Origin: an uncultured delta proteobacterium
GTDB lineage: Bacteria; Myxococcota; Myxococcia; Myxococcales; Myxococcaceae
Direction: 5' to 3'
NCBI GenBank assembly: GCA_963731795.1
Contig: CAVSWU010000003.1
Coordinates: forward strand, 838,216-902,215
Length of the DNA: 64,000 nucleotides
The translations under genes were made by a program, and so were the position numbers. The notes beneath the pieces are model-generated. The model saw nothing but the letters and a program-made list of their open reading frames with translations, was not told the origin of the DNA and did no database searches. Positions 1 through 64,000 of the stretch are shown one piece after another. Numbering within the stretch: the stretch's first letter is position 1; every line of letters starts with the position of its first letter.

Positions 1-1586
1 CGCTGGCCAGCGCGTGGACGTCCTCCGGCCAGCCCTTCTCCCGAGCCAGCTTCCTGGCCGCCTCCGCCTCCAGCGTCAGCAGCGCCACCAGGTAGTTGCG
101 CCGCTCGCCGATGACGACGGCCTGGCTCACCGGGGAGACGCCCTTGAGCAGGAGCTCGATATTGGAGGGCGCCGTCTTCTTGCCGCCCGAAGTGACGATG
201 ATCTCCTTCTTGCGGCCGGTGATGTGCGCGAAGCCCTCGCCATCCAGGATGCCCACATCCCCGGTGTGGAGCCACCCGCCCTCCAGGAGCTCCGAGCTGG
301 CGGCGGCCTCCCGGTAGTAACCCATGCACGCGTTGCCGCCACGCGCGAGGATCTCCCCATCCTCCGCGATGCGGACCTCCACCCCCACCATGGGCCGCCC
401 CACGCTCCCGAGCTTCGTGGCCTCCAGGGTGTTGATCGTGGCCGGTCCCGTCAGCTCGGACATGCCCCACACCTCGCGGATGACGATGTCGATGGAGGCG
501 AAGAAGTCCAGCACGTCCCGCCCGATGGGCGCCGCCCCCACGGAGAAGTACTCCGTCTTGTCGAAGCCGATGCGCTCGTGCAGCGACGCGAACACCAGCC
601 GGCGGGCGAGCTGGTACTGCACCTCCAGCATCAGGGGCACCTTCTCGTGGCGCAGCGCGAGCGTGTGGTACTGCGTGGCCACGCCGCGCGCCCACGTCAG
701 CACCTTCTGGCGCAGCAGCGGCTGCGCGTGGAAGCCCTCCTCCGCCTTCGCCTTGAACTTCTCCCACACCCGGGGCACGCCGAAGAAGAAGGTGGGCCGC
801 ACCTCCTTCAGGTTCTGCGGCACCGAGTCGATCGAGTCCGCGAAGAAGACCTGCCCTCCGGCCATCAGCGGGCCGTGCAGCGAGATGATCTGCTCGGCGA
901 TGTGCGAGAGCGGCAGGTACGACAGCATCCGCTTCTCCTCGGCCCCCGAAGCTCACTGCCTGGAGGAGCTTCTCCGCCGTCCACACCAGGTTGTGGTGGC
1001 TGAGCATCACCCCCTTGGGGTTTCCCGTAGTCCCCGAGGTGTAGATGAGCGTGGCCAGAGCGTCCTTCTCGAGCGCATTGACGCGCTCCCAGTAGGGGCC
1101 CTCGTCCGCGCCGGTGCCCTTCTCGATCACATCGGTGTAGCGCAGCACCCCCTCCGGCAGCGTCCCGGGGGCGTCCATGACGATGATGTAGCGCAGCCGG
1201 GGCAGCCGCTCCCGGAGCGCGAGGACCCCCGAGAGGTACTTCGCGTTCTCCACCAGGAAGAACTCCGCCTCGGAGTGCTGGAGGATGTACTCGACCTGCT
1301 CTGGGCTGCTGGTGGTGTAGACGCCCACCGGCACGCCTTGGAGGGCCATGGCCGCCAGATCGGCCACCAGCCACTCCTCGCGGTTGAAGCTCTGGATGGC
1401 CAGCGTCCCCTTCGCCTTGAACCCGAGCGCGTGCAGGCCCAGCGCGAACCGGGTGACCCGCTGCGCGTACTCGCGCCAGGAGGTGGGGACATACGTCTTG
1501 CCTCGCCGTGTCCAGAGGGCCGGGCGGTGTTCGTACCGCGTGGCCTGCTCGTGGAGCACATGCACCATCGTCTTGGGCTGTTCCAT
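1..1586 (-). CDS. Long-chain fatty-acid--CoA ligase (AMP-binding, FadD-like). The 3' end runs off the window and the reading frame is interrupted near 943-947.
   Basis: Minus-strand translation from the ATG at 1586 gives MEQPKTMVHVLHEQATRYEHRPALW...LIYTSGTTGNPKGVMLSHHNLV, the AMP-binding signature. After ...AVSFG the frame is lost at a ggccccc run, and a -1 shift restores KRMLSYLPLSHIAEQIISLHGPLMAGGQVFFADS. Confidence 0.8.
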   Translation of the reverse strand, partial: MEQPKTMVHVLHEQATRYEHRPALWTRRGKTYVPTSWREYAQRVTRFALGLHALGFKAKGTLAIQSFNREEWLVADLAAMALQGVPVGVYTTSSPEQVEYILQHSEAEFFLVENAKYLSGVLALRERLPRLRYIIVMDAPGTLPEGVLRYTDVIEKGTGADEGPYWERVNALEKDALATLIYTSGTTGNPKGVMLSHHNLVWTAEKLLQAVSFGGRGEADAVVPAALAHRRADHLAARPADGRRAGLLRGLDRLGAAEPEGGAAHLLLRRAPGVGEVQGEGGGGLPRAAAAAPEGADVGARRGHAVPHARAAPREGAPDAGGAVPARPPAGVRVAARAHRLRQDGVLLRGGGAHRAGRAGLLRLHRHRHPRGVGHVRADGTGHDQHPGGHEARERGAAHGGGGGPHRGGWGDPRAWRQRVHGLLPGGRRQLGAPGGRVAPHRGCGHPGWRGLRAHHRPQEGDHRHFGRQEDGALQYRAPAQGRLPGEPGRRHRRAAQLPGGAADAGGGGGQEAGSGEGLAGGRPRAGQ

Positions 1587-1697
1587 GGGTGGAGAAGGCT
1601 ACAGAAACCCGGAGGCGGCAACCATGCCATCCCGACCACCTGGAGCGTCTCCGGCGTTGACAGGCGACTGGGGGGCTATGTATTCCGCGCAACGACC

Positions 1698-2063
1698 ATG
1701 AGCATCGACTTCACCTGTCAGAAGTGCGAGGCCAGCTTCGAGCTGGACGCGCAGGATCTCATCGAGGGGACCGAGAAGCTGGTGTGCCCCCACTGCGACG
1801 CGAAGGCCCCCGCCAACATCTCCGAGGACTTCGTCGCGGCGCTCACGGAGATGCGCGCGCAGATCACCGCGCTGAGCAAGAAGTTCTCCGTCAGCATGAC
1901 GCTCGAGTCCGAGGATCTGGAGGACGAGCTCTCGGACGAGGAGGAGGACGACGACGAGGAGGACGACGAGGAGTCCGAGGACGACGACGAGCTCGACTTC
2001 GATGAGGACGAGGACGTCGAGGACGATGAGGACTACGACGAGGATGAAGACGACGAGCGCTGA
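1698..2063 (+). CDS. Small zinc-ribbon protein (CxxC...CxxC) with an extreme poly-acidic C-terminal tail.
   Basis: MSIDFTCQKCEASFELDAQDLIEGTEKLVCPHCDAKAP... followed by ~50 residues that are almost all D/E. The ATG at 1698 sits inside a longer spurious ORF. Confidence 0.6.
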   Translation: MSIDFTCQKCEASFELDAQDLIEGTEKLVCPHCDAKAPANISEDFVAALTEMRAQITALSKKFSVSMTLESEDLEDELSDEEEDDDEEDDEESEDDDELDFDEDEDVEDDEDYDEDEDDER

Positions 2064-2131
2064 GCGCGTCGCTCGCCTGCCTGCTCTACGTCCCTTGGGA
2101 TGGGACGCATGGCCGTAGAGCGGCCGGGCAT

Positions 2132-2878
2132 GTGTTCCGCCCTCGCCGCCCGGGGCCCGGTGCGTACGTTTGGAGAGTGAAAACACCCACTCGCGCCAGC
2201 CTCTTTCTCGCTCCCATCTCCGCTGTGGTGCTGGCGCTGGTGGGGTTGCTGTTGCTCCCTTCATTCTCCGCCCGGTCGGCCTATGCGGCCGCTCCGCTGA
2301 AGGGCGGACCTGAGCCCTGCGTCACGGAAGACGGCGGCGATCCCGCCGCGTGCAAGGAGCTCGTCGAGCTCGTGGTCCGCGATGTGGTGCCTCTGGAAGA
2401 AGCCCAGACGCACGTCGTGGTGCTGACCACGCAGGATGGCCAGATCATCCTGCCCGTCTTCGTGGACGAGGCGGCGGCCGTGGCCATCGCCTTCCGCCTG
2501 GCTCATATGGAGCCGCCCCAGCCCCTCGCCCAGGATCTGCTGGATGACGTGGTGAACAAGCTGGGCGCTCACGTCACCGAGGTGCGCATCGACGACCTGC
2601 ACGGCGACATCTACACCGGCCGCGTGTTCCTCCAGCAGGGCAAGAAGCACCTGGAGCTGGATGCACGCCCCGCGGACTCGATCGCCATGGCGCTGGACGG
2701 CAAGGCCCGCATCCGCGTCACGCGCAAGGTGCTCACGCAGGCCGGCATCAACCGCGATGACATCAAGTCGCTGCAGCAAGACCAGGGCCAGGGCGTTGGC
2801 GGCAGCGGCACGCCCGAGCCGGAGCCCGAGCAGGCCCCCGTGGTGCCGAAGACCGGGCACAAGGAGATCAGCCTCTAG
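2132..2878 (+). CDS. Bifunctional nuclease family (DUF151/BFN-domain) protein with an N-terminal signal/TM segment.
   Basis: N-terminal hydrophobic stretch AVVLALVGLLLLPSFSA. The BFN-like core reads VVLTTQDGQIILPVFVDEAAAVAIAFRL...HVTEVRIDDLHGDIYTGRVFLQQGKKHLELDARPADSIAMAL. Confidence 0.6.
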   Translation: MFRPRRPGPGAYVWRVKTPTRASLFLAPISAVVLALVGLLLLPSFSARSAYAAAPLKGGPEPCVTEDGGDPAACKELVELVVRDVVPLEEAQTHVVVLTTQDGQIILPVFVDEAAAVAIAFRLAHMEPPQPLAQDLLDDVVNKLGAHVTEVRIDDLHGDIYTGRVFLQQGKKHLELDARPADSIAMALDGKARIRVTRKVLTQAGINRDDIKSLQQDQGQGVGGSGTPEPEPEQAPVVPKTGHKEISL

Positions 2879-2906
2879 CGCGCCACCGTCCAGCCCTCCG
2901 GTACAG

Positions 2907-2944
2907 GAAAGCCCGGCCCCCCCTCCCAGGGAAGCCGGGCTTTC
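2907..2944 (+). terminator. Candidate intrinsic terminator downstream of the BFN gene: an 11-bp perfect stem, GAAAGCCCGGC...GCCGGGCTTTC.
   Basis: A perfect inverted repeat lies 29 nt after the stop codon. There is no strong U-tract, which is common in high-GC genomes. Confidence 0.35.
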
Positions 2945-3071
2945 ACATTCCTCGAACGGACGGAGTGTAGAACGCGGGGCCTGGAGACCCGTGCCGACCG
3001 CGCGACTGGCACCTTCGCCTCCGCGATCGTGGCTGTCAAGAGACCCACCGGCCGCCTAGGATGCGGTGCTC

Positions 3072-4475
3072 ATGCGCAAGGCGAAAATCATCTGCACGCT
3101 GGGACCGGCCTCGGATACGGCGGAGGTGCTCGAGGGACTCATCCGCGCGGGGATGAACGTGGCGCGGCTCAACTTCTCGCACGGGACGCAAGAAGATCAC
3201 CAGCGGCGGGTGAACACGATTCGCAAGTTGTCCCGCAAGCTCGGAATTCCCGTCGCCATCCTCCAGGACGTGCAGGGGCCCAAGATCCGGCTCGGCAATT
3301 TCGAGGGTGGCCAGCTGCTCGTGAAGCAAGGGCAGACGGTGACGGTGACGACCCGCGCCGTCCTGGGCCATGGGACGATCATCCCAACGCCGGTGCGCTC
3401 GCTGCCGAAGGACGTGAAGCGCGGAGACCCCATCCTGCTGGACGACGGGCGCGTGCGCCTGCGCGTGCTGCGGGTGTCGGGCCGGGACGTCACCGCGAAG
3501 GTGGAGGTGGGCGGGCTGCTGAAGGACCACAAGGGGCTCAACCTGCCCGGCGCGGCGATCTCGGTGCCCACCATCACGGAGAAGGATGCGGAGGATCTGG
3601 CGTTCGGCCAGGAGCTCGGCGTGGACTACGTGGCGCTCTCGTTCGTGCGCTCGGCGGAGGACATCCAGCAGGCGCGCGCGCACGTGGCGAAGCTGAAGAC
3701 ACCCCTCATCGCGAAGATCGAGAAGCCCCAGGCGGTGGCGAACCTGGAGGCCATCGCCGCGGTGGCGGACGGGGTGATGATCGCCCGCGGAGATCTGGGC
3801 GTGGAGATGCCGCTGGAGCAGCTGCCGGGCATCCAGAAGCGCGCGGTGGCCGAGGTCAACCGCAAGGGCGGCCTGGTCATCGTGGCCACGGAGATGCTGG
3901 AGAGCATGGTGGCCAACTCCCGCCCCACGCGCGCCGAGGTCTCCGACGTGGCGAACGCCATCCTGGACGGCGCGGACGCGGTGATGCTCTCGGGCGAGAC
4001 GGCGGCGGGCAAGTACCCCATCGAGGCGGCGGCCACCATGGCGCGAATCGTCGAGGAGGCGGAGCGTGGAGCGGATGGCACCCTGCACCCCTCCCTGCGG
4101 TTCGACAAGCAGGAGGATCTCTCCACGGGAGTGGCGGCGGCGGCGGTGGCGGCGGCCGAGCAGCTCGGCATCGGCACGATCGTCACCTACACCGAGCGAG
4201 GGCACACCGCGCGCATGATCTCCGAGTTCCGGCCCCAGGCGCAGATCATCGGCCTGACGCCCAACCCGGAGACGGTGAACCGGATGGCGCTCTACTGGGG
4301 TGTGAAGGGGCTGCAGGTGGGCCGGCTGCACAGCACGGACGCGATGCTCAAGCAGGTGCGCCGGCTGTGCCGCGAGCAGAAGCTGTGCAAGGTGGGCCAC
4401 CCCGTGATCATCGTCGCGGGCGTGCCGCTCAACGAGCCCGGGCGGACGAACATGATGTCCATCCACCGCATCTGA
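3072..4475 (+). CDS. pyk: Pyruvate kinase.
   Basis: MRKAKIICTLGPASDTAEVLEGLIRAGMNVARLNFSHG...GPKIRLG...MIARGDLGVEMP...MLSGETAAGKYP. These are the hallmark PK motifs. Confidence 0.9.
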   Translation: MRKAKIICTLGPASDTAEVLEGLIRAGMNVARLNFSHGTQEDHQRRVNTIRKLSRKLGIPVAILQDVQGPKIRLGNFEGGQLLVKQGQTVTVTTRAVLGHGTIIPTPVRSLPKDVKRGDPILLDDGRVRLRVLRVSGRDVTAKVEVGGLLKDHKGLNLPGAAISVPTITEKDAEDLAFGQELGVDYVALSFVRSAEDIQQARAHVAKLKTPLIAKIEKPQAVANLEAIAAVADGVMIARGDLGVEMPLEQLPGIQKRAVAEVNRKGGLVIVATEMLESMVANSRPTRAEVSDVANAILDGADAVMLSGETAAGKYPIEAAATMARIVEEAERGADGTLHPSLRFDKQEDLSTGVAAAAVAAAEQLGIGTIVTYTERGHTARMISEFRPQAQIIGLTPNPETVNRMALYWGVKGLQVGRLHSTDAMLKQVRRLCREQKLCKVGHPVIIVAGVPLNEPGRTNMMSIHRI

Positions 4476-4478
4476 GGC

Positions 4479-5147
4479 TCACAGCTTCTTGTTCTGGAAG
4501 TCGTAGAGCTTCTCGACGGCGATCTGCCGGTAGCGCTCGACCTTGAGCGCCCGCATGGCGCAGTCCCAGACCAGCTCCTTGGCGGGCCGGTCCGGCTCCT
4601 TCTTCTTGCGCCGCTTCACCTCGGCCTTGATGGGCTTCACCGCCACGCGCGGGTGGTAGCAGAAGGCCGCCGAGAACAGCAGGTGGCCCCCAAACGGGAT
4701 CAGCCGCGCTTCGATCACGTCCCCCGTCTCCAGGCCGGCGATGTGCCGCCGCTCGGTGACGTCGAAGTCCTTGCCCGAGAACAGCTCCCGCAGGCGGATG
4801 ACGCCCTTGCCCAGCTTGCGGACCTCGAACAGCCCGTGGACCGTCTCGGTGAAGCTCCGGAAGGCGTTGGCCTCCTCGGGCGGCGCGGACTGCAGCCGCT
4901 GCTCGTGCAGCTCCGTGGCCGGCGTCTTCCCCGTGAGCGGCGAGACGCGATCGTAGAGGTAGTAGTCCAGGAACGAGGCCATCCGGAGCTCGAAGATCTT
5001 GTCGTCCTCGAACACCTCTCCCGTGAGGCGGAAGTACTCCGCCTTCGCCTCGAGCAGGTCCGCCTTGCGCGACTCCTGGCTGCCGAAGGCGATGAGCTGG
5101 TCCAGATACGGCTGATACGACAGCGGTGAGGCGGATGGAGCGTCCAT
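4479..5147 (-). CDS. Hypothetical protein, convergent with pyk.
   Basis: A 222-aa ORF with coherent, compositionally normal sequence and a lysine-rich C-terminus (KAEVKRRKKKEPDRPAKE). I recognised no family. Confidence 0.45.
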   Translation of the reverse strand: MDAPSASPLSYQPYLDQLIAFGSQESRKADLLEAKAEYFRLTGEVFEDDKIFELRMASFLDYYLYDRVSPLTGKTPATELHEQRLQSAPPEEANAFRSFTETVHGLFEVRKLGKGVIRLRELFSGKDFDVTERRHIAGLETGDVIEARLIPFGGHLLFSAAFCYHPRVAVKPIKAEVKRRKKKEPDRPAKELVWDCAMRALKVERYRQIAVEKLYDFQNKKL

Positions 5148-5161
5148 GGGGCGCGAGGATC

Positions 5162-6277
5162 CTACTCTCCCATCAGCCGGGCGAAACGCCTGAACAGATA
5201 GCGCGCATCGTGCGGCCCGGGGGAGGACTCGGGGTGGTACTGGACGCTGAAGGCCCGAGCGTCGGGGATGGAGAGCCCCTCCACCGTGCCATCATTGAGG
5301 TTGATGTGGGTGACCACCGCCCTGCCCTTCAGGCTGGCATCGTCCACGGCGAAGCCATGGTTCTGCGCGGTGATCTCTACCTTCCCGGTTGTCAGATCCT
5401 TCACGGGCTGGTTGGCGCCGCGGTGGCCGAACTTCATCTTGTACGTACGCCCGCCCAGCGCGAGCGCGAGGATCTGGTGCCCCAGGCAGATGCCGAACAC
5501 CGGCACCTTGCCCAGCAGCGCGGCCACCGTCTTGTCCGCGCCCTTCACCGCGGCGGGATCGCCGGGGCCGTTGGCCAGGAAGACGCCGTGCGGCTTGCGT
5601 GCGAGCACCTCCTCGGCGGGAGTGTGCGCGGGCACCACCGTCACGCGGATGCCCTCGTCCACCAGGAACTGCAGCATGGAGCGCTTCAGGCCGTAGTCGT
5701 AGGCCACCACGTCCCAGCGCAGCGCTGGCGCCTTGCGCTCGGGGCCGCCGAACACGTCCGGAGAGGGCGTGGTGAAGGTGTACAGCTGCTTCGTGGAGAC
5801 GCCCGTGGCCAGGTCCATGCCCTCCATGCCGGGCGCGTTCTTGGCGCGCTCGACGAGGGCCGCGTTCGAGTGTTTCTCGCTGGAGATGACGCCCATCTGC
5901 GCGCCGTGCGTGCGCAGGTGGCGCACCAGCCGCCGGGTATCGAGCCCTTGGATGCCCGCCACCCCATGGCGCTTCAGGTACGTGTCCAGCGTCTCCGTGG
6001 AGCGCCAGTTGGAGGGCTGCTCGGTCAACGAGCGCACCACCATGCCCACCGCGTGCGGGTGCACGGACTCCTCGTCGCCCGGGTTCGCCCCCACGTTCCC
6101 CATCTCGGGGTACGCCATGGTGACAATCTGCCCGACGTAGGAGGGATCCGTGAGGATCTCCTGGTAACCGAACATCGAGGTGTTGAAGACCACCTCACCG
6201 ACCATCTCGCCCGTGGCGCCAAACGAGCGCCCTTCGAAGATGGTGCCATCCGCCAGCGCGAGCACCGCCCGCTTCAT
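5162..6277 (-). CDS. carA: Carbamoyl-phosphate synthase small (glutamine amidotransferase) subunit.
   Basis: [47 protein letters not shown]...[19 protein letters not shown] (GATase triad Cys). The start ATG at 6277 abuts the pyrC stop. Confidence 0.85.
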
Positions 6278-7578
6278 CACCGGGACTCCTTGATCTGACC
6301 GTCCGAAAACACGAGCCGGCCGCCGACCCACGTCTGTGCGACGCGGCCCTTGAGCAATCGGCCATTGAAGGGGGTATTCCGACTCTTGGAGAAGAACCGC
6401 TCCGCGTCCACCGCCCACTCCACCCCCGGGTCGACGAGCGTGATGTCCGCCGCAGCCCCAGCCGCCAGGTGACCGCCCGGCAAGCCGAATGCCCTCGCGG
6501 GCCCGTCCGTGAGCAACTCCACCGCCTTGAGCGGGCTCAGCACGCCCTCGTGCACCAGGGCCAGCGACAGGCCGAGCGCCGTCTCCAGCCCCACCACGCC
6601 GTTGATGCCCTTCTCGAACTCCACCTGCTTGTCGAGCACGCCGTGCGGAGCGTGGTCCGTCGCGATGGCGTCAATCGTGCCATCGGCCAGGGCCTCGCGG
6701 AGCGCCTCCACGTCGCGGCGCAGGCGCAGCGGCGGGTTCATCTTGGCGTGGGTGTCGTACTGGCCCACGGCCGTGTCATCGAGCGAGAAGTGATGCGGGG
6801 TGGCCTCGGCGGTGACGTGCAGGCCGCGCTTCTTCGCCTCGCGCACCAGGCGCACGCTGCCCTCGCAGGAGATGTGGGCGATGTGCAGGCGCCCGCCCGT
6901 CTCCTCCAGCAGCACCAGATCCCGAGCCACCATGGCCACCTCGGCCGAGGGCGGGATGGGCAGCAGCCCGAGCCGCGTGGCGGTAGGCCCCTCCGTCATC
7001 GCGCCCTTGCCGGACAGCGTGAGGTCCTCCTCGTGGACCATGACGGGGATGCCGAAGAGCGTGGCGTACTGGAGCGCGCGCCGCATCAGGGCGGCGTTCA
7101 TCACGGGGCGGCCGTCGTCGGTGATGCAGACGCAGCCGGCGGAGATCAGCTCGCCCATCTCGGCCAGCTCCTCGCCCTTGAGGCCCTTGGTGATGGCCCC
7201 CGCGGGGTAGACGTGGCAGAGCCCCGCGGCCCGGGCGCGCGACAGCACCAGCTCCGTCACGAGCGCGCTGTCGTTGACCACCTTGGTGTTGGGCATGGCC
7301 ACCACCGCGGTGAAGCCCCCCGCCACCGCCGAGCGGCACCCGGTGAGGATGGTCTCCTTCCCCTCCTCGCCCGGCTCGCGCAGGTGCACGTGCAGATCGA
7401 TGAAGCCCGGCAGCACCCAGCGCCCCTGGGCCTCCACCACCTCGGCCCCGGAGACCTGGAGCGGCGCTTCGGACACCTGCGCCACCTTGCCGTCTCGCAC
7501 GAGCACGTCACGCACACCGTCAACACCGCTGCGCGGATCGATCACCCGACCGCGGCGGAAGAGCACCGGGCCGCTCAC
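6277..7578 (-). CDS. pyrC: Dihydroorotase.
   Basis: [15 protein letters not shown]...[20 protein letters not shown]...DHAPH... The GTG start overlaps the pyrB stop by 4 nt (GTGA). Confidence 0.85.
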
Positions 7579-8465
7579 GAGCACACCTCCAGGATGGCCC
7601 GGCGCACGGCGACCCCATTGGCCACCTGCTCCAGGATGACGCTGCGAGCCCCGTCCGCCACGGCGGGGGCCAGCTCCACGCCCCGGTTGATGGGACCGGG
7701 GTGCATGACCAGCGCCCCGGGCTTCATCCGCTCGGCCCGCGCCTGGGTGAGCCCGAAGAGCCGGGAGAACTCGCGCGTGGAGGGGAAGAAGGACTCCGTC
7801 TGCCGCTCGAGCTGGAGCCGCAGGCACATCACCGCGTCCGCCTGGGGCAGCACCGCATCCAGCCTCGTCGTCACCTCGGCGCCCATCTCCTTCAGCCCCG
7901 CGGGCAGCAGCGTGGGCGGGCCGCACACCACCACCCGAGCCCCGAGCGCCGTCAGGCACAGGATGTTCGAGCGCGCCACGCGGCTGTGGAGGATGTCTCC
8001 GATGATGAGCACCGTGCGGCCATCCAGCGGCCCCCAGTGCCGCCGCAGCGTGAAGGCGTCCAGCAGCGCCTGCGAGGGGTGCTCGTGGGTGCCATCCCCG
8101 GCGTTGATGACGGCGCAGCGCACGTGCCGGGCCACCAGGTGCGGAGCGCCCGAGGAGCGGTGCCGGATGATGAGCGCCACCGGGCCCGTGGCCTCGATGT
8201 TGCGCACCGTGTCCAGCAGCGTCTCTCCCTTGGACACCGAGGAGCCCTGAGCCGTCCAGTTGAGCACCTGGGCGCCCAGCGACTTGGCGGCGATCTCGAA
8301 GGAGGTGCGGGTGCGGGTGGAGTCCTCGAAGAAGAGGTTGGCCACCACCTTGCCTTGAAGCACCGAGGTGCTCGCCGAGCCTCCTGGCAGATGAGCCTCG
8401 GCCCGATCGAGCAGCGTCTCGATCTCCTCTCGCCGCCAGCCATCAATTCCGAGCAGGTGTCTCAT
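7575..8465 (-). CDS. pyrB: Aspartate carbamoyltransferase catalytic subunit.
   Basis: MRHLLGIDGWRREEIETLLD...FFEDSTRTRTSFE...HPSQALLD...VMHPGP. These are ATCase motifs (STRTR, HPxQ, HPGP). Confidence 0.88.
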   Translation of the reverse strand: MRHLLGIDGWRREEIETLLDRAEAHLPGGSASTSVLQGKVVANLFFEDSTRTRTSFEIAAKSLGAQVLNWTAQGSSVSKGETLLDTVRNIEATGPVALIIRHRSSGAPHLVARHVRCAVINAGDGTHEHPSQALLDAFTLRRHWGPLDGRTVLIIGDILHSRVARSNILCLTALGARVVVCGPPTLLPAGLKEMGAEVTTRLDAVLPQADAVMCLRLQLERQTESFFPSTREFSRLFGLTQARAERMKPGALVMHPGPINRGVELAPAVADGARSVILEQVANGVAVRRAILEVCS

Positions 8466-8522
8466 AAAGCCGGGCCGCGCCCTAGCAGCGCCACCGCGGA
8501 GCGTCAAGCATCCGCGGACTCC

Positions 8523-9761
8523 TCACCGAACGGGCTCGAAGAAGCGGTCCAGCCGAAGGCCGGTTCCGCCGAAGAAGCTGCTCCCCAGGCCGCCGTACCC
8601 CAGCGACAACCACACGACCATGGCCTTGCCCTTGATGTTGCCGAAGGGAACATAGGCCGGAGCGTGGCCCGGGCCGATGAAGCCCACCCGGCTGTCCGAG
8701 CTGTTGTCCCGGTTGTCACCCATCACGAACACGTGGCCCTCGGGGACGATGAAGGGCCCCTCGGTGCGAGGCGTCACCGGGTGCGGATCCTGGAGCACCG
8801 CGTGGTTCACGCCATCCAGGTTCTCCTGGTAGCGGATCACGTCGTCGTCGTACCAATCCCCCTGCTGCGACAGGTTGTGCACGACATAGTCCCTGGAGAC
8901 GACCGTGCGGTTCTGCGGCTTGCCGTTGACGTAGACGACCTCGTTGATGAGCTCGACGCGATCACCGGGGATGCCGACGATGCGCTTGATGAAGTCCTTG
9001 TCCGTCTCCACGGGGTTGTTGAAGACGATCACGTCCCCGCGCGCCGGCGGCCGGACGATCTGGAACGGCACCTTGTTCATGAACGGGATGCGCACCCCGT
9101 AGATGAACTTGTTGACGAAGACCTGGTCGCCGATCTCCAGCGTCGGGAGCATGGAGCCGGAGGGAATGCGGTACGGCTCGATGAAGACGGTTCGGATGAG
9201 CAGCGCGATGAGCAGCGCCTTCACGAAGCCAGAGACCGTGTCCCAGCCGGACTGCTTGCGGTAAGCGCCCAGCAGCTCCTCGTGGAGCTTGTCGAGCGCC
9301 CTGACCTCCTTCTCCAGCTGGGGGATGTCCGCGGCCAGGGAGGCGTCCTCCACGCGCACGGCCTGCTCGGCGATGCGCTCGGCGGCGTTGGCCGGCAGCT
9401 TGCCGGGGACGCGCTTGAAGATGCGCTCGGCCTCGTGGAACAGCTCGCGCGCCTCGTGGCGGAGCTTGCGCAGGGCCGCCTCACGCTTGGAGACGATGCG
9501 CCACCCGAGCAGCGCCACCCAGGAGAAGAACATCGCCGCCCCGAAGAACTGCATGAGCGGCATGGCCCAGGTGGCGGACGACGGGATGTTCTCGATGAGG
9601 AAGAGGTACGGGATGAAGGTGAGCCCAACCGCCGTCAGCGGCGCCCACAGGCTGGTGATCAGCTGGCGCCACATCAGCCTCCGCCGGGCCTTGAGCTGCT
9701 CCGGGGTCCGGCGGGCGGTCAGGGCCTCGCCCAGCTTTATCGGCGTCGTCACGGCGGTCAT
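8523..9761 (-). CDS. lepB: Signal peptidase I with a long N-terminal membrane/coiled-coil extension.
   Basis: IPSGSMLPTLEIGDQVFVNKF...GDVIVFNNP...KRIVGIPGDRVE...VFVMGDNRDNSSDSR (S26 boxes B-E). Its start codon is adjacent to the lepA stop. Confidence 0.85.
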   Translation of the reverse strand: MTAVTTPIKLGEALTARRTPEQLKARRRLMWRQLITSLWAPLTAVGLTFIPYLFLIENIPSSATWAMPLMQFFGAAMFFSWVALLGWRIVSKREAALRKLRHEARELFHEAERIFKRVPGKLPANAAERIAEQAVRVEDASLAADIPQLEKEVRALDKLHEELLGAYRKQSGWDTVSGFVKALLIALLIRTVFIEPYRIPSGSMLPTLEIGDQVFVNKFIYGVRIPFMNKVPFQIVRPPARGDVIVFNNPVETDKDFIKRIVGIPGDRVELINEVVYVNGKPQNRTVVSRDYVVHNLSQQGDWYDDDVIRYQENLDGVNHAVLQDPHPVTPRTEGPFIVPEGHVFVMGDNRDNSSDSRVGFIGPGHAPAYVPFGNIKGKAMVVWLSLGYGGLGSSFFGGTGLRLDRFFEPVR

Positions 9762-11572
9762 CTACTCCTCCGTCTTCAGGACCGCCAGGAAGGCTTCCTG
9801 AGGGATCTCCACCGAGCCCACCTGCTTCATACGCTTCTTGCCCTCTTTCTGCTTCTCCAGCAGCTTGCGCTTACGGCTGATGTCGCCACCGTAGCACTTG
9901 GCGAGCACGTTCTTGCGCATGGCGGAGATCGTCTCTCGGGCGATGATCTTCGCGCCGATGGCCGCCTGGATGGCCACCTCGTACATCTGCTTGGGGATGA
10001 CTTCCTTGAGCTTCTCGCACACCTCGCGGCCGCGCTGGTAGGCGCGCTCGCGGTGGACGATGACGCTCAGGGCATCCACCGGCTCGCCGTTGATGAGGAT
10101 GTCCAGCCTGGCCAGCTCCGCCTCCACGTAGCCGGCCAGCTCGTAGTCGAGGCTGGCGTAGCCGCGCGACACGCTCTTGAGCTTGTCGAAGAAGTCGAAC
10201 ACCACCTCGGCCAGCGGCATCTCGTACGTCACCTGCACGCGCTGGCCGCTGGAGCCCAGGTACTTCATGTCCTTCTGCACGCCGCGCCGGTCCTGGCACA
10301 GCTTGAGGATGGCGCCCAGGTGATCGTTGGGCACGTGGATGTGGCAGGTGAGGATGGGCTCCTCGAACTTCTCGATGTTCTGCACTGGCGGCAGCTTGGC
10401 TGGGTTGTCGATGAGGAGCGTCTCGCCCTTGCTGGTGGTGATGCGGTACACCACCGAGGGCGCCGTGGTGATGAGGTTGAGGTTGTACTCGCGCTCCAGG
10501 CGCTCCTGGACGATCTCCATGTGCAGCAGGCCCAGGTAGCCGCAGCGGAACCCGAAGCCCAGCGCCGTGGAGGACTCGGGCTCGTAGGTGAAGGCCGAGT
10601 CGTTGAGCTTGAGCTTGGCCAGCGCGTCGCGCAGGCCCTCGTACTCGGCGGAGTCCACCGGGAAGATGCCGCTGAACACCATGGGCTTCACTTCCTTGAA
10701 GCCCGGGAAGGGAGCGTCCGTGGGGCGCGCCTCCTCGGTGACGGTGTCACCCACCTTGGCGTCCTGCAGCTCCTTGACGTTGGCCACCAGCACGCCCACC
10801 TCGCCGGCCATCAGCTGCTGCACGGGCCGCGAGAAGGGGCTGAACACGCCCAGCTCCTGCACCTCGAAGACCTTGTTGTTGCTCCACAGCTTGATCTTCT
10901 GCTTGAGCTTGAGCGTGCCCTCCAGCACGCGCACCAGCGTCACGACGCCCCGGTAGTTGTCGTACCAGCTGTCGAAGATGAGGGCCTTGAGCGGCGCGCT
11001 CGGCTCACCCCTGGGCGGCGGAATCCGTTCGACCACCGCCTCGAGGATGTCGTGGATGCCGATGCCCTCCTTGGCGGAGGCCGGCACAGCCACGGACGCG
11101 TCGATGCCGATCACGTCCTCGATCTCCGATCGGGTGCGCGCGACGTCCGCGCTCGGCAGGTCGATCTTGTTGATGACCGGGATGATCTCCAGGTTGTGGT
11201 CCAGCGCCATGTAGACGTTGGCCAGCGTCTGCGCCTCGACGCCCTGGCTGGCGTCCACCACGAGCAGGCGCCCTCGCACGCGGCCAGCGAGCGGCTGACC
11301 TCGTAGGCGAAGTCCACATGCCCCGGCGTGTCGATGAGGTTCAGGACGTACTGCTTGCCGTCCTTGGCCGTGTAGTTCATCCGCACGGACTGGGCCTTGA
11401 TGGTGATGCCCCGCTCACGCTCGATGTCCATGTTGTCCAGGAACTGAGCCTGGGCCTCACGCTTGGTCAGCGTCCCCGTCTTCTCGAGGAGGCGGTCCGC
11501 CAGCGTCGACTTCCCGTGGTCGATGTGGGCGATGATGCAGAAGTTGCGAATGTGGGCGTTCTCAGCCGGCAT
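9762..11572 (-). CDS. lepA: Elongation factor 4 (LepA), split by a 1-nt deletion near 11263-11268.
   Basis: N-terminal ORF: [22 protein letters not shown]...[26 protein letters not shown] second frame continues [22 protein letters not shown]...; the expected GCGCTG reads GCCTG. Confidence 0.85.
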
Positions 11573-11712
11573 GGATTCAGGGCTCGTCGTGTACGTCGAA
11601 GCGCGCGTAGGTAACACCGAACCCGGCCAAAATCCATGCATCCGCGCGTCCGCTGACCAAGCTGGCGGTCAGCGGAGTGCCTGTCGTGTCGGGGGTTTGC
11701 CCGACTCCCGGC

Positions 11713-12658
11713 CTAGCCGGACGCCCGCGCCGGCTCGCGCGCCTTGCCGCGGAAGTACTCCACCGTCTTGCGCAGCCCGTCCGCGAGCCCCACGCTCGGC
11801 TCCCAGCCCAGCACCTTCCGGGCCAGCCCCGGATCGATGCAGGAGCGCCGCTGCTCGCCCGGCTTGCCCGGAGCGTGGATCACCGGCTGCTTCGAGCCCG
11901 CCGCCTCGGCCAGCAGCGCGAAGAGGCGGTTGATGTCCGTCTCCACGCCGGTGCCGATGTTGATCGCGCCCACGGAGTCCTTCTCGAAGGCCAGCACGTT
12001 CGCCCGAGCCACGTCCGGCCCGAAGACAAAGTCCCGCGTCTGGCCCGCCATCTCCGAAGATGGTGCACTCCCGGCTGGAGACCAGGCGCTGGCTGAAGAT
12101 GGCCACCACGCCGGCCTCGCCGTGAGGGTTCTGCCGAGGGCCATAGACGTTGGCGTAGCGCAGTGCGACGTACTGCAGGCCATACTGGGCGCGGTAGTAG
12201 CCCAGGTAGAGCTCGCCCGCCGCCTTGGAGACACCATACGGCGACACCGGCCGCGTGGGATGGGACTCGGGCGCGGGGAAGACGTCCTGCTCGCCGTAGA
12301 TGGCGCCACCCGTGGAGCTGAAGATGACCTTCTTCACCCCGGCGACCCGCGCGGCCTCGAGCAGGTTGAGCAGGCCCAGGATGTTCGCGTCCGCGTCGAA
12401 GCGCGGATCCTCCACGCTGCGCCGCACGTCCATCTGCGCGGCCAGGTGACAGAGCACGTGCGGGCGCTCGGAGCGGATGAGCTCCGCGGCCTCGGGGCTG
12501 CGGATGTCCAGCACCGCCAGCCGCACGCGCGGATCCAGGTTCTCCCGCTTGCCACTCGACAGGTTGTCGAGGGCCACCACCTCGTGCCCCGCACGCAGGA
12601 ACTCGTCGCACACGTGCGATCCGATGAAGCCCGCTCCTCCCGTCACCAACACTTTCAC
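11713..12658 (-). CDS. NAD-dependent epimerase/dehydratase (UDP-glucose 4-epimerase-like), frameshifted near 12043-12047.
   Basis: MKVLVTGGAGFIGSHVCDEFL...SPYGVSKAAGE...YANVYGPRQ... in one frame. The C-terminus QTRDFVFGPDVARANVLAF...GWEPSVGLADGLRKTVEYF is in another frame, with one extra C in gggcc. Confidence 0.8.
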
Positions 12659-12711
12659 GTTGAAACTCCCACCCCTGGCCGTGGCCAGAAAAGTCCCAAA
12701 ACGCCGGCAAC

Positions 12712-13668
<957 letters not shown>

Positions 13669-13684
13669 GGCTGTCACTCGCGCC

Positions 13685-13870
13685 TCACTCGGTCAGCTCA
13701 TCGAATGTGGCCTGCCCGGGCAGCTGCGCCTTGTACTTGTCGAGCACCAGATCGATCCCCTGCCGGATGTACTCGGCCACGGGCACCTTGGTCTTCTGGT
13801 TCAGCGCCTTGAGGCGCTCGTTCTGCTCAGGGGTGATGTAGATGGTGGTGCTGATCTTCTTTCGGGCCAT
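13685..13870 (-). CDS. Ribbon-helix-helix (CopG/Arc-MetJ-like) DNA-binding protein.
   Basis: 61 aa: [46 protein letters not shown]. The β-strand-helix-helix pattern is typical of RHH antitoxin-like regulators. Confidence 0.6.
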
Positions 13871-13963
13871 GGCGATATGTGAAAATATATGGAATGACGT
13901 GGCCAGTGAAAGAACTGGCCGCGCCAGCCGGGGGCGCGACGCTCGAACTCTCCGGGGGCAGGC

Positions 13964-14590
13964 ATGTCTTCAATGAAATCGTGGGCTTACGTGGGCCTCT
14001 GGGCTCTCTCCGTGCTGACTGGCTGCTCGGGAGACAAGGCCGCGAAACGGGCTCCCATCCAACCTGAACCCATCGGGAACGCGCCGACCGTGAGCGAGCC
14101 CATCCGGCCCGAGCGCGCGAAGGACGAGCGGGTGAAGGAGATGGACCTCAACCGCGACAACAAGCCGGACGTGTGGACGTACTACATCGACGACAAGGGT
14201 CCGGACGGCCAGCCTCGCGAGCACAAGGTGCGCAAGGAGATCGACTTCAACGGGGACGGCCGGGTCGACATCACCCAGTACTTCAACGAGCACGAGGAGA
14301 AGGTGCGCGAGACGATGGACCAGGACTTCGACGGGAAGGTCGACTCGATCCTGTACTTCGAGAAGGGCGTGAACGTGCGCACCGAGCGGGACGTGAACGG
14401 TGATGGCCACACGGACGAGTGGCTGTACTACGAGAAGGGCAAGCTGGCGCGCAAGGAGCGCGACACCAACGGCGACGGCAAGGTGGACAACTGGGAGTAC
14501 TGGGAGAACGGCCAGGTGGACCGCATCGGCGATGACCTGGACGGTGACGGCACGGTGGATCGCTGGTCGAAGAGCCCCAACTCCCAGTAG
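13964..14590 (+). CDS. Lipoprotein with five EF-hand/dockerin-like calcium-binding repeats (DxNGDGxVD).
   Basis: Signal peptide plus lipobox (LTGC). Repeats: DFNGDGRVD, DQDFDGKVD, DVNGDGHTD, DTNGDGKVD, DLDGDGTVD. Confidence 0.65.
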   Translation: MSSMKSWAYVGLWALSVLTGCSGDKAAKRAPIQPEPIGNAPTVSEPIRPERAKDERVKEMDLNRDNKPDVWTYYIDDKGPDGQPREHKVRKEIDFNGDGRVDITQYFNEHEEKVRETMDQDFDGKVDSILYFEKGVNVRTERDVNGDGHTDEWLYYEKGKLARKERDTNGDGKVDNWEYWENGQVDRIGDDLDGDGTVDRWSKSPNSQ

Positions 14591-14653
14591 GCCGCGCGGA
14601 GGCCCTCGGAGGCCCTCCCCCCCGCGGAGAGGGCCTGCCCCCGGAGGCGGGTG

Positions 14654-15016
14654 CTACGGCTTGCTCGTCCCGACGCGCCCGTACGAGTCCTCGAGCCGCA
14701 CCACGTCCTCCAGCTCGGGGGTGCTGACCTCGAGGATGTCGCAGTCGGTGAGGGCCACCATGCGGTGCTTCGTCAGCGGCTTGATGTGGTAGCTCTCACC
14801 CGGGTTCATCTCCTTCTCGATGAGCCCGTGGCCCTCATCCACGACGAAGAGCAGCTTGCCGCTCTGGACGTGGATCGTCTCGTCCTTCTTGTTGTGGTAC
14901 TGCAGGCTGAGCTTGTGGCCTTGCTTCACGTGCAGGAGCTTGCCCACGTAGCGTTCGGTGTGAGCCCAGATCAGCTCGTAGCCCCAGGGTTTCTCCACCC
15001 GCCTCGTCGCCGTCAT
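14654..15016 (-). CDS. Cupin-domain protein (mannose-6-phosphate-isomerase type II-like small cupin).
   Basis: 120 aa: KPWGYELIWAHTERYVGKLLHVKQGHKLSLQYHNKKDETIHVQSGK, the cupin motif pattern G(x)5HxH... Confidence 0.6.
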   Translation of the reverse strand: MTATRRVEKPWGYELIWAHTERYVGKLLHVKQGHKLSLQYHNKKDETIHVQSGKLLFVVDEGHGLIEKEMNPGESYHIKPLTKHRMVALTDCDILEVSTPELEDVVRLEDSYGRVGTSKP

Positions 15017-15043
15017 GTCTCTTCTCGTTCTTCCAGTCCCGCT

Positions 15044-16036
15044 CTAGTTCGCTCCGGCCACGAACGCATCGAGCTGGGTCTCGCGCTTGAAGTCCGTCAG
15101 GTACCGCGTCGCCGCATCCTTGGTAGGGAAGCTGCCCATGCGGACGCGGTACCAGGTGCCCTTCTTGGGCACCTCGGCGGCGACGATATAGGGGGCATAG
15201 CCCCGGTCGCGCAACCGGGCGGCGAAGCGATCGGCCTCCTCCCGGGTCTGGAAGGCGGAGAGCTGGAGCGTGAAGGCGCCTCCCGGAGCGGCCTCGGCGG
15301 GGTGCTGGGTGGCCCGAGCGATGGCCTCCTTCAGCCCGCCACCGGCAGGGGTGGCCGTCCGGGTGGGAACGGCCTCCTGAGCCGCCGGCCCCGGAGCAGG
15401 CTTCGGAGTGGCCACGGCAGTGGGAGCCGCGGCGGGCGCGGGCTTCGGAGTGGCCACGGCAGTGGGAGCCGCGGCGGGCGCGGGCTTCGGAGCGGCCACG
15501 GGGGCCTGAGTCGCGGTGGGAGTGGGCTTCTGCGCGGCAGCGGGAGCAGGAGCCTGGGGGTGCTTCACCTGCGCCAGCGCGGCCAGCTCCTCGTCAGCGG
15601 GGCTGAGCTTCTCGGACGGCCTCTCCGAAGGCTTCTCGGCGGGCGTGGCAGCGGCAGCGGGCGCGGGCTTCGGGGCTGGGGTGGCGGCGGCCGTGGGCGC
15701 GGGCTTCGGGGCCGGGGTGGCGGCGGCCGTGGGCGCGGGCTTCGAGGCCGGAGCCTTGGCCGGCTTCGGCTCGGGCGCGGGCTCGCCGGCCTTGCGGGTC
15801 AGCTCATCCTGGAATGTGAGCGGCGGATCCTTCTCCTTCTGGACCTCCTGGAGCGCCTGGGCATTGGCATCGAGCGCCGAGAGCAGATCCGGCGCCGCGG
15901 CGGCCTGGGCGTTGCCGGCGAGCTTCTTGCCCACCACGACGCCGAGCACGAACACGGCGCCCATCACGACGATGCCCGCGATCAACAGGCTGACGATCTG
16001 CCGGTTGTCGAGCGAAACGTCGAACTTCTCCTTCAT
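15044..16036 (-). CDS. SPOR-domain (peptidoglycan-binding) protein with one TM helix and Pro/Ala-rich tandem repeats.
   Basis: TM helix [37 protein letters not shown]-type repeats. C-terminal SPOR domain: FTLQLSAFQTREEADRFAARLRDRGYAPYIVAAEVPKKGTWYRVRMGSF. Confidence 0.7.
   Translation of the reverse strand: MKEKFDVSLDNRQIVSLLIAGIVVMGAVFVLGVVVGKKLAGNAQAAAAPDLLSALDANAQALQEVQKEKDPPLTFQDELTRKAGEPAPEPKPAKAPASKPAPTAAATPAPKPAPTAAATPAPKPAPAAAATPAEKPSERPSEKLSPADEELAALAQVKHPQAPAPAAAQKPTPTATQAPVAAPKPAPAAAPTAVATPKPAPAAAPTAVATPKPAPGPAAQEAVPTRTATPAGGGLKEAIARATQHPAEAAPGGAFTLQLSAFQTREEADRFAARLRDRGYAPYIVAAEVPKKGTWYRVRMGSFPTKDAATRYLTDFKRETQLDAFVAGAN
15401..15500. repeat. 42-nt tandem repeat (~2.4 copies) inside the SPOR gene.
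   Basis: The unit cttcggagtggccacggcagtgggagccgcggcgggcgcggg repeats directly. A second 36-nt tandem (~2.4 copies) lies at 15659..15746. Confidence 0.7.
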
Positions 16037-16179
16037 CCGATGAGCATCCCGCATGGTCGTGGTGTTCCTCGCGCGCTGGCGATCGGGCCGGCCTCATCCC
16101 GTGTTGCGGCCTGTAGCGCCAACGCTCCGGAAGGTACGCCCCACCTCTGGGTCGGTCAAATTCGCGGAGCCACCTCACC

Positions 16180-16554
16180 TCATGCGCCTGGGTACGAGGT
16201 GAGCGCCGACGTTCCCAGCACCGAGGAGGAAGGCATTCGAGCCGGCGCGAGAGGACGGCGCTCGGGTGGGGAGCGCGCGCGGTTGATCCGCTCACGCAGC
16301 TCCTTGCCCGCGGCGAACGACACGGCGAGCCGGCGCGGGAGCGGCACAGGAGCACCTGTCTTGGGGTTGCGCCCGATCCGGGCGGGGCGGGACTTCACGC
16401 CGAAACACCCGAACCCTCGCAGCTCGATGCGCTCCCCTGCCTTGAGCGCCTGGGTCAGCTGTTCGAAGAAGGCGTTGACGATGGCCTCGATCCGCCGCGG
16501 ATGGACATGGGGGGCCTTCTCCGCGATGCACTCGATGAGCTGGCTCTTGGTCAT
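16180..16554 (-). CDS. Integration host factor / HU-family DNA-binding protein.
   Basis: MTKSQLIECIAEKAPHVHPRRIEAIVNAFFEQLTQALKAGERIELRGFGCFGVKSRPARIGRNPKTGAPV, the IHF/HU arm motif (RNPKTG). Confidence 0.75.
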   Translation of the reverse strand: MTKSQLIECIAEKAPHVHPRRIEAIVNAFFEQLTQALKAGERIELRGFGCFGVKSRPARIGRNPKTGAPVPLPRRLAVSFAAGKELRERINRARSPPERRPLAPARMPSSSVLGTSALTSYPGA

Positions 16555-16608
16555 GACCCCACCCACTCTACAAACGAGGGGTGACACCCAACCGAGCGTC
16601 CCGGCAGC

Positions 16609-17373
16609 TCAGCGCAGGCGCAGATCCATGGGGCCCTCGAGCTCCTGCTCCTTGCCCTCGGCGGTGTGGAGCTTCACCTCGCCGCCACGAGGGATGATCA
16701 GGCGCACCGTGCGCCCGAGAGGGATCTCGCGGTCCTCGAGCAGCACCGCCGTGGTGAGATCATCCGTCTCGGCCACCGCGAAGCCGTCCGTCACCTCGAC
16801 CACGAGCCCACCCTCCCCGAGCGGCCCCGCGTGGATGTACGGCACCTTGGGCCGGAACGGCGGCGCGGGCAGCGGCTTGGAGGGCCCCTCGGGTCGAGGC
16901 GCGGAGGTGAGCTTCTCCATGCCGTTGGGTGTGAAGAAGGCCTTGAAGTAGTCCGACGTGGTGAGGTCGGTCTTGGCGGAGGGCGGCGTGAACTGGATGT
17001 TGGTGTAGCGCGCCGCCACGAGTCTCTGCGCGGGAGGAACCTGCTGGATGGCGCCCTCCGTCCACCGCCGGGCCGGAATGTTGGAGCCGAGCAGCTTCGC
17101 CTCGTCCACATCTCCCACGTCGAACTCGTCCCCACGGTCGAGGAAGCGCATGCCGCCGCCGAAGTACTCGAGGAGCGCGGGGCCCGTGGCGATGATGTGC
17201 TCATCAGCGCGCAGGTGCGAGCCCACGGCGATGGGGCGCTTGTCCTGGCCGACGACGCGCAGCATCGGCGCCCCCGCGGCGTGCAGTCCCGCGATGGGCT
17301 TGTCCGAGGGCTTCTTGCAGCCTCCCGCGAGGGCGAGCACCGCGATCAACAGAATGCCTGGGTGACGAGACAT
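16609..17373 (-). CDS. Hypothetical lipoprotein.
   Basis: MSRHPGILLIAVLALAGGCKK is a signal peptide with a lipobox. The remainder is coherent, with no recognised domain. Confidence 0.5.
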   Translation of the reverse strand: MSRHPGILLIAVLALAGGCKKPSDKPIAGLHAAGAPMLRVVGQDKRPIAVGSHLRADEHIIATGPALLEYFGGGMRFLDRGDEFDVGDVDEAKLLGSNIPARRWTEGAIQQVPPAQRLVAARYTNIQFTPPSAKTDLTTSDYFKAFFTPNGMEKLTSAPRPEGPSKPLPAPPFRPKVPYIHAGPLGEGGLVVEVTDGFAVAETDDLTTAVLLEDREIPLGRTVRLIIPRGGEVKLHTAEGKEQELEGPMDLRLR

Positions 17374-17390
17374 GCCCACCTCCTGCCCGG

Positions 17391-18437
17391 TCAGACGATC
17401 CAGCCTCCACCGAGCACGCGGTCTCGATCGTAGACCACTGCGGCCTGTCCGGGGGTCACCGCTCGCGCCGGCTCATCGAGCTTCACGGAGACCAGCCCGT
17501 GCGGAGAGATCTCCACGCGACCGGCGGCGCCCCCGTGGCGGTGGCGGATGCGGACCTCGACGGTCTGGTCCGGCGGCGGCGGCCCATCCACCCAGTGCGG
17601 CTGAAGCAACCCGAACGAGTCCCGGCCAACCGCGGTGGCCGCGCCGACGACGACGCGGTTCGTCTCGGGCTCGATGCGCTGGACGTAGCGGACGTCTCCG
17701 CCACCGAGGTTCAGCCCGCGCCGCTGGCCGACGGTAAAGCGGTGGATGCCACCATGGGTGCCGAGCACGTGGCCCTCGGTGTCGACGATCTCCCCGCCTG
17801 GTTGCGGCCCGGCCACCTTCTCCACGAAGCCGGCGTAGTCGCCATCCGGCACGAAGCAGATCTCCATGCTCTCCGGCTTCTGGCTGGTGGGCAGGTGGTG
17901 GCGATCGGCGATGGCGCGAACCTCGGCCTTGGTCATGTCTCCCACGGGGAAGAGGACGTCGCACAGCTCGCTCTGGCCGAGCGTGAAGAGGAAGTAGCTC
18001 TGGTCCTTGGCGAGATCCCGGGCGCGGCGCAGGACATAGCGCTCGCCCTGCTGCTCGACGCGGGCGTAGTGGCCGGTGGCGAGCCGAGCGCCCAGCGCCC
18101 GGGCGCGCTTGAGGAGGAAGTTGAACTTCACGTCCCGGTTGCAGGCCACGCAGGGGATGGGGGTGCGTCCGCCGAGGTAGGACTGGACGAAGGGATTGAT
18201 GACGCGGTCCTTGAAGATCTCCTCGGCGTTGGCCACGTAGTACGGGATGCCGAGCGTCTGCGCCACGGCCCTGGCGTCATCGATGTCGTCGGGGCTGCAG
18301 CAACTGCCACACTGGGCCTTGCCCTCGTAGGACCAGACCCTCAGGGTGATGCCGATCACCTCGTGCCCCTGCTCCTTGAGGAGCGCGGCGGCCGCCGAGG
18401 AGTCCACTCCACCGCTCATGGCAACGACGACTCGCAT
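17391..18437 (-). CDS. mnmA: tRNA-specific 2-thiouridylase.
   Basis: [20 protein letters not shown] (PP-loop SGGxDS)...[12 protein letters not shown]... These are MnmA motifs. Confidence 0.88.
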
Positions 18438-18516
18438 GACATCCTTCCTACAGGGTTTGGCACCCCTGTGCTCCCCCGGGAAGAGGGACGCGCGGGTCCT
18501 CATTCCCCGGACGGGT

Positions 18517-19785
18517 TCAGCTCCCCTTCCCTGCCTGCCAGGCTCGCAGCAGCTCCTTCAACTTCTCGGACTGGTTGAGGGAGGGATCATCGAGCACGGA
18601 CTCGAGGAGGTACCGGGTGGCCTCTCCCACCACGGGAGAGGGGCCCACACCGAGCGTGGCCATGATGTCCTTGCCCGTAAGCGCGAGTTCCTTGGCGCTG
18701 AGAGGGGGCTTCGCGGCGGACAGTGCGCGCAGCCGCTCCTGGAGCCGCGAGAAGTCCTGGAGTCGCTCGGGAGCACGCACCTGGATGCGCGCGTGCGCGA
18801 CCGCCAGTAGGGACTCCAGGTGCCCGAACCCTACCCGAGCGAGCAGGCGCCGCAGCGCGGGATCGCTGTCTCCCAATCGGCTTTCGAGCGCGGCGTGCTC
18901 GACGAGGAGCCCAACGGTGTCAGCGACCTTGTTGGGGAACTTGAGCCGGATGCCGATGTCACGGGCCTGGGGGCCACTGACGAGATCCGCCAGCAGCGCC
19001 GCCAGCCGGAGCTCCGCCTCCGCCGGGGCGACATGAGCAGCGGCTCGGGCCTGCCGCGCGGCCTCGGGCTCGGCACGAGCCAGCTCGGGCAGGAAGACAT
19101 CCAGGAGCCCCGTCTCCGAGAGCAGCACGAGACCAGACTCCGCGCGCGGCGAGAGGAGCAGCTTGACGAATTCCTCGCGGACCCGCTCAAGGGCGACCTT
19201 GCGGAACACGGGGAGCGTGGGAGGAATGGCGGCCCGGGTGGCGGGCTCGAGCGTGAAGCCGAGTACGGCCGCGAAGCGCACGGCGCGCATGGGGCGCAGG
19301 CCATCCTCGGAGAAGCGCTCGTGTGGATCTCGCACGCACCGGATGATGTGGGCCTGCAGGTCCGCCTGACCGCCGAAGGGGTCCACGAGCTCCTTGCTGA
19401 GGGGATCGTAGGCCATCGCGTTGATGGTGAAGTCCCGGCGAGAGAGATCCTCGGTGATGTCGCTCTCGAACTTGACGGAGCTGGGGCGGCGGCCGTCGTG
19501 GTAGTCGCCCTCGCTGCGGAAGGTGGTGACCTCCACGTGGGTGCCGCCGCTGAGGACGGTGACGGTGCCGTGCTGGATGCCGGTGGGGATGACCTTCTTG
19601 AACGCGGCCTGGACCTCGTGGGGGTGGGCGCTGGTGGTGACATCGAAGTCCTTGGGAGGGACGCCACGGACCATGTCGCGGACACAGCCGCCGACGAGGA
19701 AGACGGCGAACCCCAGCTCGCGAAGGCGGCGGAGGACGTCGAGGACGGGGCGCGGGATGTCGGCGTTATGGAGATTCGCGAGCAT
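18517..19785 (-). CDS. cca: CCA tRNA nucleotidyltransferase / polyA polymerase family protein.
   Basis: [30 protein letters not shown]...[12 protein letters not shown], the Pol-β nucleotidyltransferase head domain motifs. Confidence 0.85.
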
Positions 19786-19809
19786 CGGCCGCGCCGCGGA
19801 AAAAGGGAG

Positions 19810-19883
19810 TGGCCCCGGCTGGAATCGAACCAGCGGCCTGCGGTTTAGGAAACCGCCGCTCTATCCAACTGAGCTACGGGACC
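19810..19883 (-). tRNA. tRNA-Arg (anticodon CCT).
   Basis: Minus-strand GGTCCCGTAGCTCAGTTGGATAGAGCGGCGGTTTCCTAAACCGCAGGCCGCTGGTTCGATTCCAGCCGGGGCCA folds into a cloverleaf. The 7-bp acceptor stem includes one G-U pair. The anticodon loop is TTCCTAA. Confidence 0.85.
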
Positions 19884-20084
19884 AGACAACGGGGCCTCTT
19901 ATAGCAGGCGGCCCGATGCGCGCAACGAGCGTGAGGCCCTGGCCGGACTGACACTGTTCGAGCGAGACCCCTGACGCCTACCTGACAAAAGCCGCGGCAG
20001 CGCCCTACTTCTCCACGCCGTGCCCCGGGACATCCGGCTCTCGCCAAAGCCAGCGTGAGGACACCCCACCGGCGCGGCTTCACT

Positions 20085-22214
20085 TCAAGGGTGCGCGATG
20101 AGCAGCAGGGTCGGGGCGCGCGTCATCACACAGTTCAGCGCCTGCCGGAGCGTCTCGGGGTCCAGCGCGGCGAAGCTCTCATCCAGGATGACCAGGTCCG
20201 CCCCCTGGAGAATGGTCCGCGCCACATAGATGCGGCTCTTCTCCCCATGCGAGAGCTGCCAGCCGGTCTCCCCCACCATCTGCATCATGCCTCCCGGCAT
20301 CCGGTCGAGCAGCGCCCCCAGGCCCAGCTCCCGGCAGATCGCCTCTGCTTCCTCGAGATCCACGGTCCGGGGAGGCCACTGCCGGCCCAGCAGCAGGTTG
20401 AAGGCGATCGGTGCGGAGAGGATGTGGTTCTCATGGAACTGGGGCGCGGACGCCACGTGGCGGCGCCAGCCCACGAGCCCCAGCGTGGGCTTGTCCAGCC
20501 CGTGCAACAACAGCAGCCCCTGGCTGGGTGCACGCAGGCCCGCGAGAATGGAGCCAAGCGTGGACTTGCCACTCCCGGACGCGCCCTCGAGCAGGAGCCG
20601 ATCGCCGGCGCGAACTTCCAGGCTGCAGTCGCGCAGCACGGGGCTCGGTCGCCCGGCATGCTGGAACGTGAGCGACTGCGCATCGAGAACGGTCTCCTCC
20701 GGCACACTTCCCTGGCGCGGAGAGGCCGCGAGCGCCGCCGTGGTCGTCACCTCAGCGCGCGCCGTCGCTCGCTGGAGTGGAGCCACCTGCTCCCAAGCCG
20801 CGGCGGCGCCCAGGAGGTCCGGTAACCCCGCGACGAGCAGTCGGAAGGCACGAAAGGCCAGCAGGAGCCCCCCGAGCGCAAGCGCGAGCCCAACCGGTTG
20901 AGTCCTCCCCTCGACGAACGCGTGCCCGAGCGTGGCGACGGCTACCACCAACCAGCCGCGCGGCACCAGGACCACCATCCAGGCGTACATCCGGTCCAGC
21001 CTCCGAGACGCCTCGAGGTATTGCTCAAGCGCGAGGTCATCGGCCCGGTACCAGCGCTCCTGGGCTTCCTGAGCCACGCGGGTCCGGTGACCCGCCATCT
21101 CCTCCACCAGCCCATGGGTCATCGTCATGCGGATGCGTGTCCACAGCTGGCGCTGCCGCATGTAGCGCACCGACAGCAGGACGGTCAGTCCCACCCAGGC
21201 GAGCAACCCCAGGTTCTGCGCCCACCCGTACGGTCCGAGGCCGAGCACGACTGCCGCCATGCCGAGCTCGACCATCGCCACCACACAGACGAGCCCGCCC
21301 CCGACGGTGAGCGTCTCGATGGCATCGGCCTCGATGACCCGGCCGAGCAACCGCCCTGCCCCCTCATGTCGTATCTCGCCCGGATCGAGCAGCAGTGCCC
21401 CGAACAGCAGGCGCTGCTTGAGCGCGCTGCCCAGCTCGATTCCCATGAGCCCCGCGAGCCAGCTGGAGGCAATCCGGAACGGCAATGTACAGATGAGCAG
21501 CAATCCCCAAGCGACCAGCCAGGACAGCTCGAGGTTCCCTGACAGCACGCTCCGTCCCACCACCCACCAGGAGAACAGGAGCAGGGCGTACTCGGCGGCG
21601 CGCGCGAGCAGGAGCACCGCCAGATGACGGCCCAGCCGCGCCAGGGAGAGCTGCCCTAGCAGTCCGGCGCCGGGTTGCCGGCGGAGCAACCAGCACCCCC
21701 GCAGCACGGTGCCCCCGAGTTGATCGCGGAGGATTGCGCGGCGAGAGCGGGCACGCTGGCGCTCAGGAACGTCGGCGCTCTCGAGCACGACGTCGACCGC
21801 GGGCAGCAGCGGCGCCTCGACAATCTCGCAGAAGGCCGAGCGTACCACCTCCACGTCAACCTCCACCCTCTCATCCTCCGTGGTGCGGAGATGGACCCTG
21901 CCGCGGCGGCTCCCCACGAGCACGAGGAAGCGCGGCTCGGGGCCGAAGAGCCGCACAATGGAGGGCCCGGCATGGCGCAGGAGTGCCTCCACATCCTTGT
22001 AGCGAGCCTCTGCGTACTCGGCCTCGAGGCCCAACCAGCTCGCGGCGCCCTCCATCCAGCGCGCCAGCGCAAGGCCCCCGGGCTGAACAAGGTCAGCGGC
22101 GGGAGCAGGCAGCCCCGTGGTACGCACGGGAAGCCCTGCCGCTCGCACGAGGACCTCTATCGCCTCACCCAGGCGGTGGAGGGGCCAGCACGCCTCCGGC
22201 GGAAGGACGCTCAT
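20085..22214 (-). CDS. ABC transporter with fused permease and ATPase, and a ~180-aa N-terminal accessory domain (NHLM/bacteriocin-exporter partner type).
   Basis: Six predicted TM helices followed by LLLEGASGSGKSTLGSILAGL...LSHGEKSRIYVARTIL...LVILDESFAALD (Walker A, signature, Walker B). Its ATG overlaps the upstream gene's stop (ATGA). Confidence 0.8.
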   Translation of the reverse strand: MSVLPPEACWPLHRLGEAIEVLVRAAGLPVRTTGLPAPAADLVQPGGLALARWMEGAASWLGLEAEYAEARYKDVEALLRHAGPSIVRLFGPEPRFLVLVGSRRGRVHLRTTEDERVEVDVEVVRSAFCEIVEAPLLPAVDVVLESADVPERQRARSRRAILRDQLGGTVLRGCWLLRRQPGAGLLGQLSLARLGRHLAVLLLARAAEYALLLFSWWVVGRSVLSGNLELSWLVAWGLLLICTLPFRIASSWLAGLMGIELGSALKQRLLFGALLLDPGEIRHEGAGRLLGRVIEADAIETLTVGGGLVCVVAMVELGMAAVVLGLGPYGWAQNLGLLAWVGLTVLLSVRYMRQRQLWTRIRMTMTHGLVEEMAGHRTRVAQEAQERWYRADDLALEQYLEASRRLDRMYAWMVVLVPRGWLVVAVATLGHAFVEGRTQPVGLALALGGLLLAFRAFRLLVAGLPDLLGAAAAWEQVAPLQRATARAEVTTTAALAASPRQGSVPEETVLDAQSLTFQHAGRPSPVLRDCSLEVRAGDRLLLEGASGSGKSTLGSILAGLRAPSQGLLLLHGLDKPTLGLVGWRRHVASAPQFHENHILSAPIAFNLLLGRQWPPRTVDLEEAEAICRELGLGALLDRMPGGMMQMVGETGWQLSHGEKSRIYVARTILQGADLVILDESFAALDPETLRQALNCVMTRAPTLLLIAHP

Positions 22215-24896
22215 GAGGTGCGCTCCTTCTCAATAGGCCGGCCGTCCACCATCCGCAGCCGGCGCCATGCGGCACTCGCCCAGAGCTCCTGGCGGACCTG
22301 CGCCTCGGTCTCCAGCAGGGCGCGATAGCGGGAGCCCTCGCGGGCCGCGAGCACCGTGGGAGGCCCATCCTCGATGATGCGCCCCTCGTCCATCACGACG
22401 ACGCGATCGAACCCGCGCGTCTCCGCGAGATCGTGGGTGATGCAGAGCATCGTCACCCCTGCCCACGCCTCGCGGCTCCGCGCGAGCAGCACGCGGCGAA
22501 GATCGCGGTCGAGTCCGCGGAAGGGCTCATCCAGGACCGCGAGCCGCACCCCCGGGCGCAGCAGTGCGCGGCCCAACCGCACGCGCTGCCCTTCTCCTCC
22601 GGAGACGAGCGCACCGCCCTCGCCCAGCGACGTCTGCAGCCCGTCCGGCATGGCCTCGAGCACCCGCTGCAGCTCGACAGCCTTGATGACACGCCCCACC
22701 CCCTTCAGGCCCTCGGAGCCATAGGTGAGGTTGTCGATGAACGAGCTGTTCCAGAGCTGCACCGCGGGCTCCACCCAGGCCGTCCGCCGCCGTAGCGCCT
22801 CGAGGCGGCCGGCGCTCAGCGGACGCCCATCCATCAGGACCCCTCCCTCACTGGCTCGATGCCAGCCGAGCACCAGGCCCACCAGCGTCGACTTGCCGGC
22901 TCCGGAGGCGCCCACGACGGCCACGTGCTCGCCGGGAGCAATCTCGAGCTCCACGCCGCTCAAGAGCGTATTCCCGGCCGCGACGACACTGACGCCCTCG
23001 AAGCGCAGGGCCACAGGCGCGTCCTCGGCATGGGGGAGCTCCTCGCCCCGCGCCTCTTCATCCGGCGCGCGAGGCTCTTCCAGCGCGCCAAGAGGCTCGA
23101 ACAACCGCAGGACGATGTTGCGGTGCCGCGGGAGCTGCCTGGCCAGGAGGGCAAGCTCCTGCCCGAGGGCCGGGATGTTCAGCGCCCAGAACAGGAGGAG
23201 CAGCGTGCCCGACATCCCCTCCATGTGGGGCAGGGCTCCGACGAAGAGCCACGTGGCGAAGCCCAGGGCGATGACCGTGGTGAGGACATCCGTCATCACC
23301 CCCGTCCGCAGCAGCGACTTCGCGGCCCTCGCCCATTCGACCAGCAAGCCCTCGTGCTCCCGCCGTACCATCCGCTCTGCGCCGTGCGTGCGGATGGCCG
23401 TCAGCCCGAGCAGCGCATCCAGGTAGAAGCGAGTGAGTCCTCCCGCATGGCTGCGGACACGCAGATCGCGCTCGATGAACGGCTTCTGGAGGACCAGGGG
23501 AACGAGCACGGCGGCGACCGCGGCGGCAATGGCGCGCGGAGCGCTGCTGGGATCGAGCCAGATGATGCCTGTCGCGCTCAGCACCATCTCCATGACCTGG
23601 CGCAAGAACCTGCCCGCGAGCTCCGGGGAGCTGGCGCAGCTGATGGCTGTTGTGGCAGCGCTCGGCCATGTCGGACATCGGGCGGCTCTGGAGGTAGCGA
23701 TCTCCAAGCCGGGGAATCTTCTGCACGAAGGCGATGCGCAGGCGTGCCTCGAGGTGGCGCCCGAGCCACTGGGTGCCCAGCACGAGGGGCACCTCGAGAA
23801 GGAAGAGGGCCATGAGGAAGGCGAGCAGCGCGGCGAGCGTACCGAGGCGCTGCTCGAACAGCACCAGCTTCGCTCCCACGTCGAGCATGCTCTTGAACAG
23901 GATGGCCAGGACTGCCATGGCGGCCGCCGCAACGGCGAAGCCGGCCGCGAGCATGGAGATGGTGAGGACACCACTCTGGCGAACCAGGCGCAGCAGCTCC
24001 CGGCCAGGACGCGCCTGCGGCTCGCGCAGCGCGGCCACCAACTCCGGAGAGCGCGGCTCCGGGACAGGCACGCCCTCGCCAGCCGCCTTCCGCGTGCCAC
24101 GGATGGTGATGAGGACCGCCCCGCGCAGCGACAAGCTCTCTCCCAGCTCCGGTGAGGGCGGCGCTGGCCGGACACACCAGAACATCTCGGGGATCACCTG
24201 GGTCTCGTCCCCCTCCCCCGCGGCCTCCCGGGCCGTGGACACGAGGTGCTCGAGCAGCCGAGCCGTCCTGGGACCTCGCGGCATGCCCCTCGATGCGGCG
24301 ATGGACTCGACCATCCGCACCGCGGCGTCGAGCCTCGCCGTCCCCCTCCACCCGGGCTCCGCCATGGCCGCGTCGATCAGCCTCGACCCTTCGTCCGCGA
24401 GGCCAACGCGGCGGCACCGCTGCCGGAGAACCCGCAGGAACGCGGGCGCCGCCGCGAAGGCCGTCCAGCTCGGCACCTGGATGAGCGAGGTGTGGACATA
24501 GACATCCTTGAGGAGTTCCTGGCAGGTGGTCCAGCGGCGGCCCGATGCCGGATCCATGAGCTGGATGAGAGGCCCCAGTCGCTTCCAGAGCACGACGAAG
24601 TGCGGGGCTCCGCTGGGCAGGCGCACGACAAGGATTGCGGGGATCGCCTCGGCCTCGTGGAGCAGGAGGTGATCGACCGGAGTCATGAACTGCTCGGCAT
24701 CCAGCCCGAGCTCGAGCGCGACCTCCTCGATGGTGTCGATGGATGTCCCATCGACGTCTGTCTGACAGGCCTCGCGCAGCCGGCCGTAGCTCACGTGAAC
24801 GCCCCACCCCTCGAGCAGGCACTTCAGCGACGCCGGGCCGCAATCCATGGCCGAAGTCTGTACTACCTCTGGAGCGAGCACGTTTCGGCGCATCAT
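22211..24896 (-). CDS. Peptidase-C39-domain ABC transporter (bacteriocin/RiPP-type maturation-secretion protein), frameshifted by 1 nt near 23623-23628.
   Basis: N-terminus: VVQTSAMDCGPASLKCLLEGWGVHVSYGRL...HFVVLWKR (C39 Cys/His). TM region, then VVGASGAGKSTLVGLV...LVSGGEGQRVRLGRAL...LAVLDEPFRGLD. The two halves are in different frames, joined at ...SHQLRQLP|ELAGRFLRQVMEM across a cccc run. Confidence 0.8.
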
Positions 24897-24902
24897 GGGT
24901 CC

Positions 24903-26081
24903 TCAGGCTCCTGTGCCACCACTCGCCTGACGCCTCTCGAGCATCCGGCCAGCGGCACGAAGGACGAGTTCCGCGGGCGAGGCTCGCTCCACCTGCACCT
25001 CCACTGAACCTGGCAGTCCATGCTGCAGGGGGATGGCAGGCGGCGCATGCCCCACGATGCGCAGCTCCACGCGCACCTTGCCATCGCGGACCTCGCTGCC
25101 GACACTCTCCACGAAGAGCTGCAGCATTCCGTACTCGGCCCATGGAAATCCGTCCAAGCGCAGCCGCGCCTGCTGACCAGGCCGAATGCGCCCGAGCGCC
25201 ACGTCCGGCGGAAAATCGGCGGTGACCTGCAGCCCTCCGGGTGGAACGACTGCGCTCAGCCGGAGCCCCTTGGTCACGACGGAGCCAGGCTGGAGCACCA
25301 CAATCTCCCCCAGCTTGCCGCTCGCGGGAGCCCGGATGCTCCGCAGCTCGATGGCGTGCTGCAGCGCCTCGATGTCCGCCTGCGCCTGCGCCTGCTGCCC
25401 GCGAAGCAGCTCGAGCTCACGTGCAAGCTTGGCGAGGTCCGTCTCCAGCTCCTCTCGCTTGAGGCGGTTCTCCGCGTCGATGCGGCCGACCCCCTCCTTC
25501 CAGGCCTTGGCATCGGCGCCCTGCTGCCGTTCCTCGGCGGTCATCCTGTCGCGCTCGGCCACCGAGATCATCCCCTTCTCCTGGAGGATGGCGGAGCGCT
25601 CTGCCTCGGACTGGGCGAGCCTGGCCCGCGCCGTGGCGCCCTGCTGGCGAGCGCGCGCCTCCGCGAGCTGCGTTCGCGCGACCCGCTCGTGCTCAGCCAG
25701 GGTCCGTGTCTGTGCCTCGACTTCCCGCTCGAGCAGTCCGTGCTGCGATGCCAGGCTCTCCACGAGCTTCCGCTTGGCGGCCAGCTCAATCTCGAGCGCC
25801 GCAGTATCGAGCCGGACGAGCACCTCCCCTGCCTCGACCTGCCTGTCGAGCGCCAGGGCGGATGACACCACCTTGCCGTCGACCTCCGACTCGATGGGGT
25901 GCACCGCCCCCCCCACCTCGACCCTCGCATCCGAACTCACCGCATAGACGGAGATGCGGAAGATGAGAAACCACGCGCCCCATACACCGCACAGCAGCAC
26001 GGCAATGACGAGCCACCGGCGGTAGCGGTGCGCCCCGTCGGCGGCGAGGGAGCGCAGGGAGCGATGGAATGGTATCGACAT
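24903..26081 (-). CDS. HlyD-family membrane fusion / secretion protein.
   Basis: N-terminal TM (WLVIAVLLCGVWGAWFLIF), a long coiled-coil (LEIELAAKRKLVESLASQHGLLEREVEAQ...), and a C-terminal β-barrel region (IRAPASGKLGEIVVLQPGSVV). Confidence 0.8.
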   Translation of the reverse strand: MSIPFHRSLRSLAADGAHRYRRWLVIAVLLCGVWGAWFLIFRISVYAVSSDARVEVGGAVHPIESEVDGKVVSSALALDRQVEAGEVLVRLDTAALEIELAAKRKLVESLASQHGLLEREVEAQTRTLAEHERVARTQLAEARARQQGATARARLAQSEAERSAILQEKGMISVAERDRMTAEERQQGADAKAWKEGVGRIDAENRLKREELETDLAKLARELELLRGQQAQAQADIEALQHAIELRSIRAPASGKLGEIVVLQPGSVVTKGLRLSAVVPPGGLQVTADFPPDVALGRIRPGQQARLRLDGFPWAEYGMLQLFVESVGSEVRDGKVRVELRIVGHAPPAIPLQHGLPGSVEVQVERASPAELVLRAAGRMLERRQASGGTGA

Positions 26082-26090
26082 ACCCGCAGC

Positions 26091-27647
26091 TCAAGAAGCA
26101 CGCTGCTCCGCGGAGCGCGCCGGGGTCATGGACGGTGGAGGAACCTTCGGCAACACCCGGAAGAAGCGCTGCTCGCCCCGCCGGTAGTACGCCAGCAGGT
26201 CATCCCAGGCGCGGTAGTTGAGCTCCAGGACCAGGAGCATGTAGCCCATGGCCAGGCGCTGGACCGCGGGAGAGACCGTCTTGACCTCCGCCATCATCAA
26301 CCGCGGGATGCTGGTGTGATGATACTTCTCGTTGAGGAGGATGTGCTTGTCGAGCGACATGAACTCCCCCACGAGTCGCTTGTACGGTTCGTCCAGCGGG
26401 GAGTCGGCACCGAGCACGCCTTCGGTGATGAAGATGGATACGATATAGGCGACAGGGTCCATCATCCCCAGTTGCGTGAAGACATCCACGTAGGCGTAGT
26501 GCAGCGGCAGCGGCTGAGCGCCCTTGATCTGCTCCTCGGACAGGCCCAGCTCGCGGCAACTCTGGTACTCGAGCGCGTCATGCCCGACCTCCTCCGCGTA
26601 GTACCGGAACGCCTTCGTCCGCAGAGAGGCATTCAGGCGCCTGGGCAGGAGCGTGGCGACAATCTCGGGGAAGCGGGTCGTCACGAGGTAGTCCTGCAGG
26701 TAGCGCCCGTGGACCAGGATGAGATCCGCATCCGGGCCGGAGAGTGCCTTCAGGTACTCGGGCTCGCCGACCCGGATTGACAGCTCACGGCCGACCCGCT
26801 CGATCTCCAGCATGAACTCGATGCCCGTCATGCACTCCCTGGGCTCGTACGGCGCCTCGCAAAAGCGCCGGGACCTGGAAGCATCCGTGCCGCTGACCAG
26901 ACACTCCGCGAGCCCGTTGAGATGGCGCTGCGCATCCACGGAGGAGTACGCGCCGCCTGCGAGCTCGCAGAGCAGCTCATTCAGGCCAGGCTGCGCTCCC
27001 GTCTCTGCCTCGAGCCGGCTCTGGAGCAGCAGCAGCGCCTGCGTGCAGCACACCAGCGACAAGGGCGCGAGCCCCCGCTGGTAGAGCCCCTGCACCGCAG
27101 CGATCTGCTGATAGAAGTTGCCCAGGCGCAGGATCTCCGGAGCGCTGAGCTGTCGGTGCTCCGTCGGCGGCAGCGGCTTCTGCAGGGGCAGCGTCCGCGA
27201 GAACTCCGACGTCAGCCCCGTGTAATGCGCACCGAGCGTGCGGACATTCGCGAGGAGCGCCTGCCGCCGTCCCGGTTCCACCTCCTGCAGCACCGCCTCG
27301 ACACAGGCGGCAATCGAGTCACTGAGCCGGGTCACCTCGGCATCCCGGCGGCTCTTGACCTCGTGCGCGGCATCCCGCAACAGGCCCAGGTAGTCCATCG
27401 TCGTGAGCAGCTCGCGCCAGTCAGCGTCCGGGGGAGCGGACAGGACCTCCTTCCAGGTGGGCGACCCGGGCTTCCGCAGCGCATCCAACCGGGTGACGAT
27501 GTCCTGAGGCGTCGTGGAGCTTCCGTGCTCGATCACGTACTCATTGGCCTCAGCCGTGACACACACCTCGCCGGTCGCCTCATCAATCCGCACGCCTGAG
27601 ATTGCAAGATACGGAGACTCATACTTCGTGATGCTCCAGGCTTCCAT
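26091..27647 (-). CDS. RRE (PqqD-like) domain fused to a heme-oxygenase-like (PF14518/iron-containing redox enzyme family) domain. This is the large paralog, 518 aa.
   Basis: N-terminus: ISGVRIDEATGEVCVTAEANEYVIEHGSSTTPQDIVTRLDAL...LLTTMDYLGLL (PqqD-like). C-terminus: AFRYYAEEVGHDALEYQSCRELG...EKYHHTSI, with E/H motifs shared with the two downstream paralogs. Confidence 0.6.
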   Translation of the reverse strand: MEAWSITKYESPYLAISGVRIDEATGEVCVTAEANEYVIEHGSSTTPQDIVTRLDALRKPGSPTWKEVLSAPPDADWRELLTTMDYLGLLRDAAHEVKSRRDAEVTRLSDSIAACVEAVLQEVEPGRRQALLANVRTLGAHYTGLTSEFSRTLPLQKPLPPTEHRQLSAPEILRLGNFYQQIAAVQGLYQRGLAPLSLVCCTQALLLLQSRLEAETGAQPGLNELLCELAGGAYSSVDAQRHLNGLAECLVSGTDASRSRRFCEAPYEPRECMTGIEFMLEIERVGRELSIRVGEPEYLKALSGPDADLILVHGRYLQDYLVTTRFPEIVATLLPRRLNASLRTKAFRYYAEEVGHDALEYQSCRELGLSEEQIKGAQPLPLHYAYVDVFTQLGMMDPVAYIVSIFITEGVLGADSPLDEPYKRLVGEFMSLDKHILLNEKYHHTSIPRLMMAEVKTVSPAVQRLAMGYMLLVLELNYRAWDDLLAYYRRGEQRFFRVLPKVPPPSMTPARSAEQRAS

Positions 27648-27674
27648 GGCACTGACTCCTCAAGCAAAGCATGC

Positions 27675-28670
27675 TCAGTCGAACACGCGGGGGATACGGC
27701 TCTCCGGCCTGCCGTAGTAATCGACGATCTGCCCATCCATGATGACCAGGGACTCGACGAGGATGCCCATGTGGAGCATGACGATCCGTTGCTCCTCGTC
27801 CGAGACGCTCGGGACCTCGGCGAACAGGACTTCGCTGATCTCCTCGTGGTCGCCGTCCTTGTTGATGAAGGCATGGTCGAGGATGGGCTTGTGGAATGCC
27901 TCCGGCAGTCCAACCTCCACGCATCGCTTCTTGAATGCCTCGTGGAACTCCTCGCTCGTCTCCTCGAAGAGGAAGAGGGCCGCCTTGAACGAGAGCGGAT
28001 GCTGGCGGGCGTACACCCCTAGCGAGGAGCAGAGGGTGAACGTCATGGGCAGTGGCACCAGCCGGTCCAGCTCCTTGCGCCCGATGCCCACGGCGGCCAG
28101 CGAGCGCTCGATGAGGCGGTCATGGTGGAGCTCGGACACGAAGAAGTCCTGCAAGGTGCTCAGCGTCTTCCTCGTGTCATGGTGCGACAGCGCGGGGGCC
28201 AGCAGCCCCGGGCACATGCGAACGATGTGGTAGTACTCGAGCACGTAGCCGATGAGCTGCTCGCGGCCCAGGCTGCCATCCACCAGGCCCTGGTAGAACG
28301 AGCGGGCGCTGTACTTGCGCTTCGCGCGCTCCATGAAGCGCTGCAGCTCCCGGTAGAACTGCGCCCCGCGCTTGGCCTTCCGCGGCTGGGTGGACGTCTC
28401 GGTGAGCAGGCCCAGGCGATCGAGATCCCGGCAGATCCGGCCGACCTCCCTGGAGAGCGCCGGCAGCCTCGTCGAGAGCTCCTCCAGGGAGTTTCCTCCA
28501 CGCTGAAGCATGTCGAGCAGGCGCACCGAGTCCGTGCGCGTCTCCGGCGCCAGCTCGAGCTCGTACTCCTCGTCGCGGTACTGGAGGACGACGATACCGT
28601 CCGTGCTCGTCCGCATCGTGACCGCCTCACGCAGACGCGGCTGTTGGAAGAAATTAGTCGTTACAGTCAT
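27675..28670 (-). CDS. RRE (PqqD-like) domain fused to a heme-oxygenase-like (PF14518-type) putative di-iron oxidase, paralog B.
   Basis: N-terminus: GIVVLQYRDEEYELELAPETRTDSVRLLDMLQRGGNSLEELSTRL...ICRDLDRLGLL. C-terminus: LEYYHIVRMCPG...FVSELHHDRLIERSLAAVGI...FEETSEEFHEAF...ILDHAFINKDGDHEE. Confidence 0.65.
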   Translation of the reverse strand: MTVTTNFFQQPRLREAVTMRTSTDGIVVLQYRDEEYELELAPETRTDSVRLLDMLQRGGNSLEELSTRLPALSREVGRICRDLDRLGLLTETSTQPRKAKRGAQFYRELQRFMERAKRKYSARSFYQGLVDGSLGREQLIGYVLEYYHIVRMCPGLLAPALSHHDTRKTLSTLQDFFVSELHHDRLIERSLAAVGIGRKELDRLVPLPMTFTLCSSLGVYARQHPLSFKAALFLFEETSEEFHEAFKKRCVEVGLPEAFHKPILDHAFINKDGDHEEISEVLFAEVPSVSDEEQRIVMLHMGILVESLVIMDGQIVDYYGRPESRIPRVFD

Positions 28671-28703
28671 GGTCGCCTCGAAGGCAGCAGCGCTGCCCCG
28701 GAA

Positions 28704-29696
28704 TCAGATGGCCGACAACCGGCGCACGAGCTCCTCCGCACCCGTCTTGGGGGAGTAGAACTTCCAGATGGCGGTGTAGAAGTCGTCGTACATCTCGACG
28801 AACAGCCGCATCTCCCGCCGCAGCCGCGCCATGGTCTCATCATCCACGAAGGGGATCTCCGCGAAGAGGAGGCGTGTCAGGTTGCCGTGCTCTCCCTTGC
28901 GGTTGATCTCCGAGTGGTCACGCATCGGCTTGATGAACCCGGGGGGCAGCTGGGCCTTCTTGCAAGCCTCGATGAAGAGGTCCTCCTCGGGGTCCTTGCC
29001 CTCGAGCACCCCCAGCGTGGCGAAGAAGAAGAGGGGATCGCTGGCCGCCCAGTACGAGAGCGCATTGCACAGCGCCAGCGTCTCGGGCAGGGGCATCATG
29101 TCCTGCACGTCGGCGCGGCTGAGCCCGAGCGCGAAGATCGCCTTGATGATGATCTCGTCGTGGCCGTACTCGCTGCAGTAGAACTCGTTCATCAGCTGGC
29201 GGACCCGGGTGTTCGGGATGTAGGGCAACACCGGGGAATCAAAGAGGCTCTCGCGGAACAAGAAGTGGTAGTTCTCGATGGCAAGGCCATAGAAGGCCGT
29301 CCTGGGACAGCCGACCGGGTCCTCCAGCAGGTGGGTCCAGAAGATGTTGCGGTTGATGCTCTTCTCCATCAACGCGTTGGCGAGGTCCTCGAGCTCGAGC
29401 AGCGCCTGGGAGCCCGTGCGAAGCTCGAGGGTGCTCGCATCGTCGAGCAGTCGGCAGCGCTCCAGGTCCTCCAGCAGGCTCCCGAAGCGCTGCCGCTGGT
29501 CCGTGTCCAGCCCTCGCTGAATATCGCGGACCGTGCGTCTCCCATCCAGCTGCTTGAGAAAGCCATGGATGTCTTCAGTGGACGAGCCCTCGGGCTCCAG
29601 GGCGAACTCCACCCCATCCCGGGCCAGCGAAAGCTCGGCGTCTGTGATTGAGACCTCGCCAATCAGACGAGGGCGAGAGTCAGGTGACTCGAACAT
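28704..29696 (-). CDS. RRE (PqqD-like) domain fused to a heme-oxygenase-like (PF14518-type) putative di-iron oxidase, paralog C.
   Basis: Start at MFESPDSRPRLIGEVSITDAELSLARDGVEFALEPEGSSTEDIHGFLKQLDGRRTVRDIQ (PqqD-like). Then AIENYHFLFRES...EFYCSEYGHDEIIIKAIFALGL...MRDHSEINRKGEHGN. Confidence 0.65.
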   Translation of the reverse strand: MFESPDSRPRLIGEVSITDAELSLARDGVEFALEPEGSSTEDIHGFLKQLDGRRTVRDIQRGLDTDQRQRFGSLLEDLERCRLLDDASTLELRTGSQALLELEDLANALMEKSINRNIFWTHLLEDPVGCPRTAFYGLAIENYHFLFRESLFDSPVLPYIPNTRVRQLMNEFYCSEYGHDEIIIKAIFALGLSRADVQDMMPLPETLALCNALSYWAASDPLFFFATLGVLEGKDPEEDLFIEACKKAQLPPGFIKPMRDHSEINRKGEHGNLTRLLFAEIPFVDDETMARLRREMRLFVEMYDDFYTAIWKFYSPKTGAEELVRRLSAI

Positions 29697-29776
29697 GGTG
29701 TCGCTCTCCCTTGATGTTGAACTCGAGTGGCCGCGGTGGATGGGTGACACAGTCCATACACGTCTGGCGACCCGCC

Positions 29777-29802
29777 CCGGAGCAGTGAGCTCACCGCTCC
29801 GG
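29777..29802 (-). promoter_or_regulatory. Strong RNA hairpin in the 128-nt spacer between the peptide gene and the first modification-enzyme gene, an attenuator or processing site candidate.
   Basis: The mRNA strand CCGGAGCGGUGAGCUCACUGCUCCGG forms an 11-bp stem (one G-U pair) with an AGCU loop. It is GC-rich with no U-tract. Confidence 0.5.
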
Positions 29803-29823
29803 GACGCTTTCCACCTGGGACAA

Positions 29824-29991
29824 CTACAGGTGCACTGCGATGAGAGCACCCGCCATCACGCCCGTCTTCAGGCGGATCTTCAGAGCGCGATGCTCCGTCA
29901 CGACCTCCTGTTTGAGCTCGGTCGCGCTGCTCTCCTTCCTGGCCTCGGTTTCGGTCGCCATCGTTTCCTCCTGGTCTGCGTTCTTCTGCAT
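29824..29991 (-). CDS. Candidate RiPP precursor peptide (55 aa; 45 aa if translation starts at the second ATG, 29961).
   Basis: MQKNADQEETMATETEARKESSATELKQEVVTEHRALKIRLKTGVMAGALIAVHL. Both ATGs have Shine-Dalgarno sequences (GGTGGAGG, AGGAGG). The N-terminus is charged and helical, leader-like. The C-terminus is hydrophobic, with Gly/Ala and one His. It is co-directional with the RRE enzymes and the exporter. Confidence 0.5.
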   Translation of the reverse strand: MQKNADQEETMATETEARKESSATELKQEVVTEHRALKIRLKTGVMAGALIAVHL

Positions 29992-30196
29992 CGTGCCTCC
30001 ACCTTGGAAGCACACCTCGATTGATCCGCGAGGATTCGAATGTGACGCCCTGGGAGCAGAGTTGCTTCTTGTATGACGGGCGGCCATGCGGGCACCGATC
30101 CCCGAAGGCTCCGCGAGCACCTGGAGCAGCATGGGTGGAAGCTTCTCGGGGAGATCTGGGTTGAGCGCGATATGAGCCCGCGATAGGAGCCGCCGG

Positions 30197-31363
30197 ATGA
30201 GACAACCCACCATTGGAATACTGGCCGGCATGGGGCCGAGGTCCACGGCCCCCTTCATCGACCTGGTGATAACAGAATGCCAACGTCAGTACGGCGCGAC
30301 AGATGACATCGACTTTCCGAAGATGATGGTCTGCTCGCTGCCGACCCCGTTCTACCCGGAGCGCCCCACCGACCATGCCGCGATGGAAGCCACCCTGCGC
30401 ACAGGGCTCCAGGACCTGGCGCGGACCGGGGCTGACTTCATCGCCATCCCCTGCAACACGGCACACATCTACTACCCGCAGCTGAAGGACAGCATCGATA
30501 TCCCGCTGTTGAACATGGTCAGGCTGGCGCTCGAGGCCATTCCCGAGTCCGCGAGGTCCATCGCGCTCATCGCGGCGCGCCCCACGGTCGAGGCTGGCAT
30601 CTACCAGGAGGGCCTCCGGGAACGCGGCTGTCAGGTAGCCGATGTGGACTGGCAGCGAGAGGTCGATCAGCTGATCGGTGCGACCAGGACCTTGAGGGAT
30701 CCTGCCCTGTTCCGCTCACGCTGGGGCGAGCTGGCACGACGGGCGAAGCTGGCCGGGGCAGACACGCTCCTCATTGCCTGCATGGACCTGAGCGCGGTCA
30801 GGCTCCACCTGGACACCGAGCTGCGGGTCCTGGATGCGGGGCAATGCCTGGCTCAGGAGATCGTTGCCCAGTGGCTGTCACGCCGCGACCGCGACGCGGA
30901 GGATCCGGCACGTCACGAACGTCATCGCGGGCCCTACAGGGTGACCTCGGATCCAAAGCAACTCGATATCGCGGCGATACACGCCTACCTCACCCGCTCC
31001 TACTGGGCCGAGGGAATCACGAGAGAGACAGTCGCGCAGTCGATCCAAGCTTCCCTGTGCTTCGGGCTCTTCGACAATGCTCGCCAGGTGGGCTTCGCGC
31101 GGGTCATCACGGATCATGCAACCTTTGCCTACCTGTGTGACGTCTACGTCCTCGAGGAGTACCGCGGGCAGGGCCTGGGGACGTGGCTGGTGAAGAGCGT
31201 CACCGAACACCCGGCGCTGACAAGGGTTCGCCGGTTCCTCCTGGCCACCCGGGATGCGCATGGGCTGTACTCGAAGTTCGGCTTCTCCCCCCTGCAGGCG
31301 GCCGGCCGGTTCATGGAGATCTTCCGGCCAGAGCTCTACAAGCCGGCACGTAGAAACCAATGA
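30197..31363 (+). CDS. Asp/Glu racemase-family domain fused to a C-terminal GNAT N-acetyltransferase domain.
   Basis: N-terminus: IGILAGMGPRSTAPFIDLV...IAIPCNTAHIYY...LLIACMDLS (the two Cys motifs of Asp/Glu racemases). C-terminus: VGFARVITDHATFAYLCDVYVLEEYRGQGLGTWLVKSV (GNAT Q/RxxGxG/A). Confidence 0.7.
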   Translation: MRQPTIGILAGMGPRSTAPFIDLVITECQRQYGATDDIDFPKMMVCSLPTPFYPERPTDHAAMEATLRTGLQDLARTGADFIAIPCNTAHIYYPQLKDSIDIPLLNMVRLALEAIPESARSIALIAARPTVEAGIYQEGLRERGCQVADVDWQREVDQLIGATRTLRDPALFRSRWGELARRAKLAGADTLLIACMDLSAVRLHLDTELRVLDAGQCLAQEIVAQWLSRRDRDAEDPARHERHRGPYRVTSDPKQLDIAAIHAYLTRSYWAEGITRETVAQSIQASLCFGLFDNARQVGFARVITDHATFAYLCDVYVLEEYRGQGLGTWLVKSVTEHPALTRVRRFLLATRDAHGLYSKFGFSPLQAAGRFMEIFRPELYKPARRNQ

Positions 31364-31407
31364 CCAAGGTCTCAGTGAATGCTCCCAGGACTCCGCGGCA
31401 GCGGGCC

Positions 31408-31803
31408 TCAGGGCTTTCGCTGGGTAGGGCCTCCCGGGGCCGCTGGAGCCTGCTGAGCTCCCCGTGCGCTCATACAGCGCTCCATCATCTGTGCCATGCG
31501 CTGTACGTCAGCGACCTTGGCAGGGTCCTTCGCGGTGAAGCGCAAGACGGCTCCCGAGGGGGTCTGCTCGACCGCCACGTCCGCCATGCCGCTCATCGGG
31601 CAGCTCATCCCCGCCTGCCCGTGCATGCCCCCCCCGTGCATCATTCCGCCCTCCCCCATCATGGGACAGGTGCAGTCCGTGCCCTGCTGACTGGCCGTGC
31701 CTTGTTGGGGCTGAGGAGCGGGAGCCTGGCTTGCGCCCTGGCTGAAGGCAGGCAGCCCGGTGATCAGTCCCGCAATGATGAACGCTCGATGGTGCGGCTT
31801 CAT
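31408..31803 (-). CDS. Secreted Met/His/Gly-rich putative metal (Cu) binding protein.
   Basis: MKPHHRAFIIAGLITGLPAFSQG (signal peptide) ...CTCPMMGEGGMMHGGGMHGQAGMSCPMSGM. The MxxM/MH clusters resemble periplasmic Cu(I) binders. Confidence 0.55.
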   Translation of the reverse strand: MKPHHRAFIIAGLITGLPAFSQGASQAPAPQPQQGTASQQGTDCTCPMMGEGGMMHGGGMHGQAGMSCPMSGMADVAVEQTPSGAVLRFTAKDPAKVADVQRMAQMMERCMSARGAQQAPAAPGGPTQRKP

Positions 31804-31964
31804 GAGTTCCTCCCTGGGTGAGCACCACTCCTCCCGGAAGGTGGCTACGGCTCCGCAAAATGGCGAGCGGACCCCAGGGCGGGCTCTCCACGTCAACGCC
31901 CTTCCCCATGGCGGCGGTTGCCAGCCCCCGCTCGGTACCCCACCTTCCTCCTGGTACGCCGACC

Positions 31965-34454
31965 ATGCGAATCCCTATTCCCGTCCGCCGCCTCCCGGCT
32001 CCGCTCGATGACGCCCATGGCCTCGACGCCGATGCGGTGCGCGAGAGGCGCGCGCGCTACGGGCCCAATGACGTGCTGGCGCGGCCTCGACGCTCGGGGC
32101 TCGCGGTGCTGCGCGAGACGGCCGGAGACCCGATGCTCTGGTTCCTCGTGGGAACGAGCGCGCTCTACCTCGTGCTGGGAGAGCGAACGGAGGGGCTGGT
32201 GCTGCTGCTGGCCATGGTCCCGCTGCTGGGCATGGATGCCTTCCTGCACCGCCGGACGCGTGCCTCCACGGAGGGCTTGCAGAGCCGCCTGGCCGCGCAC
32301 GCCACGGTGCTGCGCGATGGGCGCGAGCAGCAGGTGCCCGCGGATGAAGTGGTCGTGGGCGAGCTGGCACGGGTAGAGGCGGGCGAGTACTTCCCCGCGG
32401 ATGGAGTGGTCCTGCGCGGCGACGGCCTGCAAGCCGAGGAGTCCTCGCTCACCGGAGAGTCGCTGCCCGTGCGCAAGCGGCCGCTGCCCCGCCTGCCTCC
32501 GGGAGAAGAGCCGGCGGTGGAGGGACAGCACTGGGGGCTGGCCGGAACGCGGCTCCTGACCGGGACGGCCTGGGTGCGCATCGTCTTCACCGGGCAGGAC
32601 ACGTTCTACGGGGCCATCGTGCGCTCGGCCACGCAGGGTGGGCATGCGCGCACGCCGCTCCAGCAGGCCGTTGCCCACCTGGTTGCGGTGCTGATGGGCG
32701 TGGCCGCCATGCTGTGCGCGATGCTCGCGTTCGTGCGCTGGCACCAGGGCTTCGGGTGGATGGATGCGCTGCTGAGCGCGGCGACCCTGGGCGTGGCGGC
32801 ACTGCCCGAGGAGTTCCCGGTGGCCTTCACCTTCTTCCTGGGAGCCGGCGTCTACCGGCTGGCGCGGCGACAGGCCCTGGTGCGGCGCGCGGTATCCGTC
32901 GAAAACATCGGCCGTGTCACCTGCATCTGCTCGGACAAGACGGGCACGCTGACGGAGGGGCGCCTGCGGGTGGCCAGCGTGCTGCCCGCGCCGGGCGTCC
33001 AGGCCGACGAGCTGCTGCGGACAGCGGCGCTCGCCTCACGCGAGGAAGGAAGGGATCCGCTCGATGCCGCGCTGCTCGAAGAAGCCGCGCGCACTCTCTC
33101 CGGCGCGGCCCGCCCGAAGACCGAGGCCACCTTCCCCTTCACCGAGGAGCGCCAGCGTGAGACGGCGGTGGTGGAAGACGCGGAGGGACTCCTGCTCGCC
33201 GCCGTCAAGGGTGCGCCAGAGCGGGTGCTGGGCCTCTGCACGCTGGGGGCCGAGGACCGCGTGGCCTGGGAGCAGCGCGTGTCAGCGCTCGCGGGCGAGG
33301 GGCGCAAGGTCATCGCGTGCGCGAGCCAGCCTCTGGAGCCCGCATCCTGGCGAGGCGGTGAGCCGGAGCGAGGCTTTCACTTCCTGGGCCTGATGGCCTT
33401 CGAGGATCCGGTGCGCCCGGGGGTGCCGGAGGCGGTACGGGAGTGCCGCGAGGCCGGCCTGCGCACGGTGATGGTGACGGGCGATCACCCAGCGACGGCC
33501 TTGGCGGTGGCGCGCAGGCTGGGGCTCGGTGGGGAGCGGCCCCAAGTCCTCACCGGCGAGGAGCTGGAGGCGCGGCTGCACGAAGGGCAGGTGCCGCACG
33601 TGGACGTGGTGGCCCGCGCGGTGCCGGCGCAGAAGTACGCGCTGGTGACGGCGCTCCAGCGGCAGGGCGAGGTGGTGGCGACCACGGGGGACGGCGTGAA
33701 CGACGTGCCCGCGCTCCAGGCGGCCGACGTCGGCATCGCCATGGGGGAGCGAGGGACACGCAGCGCGCGCGAGGTGTCCTCCATCGTGCTGCTGGACGAC
33801 GACTTCGGCACGCTGGTGCGGGCCATCGCCGAGGGCCGTCAGCTCTTCCGCAACCTCCAGGGATGCTTCCTCTACCTGCTGCTCATCCACATCCCACTGG
33901 TGACAACGGCGGCGCTGCTGCCGCTGGCGGGCTATCCGCTCCTGTACCTGCCCATTCACATCGTCTGGCTGGAGTTGATCATCCACCCCACCGCGATGCT
34001 GGCCTTCCAGGCTGCGGCGCGCCCGGGGCGCCTGGAGCCGATGCGGCACCAGGGCCCCGCGCGCTTCTTCTCGGCGGCGGAGTGGGCCACCCTCATGCTG
34101 GTGGGCGCACTGGTCACGGTGGGGCTGGTGTGGAGCTACGACCAGAGCCTGGGCGCGGGGCGCGACGTGGAGCACGGGCGCGCGGTGGCGCTGGCCTCGC
34201 TCACGCTCGCGAGCGCCGTCTTCGCGGCGGTGCTCACCGGGTTGGGGACACGCACGGCCCGCTGGGTCTGCGCGATGACGTTGGGAGGCTCGGTGCTGCT
34301 CATCCAGGTGGAGCCCCTGGCGTCCTCCTTGAGGCTGCACCCCCTGCATGCGGATGACTGGGCGCGCGTCGTCGTGCGCGTGGGGGTGGCCTCTCTCCCG
34401 CTGGTGCTCTCGCGCCTGCGCTGGAGCAGGGTCGCCACGCCTCGTCCGCCGTGA
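31965..34454 (+). CDS. Cation-transporting P-type ATPase (P2/P3-like, with a Cation_ATPase_N domain).
   Basis: LDDAHGLDADAVRERRARYGPNDV...ICSDKTGTLTEG (DKTGT phosphorylation site)...VMVTGDHPATA...GDGVNDVPAL. There is no heavy-metal CPC motif. Confidence 0.85.
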   Translation: MRIPIPVRRLPAPLDDAHGLDADAVRERRARYGPNDVLARPRRSGLAVLRETAGDPMLWFLVGTSALYLVLGERTEGLVLLLAMVPLLGMDAFLHRRTRASTEGLQSRLAAHATVLRDGREQQVPADEVVVGELARVEAGEYFPADGVVLRGDGLQAEESSLTGESLPVRKRPLPRLPPGEEPAVEGQHWGLAGTRLLTGTAWVRIVFTGQDTFYGAIVRSATQGGHARTPLQQAVAHLVAVLMGVAAMLCAMLAFVRWHQGFGWMDALLSAATLGVAALPEEFPVAFTFFLGAGVYRLARRQALVRRAVSVENIGRVTCICSDKTGTLTEGRLRVASVLPAPGVQADELLRTAALASREEGRDPLDAALLEEAARTLSGAARPKTEATFPFTEERQRETAVVEDAEGLLLAAVKGAPERVLGLCTLGAEDRVAWEQRVSALAGEGRKVIACASQPLEPASWRGGEPERGFHFLGLMAFEDPVRPGVPEAVRECREAGLRTVMVTGDHPATALAVARRLGLGGERPQVLTGEELEARLHEGQVPHVDVVARAVPAQKYALVTALQRQGEVVATTGDGVNDVPALQAADVGIAMGERGTRSAREVSSIVLLDDDFGTLVRAIAEGRQLFRNLQGCFLYLLLIHIPLVTTAALLPLAGYPLLYLPIHIVWLELIIHPTAMLAFQAAARPGRLEPMRHQGPARFFSAAEWATLMLVGALVTVGLVWSYDQSLGAGRDVEHGRAVALASLTLASAVFAAVLTGLGTRTARWVCAMTLGGSVLLIQVEPLASSLRLHPLHADDWARVVVRVGVASLPLVLSRLRWSRVATPRPP

Positions 34455-34541
34455 CGAAAGGGGCGGCTCCGAAGCAGGCGGGCAAGAGTGCTCCTGGCCC
34501 ATCTCCTCTCCCTTGGGCTCGACCGTGCCCTACTCTTCTGT

Positions 34542-34964
34542 ATGTCACTCGAACGCTTCTGTCGGAAACAGGTGGCCTCCGCCCTGGCAACCGAGACGGT
34601 GCAGGCGGCAGCCGAGCGGATGACCCAGCAGCACGTCGGTGCCCTCGTCATCGTGGACGGTGAGGGACGGCCGGTCGGCATCCTGACGGACCGGGACATC
34701 GTCTGCCGCGTCCTGAACGAGCGGCGCGATCCCAGCGCCACGTCCATTCAGGAGGTGATGAGCGCCGACCCCGTGGTGGCCCACATGAACGACCGGATCG
34801 ACGAGGCGGCCTTCGCCATGAACCAGAAGGGCGTGCGGCGGCTCCCGGTCATCAACGCCAGCGGCAAGGTCATCGGCATGGTATCGCTCGATGATCTCCT
34901 CGTGCTGTTCGCCTCCGAGCTGGGCCAGACCGTGGGCGCGGTGAGGATGAACCGCGGCCCGTAG
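34542..34964 (+). CDS. CBS-domain pair protein.
   Basis: VGALVIVDGEGRPVGILTDRDIV...VRRLPVINASGKVIGMVSLDDL, two CBS motifs. Confidence 0.75.
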   Translation: MSLERFCRKQVASALATETVQAAAERMTQQHVGALVIVDGEGRPVGILTDRDIVCRVLNERRDPSATSIQEVMSADPVVAHMNDRIDEAAFAMNQKGVRRLPVINASGKVIGMVSLDDLLVLFASELGQTVGAVRMNRGP

Positions 34965-34970
34965 GGCCTG

Positions 34971-35639
34971 CTAGGCTTGGGAGGGCTGCATCCCCAGCGA
35001 GGTTTCCGCGCGCGCCAGCTCGAGCAGGCGCACCACCTCTTCATCTGGAACCTGCTGGAAGTCCTCGTACCAGGCCCCGATGGCATACATGGCGGGCGTG
35101 TCGAACACGCAGACGATGTCATCCGCGAGCTCCTGGAGCTCTTCGAGGGACTGGGACGCGGCCACGGGGACGGCGAGCACGATCTTCCTCGGCCGGGCAC
35201 TCCGCAGCGACTGGATGGCTGCCCGGACGGTGCCCCCGGTGGCAATCCCATCATCCACGAGGATGACCGTCCGCCCCTCGACTCGAGGCGGCGGCTGGCC
35301 CCTGCGGAGCCGCTGCGCGCGCTCGGCCACCTCCGCCGTCTTCCTGAGGACGATCTCCCGCACCTCCGCAGGAGAAGCGCCTACCTCCTCCACCGACTCC
35401 GCGTTGAGGTAGAGGATGCCTCCTTCCGCGACCGCGCCGAGCCCGAACTCCTGGAAGCCCGGGGCTCCCACCTTCCGGACCACCCAGATATCCATGGGGG
35501 CATTGAGGGCCTTGGCCACCTGGTAGGCGACCGGCACCCCTCCTCTTGGGAGCCCGAGCACGATAGGCGCCTCGTCCTTGTACCCGAGCAGCCGTGAGGC
35601 GAGCTGCCGGCCCGCTTCCTCTCGATTCGAGAAGTGCAT
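34971..35639 (-). CDS. Phosphoribosyltransferase (type I PRTase) family protein.
   Basis: MHFSNREEAGRQLASRLLGYKDEAPIVLGLPRGGVPVAYQVAKAL...TVILVDDGIATGGTVRAA, the PRPP-binding motif VDDxxxTGxT. Confidence 0.7.
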   Translation of the reverse strand: MHFSNREEAGRQLASRLLGYKDEAPIVLGLPRGGVPVAYQVAKALNAPMDIWVVRKVGAPGFQEFGLGAVAEGGILYLNAESVEEVGASPAEVREIVLRKTAEVAERAQRLRRGQPPPRVEGRTVILVDDGIATGGTVRAAIQSLRSARPRKIVLAVPVAASQSLEELQELADDIVCVFDTPAMYAIGAWYEDFQQVPDEEVVRLLELARAETSLGMQPSQA

Positions 35640-35770
35640 GGTCTCTCCGTGGGTTGGGGCAACCCTCCAGTACAAGAGAAGCACTTCGCGCGCCCGCGGC
35701 CACTGGGAGCCCGGTGAGTGCAGGCAGGCGCTTCCTTGTGACTCCGGCGCCCCACGCAGTCCCGGCGCCG

Positions 35771-36034
35771 TCAAAGCCCGGCGTGCTGGGTGCCGAGCCT
35801 CTCCTGGAGGTAGTCGACACACGCCTCGATCGTCGTGAGGCGCCCGTAGTCGCCCTCGGGGATGGTGAGGGAGAGGCTCTGGGCAAGCGCGATGATGAAC
35901 TGGAGCAAGTCGAACGAGTCGATGTCGAGCTGCTCCCGCAGCGGCTCGTCCTGGCGCAGGGCCGCGGGGTCCAGCTCCGGGGCCACCGTGGCCAGGGCAT
36001 CGAGCACGGCCTTCATCAATATCTCGCGGGTCAT
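35771..36034 (-). CDS. Acyl carrier protein.
   Basis: 87 aa with EQLDIDSFDLLQFIIALAQ, the phosphopantetheine Ser in a DSxD/L motif. Translationally coupled to the upstream E2 gene. Confidence 0.75.
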   Translation of the reverse strand: MTREILMKAVLDALATVAPELDPAALRQDEPLREQLDIDSFDLLQFIIALAQSLSLTIPEGDYGRLTTIEACVDYLQERLGTQHAGL

Positions 36035-37254
36035 AGCTTCTCCGGCTCCTGCAGCAGGCGCTCCACGCGCGCCAGGAAGGCGGCTCCCCGGTGGCCATCG
36101 CTCGCACGGTGATCCGCCGAGAGGCTCGCGACGACGAGGGGCCGGGGGACGCAGCGGCCCTCCACCACCCAGGGCACCTCCCGCACGGAGCCGAACCCGA
36201 CGATGGCGACCTGCGGGGGAAAGATGATGCCGAGCACGCGGTCGGCGCCTGGGTCCCCCAGGCTGGTGACGGTGAGGGTCGAGTCCGCCAGCTCCGAGCT
36301 ACGGAGAGCTCCGTGGCGCGCGCGCTGGATCAGATCGCTCAGCTCGCGCATCAACGTGCCCAGGGGCTTGTCCGGCACGTCGTGTAGCGCCGGCACCATC
36401 AGCCCTCCCTGCCGCAGCGAGACGACCACGCCCAGGTGCACCGCCTGGGATGGGTGGAAGGCGCCTTCCCGCCAGAAGCCGTTCAGCTCGGGGAACTGCC
36501 GCACGGCGAGCGCCACCGCCTTCAGGAAGAGCACGGACGGGAGCATCCGCTCAGTCATGGGCAGGCGCTCGTTCTGCTCGCGCAGCCAGGCCAGCGCCCG
36601 CCCCATGTCGATGCGGGTATCGAGGTAGTAGTGAGGAATCTCCCGCTTCGAGCGGGTCATCGCCGCCGCGATGGCCTGGCGCATCGCCGCGTGACGAGCC
36701 TCCTCGGGCGGGACGGGAGGAGCCAGTGACGGAGCAGAGGGAGCCGCGGCGTGAGCAGCGCGCTCCACATCCTCGAGGTTGATGGCGCCACCGGGGCCCG
36801 TCCCGGACACACGTGCCAGGTCCACTCCGAGCCGAGCCGCCGCCGCTCGGGCCGCGGGAGAGGCACGAGGGCGGTGCGCGCCTGGAGCTGGCATCTCCCC
36901 TCGAATCTCCGGCTGCGCGGGCGACGGCCTCCCCGCGGGTGGAGCAGGCCTGGATTCGGCGGCGGCCCGCGCGGGAGGAGGCGGAGCGGCGGGATGCGCC
37001 ACGGGAGCCGCGGCCTCACCCTCGGCGCGCACGAGCGCCATCACCGCCCCCACCGGCACCTGGCTGCCGGGCTCCACCCGCAGCGCCTGGACCGTGCCGC
37101 TCTCGAAGATCTCCACTTCGATGATGCCCTTCTGCGTCTCGACGAGCGCGACGATGTCGCCGCGCTTCACCGTGGCGCCGGGCCTCACCCGCCACTCCAC
37201 CAGCTTCCCGGCCTCCATGTCCGCGCCCAGCGAGGGCATCCGGAACTCACCCAT
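36031..37254 (-). CDS. 2-oxoacid dehydrogenase E2 component (dihydrolipoamide acyltransferase).
   Basis: Lipoyl domain ([10 protein letters not shown]), E3-binding-like region ([23 protein letters not shown]), and the catalytic domain ending ...[16 protein letters not shown] (DHRxxDG). Confidence 0.85.
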
Positions 37255-38257
37255 GGCGCTCCCCCAGCATGCGCCTCGCCGCGGCGGCGATGGACTCCGG
37301 CTGTGGCAGCGCCGCGTCCTCCAGGTGCTTGGGATAGGGGATGGGCACCTCCGCCGTGCACACGCGCTGGACCGGCGCGTCCAGCTCGTAGAAGGCGTGC
37401 TCCATGATGCGGGCGCTGATCTCGGCGGACAGGCTCCCGCTGCGCCAGCCCTCGTCCACGATGACCGCTCGCCGCGTGCGCGTCACCGAGCCCAGGATCG
37501 TCTCGTCATCGAGTGGCCGCAGCGTCCGCAGGTCCACCACCTCCGCTTCAATCCCCTCGCGCGCCAGCAACTCCGCCGCCGCCAGCGTCTTGTGCAGGCT
37601 GCCGCCATAGGTGATGAGGGACACGTCCCGCCCTGGCCGGCGGATGGCCGCGTGGGAGATCTCCACCGCGCCCGCCCCCTCGGGCAGCTCGCCCTCCATC
37701 GCGTAGAGCAAGGCGTGCTCGAAGATGAGCACGGGGTCCGGCTCCTGGAGCGCGCTCCACAGCATGCCGCGCGCATCCTCCACCGTGGCTGGAGCCAGGA
37801 TCTTGATGCCGGGGATGTGGGCGAACCAGCCCTCGAAGCTGTGCGAGTGCTGCGCGGCCACCTGCCTCCCAGCGCCCGTGGCCAACCGGATGACCACCGG
37901 GACGCTGAGCTGACCACCGGACATGTGCCGCAGCGTGGCGGCGTTGTTGACGATCTGATCCAGCGCGAGCAGCCCGAAGTTCACGGTCATGATCTCCACG
38001 ATGGGCCTCATGCCCCCCATGGCCGCGCCGATCCCCGCTCCCACGAAGGCGGACTCGGACAAGGGAGTGTCCCGGACCCGCTCGGGGCCGAACTCGGCCA
38101 GGCAGCCCTTGCTCACGGCGTAGCAGCCGCCGTAGGCGCCCACGTCCTCGCCCATGAGGAACACGCGCGGATCACGCTGGAGCGCCTCACGCACGGCGCT
38201 CCGGACCGCCTCGCGGTACGTCATCCGCACCAGGGCCTTGCGCTCATCGGGAGGCAT
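37247..38257 (-). CDS. 2-oxoacid (pyruvate/acetoin) dehydrogenase E1 component, beta subunit.
   Basis: [57 protein letters not shown], the transketolase-like pyrimidine-binding domain. Confidence 0.85.
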
Positions 38258-39254
38258 CGCGCGCCTCCCGAGGCGTGTAGACATCACGGGTCAGATCCTC
38301 CACCGGCTCGAGGGTGCCAGCCTCGGCGAAGTCCAGTGCCTCGGAGACCTCGGCCTCCACCTCCCGCTCCAGGCGCTCCAGGTCTCCCGGGGAGAGCAGC
38401 CCCGCCTCACGCATCCACTTGATGAAGAGGATGATGGGATCGCGCAGCCTCCACTGCTCCACCTCGCGCTTGTCGCGGTAGAGCTCCGGATCGTACATGG
38501 AGTGGGCCCGGAAGCGGTAGGTGCGCAGTTCGAGGAAGGCGGGCCCCGCGCCGGACCTCACCGCCGCCGCGGCGCGCTGGACCGCGCCTGCCACCGCCAG
38601 CGCATCCATCCCATCCACCGACTCGGCCGGCAGCCCGTAGCTGGAGGCCCGCGCCGCCAGCTCCACCCGCCCCTCATGCCGCTGGAGCGCAGTGCCCATG
38701 GCGTAGAGGTTGTTCTCGCAGAGGAAGAGGACCGGCAGCTTCCAGAGCGTGGCGAGGTTGAGCGACTCGTGGAACTCCCCCTCGGCCACGGCGCCGTCTC
38801 CGAAGATGGCGGCGGTCACCCGGGGCCGCCGCATCATCTGATCCGCGAGCGCCAGCCCCAGGGCGAGCGGCAGCCCCCCGGCCACGATGGCGTTGCCCCC
38901 GAAGAAGCGCCGGGACACGTCGAACAGGTGCATGGAGCCCCCGCGCCCCCGGCTGCACCCCTCCGCCTTCGCGAACATCTCCGCCATGATGGCCCGGGCG
39001 GGCACGCCGCGCGCCAGGGCATGCCCGTGCTCGCGGTAGTGCGAGACGATGGCGTCGTCCGGCTGGAGCGCGCGCAGGGCTCCCACCGCGCAGGCCTCCT
39101 CGCCGATATAGAGGTGCAGGAAGCCGCGGATCTTCCCCGCGCTATAGGCCTGGGCGCTCGCCTCCTCGAAGCGACGGATGAGCTGCATCTGCCGCAGCCA
39201 GGAGAGCGCCTCATCCCGGGTGAGCGGGAGCCGCGGAGCCGGCGCCTCGCTCAT
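38244..39254 (-). CDS. 2-oxoacid (pyruvate/acetoin) dehydrogenase E1 component, alpha subunit (TPP-binding).
   Basis: [31 protein letters not shown]...[31 protein letters not shown], the TPP GDG...NN motif. The start overlaps the acyl-CoA ligase stop. Confidence 0.85.
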
Positions 39255-41005
39255 GGCGAGGCCTCCAGAGTGGAGGTGTCTCCCTCGGGCAGGCCCAGCT
39301 CGCGGGCCTTGAGCAGCCGGCGCATGATCTTCCCCGAGCGCGTGCGCGGCAGCGTGGGCAGGAACTCCAGCTCCTTGGGGGCCACGACAGCGCCCAGCCG
39401 CGTGCGCGCGTGGGCGAGCAGCTCCCGGCGCAGCGCCTCCCCGGGGGTGAAGCCCTCCTTGAGCGAGACGAAGGCCTTCACCACCTCGCCGATGGTGGGC
39501 TCGGGCCGGCCGATGACGCCGGCTTCGGCGACCGCGGGGTGCTCGAGCAGAGCGCTCTCCACCTCGAACGGACCGATGAGGTGGCCCATCGACTTGATGA
39601 CGTCGTCGGCCCGCCCCACGAACCAGAAGTAGCCGTCCTCGTCCTTCTTGGCGAGATCCCCGCTGAGATACCAGCCGCTGGCGAAGCACTTGCGGTAGCG
39701 CTCCTCCTCGTGGAGGTAGCCGCGGAACATGGAGGGCCAGCCAGGGCGCAGCGCGAGCTCACCCTCGCGGTTGGGCTCGTCCACCGGCTCCACGCTCCCG
39801 TCGGGCAGGTGCCGGACGATGGCAGCCTCCACCCCCGGCAGCGGCCGGCCCATGGAGCCCGGCTTGATGTCCATGGAGGCGTAGTTGGCCACCATGATCC
39901 CGCCGGTCTCCGTCTGCCACCAGTTGTCGTGGATGGGCAGTCCGAGCGCGCGCTGCCCCCAGAGGACGGCCTCCGGGTTGAGGGGCTCACCCACGCTGGC
40001 GATGAAGCGCAGGTCGCTGAGGTTGAAGCGGCGGGGTAGCGCCTCGCCAGCCTTCATCAGCATCCGCACCGCCGTGGGCGCGGTGTACCAGACCGTGACG
40101 CGCTCGTCCTGGAGGATGCGGTACCAGCGCTCGGCATCGAAGTCGGCCTCGTCCACCACGCAGGTGAGGCCGTGCGTCAGCGGGGAGATGATGCCGTACG
40201 AAGTCCCCGTCACCCAGCCGGGATCCGCGGTGCACCAGAAGATGTCGTCCGGGTGGAAGTCCAGCACGAGCGTCCCGGTGACATGGTGGGCCAGCACCGC
40301 CCGGTGGACGTGGATGGCGCCCTTGGGAGTGCCCGTGGTGCCACTGGTGAAGTGCAGCAGGGCCATGTCCTCCGGGGAGGTGGCGCCGATCTCGTAGGTG
40401 TCGCTCGCCCGCGACAGGAGCGCCTGGAGATCCTGGGTGCCCTCCCCCGCCTCCCCGTCCACGAGGAGCACGTGCTTCAGCTCCGGGAGGGAGTCACGCA
40501 GCGGCGCCACCTTCTTGCGGTAGAGGGCGACTGTCGTCACCAGCACGCGGGCGTCGCCGAGCCGCAGGCGGGCCTGGATGGGCTCGGGGCCGAAGGCTGA
40601 GAAGAGAGGACAGAAGACGGCCCGGTGCTTGAGCGTGCCGAGCGCGGCGATGTAGAGCTCGGGGATGCGCCCCAGCAGCGAGAAGACGCGATCCCCCGGC
40701 TGAAGGCCCAACCCGGCGAGCAGGTGAGCGAAGCGGCTCGTCCAGGCGGAGAGCTCCGCGTAGGTGAAGCTCCTCCGCTCGCCATGACGCCCCAGCCAGC
40801 GCAGCGCCTGGCGCCCTCCCTGCCCATCCCGGCAGTGCCGGTCCATGGCCTCATGGGCGATGTTGAGGCCCCGGCCACCGGGGAGCCCGGCCAGCTCGCG
40901 CTCGGCGGCGGCCCAGGAGAACGAGGACCGCGCCGCCTCGTAGCTGGGCATGTTGGGCGCGCCGTGCCCGTCCGGGCGCGGCTTGGTGATCTTGCGCACG
41001 TCCAT
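39251..41005 (-). CDS. AMP-forming acyl-CoA synthetase (acetate/propionate-CoA ligase-like).
   Basis: [19 protein letters not shown]...WWQTETGG...[26 protein letters not shown]...[11 protein letters not shown], the AMP-binding family motifs. Confidence 0.85.
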
Positions 41006-41110
41006 TGATGGCCACCGTGTCCTTCCAAGAGCACGAGGTGAACCTAGGGAGCAGACGTGGCGTGCGCTCTTGCCCGGTGGGGCACCTCATCGTTCACGCG
41101 GAGGGGCTCT

Positions 41111-41614
41111 TCACAGCTTGTAGCCGAGCTTGCGCAGCAGCGCCTTGCGCTCGAGCACATCGGACTCCCGCTCCACCCCGAGCGGTGGCTCGCCGTCCAC
41201 GACGCCCAGGATGCCGCGGCCCCGCTCCGTCCGGGCGATCAGCACCTCGACGGGGTTGGAGGTGGCGCAGAAGATGCGGCACACCTCGGGGACCTGCTTG
41301 AGCGGAGTGAGCACGTTCACCGGGAAGCCGTCGCGCAGGAAGACGATGAAGGAGTGGCCCGCGCCGATGGCCAGCGCGTTCCGCGTCGCGAGCTCCACGA
41401 GCTCCGGATCGTTCCCCGAGCGCCGGATGAGCCGGACCCCGGAGGCCTCGCAGAAGGCCAGGCCGAACTTGAGGTGGGGTGAGGTCCCCGCGAGCACCTC
41501 GTGGACGTCCTCGACCGTCTTGATGAAGTGCGACTGGCCGAGGATGACGTTCATCTCCTCGGGCTTGTCGATGGGGACTGTCAGCAACTCCACCGGACAC
41601 CTCCTCGAAGCCAT
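41111..41614 (-). CDS. Adenosine-specific kinase-like (PF04008-like) small protein. The family call is tentative.
   Basis: MASRRCPVELLTVPIDKPEEMNVILGQSHFIKTVEDVHEVLAG..., 167 aa. Assigned from memory of the family N-terminus. Confidence 0.4.
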   Translation of the reverse strand: MASRRCPVELLTVPIDKPEEMNVILGQSHFIKTVEDVHEVLAGTSPHLKFGLAFCEASGVRLIRRSGNDPELVELATRNALAIGAGHSFIVFLRDGFPVNVLTPLKQVPEVCRIFCATSNPVEVLIARTERGRGILGVVDGEPPLGVERESDVLERKALLRKLGYKL

Positions 41615-41724
41615 CGCTCACACCACGCGGCGCCGATGAAGGTGCGGGCCACCTGGAGGGCTCGCAAGGCCCCCTGCACTCCGGGGTTGGGCTGCTGTCA
41701 CCCGACGTCATCGCTAGCCTTGAG

Positions 41725-42933
41725 ATGAGGGCTCGGGAAATGACTCCGAACATCCAAGGCACGGGGCGAACGGTTGGTGGCACTCCCTCGGCTCCCTCGG
41801 GGGCGATCTCCCTCTTCCTCTGCGGCGACGTGATGACCGGGAGGGGGATCGACCAGGTGCTGCCCCACCCGGTCCCTCCTCACCTCTACGAGTCCTATGT
41901 GCGTGACGCCCGGGACTACGTCGCGCTGGCGGAGGAGCGGAACGGCTCGATCGCCAAGCCTGTCAGCTTCGAATACATCTGGGGAGACGCGCTCGCCGCG
42001 CTGGAGCAGGCCGCACCGGACGTGCGGCTGATCAACCTGGAGACCAGCATCACCACGAGCGAGGAGTGGTGGCCGGATAAGGGCATCCACTACCGCATGA
42101 ACCCGGCCAACGCCGCGTGCCTCACGGCGGCCCGTATCGACTGCTGCGCGCTGGCGAACAACCACGTGCTGGACTGGGGATACCCGGGGCTGAGGGAGAC
42201 GTTGGCGACCCTGCGGAATCTGGGAATCGCCACGGCGGGGCTGGGCGAGAACCTCGAGGTGGCACAGCGGCCCGCTGTGCTGGGAGTGGGAGCCAGAGGC
42301 CGAGTCATCGTGTTCTCGTTCGGAGAGGACGGCAGCGGGATTCCGCCCGAGTGGGCGGCAGGGGTGGACAGGCCGGGATTGGACTTCCTGCCGGACCTGT
42401 CTCCCTCCACGGCGCGGCGCATCGGCGAGCGAGTACGGTCCGTCAAGCGCGAGGGGGATATCACCGTCGCCTCCATCCACTGGGGTGGCAACTGGGGCTA
42501 TGCGGTGCCACCGGCGCAGCGAGCCTTTGCCCACGCGCTCATCGACGAGGCGGGCGTGGACGTCATCCACGGCCACTCCTCCCACCACCCCCGAGGCATC
42601 GAGGTCTACCACGGGAGGCTCATCCTCTACGGCTGCGGGGACTTCTTGAATGACTACGAGGGCATCAGCGGCTACGAGGCGTTCCGGGGTGACCTGACGT
42701 TGATGTACTTCGCGTCGGTAGACCCGGCGAGCGGTCAGCTCACCCGCCTGCGCATGCTCCCGATGCAGCTGCGCCAGCTCCAGCTCCATCGAGCCTCGGA
42801 CCGTGACGCCGCGTGGCTGTGCGGCGTCATGGAACGAGAGGGCGGTCGCCTGGGAACCCAGACGCGCCGGGCCGAGGACGGGGCGCTCCTCCTCCGGTGG
42901 GAGGGTGGGACTCGCGGCCTGGCAGACGAGTGA
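41725..42933 (+). CDS. CapA/PGA_cap family metallophosphoesterase-like protein (poly-γ-glutamate synthesis CapA family).
   Basis: ISLFLCGDVMTGRGID...INLETSIT...CALANNHVLDWG...VIHGHSSHHPRGIE, the PGA_cap motifs. Confidence 0.75.
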   Translation: MRAREMTPNIQGTGRTVGGTPSAPSGAISLFLCGDVMTGRGIDQVLPHPVPPHLYESYVRDARDYVALAEERNGSIAKPVSFEYIWGDALAALEQAAPDVRLINLETSITTSEEWWPDKGIHYRMNPANAACLTAARIDCCALANNHVLDWGYPGLRETLATLRNLGIATAGLGENLEVAQRPAVLGVGARGRVIVFSFGEDGSGIPPEWAAGVDRPGLDFLPDLSPSTARRIGERVRSVKREGDITVASIHWGGNWGYAVPPAQRAFAHALIDEAGVDVIHGHSSHHPRGIEVYHGRLILYGCGDFLNDYEGISGYEAFRGDLTLMYFASVDPASGQLTRLRMLPMQLRQLQLHRASDRDAAWLCGVMEREGGRLGTQTRRAEDGALLLRWEGGTRGLADE

Positions 42934-43076
42934 TGCTCGGAGACGGTGGGCCGCCCCCGAGGGCTGATTGCCCCCAGGTGCTCCGTGTCCACGTTCTGGC
43001 GTCCCCCGCTCATGCCTCGACAGCCCCAGGCGCGAGGCACGAGCTGGTGCGGAAGCAGAGCAACCCAGGAGAAAAC

Positions 43077-43577
43077 ATGGCCATCATCAAAAGAGGTGAA
43101 GTTGTCCCCACGGCTCGCCGCATGCTTCAGTGGGATCCATTCCAGACCATGCGCGAGATGCTGAACATGGAGCCGCTGCCCCAACTGCTCCCGGAGCTCC
43201 TGCGCGGCCCGGAGAGGATGGTGGGGTATGTCCCCGCCTTCGATGTCTGGGAGACCAAGGACGCCATCATGTTCAAGGCGGACGTGCCGGGGCTGCGTGA
43301 GCAGGACATCGACATCAACGTCACCAGCAACCGCCTCACCATCTCTGGCAAGCGCGAGGCCGAGCAGGTCTCGGAGTCGGATACGTACTACTGCTCCGAG
43401 CGTTCGTCGGGCGTGTTCACGCGGACCTTCACGCTGCCGGAGGGCATCAACGCCGACCAGATCCGCGCGGATCTCAAGGAAGGCATCCTCACGGTGACCG
43501 TGCCCAAGACCGCGGGGGCCCAGCCGAAGCGCATCAACGTCCAGGGCACGGCGGCCGGCGGGAAGGTGAAGGCCTAG
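43077..43577 (+). CDS. Small heat-shock protein (Hsp20/α-crystallin family).
   Basis: VPAFDVWETKDAIMFKADVPGLREQDIDINVTSNRLTISGKRE...SGVFTRTFTLPEGINADQIRADLKEGILTVTVPK. AGGAG SD upstream. Confidence 0.88.
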   Translation: MAIIKRGEVVPTARRMLQWDPFQTMREMLNMEPLPQLLPELLRGPERMVGYVPAFDVWETKDAIMFKADVPGLREQDIDINVTSNRLTISGKREAEQVSESDTYYCSERSSGVFTRTFTLPEGINADQIRADLKEGILTVTVPKTAGAQPKRINVQGTAAGGKVKA

Positions 43578-46351
43578 CCAGCGGCAACGCGGTGGGGGCC
43601 TCCCGCACGGGGGCCTTCACCGCCTTCCTGCCTGCTTCGCCGTGGCGAGGGCCCGGCAGGCTGTGGGTGCCATTGCTTGCCCATAGCCCGCCGGAGCCAC
43701 GCCTTCCTCCCCTCCTCCAGGGCCAGCATCCCGAGCGCGAACGGGAGCATGAAGAGCCACACCTCGGCGGGAAGTGGCGCCGTGGAGAAGATCCGGTTTC
43801 CCCAAGGCGTGTAGACGATGAACGCCAGCAGGAGCAGCTCCACCGCCACGGCCGGCAGCAGCAGCCGGTTGCTGCGCAGCCCCATCGCGAACGTGGACTC
43901 GCGCGTCGTGCGGCACAGCAGGACATTGACCACCTGCATGATGACGATGGCGCCCAGACAGGCTGTCATCCCTTGCAGGTGCAGCGGGGCATTCCACGCC
44001 AGCGGAGCGCCAGGGCGCCAGCCCCCGCGTCCGAGCACGAAGAAGAACGCGGCCATCCCCGCCGTGGCCTCCATCAGCCCGAGGAAGAGGTAGGCGCGTA
44101 CGAGCAGCCCTGCTTCGAGCAGCCTGCGGTGAAAGGCCGCGGGCGGCTGCTGCATCACCCCGGGGTGTGGAGGCTCCGCCCCCAGCGCGAGTGCCGGCAG
44201 GATGTCCGTGCCGAGATCCACCGCGAGGATCTGCAGGATGGTGAGGGGCAGCGGGATGCGAAAGAGCACGAACGCCAGGTACGGGACGAGCTCGGGGACA
44301 TTCGAGGTGAGGATATAGGTGAGGAACTTGCGGATGTTCTGGAACACCGCGCGCCCCTCCTCGATGGCGTTGACGATGGTCGCGAAGTGATCGTCCGCGA
44401 GCACCACATCCGCGGCCTCGCGCGCCACATCGGTCCCGGTGCGTCCCATGGCGATGCCGATGTGCGCCTCCTTGAGCGCGGGCGCGTCGTTCACTCCGTC
44501 CCCCGTCACGGCGACGATCTCGCGCTTGCGCTTGAGCGCGGCCACCACCCGCTGCTTATCGCCCGGGGCCACGCGCGCGAAGAGCACCTCGGGGGCGTTC
44601 AGCGCGAGCTGCAGTTGCGTGTCCGACATCCTCCGCAGCGCCACGCTCGTCAGCACCACCGGCTGCTCCGAGCGCACCAACCCCACGGTCCGCGCCACCG
44701 CCTCCGCGGTCTGGGGGTGATCTCCGGTGACGAGGATGACGCGGATGCCGGCCTCGCGGCAGCGCTGGATGGCCTCGGGAACCTCCGGCCGGATGGGATC
44801 CTCCAGCCCGATCAGCCCGGAGAGGACGAGCCCCTCCTCCAGCCGCGCTCGGTCCTCGTGCTCGCCGACGCGCCGCCATGCGAAGGCGAGGACCCGGAGC
44901 CCCTCCCGCGCGAGCTGCTCCCCGACTCGCAGGAAGCGCTCCCGCACCTCTGGCGACAACGCGCGGACCCCCGCCTCCGTCTGGACCTCCCGGCACAGCG
45001 GCAGCAGCACCTCCGCCGCTCCCTTGGTGTAGAGCACGCGCCCCTCGGGCGTGCGGTGCAGCGTGGACAACCGCTTGCGCTCGGGATCGAAGGGAAGCTC
45101 GTCCTCGCGAGGAGCTTCGAGCGGCCCCGGGAGCACCTCGGCCCCCAAGGACAGGAGCGCCAGCTCCATGGGATCTCCCGCGAGCTCCACGTCACCCTCC
45201 CGCCGCAGCTCCTTGACGTTCTGACAGAGCCGCGCGCCCTCGAAGAGCCTCTGGTGGGTGGGCACCAATGCGCGGAGCGCCTCGGGCACGGCGGGATGGA
45301 GGCCCCCGTCCACGTAGAGGGCCTTCACCGCCATCCGGTTCTCCGTGAGGGTCCCCGTCTTGTCGGTGCAGATGACCGTGGCCGCGCCCAGCGTCTCCAC
45401 GGAGATGAGGTTGCGCACCAGCGCGTTGCGCCGGGCCATGCGCTGCGAGGCCATGGCGAGCGCCAGAGTCACGGTGGGCAGCAGCCCCTCGGGCACGTTG
45501 GCCACGATGATGCCGATGGCGAACAGGAGGTTCTGCCACAGCGGCAGCCGCATGGCCTGGCCGATGAAGAAGAACGTGACGCCGATCCCGGTGGCCAGCA
45601 CCGCGACGATGCGGCCCAGGCGGACGATCTCTTGCTGCAGGGGTGAGAGCCCCTCGCCCGCCGCCTGCGTGAGGTGGGCAATCCGGCCGAACTCCGTCTG
45701 CATCCCCGTGGCGAACACGAGCGCCTGGGCCCGACCGGCCGTGAGGAACGTGCCCGCCAGCACCACGTTGGTGCTGTGCACCATCTCCTCCTCGGTGCTC
45801 GGCGCGGAGTCCCGCGGCTCGGGCGAGGACTCGCCCGTGATGGTGGCGTTGTTCACCCGTGCCTCGTGACTCTCCATCACCCGGCAGTCCGCGGGCACCT
45901 GATCCCCCTCCTCGAGCACCACCACGTCTCCAGGAACCAACGCGGAGGCCTGGAGCAGCAGGAGCTGCCCCTCTCGCAGGGCCTTGATCTGGTTGGGCAG
46001 GAGCCGGCGCAGCGAGGCGATGGCCTGCTCGGCGCGGTACTCCTGGAGGAAGGAGAACAGCCCGTTGACGAGGATGACGCCGAGGATGGCGAAGCCCAGC
46101 GTGGCCATTCCCTCGCCGGGGTTCCGCCACTCGGCGATGAAGGCCAGGGCCGCGGCGCCCCAGAGGATGAGCGCGAAGAAGTGGGTGAACTGGCGCAGCA
46201 GCTTCCGCGCGAGGGGCTCCTGCTCCGGGTGGGCGATCTCATTGGGCCCGAACTCCCGGAGCCGGCGCTCCGCCTCGGCGTGGGAGAGCCCCTCGGAGCG
46301 GCTGTGCAGGCTGCGCAGGCTCTCCTCCGCCGTGAGATGGTGGATCTTCAT
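43574..46351 (-). CDS. Cation-transporting P-type ATPase (second copy, P2/P3-like).
   Basis: LSHAEAERRLREFGPNEI...VICTDKTGTLTEN...VTGDHPQTA...VTGDGVNDAPALK. Its stop overlaps the Hsp20 stop region. Confidence 0.85.
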   Translation of the reverse strand: MKIHHLTAEESLRSLHSRSEGLSHAEAERRLREFGPNEIAHPEQEPLARKLLRQFTHFFALILWGAAALAFIAEWRNPGEGMATLGFAILGVILVNGLFSFLQEYRAEQAIASLRRLLPNQIKALREGQLLLLQASALVPGDVVVLEEGDQVPADCRVMESHEARVNNATITGESSPEPRDSAPSTEEEMVHSTNVVLAGTFLTAGRAQALVFATGMQTEFGRIAHLTQAAGEGLSPLQQEIVRLGRIVAVLATGIGVTFFFIGQAMRLPLWQNLLFAIGIIVANVPEGLLPTVTLALAMASQRMARRNALVRNLISVETLGAATVICTDKTGTLTENRMAVKALYVDGGLHPAVPEALRALVPTHQRLFEGARLCQNVKELRREGDVELAGDPMELALLSLGAEVLPGPLEAPREDELPFDPERKRLSTLHRTPEGRVLYTKGAAEVLLPLCREVQTEAGVRALSPEVRERFLRVGEQLAREGLRVLAFAWRRVGEHEDRARLEEGLVLSGLIGLEDPIRPEVPEAIQRCREAGIRVILVTGDHPQTAEAVARTVGLVRSEQPVVLTSVALRRMSDTQLQLALNAPEVLFARVAPGDKQRVVAALKRKREIVAVTGDGVNDAPALKEAHIGIAMGRTGTDVAREAADVVLADDHFATIVNAIEEGRAVFQNIRKFLTYILTSNVPELVPYLAFVLFRIPLPLTILQILAVDLGTDILPALALGAEPPHPGVMQQPPAAFHRRLLEAGLLVRAYLFLGLMEATAGMAAFFFVLGRGGWRPGAPLAWNAPLHLQGMTACLGAIVIMQVVNVLLCRTTRESTFAMGLRSNRLLLPAVAVELLLLAFIVYTPWGNRIFSTAPLPAEVWLFMLPFALGMLALEEGRKAWLRRAMGKQWHPQPAGPSPRRSRQEGGEGPRAGGPHRVAAG
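43593..43611 (+). terminator. Weak candidate hairpin after Hsp20 (GGCCUCCCG-ca-CGGGGGCC).
   Basis: A ~7-bp GC stem lies 16 nt after the Hsp20 stop. There is no U-tract. Confidence 0.25.
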
Positions 46352-46366
46352 GCCTGCCGGCCCTGG

Positions 46367-47830
46367 TCAGCCCTTGAGCACCGCGAGGGGCACCAGCCGC
46401 GCCACCTTCCGGGCGATGCCCGCGGTCTCCACCGCGTCCACCACGCGATCGACGTCCTTGTAGGCCGTGGGGGCCTCCTCCGCGAGCTCCGCATTCGAGG
46501 GGCACTCCACGATGATGCCCTGGGCGTTCAGCGCCTTGCGCAGCTCCGCGCCCACCACCTGCCGCTTCGCGGCGGCGCGGCTCATCTGGCGGCCCGCGCC
46601 ATGGCAGGCGCTGCTCAGCGAGACGGCCTGGGACTCGCTCCGCCCCACCAGCACGAAGGAGGCCGTGCCCATGCTGCCGGGGATGAAGACCGGCTGGCCG
46701 ACCTCCTGGTAGGCCGCGGGCAGCTCCGGGTTCCCCGGGCCGAACGCCCGTGTGGCGCCCTTGCGGTGCACGCAGAGCTGGTGCTCCCCGTACGTTTCCA
46801 GCTTGGCGATGTTGTGCGCCACGTCGTAGACGATCCGAGCCCAGGTCTCGTCCCGAGCACCGAGCCTCCGGTTGAACGCCTCTCGCACGCGGTGGGTCAG
46901 TACCTGCCGGTTGGACCAGGCGAAGTTGGCCGCGGCGCACATGGCCGCGTAGTAGTCCTGCCCCTCCTTCGAGGAGAACGGCGCGCAGGCGAGCTGCCGG
47001 TCCACCAGCCGGATACCTTCACGGCTCAGCGCCCGATCCATCTCCCGCACGGAGTCCGTGCAGACCTGGTGCCCCAGCCCGCGAGAGCCGGTGTGGATGA
47101 GGATCGTGAGCTGCCCCTCGAACAGCCCGAACGCCGCGGCGGCGCTGGCATCATGGATGCGCTCCACGCGCTGCAGCTCGATGAAGTGATTTCCGCCGCC
47201 GAGCGTCCCGAGCTGATCGTGCCCTCGCTCACGGGCCCGGACGGTGACCTTGTCCGCCCTGGCGCCGGGGAGCTGGCCACCCGCCTCGATGTGGGCGAGA
47301 TCCTCCACCGCCCCCAGCCCCAGGACACGCACCACGTAGGGCACGCCTTCTTCGAGGACCCGGTCGAGCTCATCCATGCTCAAGGCCAACCGGCCGTGGC
47401 GACCAAAGCCCGTGGGGATGCTCCGGGCCAGATCGTGGGCCAGCTCCGGCAGGACGTCCTTCACCTCATCATGGCGGAGCCCCGTGGTGAGCAGCCTCAC
47501 GCCACAGTTGATGTCGAAGCCGATCCCGCCTGGGGAGATGACCCCATGGGGCATCAAGGTGCCCGCCACGCCGCCCACGGGGAAGCCGTAGCCCTCGTGC
47601 ATGTCCGGCATGCCGATAGCGAAGCCCTGGATGCCCGGCAACGTCGTCACGTTGACGAGCTGGGTCATGCTGCGATCCCGAGACATCTGCCGGAGCAGCT
47701 CCTCGTCCGCCACGATCCGGGCCGGCACGCGCATGTCCGAGCGAAAGCTCCGGTCCAGTTCATAGAGCGCTGGACCGAGCTGGCGGAGAAGCCGCGGGAG
47801 CCGCTGCTGGACTTCGACGATGGGTTCCAT
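46367..47830 (-). CDS. rtcB: RNA-splicing ligase RtcB.
   Basis: GMPDMHEGYGFPVGGVAGT...DINCGVRLL...CHGAGR, the RtcB metal-binding and GMP-His motifs. Confidence 0.9.
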   Translation of the reverse strand: MEPIVEVQQRLPRLLRQLGPALYELDRSFRSDMRVPARIVADEELLRQMSRDRSMTQLVNVTTLPGIQGFAIGMPDMHEGYGFPVGGVAGTLMPHGVISPGGIGFDINCGVRLLTTGLRHDEVKDVLPELAHDLARSIPTGFGRHGRLALSMDELDRVLEEGVPYVVRVLGLGAVEDLAHIEAGGQLPGARADKVTVRARERGHDQLGTLGGGNHFIELQRVERIHDASAAAAFGLFEGQLTILIHTGSRGLGHQVCTDSVREMDRALSREGIRLVDRQLACAPFSSKEGQDYYAAMCAAANFAWSNRQVLTHRVREAFNRRLGARDETWARIVYDVAHNIAKLETYGEHQLCVHRKGATRAFGPGNPELPAAYQEVGQPVFIPGSMGTASFVLVGRSESQAVSLSSACHGAGRQMSRAAAKRQVVGAELRKALNAQGIIVECPSNAELAEEAPTAYKDVDRVVDAVETAGIARKVARLVPLAVLKG

Positions 47831-47864
47831 CCTCACCTCGGAGCGGCCGAAGCCGCGGTGGCGG

Positions 47865-48284
47865 TCAGACGTCGAGCACGACGGTGGCGATGAAGCCGTC
47901 CTCGTGCTCGTGGATCTCCAGCCCATGGAAGGTGGCGGCCTTCACCGCGGTCTTGAGCACCGAAGGGGTGAAGCCACGGATCCGGGCGTGCAGCCCTGTC
48001 TCGGAGACGCGGTCCACGTCGAAGTCCGTGTAGACGCGCTTTCTCGCATCCGAGCGGGAGATGAGCTCATTGAGCCAGTCGACGAGCAGGGCCTCGGTGT
48101 CCGCCGCCTCGAGGGTGATTTCCTCTTGCTCCTCTCCGGGCAGCTCCTCGGGATGCTCCTCGCCGAGCATGAGCTCGGCCAGCGCGTACCCTGCCTCCTC
48201 GAAGAGCTCCGGCAGGTCCGTGCCCTTGATGCGGATCTGGACCTCTCCGGTGTGCGGCTCGAACTGGTAGGTGCCCGGCTCCAC
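47865..48284 (-). CDS. Archease (RtcB activator).
   Basis: YQFEPHTGEVQIRIKGTDLPELFEEAGYALAELM...ATFHGLEIHEHEDGFIATVVLDV, the archease fold signature, immediately upstream of rtcB. Confidence 0.8.
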   Translation of the reverse strand: MEPGTYQFEPHTGEVQIRIKGTDLPELFEEAGYALAELMLGEEHPEELPGEEQEEITLEAADTEALLVDWLNELISRSDARKRVYTDFDVDRVSETGLHARIRGFTPSVLKTAVKAATFHGLEIHEHEDGFIATVVLDV

Positions 48285-48438
48285 GACCCCCTCCTTGGAC
48301 AGAAGGCTCCTGTCTCAAGGTGGAGGCATCCTCCGGCGCGAGCAACACGCGAAGATGGCGGCCCGGCGGCAGACCGCGTGAGCCTCTGCCTGCCCAGGGC
48401 TTCGTCTGGCGGCTGGTTTCGGGCAGCCGAGCGGTGGT

Positions 48439-49180
48439 TCAACCCCCTCGGGAGTTTCGCCGCTCCCGCAGGCGCTCGCGCAGGTTCTCCCGGCGCTCCT
48501 CGATCTTCCTCTCTGGGGGCTCGCGCTGCCGCTTCTCCATCCTGTCACGCGTGGCGCGGATGAACCGCTCGAATGACCCCTTCGGTCCGATGAAGCGCTC
48601 CCGGAGCACCTGCGCGCGCAGCAGGCGGAGCCGCTCTCCGCCGCGCACCTGTTGCAGGCGGCGCGCCATCTTCCCCGGCTGGCCCGGGACGCCCTCGTCG
48701 TGGAGCACGTCGACGAGCCCCTCCTCCACCTCCACGCGTGTCTCCTCACCCTCCAGCTCCACCTGGAAGGTCGTGCCCCGCACGCCAGCGACGGCCCGCT
48801 CGGTGGAGATGTCGAACTTCGACGGGGAGCCGGCCACTGCCTTCTTCACCTTGGCCCATACCGTCCCGAGCAGGAGGCTGGCGGAGAAGGCCTGCCGCTC
48901 CATCCCGGAGAAGGAGGCCTCGTCAATCCGCAGCCGGGAGCCCCCCGCCAGCACCAGCGTGCTCTCATCTGTCAGGATCAGGGCGAGGTTGCCCCCAGGT
49001 TGCACGTTGAGCTCATCCCCCAGCTCGATGGCACTGCCCTCCCGGAGCGCCTCGGGGGTGCCTCCCTGCGCCGTGCGAGTAGCCTCCCCCTCGAGCTGCG
49101 CGACCCGCCCCACCTCGGCGAACGCCGGGAGCGCGAAGCAACAAGTCAGCCAGAGCAGCAGATGACGCACGGACAAACCT
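48439..49180 (-). CDS. FecR-domain protein (secreted or periplasmic) with a basic C-terminal tail.
   Basis: GTG start (SD GGAGG). Signal peptide RHLLLWLTCCFALPAFA. FecR-like core: LALILTDESTLVLAGGSRLRIDE...ISTERAVAGVRGTTFQV. Confidence 0.6.
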
Positions 49181-49293
49181 CCAGAGAGTGTGGACCCCAA
49201 TATCCGCCAACACACCTGAGGTCCGAAAGTTGCGTGCAGGACTTCGCCGGAGTGACAACGCGCTATGCTCTCTCCCCCTAGAGGTGTCCGTCC

Positions 49294-50694
49294 ATGAAAG
49301 AGCGGAAAGGCCACAACCTTCCGTTGGAGCGTTCCGGTCCCAAAGAAGACTCCTTCTCACTCCTGGCCTTCGTGGCGGGAGAGGTCCGCAGCTATCCGCT
49401 GCCGCCCCAGGGGAGCATCACCCTGGGACGTGGCGAGGGGTGTGACGTCCGCATTGACGAACCCTCGGTCTCGCGCCGCCATGCCACGCTTCGCCTCGGC
49501 TCCACCTTCACGATCGAGGACCACGGCAGCGTGAACGGCACCCGGCTGCGCGTCTCCCAGGAGCAGGGCGGAGGGACGGGGAGCATCGAGGAGATTCGCC
49601 TCACCCCGGGCACTCCCGTTCCCCTCGAGCCCCTCACCCCCGTTCAGCTCGGCTCGGTGGTCATTGTCATCCAATCGGCGGCGGAGCCCATTGCCACCTC
49701 CAGCCCGGCGACCACGATCCTGCCCGTCGTGCACGATCCCTCGATGCAGCGGCTGTATGAGCTGGCGAGCCTGGTGGCCCAGAGCCACATCAGCGTCCTG
49801 GTGCGCGGGGAGACAGGCGCGGGCAAGGAATTGCTCGCGGAGACCATTCACCTGCGCTCACCGCGCTCCAAGGGCCCCTTCGTGCGCATCAACTGCGCCG
49901 CCTTCTCGGAGTCGCTGCTGGAGAGCGAGCTGTTCGGCCACGAGCGCGGCGCCTTCACCGGCGCGGTCCGCTCCAAGCCGGGACTCATCGAGATGGCCCA
50001 GGGCGGGACGCTCTTCCTGGATGAGGTGGGGGAGATGCCCCTGGCCGTGCAGGTGAAGCTGCTGCGCGTGCTGGAGGACCGCCAGGTCCTCCGTGTCGGA
50101 GGCATCGAGCATCAGAGCGTGGACGTGCGGTTCGTCGCGGCGACCCACCAGGATCTGGATGCGTGCGTGGCACGCGGCACCTTCCGGCAGGATCTCTACT
50201 TCCGCATCAACGGCTTCACGTTGACCATCCCCCCGCTGCGCGAGCGGGTGGGAGAGATTGCGACGATGAGCCGCTTCTTCATCGAGCGCTTCGCCGCCGA
50301 GCAGGCGCACCTGCCCCCCCAGCTCACGCTGGAGGCGCAGGCCCTGCTGGAGAAACACTCCTGGCCCGGGAACCTGCGCGAGCTGCGCAACGTCATGGGA
50401 CGCGCTCTCGTCCTGAGCCGAGGCCAGGCCATCCAGCCCGAGCACCTGGTGTTTGATTCTCCCCAGAAGGTAGAGCCCACGCCGCTCCCCCTCTCCTCCT
50501 CTCCGCCGCCCGCGCCCACGAGCGGGACGCTGGGCGAGGACATCGCCACGCTGGAGCGGCAGCGCATCCTCGCAGCGCTGGAGCAGTGCGCGGGCAACCA
50601 GACCCGGGCCGCCAAGCTGTTGGGCATCTCACGGCGCACGCTGGTCACGCGGCTGGGAGAGTACGGGGTTCCGCGCCCGCGCCGCCGGAGTTGA
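49294..50694 (+). CDS. Sigma-54-dependent transcriptional activator with an N-terminal FHA domain and a C-terminal Fis-type HTH.
   Basis: FHA: GSITLGRGEGCDVRIDEPSVSRRHATL. AAA+: VLVRGETGAGKELLAETIH...GAFTGA (GAFTGA σ54-contact motif)...C-terminal AAKLLGISRRTLVTRL. Confidence 0.88.
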   Translation: MKERKGHNLPLERSGPKEDSFSLLAFVAGEVRSYPLPPQGSITLGRGEGCDVRIDEPSVSRRHATLRLGSTFTIEDHGSVNGTRLRVSQEQGGGTGSIEEIRLTPGTPVPLEPLTPVQLGSVVIVIQSAAEPIATSSPATTILPVVHDPSMQRLYELASLVAQSHISVLVRGETGAGKELLAETIHLRSPRSKGPFVRINCAAFSESLLESELFGHERGAFTGAVRSKPGLIEMAQGGTLFLDEVGEMPLAVQVKLLRVLEDRQVLRVGGIEHQSVDVRFVAATHQDLDACVARGTFRQDLYFRINGFTLTIPPLRERVGEIATMSRFFIERFAAEQAHLPPQLTLEAQALLEKHSWPGNLRELRNVMGRALVLSRGQAIQPEHLVFDSPQKVEPTPLPLSSSPPPAPTSGTLGEDIATLERQRILAALEQCAGNQTRAAKLLGISRRTLVTRLGEYGVPRPRRRS

Positions 50695-50801
50695 GCAAAG
50701 GTTGCTCAATTCGCGCACGGTGGAGCAACCGCTGCTCAACCGCGCACTGACTCCACGCCGCGATTGTTCGCAAACGCCCGGACTTCCAAGCGGGTGTTCC
50801 C

Positions 50802-50817
50802 TGGCGCGCGCTGTGCA
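50802..50817 (+). promoter_or_regulatory. Candidate sigma-54 (-24/-12) promoter, TGGCgcgcgcTgTGCA, upstream of the β-propeller/CCP gene. Palindromic candidate activator sites lie at 50691..50709 (TTGAGCAAAGGTTGCTCAA) and 50722..50741.
   Basis: GG and GC spaced as in TGGCAC-N5-TTGCA. A perfect 8-bp inverted repeat overlaps the activator gene's stop codon. Confidence 0.4.
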
Positions 50818-50866
50818 CAAGGACACAGCAGGCGCACGACGCCATCTGTTGCCAGGGGGGAAGTCC

Positions 50867-53608
50867 GTGAAAATACAAGTCGAAGTGTCTTGGAGTGCTG
50901 TTCAGCTGGCCCTCGTCTGGAGCCTGCTGGCCTTGCTGGCCGCGCCCGTGTCCGCGCGCGCCGCGGGCTCGTTCGTGAACTGGGAGAGTCCGCATATCCA
51001 CCCGCTGGACGTGACGCCTGACGGCCGGAAGCTGCTGGCGGTGAACACGGCGGACAACCGGCTGATGGTGTTCGAGCTGGCCGAGCATGAGCAGGCCCCC
51101 AGGCTGGTGGCCTCCATTCCCGTGGGCCTGGATCCCGTGTCCGTGCGAGCGCGCTCCAACACGGAGGCCTGGGTCGTCAATCACATCTCCGACAGCGTGA
51201 GCGTCGTGGATCTCACCCGGCTCAACGTGGTGGCCACCGTGCCCACGGACGATGAGCCCGCGGACGTGGTCTTCGCCGGGACTCCGCGCCGGGCCTTCAT
51301 CACCTGCTCTCAGGCGAAGACGTTGCTGGTGGTGGAGCCGCATGCTCCGCTCGCACCGCCTCAGCGGGTGCCGCTGCAGGGCCAGGCGCCGCGCGCCCTG
51401 GCCGTGAGCCCGGATGGGCGGAAGGTGTATGCCGCGATCTTCGAGTCGGGCAACGGGAGCACCGTCCTGGGCGGCGGCAACACCTTGGCAGGGTTCTTCC
51501 CGCCCAATGCCGTGAGCGATCCGAGCGGCCCCTACGGGGGCATCAACCCGCCGCCCAATGCGGGCTCCACCTTCTCTCCGGCCATCAACCCGGCCCTGCC
51601 GCCGCCCCCGCCGTCGCCCCTCATCGTGAAGAAGGACGCCAACGGCCGGTGGGTGGATGACAACGCCCACGACTGGACGGCGCTCGTCAGCGGCCCGAAT
51701 GCCGCGGCCTCGGGCCGGCGGGTGGGGTGGGATCTGCTGGACCACGATCTGGCCATCATCGACGCGAACCAGCTGTCCGTCACCTATGCCAGCGGGCTGA
51801 TGAACCTGAACATGGCGCTGGCGGTGCACCCCAGCGGCGCCGTCACCGTGGTGGGCACGGACGCCACCAACGAGGTGCGCTTCGAGCCCGTCCTCAGCGG
51901 CCGCTTCCTGCGCGTGGAGCTGGCCAAGGTGGACCCGGCCACGGCGAGCCGCACCGCCCTGTGGGATCTCAACCCGCACCTGACCTACGCCACGTCCACG
52001 CTCCCCTCGTCCGAGCGCAACAAGTCCATTGGGGATCCGCGCGGCATCGTGTGGAACGCGGCGGGCACGCTCGGGTACGTGGCGGGCATGGGCTCCAACA
52101 ACGTGGTGGTGGTGAGCGCCACGGGCCAGCGCGTGACGCAGCTCTCGGTGGGCGAGGGCCCCACGGGCCTGGCGATCGATGATCGGCACGGCCAGCTCTA
52201 CGTCCTCAACCGCTTCGCCGCCAGCATCTCCGTGGTGAGCCTCCAGGACCACCAGGAGAAGGCCCGCGTGCCCTTCTTCGATCCGACGCCGAGCCCCATC
52301 AAGGTGGGCCGCAAGCACCTGTATGGCACGCACGAGAACTCGGGCCTGGGCCACATCTCCTGCGGCTCGTGCCACGTGGACGCGCGCATGGATCGGCTGG
52401 CGTGGGATCTGGGGAATCCGAGCGGCTCGATGATCCCCATGGAGGGGCGGAACCAAGGCCAGGGCATTCCGTTCCTGGCGCCGGGCTTCGGCCCCGTGCA
52501 CCCGATGAAGGGCCCCATGACGACCCAGACGCTCCAGGACATCATCGGCAAGGAGTCGCTGCACTGGCGAGGGGACCGCAGCGGGCTGGAGGACTTCAAC
52601 GGCGCCTTCATGAGCCTTCAGGGAGCTGAGAAGCAGCTCTCTCCGGCGGAGATGCAGCAGTTCAAGGACTTCCTGGCCACGCTGACGTTCCCGCCCAACC
52701 CGTTCCGCAACATCGACAACACCTTGTCCACGAACCTGCCGCTGCCGGGCCGCTACACCACGGGCCGCTTCGCGCCCGCCGGCCAACCGTTGCCCAACGG
52801 GAATGCCGCTCGAGGCCTGGAGCTGTTCCGGACGCCGCGCCACCAGGGAGGGAACCTGATCGCCTGCGCCACGTGCCACACGCTCCCCACCGGCATGGGG
52901 GCGAGCATGACGTGGAACGGCAGCCAGTACGAGCCCTTCCCCATGGGGCCCCATGGCGAGAACCACGCCTCCCTGATCACCCAGGACTTCACCACCGCGT
53001 TCATCCTGAAGATTCCGCAGCTGCGCAACCTCTACAAGAAGGAGGGCCTGGAGCTGACCCAGCTGAGGAGCCTGTCAGGCTTCAGCTTCGTCCACCACGG
53101 CGGCATGGACTCGCTCGCCCGCTTCGTCAGCGGCCCCGCCTTCTCGCCGGCGGATGATCAGGAGGTCGCGGATCTGGTGGCCTTCCTGTTGTCCTTCTCC
53201 GGGTCGGATCTGCCGCGAGGCTCCGCGGACAACCTGTTCGCGCCGCCGGGCCCGGACAGCCAGGACACGCACGCGGCGGTGGGCCGGCAGGTCACCCTGA
53301 GCTCCGCCTGGCCGAGCGCGGAGCAGCGCGCCCTGGTGGACACCTTCCTCGCCCTGGCCGACAGCGGCAAGGTGGGCCTGGTGGTGAAGGGCCGGCAGGG
53401 TGGCGTGGCGCGTGGCTACACCTACGTGGGCGGTGGGGACTTCCAGTCCGACCGTGCCTCGCAGCGAGTGAGCGCGGCGCTGTTGCGGACGCTGGCCGGT
53501 CCCGGCAGCGAGCTGACCTGGACCGTGGTGCCCAAGGGCTCCGAGTGGCGCATCGGCGTGGATCAGGACGAGGACGGCATCTACGACCGGGACGAGTTGG
53601 AGCGCTGA
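50867..53608 (+). CDS. Secreted YVTN-type β-propeller protein fused to a di-heme cytochrome c peroxidase-like domain.
   Basis: Signal peptide (SAVQLALVWSLLALLAAPVSARA). β-propeller repeats (LAVNTADNRLMVFEL..., VYAAIFESGN..., YVLNRFAASISVVSL). Two CxxCH heme motifs (HISCGSCHVD, LIACATCHTLP). Confidence 0.7.
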   Translation: MKIQVEVSWSAVQLALVWSLLALLAAPVSARAAGSFVNWESPHIHPLDVTPDGRKLLAVNTADNRLMVFELAEHEQAPRLVASIPVGLDPVSVRARSNTEAWVVNHISDSVSVVDLTRLNVVATVPTDDEPADVVFAGTPRRAFITCSQAKTLLVVEPHAPLAPPQRVPLQGQAPRALAVSPDGRKVYAAIFESGNGSTVLGGGNTLAGFFPPNAVSDPSGPYGGINPPPNAGSTFSPAINPALPPPPPSPLIVKKDANGRWVDDNAHDWTALVSGPNAAASGRRVGWDLLDHDLAIIDANQLSVTYASGLMNLNMALAVHPSGAVTVVGTDATNEVRFEPVLSGRFLRVELAKVDPATASRTALWDLNPHLTYATSTLPSSERNKSIGDPRGIVWNAAGTLGYVAGMGSNNVVVVSATGQRVTQLSVGEGPTGLAIDDRHGQLYVLNRFAASISVVSLQDHQEKARVPFFDPTPSPIKVGRKHLYGTHENSGLGHISCGSCHVDARMDRLAWDLGNPSGSMIPMEGRNQGQGIPFLAPGFGPVHPMKGPMTTQTLQDIIGKESLHWRGDRSGLEDFNGAFMSLQGAEKQLSPAEMQQFKDFLATLTFPPNPFRNIDNTLSTNLPLPGRYTTGRFAPAGQPLPNGNAARGLELFRTPRHQGGNLIACATCHTLPTGMGASMTWNGSQYEPFPMGPHGENHASLITQDFTTAFILKIPQLRNLYKKEGLELTQLRSLSGFSFVHHGGMDSLARFVSGPAFSPADDQEVADLVAFLLSFSGSDLPRGSADNLFAPPGPDSQDTHAAVGRQVTLSSAWPSAEQRALVDTFLALADSGKVGLVVKGRQGGVARGYTYVGGGDFQSDRASQRVSAALLRTLAGPGSELTWTVVPKGSEWRIGVDQDEDGIYDRDELER

Positions 53609-53641
53609 GCCCCGAGAAGAACCCAGCGGAGGAACTCCATC

Positions 53642-54235
53642 ATGAGTCCGTTTCACGCTTTCAAGGGCATTGAGGTGTCTGGGCGCGTCGTGTTCGGGCT
53701 CGTCCAGGCCTTCGGTCAGTTCAAGGCCATTGCCAGTCAGCTCCTGCTGGACGAGGAGATCGGGCAGCAGGGCGCGGATGGCCTGATCATCGCGGATCCG
53801 ATGTCCTGGTACGCCATGGCTCCGTTCCTGCGAGCCTTCACGCGCGCCGGCCGGCAGATGGGCGACTCGGTGTTGCATCAGATTGGCGTGTTTGTGGCGA
53901 AGAACGCGGCGTGGGCCCCCAATACCCGGGACGTCAAGGCGATGACCGAGCAGATGGACAAGGCGTACCACCTGAACCATCGCAAGGACGGGCAGGCGAT
54001 GTGGGATCCCACGACGGACCGCCTGCTGGAGGGCATCGGGCACTACCGGTTCACTCCACGGCCTGACGGCGCCATGGAGATTGAGGCCACCAACCCGTAC
54101 CCTTGTGCCTTCGACAAGGGGCTGATCTTCGGAGGGATGCGGATGCTCCAGTCCATGGGTTCCGTCCTTCACGACGAGGCCCACTCCTGCCGCAAGCACG
54201 GCCACGCCTCCTGCATCTACGTCGTTCGAGGATAG
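53642..54235 (+). CDS. Hypothetical protein, possibly a myxobacterial paralogous DUF family.
   Basis: A 197-aa coherent ORF with four Cys near the C-terminus (CAFDKG...HSCRKHGHASC). No family confidently recognised. Confidence 0.45.
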   Translation: MSPFHAFKGIEVSGRVVFGLVQAFGQFKAIASQLLLDEEIGQQGADGLIIADPMSWYAMAPFLRAFTRAGRQMGDSVLHQIGVFVAKNAAWAPNTRDVKAMTEQMDKAYHLNHRKDGQAMWDPTTDRLLEGIGHYRFTPRPDGAMEIEATNPYPCAFDKGLIFGGMRMLQSMGSVLHDEAHSCRKHGHASCIYVVRG

Positions 54236-55017
54236 GCCTCCATCACCTCCGGCGGCTCCTCCCTGCCCCATGGCACGATCCGCTGGCAGCGCACCTGGAG
54301 CGGCTGTCTCCAGGGCCTGCGCACCGCCAGCGCCGCCAGGTGCCGAGCCGAGGGCCGCAGTTGAACGAACTGCCAGCCCTCGGGATCGTCCACCAGCCGG
54401 GGATCGAAGGAGATCCGTGGGGGCTGCCCGGGCCGCAGCTCGAACGCGAACTGCTCCAGCGGAAGCGAGAGCCCCATCCCTCGCGCTTTGATGTACGCCT
54501 CCTTCAAGGTCCAGTAATCGAAGAAGCGCTCCTGCTGGAGATCCACCGGCAAGGCCCGCAGCGCGACGACCTCCGCGGGCGCGAAGTAGTGGTCCGCAAG
54601 TCCCACCGTCTCGCCCTGGCGCTGCGAGTCCTCCACATCCACGCCCACCTCCTCGTCGAGCGCCACCGCGACCACCGCCATCCCATCCGTGTGGGAGAGG
54701 TTGAAGCGGAGCCTCGAGCCCCTCTCGCCCAGCACCTCCGGGCGGCCATAGGCGTTGGTGCGGAAGGACCACTCCTGAGGTGCCACGGGCGCGTAGCGGG
54801 ACAACGTGAGCCGCACGAGTGCATGCGAGACGAGGTACTGCCTCCGGTGCCGCTCGAAATGGAACCTCCGTTGCTTCTCGCGCTCCCCGGAGCTCAGGAT
54901 CCCCCAGTATGCCTCGAGCAGTCGCGGTTCCTCTATCTGCTCGGGCTCCGTGATCCAGACATGGACCTCGTCCGGAGCCAGGGGCATCAACGCTGGAGTG
55001 GAGGGGCTCGACGACAT
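54217..55017 (-). CDS. Sfp-type 4'-phosphopantetheinyl transferase.
   Basis: RFNLSHTDGMAVVAVA...VGVDVE...FFDYWTLKEAYIKARG (PPTase motifs P1, P2, P3). Confidence 0.8.
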   Translation of the reverse strand: MSSSPSTPALMPLAPDEVHVWITEPEQIEEPRLLEAYWGILSSGEREKQRRFHFERHRRQYLVSHALVRLTLSRYAPVAPQEWSFRTNAYGRPEVLGERGSRLRFNLSHTDGMAVVAVALDEEVGVDVEDSQRQGETVGLADHYFAPAEVVALRALPVDLQQERFFDYWTLKEAYIKARGMGLSLPLEQFAFELRPGQPPRISFDPRLVDDPEGWQFVQLRPSARHLAALAVRRPWRQPLQVRCQRIVPWGREEPPEVMEAYPRTT

Positions 55018-55051
55018 GGGAGCCTAGCGAAGCAGGCTCCCTACCCTCTTG

Positions 55052-56446
55052 TCACGAGCTCACGTGCCCCGTCACCGCCGCAGCGCGCGCTCTCTGAGAC
55101 TCCACCGCCCGTACGCCCTCGCCGAGTTCGAGGAGATCATTGATCTCCAGCCGCAGAAAGCCGTGGAGGATGGGCTCGTCCACATCCGGGTTCCGGCTCA
55201 TCCGGTGCCGCATGGACAGCAGGAAGTCCTCCCAGGTGAGCTTGCGCTCCAGGACCCGCGCGATGTCCACCGCGCTCGCGGTCAGCGTGCACCGACAGCC
55301 ATCCTGGATTGCCGGGACGACCTCCACCCGCCGCTCGCGAAAGTCCACGCGCAGCAGCCTCCCGGGCGCCTCCTTGAGCATCATGTACAGCGGCATCCCC
55401 ACCGGCCCGTGCGGCTCCAGCAGGTCCAGCTTGCGCCGCAGCTCCACCCGGAGCAGCTCGTGGATCTCATCCACCTCGGTCCGCTGCATGTTGCGCCTCC
55501 GCGAGTGGAACAGGTGCGCCTGCTCCGCCGCGTACGCGCGCAGATAGGACTCCACATTCTCGTCCGTGATCCGCTCGGACTCCGAAGGGCTCAGCTCCAG
55601 ACAAGTCACATCGAGCACATCCCCCGGCATCGGCTCGATGTAGCGCGTGGAGGCCGCGGGCAGCCGCTGGCGCAGCGCCTCGAACAGCGCCGGGGCTCGG
55701 GCGAAGACGCCCACCGTCTCCAGGTTCAGGTGGAACAACGCCGGCTCCAGGAAACAGGCCGGCCCCGCGGAGGCCAGGTAGACCCGCGGCTTCACGGTGT
55801 CGATCGCCCCCGCCACCGCCTCGAACAGGCTGTCGCGCTTCTGGATCGAGAGGGCCTTGTAGATCTCGCGCGGGTACTCGTAACAGGCGGGGTGCCAGCT
55901 GGCGCCAGAGTACTGGGCGGTGAAGACATCGATGGGCCCAGCCTCCGCCACGATGCTCGCCAACCGCTCCTCGAGCTTGCAGTCATTGATGTTGAGGAAG
56001 CACTGCCTGTCGCCGCGCACCAGCAGGCCCGAGTCGCGGTTCAGCCCCGACTCCATGAGGAAGAGCTTGAGGTACCCCCCGCCCGGCAAGGGGAGCTCCT
56101 GCCCATCCTCGCAAGCGACCACCCGCCTGCACCCGTAGGCCTCGAACACCCTCCGCAGCTCGGACCGCCGAAAGCGCGGGATGACCACCGTGAAGTCCCG
56201 CCGGGCCACCGTCTCGAGGAACTCCGGATCGAAGTGGTCCTTGTGTTCATGACTGACGTACAGGAATCGCTGCTTGGGAGAGCGCTCCAGCAGCTCGCGG
56301 ACCCGCGGCGCCAGGTGATGGTTCCTGGGAAACTGCATCCACGCCGAATCGAAGGCGCCCCCGGGCGAGAGCCACGGGTCCATCACCACCAGCGCGCCGG
56401 CTGTTTCCACCACGAAACCCGCGTGGCCAATGAACGTGATCCGCAT
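55052..56446 (-). CDS. MBL-fold metallo-hydrolase with a large C-terminal domain.
   Basis: MRITFIGHAGFVVETAGALVVMDPWLSP...LYVSHEHKDHFD (an HxHxDH-type metal motif). Confidence 0.65.
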   Translation of the reverse strand: MRITFIGHAGFVVETAGALVVMDPWLSPGGAFDSAWMQFPRNHHLAPRVRELLERSPKQRFLYVSHEHKDHFDPEFLETVARRDFTVVIPRFRRSELRRVFEAYGCRRVVACEDGQELPLPGGGYLKLFLMESGLNRDSGLLVRGDRQCFLNINDCKLEERLASIVAEAGPIDVFTAQYSGASWHPACYEYPREIYKALSIQKRDSLFEAVAGAIDTVKPRVYLASAGPACFLEPALFHLNLETVGVFARAPALFEALRQRLPAASTRYIEPMPGDVLDVTCLELSPSESERITDENVESYLRAYAAEQAHLFHSRRRNMQRTEVDEIHELLRVELRRKLDLLEPHGPVGMPLYMMLKEAPGRLLRVDFRERRVEVVPAIQDGCRCTLTASAVDIARVLERKLTWEDFLLSMRHRMSRNPDVDEPILHGFLRLEINDLLELGEGVRAVESQRARAAAVTGHVSS

Positions 56447-56775
56447 GAGCTATCCCCCTGGAGACCGCGAGGGGCGATGGCTCGCTGCTCGCGGTGTACC
56501 GATGCTGCCGCGCGGGAGTCCGCGCGGTGGAGAAGGCTGCGCCCACATCCCAGGTACAACCACCGGTCCCCAGGTATGGCCCATGGGTTCAGCAGCCATC
56601 ACTCGGCGTTGCGTGGCGGCGAGAGAGACCACTCCGAAGAGCGGCTGTCCGCTCGGAGCCCTGGCCCCGAATCATCGGTTTAGCCAATGATTTGATGCCA
56701 TATTTCCTAATTGCCGAAGATTCACCCGATTCCTATTCAAAGGGTTCCTCCTCACCTTTTCTTTGGGAGTGCCCC

Positions 56776-57768
56776 TTGGATCCGCAGACCATTGGCAGCC
56801 CTGCTCTCTGGGCAGGGTTCATCGTCTTCGTCCTCGCGATGCTCGCGCTGGACCTGGGGGTGTTCCATCGCAGCGCCCACGTGGTGCGCGTCAAGGAGGC
56901 GCTCACCTGGAGCGCTGTCTGGGTGGGGCTCTCGCTGCTGTTCAACCTGGGGATCTGGTGGAAGTTCGGCACGGAGCCGGCCGTGCAGTTCCTGACCGGC
57001 TACCTCATCGAGAAGTCGCTCTCGATCGACAACATCTTCATCTTCGTGCTCGTCTTCTCGGCCCTGGGCATCCCCTCGCTCTACCAGCACCGGGTGCTCT
57101 TCTGGGGCATCCTCAGCGCGCTGGTGCTCCGCGCGGCCATGATCTTCGCCGGCGTGGCGATGCTCCAGCGCTTCCACTGGCTCATCTACTTCTTCGGCGC
57201 CTTCCTGCTCTTCACGGGCATCAAGCTGTTCCTCAATCGCAACCAGGAGGAGCACCCGGAGAACAGCGCCGTCATGCGCTGGGCCCGCCGGGTCATCCCC
57301 TCGACGAGCCGCTTCGACAGCCACCACTTCTTCACCCGGGAGAACGGCCGGTGGCTGGCCACCCCGCTCCTCATGGCGCTGCTCCTGGTGGAGGCGACCG
57401 ACGTCATCTTCGCGCTCGACTCCATCCCCGCCATCTTCGCCGTCACCCAGGATCCCTTCCTCGTCTTCACCTCGAACATCTTCGCCATCCTGGGCCTGCG
57501 CTCCCTCTTCTTCCTGGTGGCGGGCCTGGTGGAGAAGTTCCGCTACCTGAAGGTCGGCCTGTCCGCGGTGCTCGTGTTCGTGGGCGCGAAGATGGCGCTG
57601 GTGGACTTCGTGAAGGTGCCGGGCTTCGTCTCCCTGGCCGTCATCGCCGCGCTCATCGGCGGCGCCGTGGTGGCCTCGCTGCTCAAGGCCCGCTCCGAGG
57701 AGGGCGCCAGGGAAGGCGCCAAGGCCAGGCTGCCCCCGCGCGAGCGCCCCGTCTCCCAGACGCCTTAG
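56776..57768 (+). CDS. TerC-family integral membrane protein (Alx/MntP-related). The start codon is uncertain: TTG at 56776, with a possible upstream ATG at 56697.
   Basis: LSIDNIFIFVLVFSALG...IFALDSIPAIFAVTQDPFLVFTSNIFAILGLRSLFF, the TerC repeat motifs, with multiple TM helices. Confidence 0.75.
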   Translation: MDPQTIGSPALWAGFIVFVLAMLALDLGVFHRSAHVVRVKEALTWSAVWVGLSLLFNLGIWWKFGTEPAVQFLTGYLIEKSLSIDNIFIFVLVFSALGIPSLYQHRVLFWGILSALVLRAAMIFAGVAMLQRFHWLIYFFGAFLLFTGIKLFLNRNQEEHPENSAVMRWARRVIPSTSRFDSHHFFTRENGRWLATPLLMALLLVEATDVIFALDSIPAIFAVTQDPFLVFTSNIFAILGLRSLFFLVAGLVEKFRYLKVGLSAVLVFVGAKMALVDFVKVPGFVSLAVIAALIGGAVVASLLKARSEEGAREGAKARLPPRERPVSQTP

Positions 57769-58093
57769 CGCGTGTTCTCCAGGAACAGGAGCCAGGCCTC
57801 GACGAGCTCCTCGAACTCCTCCAGCGTCACTTCCCGCGCGCGCCCAGGGACTGCCATCTCGCTCAGGATGACCGCGCGCCTGCGGTTCAGCTTCACGCTC
57901 CAGGACTCCCCCTCGGCAGTCCAGGACGAGTGGCTGCCCTGTGGAGCGCGCGGATGATGTCCAGGAGCCGGCGGCACAGGCGCGGGTCGTTGCGCACCTC
58001 GTCCGAGAGGTAGTGCGCGAGGATGTCGTCTGGCGGCTCCGCGAGGGCCATCACCTGCCCCTCCTGGTCCCATGTGAAGCGCACCTTTGCCAT
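57765..58093 (-). CDS. Small hypothetical protein with an apparent frameshift near 57935-57950.
   Basis: MAKVRFTWDQEGQVMALAEPPDDILAHYLSDEVRNDPRLCRRLLDIIRALH... then, in a second frame, ...SWSVKLNRRRAVILSEMAVPGRAREVTLEEFEELVEAWLLFLENTR. AGGAG SD upstream. Confidence 0.45.
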
Positions 58094-58292
58094 CGCTCGA
58101 CTCCTGGCCCCCCCTCTCAGTGTCTCACGAAGATCAGCTGGCTGCGCGGCGCCCGCCCCGCCCGCGCCCAGGTGTGCCGACCAGCGAATAGGCCCGGCCC
58201 GGCAACTGACCTGTACCGGGCAACTCGAATCCAGAAAAAGCGAAAGGCCGTGAGCCCTGGGGATTTCTCCCGGACTCACGACCTCTCTGGAG

Positions 58293-58364
58293 TGGGCGCA
58301 GCAGGGTTTGAACCTGCGACCCCTGCCGTGTGAAGGCAGTGCTCTACCGCTGAGCTATACGCCC
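58293..58364 (-). tRNA. tRNA-Val (anticodon CAC).
   Basis: Minus-strand GGGCGTATAGCTCAGCGGTAGAGCACTGCCTTCACACGGCAGGGGTCGCAGGTTCAAACCCTGCTGCGCCCA folds into a cloverleaf. The anticodon loop is TTCACAC. Confidence 0.85.
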
Positions 58365-58464
58365 GTGGCGCCGTGCGACGCGGGGGTAAATGCCATCCGC
58401 CCCCTCACGTGTCAACGCTATTCAACGCCGCTCCCCCGCGTTTCCATTCCAGCGGGGCTCAGGC

Positions 58465-58743
58465 TCATTCCTGGGAGAGCGAGTCCAGCTTCTCGTCCAG
58501 CTCGCGCAGCCGGCGCTTGAGGCTGGAGAGCTTCTTGCCCACGGCCTTGAAGTCGCTCTTGGGGGCGAAGTTGAGGGCCCGCATGAAGTCCTCCTGCCCC
58601 TTGTCGAGCGCCTGCTTGCCCCGCTGCACCTTCCCGATGGCGTTGGCGATCTGCATGGCGCGCTTCTCGTCCGCCATGAGCTTCTCCATCGCCTTGGCCG
58701 AGACGCCCAGGGCCTTCTTCTTCAGCTCCTCGCCGATGCCCAT
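58465..58743 (-). CDS. Small coiled-coil protein (phasin-like or unknown).
   Basis: MGIGEELKKKALGVSAKAMEKLMADEKRAMQIANAIGKVQRGKQALDKGQEDFMRALNFA...LKRRLRELDEKLDSLSQE. Confidence 0.5.
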   Translation of the reverse strand: MGIGEELKKKALGVSAKAMEKLMADEKRAMQIANAIGKVQRGKQALDKGQEDFMRALNFAPKSDFKAVGKKLSSLKRRLRELDEKLDSLSQE

Positions 58744-58766
58744 CCGAGGATGCCTCCGCGGGCGCT

Positions 58767-59195
58767 TCACCGTTCGTCGATGAACTCCGTCTTCAGCTGC
58801 GCGAAGACGCGATCCGCGATGCCCTTGTACCGCATCCGCTCGATGAGCGGCTGCAGATCTCCCTTGCACCGAGATGCGGCGCTTGAGCACCGCCTCCACC
58901 GGATCCAGGGTGCCCCTGCAGCAGCTCCTTCCATACCGAGTACGGGGCCCGGGCCACGTAGGCGGGCTCGAACTCGTCCAGGTCGTCCGGATCGTCCAGC
59001 ACCCGCAGCTTCTCGATGCCGGCCGTTCTTGGGGAGGATGTGGACGACGAAGGCCGTGGCCAGCTTGCCGGGCTCGGGGTCCACCACCGCGCCAAAGTCG
59101 CCCGTCCACCCCTGGCCCGCCGCCGCGGCCTCGTGGTCCGCGTTGGTAAGCCGCACGGCCTCCTCACACCACTCCTTGGATGGGAACTTCGGCAT
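58767..59195 (-). CDS. SCP2 sterol-carrier-like domain protein, interrupted by ~3 frameshifts.
   Basis: [57 protein letters not shown], then |GIEKLRVLDDPDDLDEFEPAYVARAPYSVWKELLQG, then |...DLQPLIERMRYKGIADRVFAQLKTEFIDER, in three different frames. Confidence 0.55.
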   Translation of the reverse strand: MPKFPSKEWCEEAVRLTNADHEAAAAGQGWTGDFGAVVDPEPGKLATAFVVHILPKNGRHREAAGAGRSGRPGRVRARLRGPGPVLGMEGAAAGAPWIRWRRCSSAASRCKGDLQPLIERMRYKGIADRVFAQLKTEFIDER

Positions 59196-60826
59196 CGCTT
59201 CTCCGGCTACCTGACGGCGGAACACCCGGGTGATGCTGGACAGGAGGCCGCCGCCACTCCTCGGGCTGCTCGGGGCTCGGTACCGGGGGCGGCTCCTTCG
59301 GGAGCGCCTCCTCGATGGCCTTCTTGAGCGCCTCGGGCGTGTCCCGAGTGGCCAGATCCACCTTCTTCATGGTGGCGCCGTCCTCCACCAGCACCTGGAG
59401 GAGGCACTCCTCGGTCAGCTTGAAGTCGATCTTCCGCCCGGCGAACGCCGCGGGCAGGCGCACCGTGCCCAGGTACTCGTTGTCCACGATCAGGTCGCTG
59501 TCGCCCTGGTAGATGTCCAGCTCGATGTGGGCCGAGCTCGCGGCGTTGGGGGTCGGCAGCCGGAAGCTCTTCACCAGCGGGATGAGCGAGTTCTTGTCGA
59601 TGATGCGCTTGACGCGGTTGTTGGGCAGCCCGTAGCCGATGGGCATGGACACCGCGTCCAGCAGCGTCACCGAGTCGAGGCTGCCCAGCGAGTCGCCCAG
59701 CAGCGCCGCGCCCAGGGCCACGCACTCGTCCGGGTGCACGCCCTTGCGCGGCGGCTTGCCGAAGTGCTCCTGGATCTTCTGCTGCACCAGCGGCATGCGG
59801 CTCTGACCGCCCACGAGGATGATCTCGTCGATCTCCGAGCGCTTGATGCCCTTCTCCTCGAGCACGCGGTCGCAGATCTCGAAGGTGCGGTTCACCAGGT
59901 CGCCCGTGAGCGCGTTGAGCACGTCTCGGGTGAGCGGGATGCGCAGGTCCACCGGCTTGCCCTTGCGCTCCTCGATGAAGGGCAGATCGATGAGGACGTT
60001 GAGGCGCAGGGTGAGATCGATCTTCGCGGCCTCGGCGGCGTTCTTGATGCGCTGCAGGGCGATGGGGCTCTGCGGTGAGATCGATCTTGTGCTCCTCGAG
60101 GAACTTCTCGAGGACGTAGTCGATCACCCGGTTGTCGAAGTCCACGCCGCCCAGGAAGGTGTCACCGCCGGTGGCGAGCACCTCGAAGACGTTGCCGGTG
60201 AGCTGGAGCACGGACACGTCGAAGGTGCCGCCGCCCAGATCGTACACGAGGATCTTCTGATCCAGGCCGCGGTTGAAGCCGTAGGCGAGCGCGGCGGCGG
60301 TGGGCTCGTTGACGATGCGCTTGACGTCGAAGCCGGCCAGGCGGCCCGCCTCCTTCACCGCGTTGCGCTGGTTGTCGTTGTAGTAGGCCGGGACGGAGAT
60401 GACGGCTTCCTGGATGGGCCCGCCGAGGAACTGCTCGGCGATGGTCTTCACCTGCCCGAGGATGAGGCTGGCCACGTGCGGCAGGGAGTACGTCTTGCCG
60501 CCCAGCACCACCGCCGCGTCCCCCTCCGGGCCCTCGACGATGTCGTAGTTGAAGTAGCCCTTGAGCTCCTCCACCACCTTGGAGTGGTACTTGCGCCCGA
60601 TGAGCCGCTTGGTGCCGTAGAGCGTGTTCTTCGGGTTGGTGACCATCTGGTCCTTGGCGACGCCGCCGACCAGGAGATCTCCCTTGCCCGAGAGCGCGAC
60701 CACGGACGGCAGGATCAGGTTGCCGCGGTCGGTGGGGACGATCTTCGGGATGCGGTTGCGCACCGACGCGACCAGCGTGTTGGTCGTGCCCAGGTCAATC
60801 CCGACGATGCGAGGTTTGTCCGCCAT
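59164..60826 (-). CDS. Hsp70-family chaperone (non-canonical DnaK/HscA-like), frameshifted near 60064-60067. The C-terminal frame is uncertain.
   Basis: [20 protein letters not shown]...[14 protein letters not shown]... KIDLT| then [19 protein letters not shown]...[22 protein letters not shown] in another frame, with one extra C in gagcccc. Confidence 0.8.
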
Positions 60827-60920
60827 GAGAATCGAGAGGCGCTGGCCTGATGGAGACTCACCGCCTGGTCCCACTCTGTATCACGTCAGGACCCTCCGTC
60901 GCCTGTTTCTGGCCACCGCG

Positions 60921-63039
60921 CTAGTTCTCGGCGCCGGGCTCGGGCTCCGGAGGGGTGCTCGGCGCAGGCTCGGCCCTCCCCTCCAACGCCCTCGTCCCCC
61001 CCAGGCGAGGGAGCACCGGGGTCTCCATCGCCTCCAGGATGAGCCGGTCATACGGCGCGTCCTCGGCCACGGGCAGCTCCTCGATGAAGCGCGACTGGCG
61101 GAGGATGATCCGGGCCCCGTCCTGGGGGTTGGTGGTCAGCGGGTAGGTGAGCGCCAGCTCGTCCTTGGCCCGGGTGACGGCCACGTAGAAGAGGCGCCGC
61201 TCCTCCTCCTCCTCCTCGGGGTTGCGGATGGCCGTGATCAGGGGGAAGCGCCCCTCGGACGAGCCAGATGACGAAGACGGCCTTCCACTCCAGCCCCTTG
61301 GCCTGGTGGACCGTGGAGAGCGTCAGGAACTCGTCCGGCTCCTCCCCGGAGATGGCGTCCTCGGCGGAGAACTCGGAGACGAGGGCGATCTCGGACAGGA
61401 AGCGCGGCAGATCCTCGAAGCGGCCGGCGTACTCGGCCAGCTGGCGGATGTCCTCCTCACGGCGCTCCTCGGCGACGAACTCGGCCCGGAGGTACTCGCC
61501 GTAGCCACCCGTCAGCACGTCCTCGATGAGCTGCCCCGGAGTGCGAGCCGCGTCCGGCCGGGTGAGCCGGGCCATCATCGCCGTGAAGCGGGTGAACCCC
61601 GCCGAGCCCTTCCGAGGCACATGGCGGCGGACGTCCGGGTGCCCCAGCCGCTCCTGGACGGGCTGCTCCGGCGGCAGGGCCTGGAGCGCGGTCCAGAGTG
61701 ACTCCGCGGTCGCCTGCCCTACCCCGGACACCAGCTTGATCACCCGCTTGAAGGCCAGCTCGTCGCCGGGGTTGTGGGCGAAGCGCAGGTGGGCCAGCAC
61801 ATCCTTGATGTGGGCCTGCTCGAAGAAGCGCACCCCGGAGCGTACCCGGAAGGGAATGCCCCGCTTCGTCAGCTCCAGCTGCAGCTCCATGGAGTGGCTG
61901 TGCGCCCGGTAGAGCACCGCCATCTCCTCCAGGGGCGTCCCCTCCTCGCGCAGCTCCAGCACGCGCTGGGCGACGAACGCCGCCTGCTCGTCCACGTCCT
62001 TCGTGGGCACCAGCACCGGCTTCGGGCCGCTGGGGCGCTCGGCCTTGAGCTGCTTGGGGAACTGGCGCTGGTTGAGGGCGATGGAGGCGTTGGCGAGCTG
62101 GAGGATCTCCGGCGTGGAGCGGTAGTTGCGCGTCAGCGGGTACACACCACAGTCCGGGTAGCGCTTGGGGAAGTCGATGATGTTGGTGAAGTCCGCGCCT
62201 CGGAAGCTGTAGATGGACTGGCAGTCGTCCCCCACCACCGTCAGGTTCTTGCGCTCCCCCACCAGCAGATCCACCAGATCCCCCTGGAGGCGGTTGGTGT
62301 CCTGGTACTCGTCCACGAGGACGCACTGGAAGCGCTCGACGAGCTGGGTGCGCACCGCGGGGTGCTCGGCCAGCAGCCGCTTGAGGTGCAGCAGCAGATC
62401 GTCGAAGTCCATCAGGTTCATGTGCTGCTTGCGCTGCTGGAAGCGCAGCGCGACGGCCAGCACCTCCTCCGCCAACGGGAGGAACTGCGGCCGGTCCTCC
62501 ACCAGCACCTCCGCCAGCGAGCGCTGGAGGTTGATGGCCGTGGAGACCAGATCCAGCACCACCTCCGCCCGGGGGAAGCGCCGCTCCTTCGAGATCTTCC
62601 GCTCGGCGATGCACGAGGCCATCAGATCCCTCGCGTCCTCGCGATCCAGCACCGTGAAGGCCTGGGAGAAGCCCAGGTTGTGGGCGAACTGGCGCAGCAG
62701 CGTGTGCGCCGCGTGGTGGAAGGTGCCGCCGAGGAGCCGGCGCACGTCCACGAAGCCACCGGCCAGCTCCTCCACCCGCCGCGTCATCTCGCGCGCGGCC
62801 TTGTTGGTGAAGGTGAGCAGCAGGATCCCCTCCGGAGGCACTCCGCGCTCCAGCAGCCGCGCCACTCGGAACGTCAGCGTCCGCGTCTTGCCCGAGCCCG
62901 CTCCAGCGATGACCAGCGCTGGCCCGTCTCCGGCCTCCACGGCCCGGAGCTGCTCCTCGTTGAGGAGCGCCGCGTAGTCGATCCGCAGGGCGGGCTTCGC
63001 CGGAGCAGCGACCTTCAGCGTGTAGGTGCGCGTGGCCAT
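60921..63039 (-). CDS. UvrD/PcrA/Rep-family ATP-dependent DNA helicase, frameshifted near 61255-61268.
   Basis: ALVIAGAGSGKTRTLTFRVA (Walker A)...VLVDEYQDTN...TVHQAKGLEWKAVFVI. The C-terminus RFPLITAIRNPEEEEEERRLFYVAVTRAKDELALTYP is in a shifted frame. Confidence 0.85.
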
Positions 63040-63089
63040 GAGCCTCCGGACTCTAACCCCCGCCCTCGCACCGGGCAGGGAAAATCCGT

Positions 63090-63956
63090 TCAGTTCCCGC
63101 GCGCCGAGATCGCCGCGAGCCGAGCCGCCGCCATGGAGCGGACCTCGGGCGACGGATCCCGATCCCTCGCCAGCTCCAGGAGCATCGGGGCGAGCTTCGG
63201 CAGCTTCGCCCCCACCGCCTCCAGCGCTGCCGTGCGCTCCTTCACCGCGCTACTCAGACGCTCGCGCACCTGCTGATCCCGGCACAGGCGCACGTTCGGG
63301 TTCTGCTCGCGCAGCAGCAGCTCCGCGTCCGCCAGCCGCGCCTCCGAGAGCTTCACCGCGTCCTGCGCCGCCCGCTCGAAGGTGTCCAGGTCCTCGGGGA
63401 ACTCCGTCGTCTGCTTGCGTGACTGGGCAATGGCGTCCGCCGCGAAGCGAGCATTCTCCGCCGCCGCGCAGAGCTGCCGGGCGGACGCCAGCGGCACTCC
63501 GCCCTCGGAGGATACCACCTCGTCCTTCGCCACCCCGAGCGCCCACAGCGCGAGCTGCCGCGCCGCCACCGCCGCGGAGAAGGGCTGGCGCCGCTCCTGG
63601 CGGATCTGCACCCAGCGGCGCAGCACCACCGGATCCGGGTTGTTCATGTCAAAGGAGCGCTGGTACTCGGTGGCCGCCTGATCGAGCTGCCCCGTCAGAT
63701 CCAGCAGCGCCGCGATGGTCAGGTACACCTCCGCGCTGCTCGCGCGCTCGCGCAGGCTCTCCAGCCGCACCGCCACCTCATACTCGGCCACATCGCGCGG
63801 CAGGGCGCGCAGCACGCTCTGGAGGCTCTCCAGCGCGTACAGGCGGATCAGCGGGTTGCGCGCCGTGCGGAAGGCCGTGAGCAGCGGCTCGAGGGCGCGC
63901 ACCGAGACGTGCTGCCCCAGTTCCTCCGCCGCCTGCCAGCGATCCAGCGGATCCAA
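63090..63956 (-). CDS. HEAT/ARM-like repeat protein. The N-terminus may extend beyond the listed start.
   Basis: Repeated helical units: ELGQHVSVRALEPLLTAFRTARNPLIRLYALESL...DRDPSPEVRSMAAARLAAI. Confidence 0.5.
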   Translation of the reverse strand: MDPLDRWQAAEELGQHVSVRALEPLLTAFRTARNPLIRLYALESLQSVLRALPRDVAEYEVAVRLESLRERASSAEVYLTIAALLDLTGQLDQAATEYQRSFDMNNPDPVVLRRWVQIRQERRQPFSAAVAARQLALWALGVAKDEVVSSEGGVPLASARQLCAAAENARFAADAIAQSRKQTTEFPEDLDTFERAAQDAVKLSEARLADAELLLREQNPNVRLCRDQQVRERLSSAVKERTAALEAVGAKLPKLAPMLLELARDRDPSPEVRSMAAARLAAISARGN

Positions 63957-64000
63957 CGCCCCGAGCGCCTGCTGCAGATCCCCGAGATCCCGCAGGTAGT

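What the first reader, a model, noticed from the sequence alone, without database searches (positions are those of the whole stretch)
35771..41005. E3-less 2-oxoacid dehydrogenase (E1α/E1β/E2) translationally coupled to an acyl-CoA ligase and an ACP
Five minus-strand genes overlap start/stop codons (acyl-CoA synthetase, E1α, E1β, E2, ACP) with no dihydrolipoamide dehydrogenase. An E2 delivering an acyl group next to a dedicated ACP and an AMP-ligase looks like a starter-unit or acyl-ACP-generating module (for lipid or secondary metabolism) rather than a canonical PDH/acetoin complex. An Sfp-type PPTase lies at 54217-55017.
Basis: partly seen in the sequence, partly recalled or inferred. Interest (0 to 1): 0.55.

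Follow-up and report, generated by a model that had tools for sequence, protein, structure and literature searches.

The report
E3-less pyruvate dehydrogenase with dedicated ACP
Five tightly coupled genes (acetate-CoA ligase, pyruvate-dehydrogenase-type E1α, E1β and E2, and a small acyl carrier protein) form a cassette that recurs almost unchanged in many bacterial phyla, usually among stress or dormancy genes, and its E2 has lost a residue that normally grips coenzyme A, so it may pass acetyl groups to the carrier protein instead.

Summary
On the minus strand, 35771-41005 encodes acsA, E1α, E1β, E2 and an ACP joined by start/stop overlaps. No E3 lies anywhere in the 64-kb window. The ACP is not a chance neighbour: 55 of 56 related loci with enough upstream DNA carry the same five genes in the same order, across at least ten phyla and on plasmids of cultured Rhodococcus, Cupriavidus, Burkholderia, Streptomyces, Leisingera, Methylocystis and Desulfotalea. 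None carries E3. Flanking genes vary but are of stress or dormancy type (USP, Hsp20, RtcB/archease, phosphoribosyltransferase, CBS, nitroreductase, P-type ATPases). There are no KS, AT or NRPS genes nearby, and the Sfp-type PPTase 13 kb away is not linked. E1α and E1β score as PDH and the ligase as acetate-CoA ligase. The E2 clade differs from ordinary E2s in two ways. The Arg that salt-bridges the CoA 3'-phosphate is Leu or Ile in 70 of 70 members. The hydrophobic C-terminal "knob" is shortened and charged. My best reading, at moderate confidence, is an accessory stress-island PDH whose E2 acetylates its own holo-ACP. The "secondary-metabolite or lipid starter" context is not. I found no paper describing this cassette.

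The parts
39251..41005 (-). acsA: AMP-forming acetate-CoA ligase (584 aa), first gene of the cassette
   Evidence: NF003313 scores 906 bits against a cut-off of 729. The best solved relative is the 572-aa AcsA 9g79_B at 564 bits. Equivalents of S. enterica Acs W413/W414, V386, R584 and K609 are invariant in 52 cassette ACSs, and R194 is Lys in 50 of 52. R526 is replaced by Leu or Met.
38244..39254 (-). E1α (336 aa), ThDP-binding subunit of PDH type
   Evidence: PF00676. TIGR03182 PDH_E1_alph_y scores 432.7 against a cut-off of 393.85. The closest solved structure is human PDH E1α. The GDG...ENN ThDP motif is visible in the translation. The start ATG overlaps the ACS stop codon as ATGA.
37247..38257 (-). 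E1β (336 aa)
   Evidence: PF02779 + PF02780. NF006667 scores 410.9 against a cut-off of 321. About 75% identical across phyla.
36031..37254 (-). E2 (407 aa): one lipoyl domain, one peripheral-subunit-binding domain and a catalytic acyltransferase domain. It belongs to a distinct clade.
   Evidence: PF00364, PF02817 and PF00198. It scores below every NCBIfam E2 cut-off; the best is 213 against 445. The lipoyl Lys42, the IPHYYL motif and DHRxxDG are invariant in 64 family members. Leu224 replaces the CoA 3'-phosphate-binding Arg, and the C-terminus ends ...LQEPEKL.
35771..36034 (-). Stand-alone AcpP-like acyl carrier protein (87 aa); its start overlaps the E2 stop codon (ATGA)
   Evidence: PF00550. 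The Asp39-Ser40 attachment site is invariant in 26 family members. The profile is closest to FAS-type and mitochondrial ACPs in the PDB. It follows E2 in nearly all related loci.
34971..35639 (-). Phosphoribosyltransferase-family protein, 131 bp downstream of the ACP. A recurrent neighbour and part of the stress-island context.
   Evidence: PF00156. PRTase lies near the cassette in about 9 related loci and directly after it, together with CBS, in Burkholderia sp. JP2-270.
34488..34964 (+). CBS-pair protein (context)
   Evidence: PF00571, two copies. Recurs near cassettes.
31818..34454 (+). P-type cation ATPase (context)
   Evidence: The translation shows the P-type ATPase motifs DKTGT and GDGVND. 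P-type ATPases recur in about 10 related loci.
41111..41614 (-). PF04008 'adenosine-specific kinase' family protein, 105 bp upstream of acsA on the same strand. Possibly co-transcribed.
   Evidence: PF04008 at E = 1.9e-72. A homologue lies next to the ACP in L063.
41725..42933 (+). CapA/PGA_cap family protein (context)
   Evidence: PF09587. A CapA homologue lies near the cassette in L076. Rv0574c of the M. tuberculosis DosR regulon is listed in PMC5309233, and placing it in the CapA family rests on my own knowledge.
43077..43577 (+). Hsp20/alpha-crystallin (context)
   Evidence: PF00011. Recurs near cassettes.
43574..46351 (-). Second P-type cation ATPase (context)
   Evidence: Translation. 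Homologues occur in related loci.
46367..48284 (-). RtcB RNA ligase (46367-47926) and archease (47865-48284). The most frequent neighbours of the cassette.
   Evidence: Homologues identified by tblastn lie beside cassettes in about 12 loci. Pfam PF01139 and PF01951 are assigned to the L001 and L003 neighbours.

Best explanation
This is a self-contained, horizontally mobile five-gene cassette (acsA, pdhA-like E1α, E1β, E2, acp). It is embedded here in a stress or dormancy-type island spanning about 31.8-48.3 kb of the window.

It encodes an accessory pyruvate-dehydrogenase-type complex of the mitochondrial/alphaproteobacterial kind. The complex has no E3 of its own, and it comes with an AcsA-type acetate-CoA ligase and a private AcpP-like carrier protein.

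Most likely mechanism:
1. E1αβ decarboxylates pyruvate and reductively acetylates the lipoyl arm of E2.
2. The E2 catalytic domain then passes the acetyl group to the phosphopantetheine thiol of the co-translated holo-ACP rather than, or in preference to, free CoA. The product is acetyl-S-ACP.
3. The dihydrolipoyl arm is re-oxidised by the host's general Lpd, or by another thiol acceptor.
4. The host's general PPTase and lipoylation enzymes supply the cofactors.
5. AcsA supplies or salvages acetyl thioester from acetate at the same metabolic node.

Shown by the data:
- Gene content, coupling and order.
- Cross-phylum conservation and the absence of E3.
- Intact catalytic residues.
- Loss of the CoA 3'-phosphate-binding Arg and of the hydrophobic C-terminal knob in this E2 clade.

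Inferred only:
- Pyruvate as the substrate.
- Acetyl transfer to the ACP.
- The source of E3.
- The physiological role, which I take to be acetyl-thioester supply or handling during oxygen limitation or dormancy.
For: 1. Family assignments and junction overlaps.
2. 55 of 56 related loci keep ACS-E1α-E1β-E2-ACP collinear. They come from Myxococcota, Gemmatimonadota, Planctomycetota, Verrucomicrobiota, Acidobacteriota, Chloroflexota, Nitrospirota, Actinomycetota and Alpha-, Beta- and Gammaproteobacteria. Identities are ACS 62-74%, E1β about 75%, E2 about 50% and ACP about 48%. E2 and ACP overlap in 69 of 80 loci.
3. No conserved gene lies directly before acsA or after acp, so the unit is autonomous.
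4. Starting from the E2 side, plasmid hits are bimodal. E2s at 41-55% identity are cassette E2s, and wherever the record is annotated an ACP gene follows them. E2s at or below 36% identity are ordinary, and several are followed by lpdA. The ACP therefore occupies the slot where lpdA sits in ordinary operons, and both operon types occur in Leisingera caerulea.
5. The column of A. vinelandii E2p Arg450 is Leu in 69 and Ile in 1 of 70 cassette E2s, preceded by Trp in 68 of 70. It is Arg or Lys in 7 of 8 ordinary E2s and Arg in human E2p. Arg450 forms the salt bridge to the CoA 3'-phosphate (10.1101/2020.07.24.212647). A holo-ACP pantetheine has no 3'-phospho-ADP.
6. Cassette E2s end P-E-x-L. Ordinary E2s carry a longer hydrophobic tail that forms the knob for trimer-trimer contacts. 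This could leave the acceptor site open to a protein substrate.
7. There is a precedent for a ThDP E1-like enzyme plus a lipoyl/E2 protein loading an ACP: QncN/QncL/QncM and SclQ1-4 (PMC6335953).
8. The lipoyl Lys, the DHRxxDG motif and the ACP Ser are invariant. The Desulfotalea plasmid copy is followed by a lipoate-protein ligase.
9. The context is stress islands in cultured bacteria, with USPs, Hsp20, nitroreductase, PRTases, CBS, BON, an erythromycin-esterase family protein and a GAF kinase with response regulator.
Against: - No experiment and no structure of a complex exists; acyl transfer to the ACP is inferred.
- The ACS keeps the basic residues that contact the CoA nucleotide (R584 equivalent invariant, R194 equivalent Lys) and scores as an equivalog acetate-CoA ligase. 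Free CoA is therefore clearly used somewhere in the module, and the link between ACS and ACP is unexplained.
- One ordinary comparator E2 (Streptomyces, L101) has Val at the Arg450 column, so that Arg is not absolutely required in E2s that have no ACP partner.
- No downstream consumer of acetyl-ACP is conserved next to the cassette.
They are validated only by reproducing the literature numbering R450/S558/H610/N614.
- The dormancy or hypoxia role rests on gene neighbourhood only. A DosR-box search in the Rhodococcus locus was negative.
Confidence: 0.42

Rival explanations
1. An ordinary accessory PDH plus ACS, both making acetyl-CoA. The ACP would be a non-catalytic partner, either a structural or regulatory subunit of the E2 core or a sensor of acyl status, and not the acetyl acceptor.
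For: E1α and E1β pass the PDH model cut-offs and the ACS passes the acetate-CoA ligase cut-off. The E2 catalytic residues are intact. Tight 1:1 translational coupling of E2 and ACP suits a stoichiometric subunit. The ACS keeps its CoA contacts.
Against: The ACP attachment Ser is invariant, which would be unnecessary for a purely structural role. The E2 clade has specifically lost the CoA 3'-phosphate-binding Arg. I know of no precedent for an ACP as a structural subunit of a 2-oxoacid dehydrogenase.
Confidence: 0.2
2. A fermentative survival module. Pyruvate is oxidised to an acetyl thioester, and the AMP-forming ACS runs in reverse (acetyl thioester + AMP + PPi gives acetate + ATP). The ACP would serve as a private pantetheine carrier shuttling acetyl groups from E2 to the ACS, giving substrate-level phosphorylation in anoxic dormancy.
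For: The cassette is autonomous and always contains ACS, E1, E2 and ACP. The context is hypoxia or stress type, with ppsA, pfkB and USPs nearby. It also occurs in strict anaerobes such as Desulfotalea. ATP formation by an AMP-forming Acs is documented in Syntrophus aciditrophicus (PMC4992975, PMC13404658). The cassette ACSs replace the SeAcs R526 equivalent with Leu or Met.
Against: There is no evidence on direction. The ACS retains CoA-nucleotide contacts rather than obvious ACP-docking changes. E3 and an electron sink are still needed. PPi and AMP supply is speculative.
Confidence: 0.13
3. A pyruvate-driven thiol reductant system. E1 loads electrons onto the E2 lipoyl arm. The dihydrolipoyl group is then re-oxidised not by E3 but by thiol peroxidases or disulfide targets, giving NAD-independent antioxidant defence, and the acetyl group is parked on the ACP or CoA.
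For: E3 is consistently absent. In one variant the cassette ACP is fused to an OsmC-family domain with both Cys residues, directly after an E2 with the usual 4-nt overlap (P0247/L091). Lipoylated proteins of 2-oxoacid dehydrogenase complexes are the biological reductants of Ohr/OsmC peroxidases (PMC5384416).
Against: Only one fusion lineage was found, on 2 short contigs, and no OsmC lies in the other 94 loci. A shared host E3 is the norm for many complexes, so the absence of E3 is weak evidence.
Confidence: 0.08
4. One reading: a starter-unit or extender-unit module feeding a polyketide, non-ribosomal peptide or special lipid pathway, activated by the nearby Sfp-type PPTase.
For: The architecture (ThDP E1 + lipoyl E2 + ACP) matches QncN/L/M and SclQ1-4. 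A PPTase lies at 54217-55017. The nearest non-cassette relatives of the ACP sit between KS genes (L064, L080).
Against: No KS, AT, NRPS or lipid genes occur in the 64-kb window or beside the cassette in 80 loci. The PPTase is unlinked, appearing in 1 of 80 loci. The cassette is conserved across at least 10 phyla at 50-75% identity with stress-gene neighbours, unlike a natural-product cluster. E1 is PDH-type, not transketolase-like.
Confidence: 0.07
5. An acetoin (acoABC-type) or branched-chain 2-oxoacid dehydrogenase, with the ACP as an irrelevant neighbour.
For: E1αβ/E2 operons lacking E3 exist among acetoin systems. The E2 scores below all PDH E2 cut-offs.
Against: E1α passes the PDH equivalog cut-off and its closest solved relative is human PDH E1α. 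The AcoC model NF011457 matches only the lipoyl domain. The ACP is conserved and coupled in 55 of 56 loci. An Enterococcus E1αβ/E2 operon, read here as acetoin-type because it has lpdA first and a 2,3-butanediol dehydrogenase gene after E2, has an ordinary E2 with Lys at the Arg450 column, a hydrophobic tail and lpdA.
Confidence: 0.03

Closest known systems
QncN/QncL/QncM of quinocarcin biosynthesis and SclQ1-4 of scleric acid biosynthesis (glycolyl-ACP formation)
   Same: A ThDP-dependent E1-like enzyme, a lipoyl-bearing E2-type acyltransferase and a small ACP are encoded together. The acyl group formed on the lipoyl arm is delivered to the ACP rather than to CoA, and no E3 is in the cluster (PMC6335953).
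   Different: Those systems sit inside natural-product clusters, take a C2 unit from a ketose phosphate by transketolase-like chemistry, and come with a PPTase (SclP). The present cassette has PDH-type E1αβ that pass the PDH model cut-offs and an acetate-CoA ligase. It has no biosynthetic genes and occurs in stress islands across many phyla. Sequence relatedness to QncL and QncM was not tested.
Canonical heterotetrameric-E1 pyruvate dehydrogenase complex (mitochondrial, alphaproteobacterial, Gram-positive type)
   Same: E1α and E1β are above the curated PDH cut-offs. E2 has a lipoyl domain, a PSBD and a catalytic domain with DHRxxDG. The closest solved relatives are human E1α and mammalian E2p.
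   Different: No lpdA is present. An ACP gene sits where lpdA usually follows E2, and an ACS gene heads the operon. E2 scores below all E2 cut-offs, the CoA 3'-phosphate Arg is replaced by Leu, and the C-terminal hydrophobic knob is shortened. Some members have 2-3 tandem PSBDs.
Actinobacterial trimeric E2p (C. glutamicum AceF, M. tuberculosis DlaT)
   Same: It sets a precedent that changes in the C-terminal 3-10 helix abolish trimer-trimer contacts and reduce the E2 core to trimers (10.1101/2020.07.24.212647).
   Different: There the cause is a three-residue Phe-containing insertion and the CoA-binding Arg480 is retained. Here the tail is truncated and charged and the Arg is lost. The oligomeric state of the cassette E2 is untested.
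Citrate lyase and malonate decarboxylase systems (a dedicated ACP primed by an AMP-forming acetate:SH-ACP ligase)
   Same: Conceptually, an enzyme complex has a private carrier protein and an acetate-activating AMP-forming ligase encoded together. This comparison rests on my own knowledge.
   Different: Those ACPs carry a 2'-(5''-phosphoribosyl)-3'-dephospho-CoA group and belong to other families. The ligase here is a bona fide AcsA-type acetate-CoA ligase, and there is no lyase or transferase subunit.
M. tuberculosis DosR dormancy regulon (as a type of gene neighbourhood)
   Same: The families flanking the cassette here and elsewhere include RtcB, archease, CapA-like, CBS, PRTase, P-type ATPase, Hsp20, nitroreductase, USP and ribosome hibernation factor. 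By my own matching they correspond to DosR-regulon genes. PMC5309233 lists Rv2631 as RtcB, Rv0571c as a putative PRTase, Rv2032/Rv3131 as nitroreductases, Rv0079 as a ribosome-associated factor, and also Rv2630, Rv0574c, Rv2626c and Rv1997. Equating the other families with those genes rests on my knowledge.
   Different: To my knowledge the M. tuberculosis regulon does not contain this cassette. No DosR box was found in the Rhodococcus locus, and regulation in Myxococcota is unknown.

Membership tests
Pyruvate dehydrogenase complex, heterotetrameric E1 type | E1α with a ThDP-binding fold that scores above the curated PDH E1α model cut-off | tested here: met
   TIGR03182 scores 432.7 against 393.85, and PF00676 matches at E = 6.7e-82.
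Pyruvate dehydrogenase complex, heterotetrameric E1 type | E1β above the curated PDH E1β cut-off | tested here: met
   NF006667 scores 410.9 against 321.
Pyruvate dehydrogenase complex, heterotetrameric E1 type | E2 with a lipoyl-Lys domain, a PSBD and a catalytic DHRxxDG motif | tested here: met
   PF00364, PF02817 and PF00198 match. Lys42 and D381-H382-R383 are invariant in the family.
Pyruvate dehydrogenase complex, heterotetrameric E1 type | E2 reaches a curated E2p (acetyltransferase) model cut-off | tested here: not met
   The best score is TIGR01349 at 213.5 against 445, and all 20 models are below cut-off.
Pyruvate dehydrogenase complex, heterotetrameric E1 type | The E2 acceptor site binds CoA through the conserved Arg that contacts the 3'-phosphate (AvE2p Arg450) | tested here: not met
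   The position is Leu224 in the window and Leu or Ile in 70 of 70 cassette E2s. It is Arg or Lys in 7 of 8 ordinary E2s; the role of the residue is.
Pyruvate dehydrogenase complex, heterotetrameric E1 type | A dedicated or shared E3 (dihydrolipoamide dehydrogenase) | tested here: inconclusive
   There is no E3 in the window or within ±8 kb in 83 loci. A shared E3 elsewhere in the genome cannot be excluded.
Pyruvate dehydrogenase complex, heterotetrameric E1 type | Pyruvate as the 2-oxoacid substrate | not testable with these tools
   Only inferred from model scores and the closest solved relatives.
Acetoin dehydrogenase (AcoABC/L) | An AcoC-type E2 or acetoin-type context (acoR/acoX, AcoL, butanediol dehydrogenase) | tested here: not met
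   NF011457 matches only residues 4-170, the lipoyl part. No such neighbours were found. The Enterococcus acetoin-type operon is different.
QncN/L/M-type ThDP/lipoyl/ACP acyl-ACP generators | E1-like, lipoyl-E2 and ACP genes adjacent, with no E3 | tested here: met
   The architecture of the reference system is from PMC6335953.
QncN/L/M-type ThDP/lipoyl/ACP acyl-ACP generators | Embedded in an NRPS/PKS or other natural-product cluster that consumes the acyl-ACP | tested here: not met
   No biosynthetic genes are in the window or flanking 80 cassettes.
QncN/L/M-type ThDP/lipoyl/ACP acyl-ACP generators | Sequence orthology to QncL and QncM, and acyl transfer to the ACP demonstrated | not tested
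AMP-forming acetate-CoA ligase (AcsA type, NF003313) | Score above the curated equivalog cut-off, the acetate-pocket Trp, the catalytic Lys and the CoA-nucleotide contacts | tested here: met
   906 bits against 729. Equivalents of W414, V386, K609 and R584 are invariant, and R194 is Lys in 50 of 52. The role of R191/R194 is from PMC13404658.
Type II acyl carrier protein (PF00550) | A four-helix ACP with the conserved DSx phosphopantetheine-attachment Ser | tested here: met
   PF00550 scores 26.2 against 20.8. D39-S40 are invariant in 26 sequences. It is below the NCBIfam AcpP cut-offs, at 39.8 against 70.
DosR-type dormancy regulon | Control by a DosR-family regulator through its palindromic box | tested here: inconclusive
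   A GAF kinase and response regulator lie next to the cassette in Rhodococcus DK17. The GGGAC-N4-GTCCC search gave 1 match against 3.25 expected. Only gene-family content matches.

The most novel reading that the evidence does not exclude
The cassette is a CoA-independent, self-contained energy module for dormancy. The E2 has lost its CoA 3'-phosphate contact because holo-ACP is its obligatory acceptor. The ACP acts as a second swinging arm that carries acetyl groups from E2 to the AcsA-type enzyme. That enzyme runs backwards to make ATP from AMP and PPi, so five genes would convert pyruvate to acetate, CO2 and ATP without drawing on the cellular CoA pool. In some lineages the reduced lipoyl arm would be discharged onto thiol peroxidases instead of E3.
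Probability: 0.12. Interest if true: 0.9.

Novelty: new variant of a known kind. Interest (0 to 1): 0.66.

Why it matters
2-oxoacid dehydrogenase complexes are textbook E1/E2/E3 machines that hand acyl groups to CoA. Here a PDH-type complex is permanently coupled to a carrier protein and an acetate ligase, never carries an E3, and has an E2 acceptor site altered at a known CoA contact. The cassette is spread by horizontal transfer through at least ten phyla and onto plasmids, and it is repeatedly parked among stress and dormancy-type genes.

If the E2 really acetylates the ACP, this would be the first ACP-coupled PDH outside natural-product pathways. It would also define a new, widespread piece of stress or dormancy metabolism at the pyruvate/acetate node. 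The idea is directly testable in tractable hosts such as Rhodococcus, Cupriavidus, Streptomyces and Myxococcus. At present RefSeq labels the five genes individually (acsA, pdhA, 'alpha-ketoacid dehydrogenase subunit beta', 'dihydrolipoamide acetyltransferase family protein', 'acyl carrier protein'), which hides the unit.

Tried and rejected
- **E3 search.** I searched for the redox-disulfide and HxHPT..E motifs in six frames of the window and 83 loci and found none. Pfam scans of the other large window ORFs gave only housekeeping or unrelated genes.
- **PPTase linkage.** Rejected. The intervening genes are unrelated, and only 1 of 80 loci has a PPTase nearby.
- **Conserved partner genes.** I looked directly upstream and downstream of the cassette and found none. 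Dodecin, GYD and BON neighbours are restricted to a few Gemmatimonadota-like loci.
- **Regulatory signals.** No shared motif was found among island intergenic regions. There were no sigma-70-like promoters, and terminators were at background level. A DosR-box search in the Rhodococcus locus was not enriched.
- **Rosetta-stone fusions.**
  - No E2-ACP fusion appeared among the top 120 E2 homologues.
  - The apparent fusion in L021 and the long ACP ORFs in L011, L063 and L073 come from long-read or low-quality MAGs and were not trusted.
  - The ACP-GNAT fusions P0278 and P0325 are not preceded by an E2. The context of P0310 was not resolved.
  - Only the ACP-OsmC fusion follows an E2, and OsmC is absent from all other loci.
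- **Size of the ACP family.** The figure of '590 loci' from the ACP scan overstates the cassette, because about 40%-identical ACPs in Lentisphaerae are ordinary KS-flanked ACPs.
- **Literature.** Eight full-text searches and a reading of the B. cenocepacia lxa-locus paper found no description of this cassette. Gerasimova et al. 2011 was not held.
- **Organism name.** Not recoverable. The nearest locus is a Myxococcaceae MAG (L004).

Full report
**1. The observation.**

| Gene | Coordinates | Size |
|---|---|---|
| ACS | 39251-41005 | 584 aa |
| E1α | 38244-39254 | 336 aa |
| E1β | 37247-38257 | 336 aa |
| E2 | 36031-37254 | 407 aa |
| ACP | 35771-36034 | 87 aa |

The junctions, read from the DNA:
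- ACS/E1α: ATGA.
- E1α/E1β: a 14-nt overlap, or a 19-nt gap if E1β starts at the second ATG.
- E1β/E2: ATGGGTGA.
- E2/ACP: ATGA.

Pfam and NCBIfam identify the products.
- The ACS is an acetate-CoA ligase: NF003313 scores 906 bits against a cut-off of 729.
- E1α is PDH type: TIGR03182 scores 433 against 394.
- E1β is PDH type: NF006667 scores 411 against 321.
- E2 has lipoyl, E3_binding and catalytic domains but is below every curated E2 cut-off.
- The last product is a PP-binding protein with the motif LDIDSFD.

No E3 is present in the 64-kb window. The signature motifs are absent in six frames, and Pfam scans of the other large ORFs found none. The PPTase at 54217-55017 is real.

**2. The ACP belongs to the unit.**

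The ACP has a modest family of close relatives with an invariant Asp-Ser attachment site.

Contigs that carry 50-54% identical ACPs have the same five genes. A scan of one genome per species with the ACP profile returned 80 best loci from:
- Myxococcota
- Gemmatimonadota
- Planctomycetota
- Verrucomicrobiota
- Acidobacteriota
- Chloroflexota
- Nitrospirota
- Actinomycetota
- Alpha-, Beta- and Gammaproteobacteria and others

I ran tblastn with the window proteins against these loci. Identities were ACS 62-74%, E1α about 65%, E1β about 75%, E2 about 50% and ACP about 48%, always in the same order and on the same strand.

Of the 56 loci with at least 5.3 kb upstream of the ACP, 55 have the complete collinear cassette. 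E2 and ACP overlap in 69 of 80 loci. No locus has E3 motifs. No gene is conserved directly before acsA or after acp, so the five genes form an autonomous unit.

The association also holds from the E2 side. A tblastn of the window E2 against plasmids is bimodal. Hits at 41-55% identity are cassette E2s, and where the records are annotated an ACP gene follows. Hits at or below 36% are ordinary E2s, several followed by lpdA. In Leisingera caerulea a BCKDH operon reads E1α-E1β-E2-lpdA, while the cassette on another plasmid reads acsA-E1αβ-E2-acp. The ACP therefore sits where lpdA normally sits.

**3. Context.**

In the window the cassette lies in a block from about 31.8 to 48.3 kb that contains:
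- two P-type ATPases
- a CBS protein
- a phosphoribosyltransferase
- a PF04008 protein
- CapA
- Hsp20
- RtcB and archease

This block is flanked by unrelated genes on both sides, with housekeeping genes further out.

Annotated plasmids of cultured bacteria show the same cassette.

| Organism | Neighbours of the cassette |
|---|---|
| Rhodococcus sp. DK17 pDK1 | USP, a GAF histidine kinase with response regulator, otsB, pfkB, ppsA |
| R. qingshengii | BON, two Hsp20, three USPs, an erythromycin-esterase family protein |
| Burkholderia sp. JP2-270 | PRTase and CBS directly after the ACP (as in the window), pncB, nitroreductase |
| Streptomyces fungicidicus | four USPs, Hsp20, nitroreductase, pncB |
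| Leisingera | USP, ppsA |
| Methylocystis | USP |
| Desulfotalea psychrophila | sits on a conjugative plasmid and is followed by a lipoate-protein ligase |

These families match, by my own reading, genes of the M. tuberculosis DosR regulon as listed in PMC5309233. That is an analogy of content only. A DosR-box search in the Rhodococcus locus was negative, and I found no shared regulatory motif in the window.

There are no KS, AT, NRPS or fatty-acid genes. The PPTase is 13 kb away behind unrelated genes, and a PPTase is near the cassette in only 1 of 80 loci.

**4. What the proteins say.**

*ACS.* Its closest solved relative is a 572-aa AcsA (564 bits). In 52 cassette ACSs the equivalents of S. 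enterica Acs W413/W414 and V386 (acetate pocket), K609 and R584 are invariant. R194 is Lys in 50 of 52. The R526 equivalent is Leu or Met. R191 and R194 contact the nucleotide end of CoA (PMC13404658). The ligase therefore looks like a true acetate-CoA ligase.

*E1α.* It is closest to human PDH E1α.

*E2.* The lipoyl Lys, the IPHYYL motif and DHRxxDG are invariant, so the enzyme should be active. Two clade-specific changes stand out.

- The first is at the column of A. vinelandii E2p Arg450, whose guanidinium salt-bridges the CoA 3'-phosphate (Arg480 in C. glutamicum E2p; 10.1101/2020.07.24.212647).
  - That column is Leu224 in the window, and Leu in 69 and Ile in 1 of 70 cassette E2s, preceded by Trp in 68 of 70.
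  - Eight ordinary E2s taken from plasmids have Arg (6), Lys (1) or Val (1), and human E2p has Arg.
The A. vinelandii one reproduces the literature numbering R450, S558, H610 and N614 and aligns Arg450 to the column.
- The second is at the C-terminus.
  - Cassette E2s end P-E-x-L, three mostly charged residues after the conserved Pro.
  - Ordinary E2s end P-x-x-[ML]-[LVIF]-[VLIF] or longer.
  - That hydrophobic 3-10 helix is the 'knob' of the trimer-trimer contacts that build 24- and 60-mer cores.

Some cassette-clade E2s carry two or three tandem PSBDs.

**5. Interpretation.**

A holo-ACP offers the same pantetheine thiol as CoA but has no 3'-phospho-ADP. An E2 that has discarded the 3'-phosphate contact, may have a more open assembly, and is co-translated 1:1 with an ACP is most simply read as an E2 that acetylates that ACP.

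The only documented systems of this architecture, QncN/L/M and SclQ1-4, do exactly that for glycolyl units (PMC6335953).

My best model (confidence 0.42) is an accessory, stress-island PDH-type complex that turns pyruvate into acetyl-S-ACP. It would use host Lpd, PPTase and lipoylation enzymes, with AcsA working at the same acetate/acetyl node.

What remains unexplained:
- how the CoA-using ACS connects to the ACP
- what consumes acetyl-ACP

The rivals are laid out separately:
- the ACP as a non-catalytic partner of an ordinary PDH
- a reverse-ACS ATP-yielding module (precedent in Syntrophus, PMC4992975)
- a lipoyl-based reductant system, suggested by a single ACP-OsmC fusion directly after an E2 together with the lipoyl dependence of Ohr/OsmC (PMC5384416)
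- an acetoin or BCKDH complex

**6. Novelty.**

All five proteins belong to known families, and RefSeq annotates them individually. Full-text searches found no description of the cassette, of its E3-less, ACP-coupled architecture or of the E2 substitutions. This is absence within the searchable library, not proof of absence.

I rate it a new variant of a known kind: a 2-oxoacid dehydrogenase complex that is ACP-coupled as in QncL/M but sits in a primary-metabolic and stress context. It is widespread and experimentally tractable.

Noticed in passing
window 20085-29849 (minus strand): Three paralogous 'iron-containing redox enzyme' (Haem_oxygenas_2/TENA-like) proteins lie at 26091-27647, 27675-28670 and 28704-29849. 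Directly downstream on the same strand are an HlyD-family protein (24903-26081) and two ABC transporters (22211-24175 and 20085-22214). This looks like an export-coupled modification cluster, possibly for a peptide natural product.
   Followed up: partly
window 30197-31363 (+): A single ORF fuses an Asp/Glu/hydantoin racemase domain to a GNAT acetyltransferase domain. It lies at the edge of the stress island.
   Followed up: no
window 41111-41614 (-) and L063:1207-1683: A PF04008 'adenosine-specific kinase' family gene sits 105 bp upstream of acsA on the same strand. A homologue lies next to the ACP in a Desulfuromonadales locus. It may be an occasional sixth member of the operon.
   Followed up: partly
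P0067, P0068, P0102 (three copies); P0091, P0139, P0165 (two copies): Some cassette-clade E2s carry two or three tandem peripheral-subunit-binding domains after a single lipoyl domain. To my knowledge ordinary E2s repeat the lipoyl domain and not the PSBD.
   Followed up: partly
L091:518-1237 (protein P0247): A cassette ACP is fused in frame to an OsmC-family peroxidase domain with both catalytic Cys residues. It starts with the usual 4-nt overlap after an E2. It was seen on two short metagenomic contigs only.
   Followed up: yes
L086:6857-8854 (Leisingera caerulea plasmid): In Leisingera the cassette E1α and E1β are fused into one 665-aa protein, annotated pdhA.
   Followed up: no
L087:10336-11346 (Desulfotalea psychrophila large plasmid): On a conjugative plasmid of a sulfate reducer, a lipoate-protein ligase gene directly follows the cassette ACP. 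This implies that the lipoyl cofactor is needed even in this anaerobe.
   Followed up: no
window 39251-41005; alignment of 52 cassette ACSs: The residue equivalent to S. enterica Acs Arg526, on the loop after the hinge, is Leu or Met in all cassette ACSs. It is Arg in S. enterica Acs and in the closest solved AcsA (9g79_B). Its significance is unknown.
   Followed up: partly
L092:8001-10449; L093; L094: Relatives of the ACP outside the cassette are fused to GNAT domains. In L092 the fusion is followed by an AMP-binding enzyme. This appears to be a different ACP-ligase-acetyltransferase system.
   Followed up: partly
window 54217-55017 (-): An Sfp/HetI-like PPTase scores below the HetI cut-off (152 against 370). 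It sits between a 197-aa ORF with no Pfam family and a metallo-beta-lactamase-fold gene. It is probably the genome's broad-specificity PPTase and could still be the enzyme that activates the cassette ACP in trans.
   Followed up: partly
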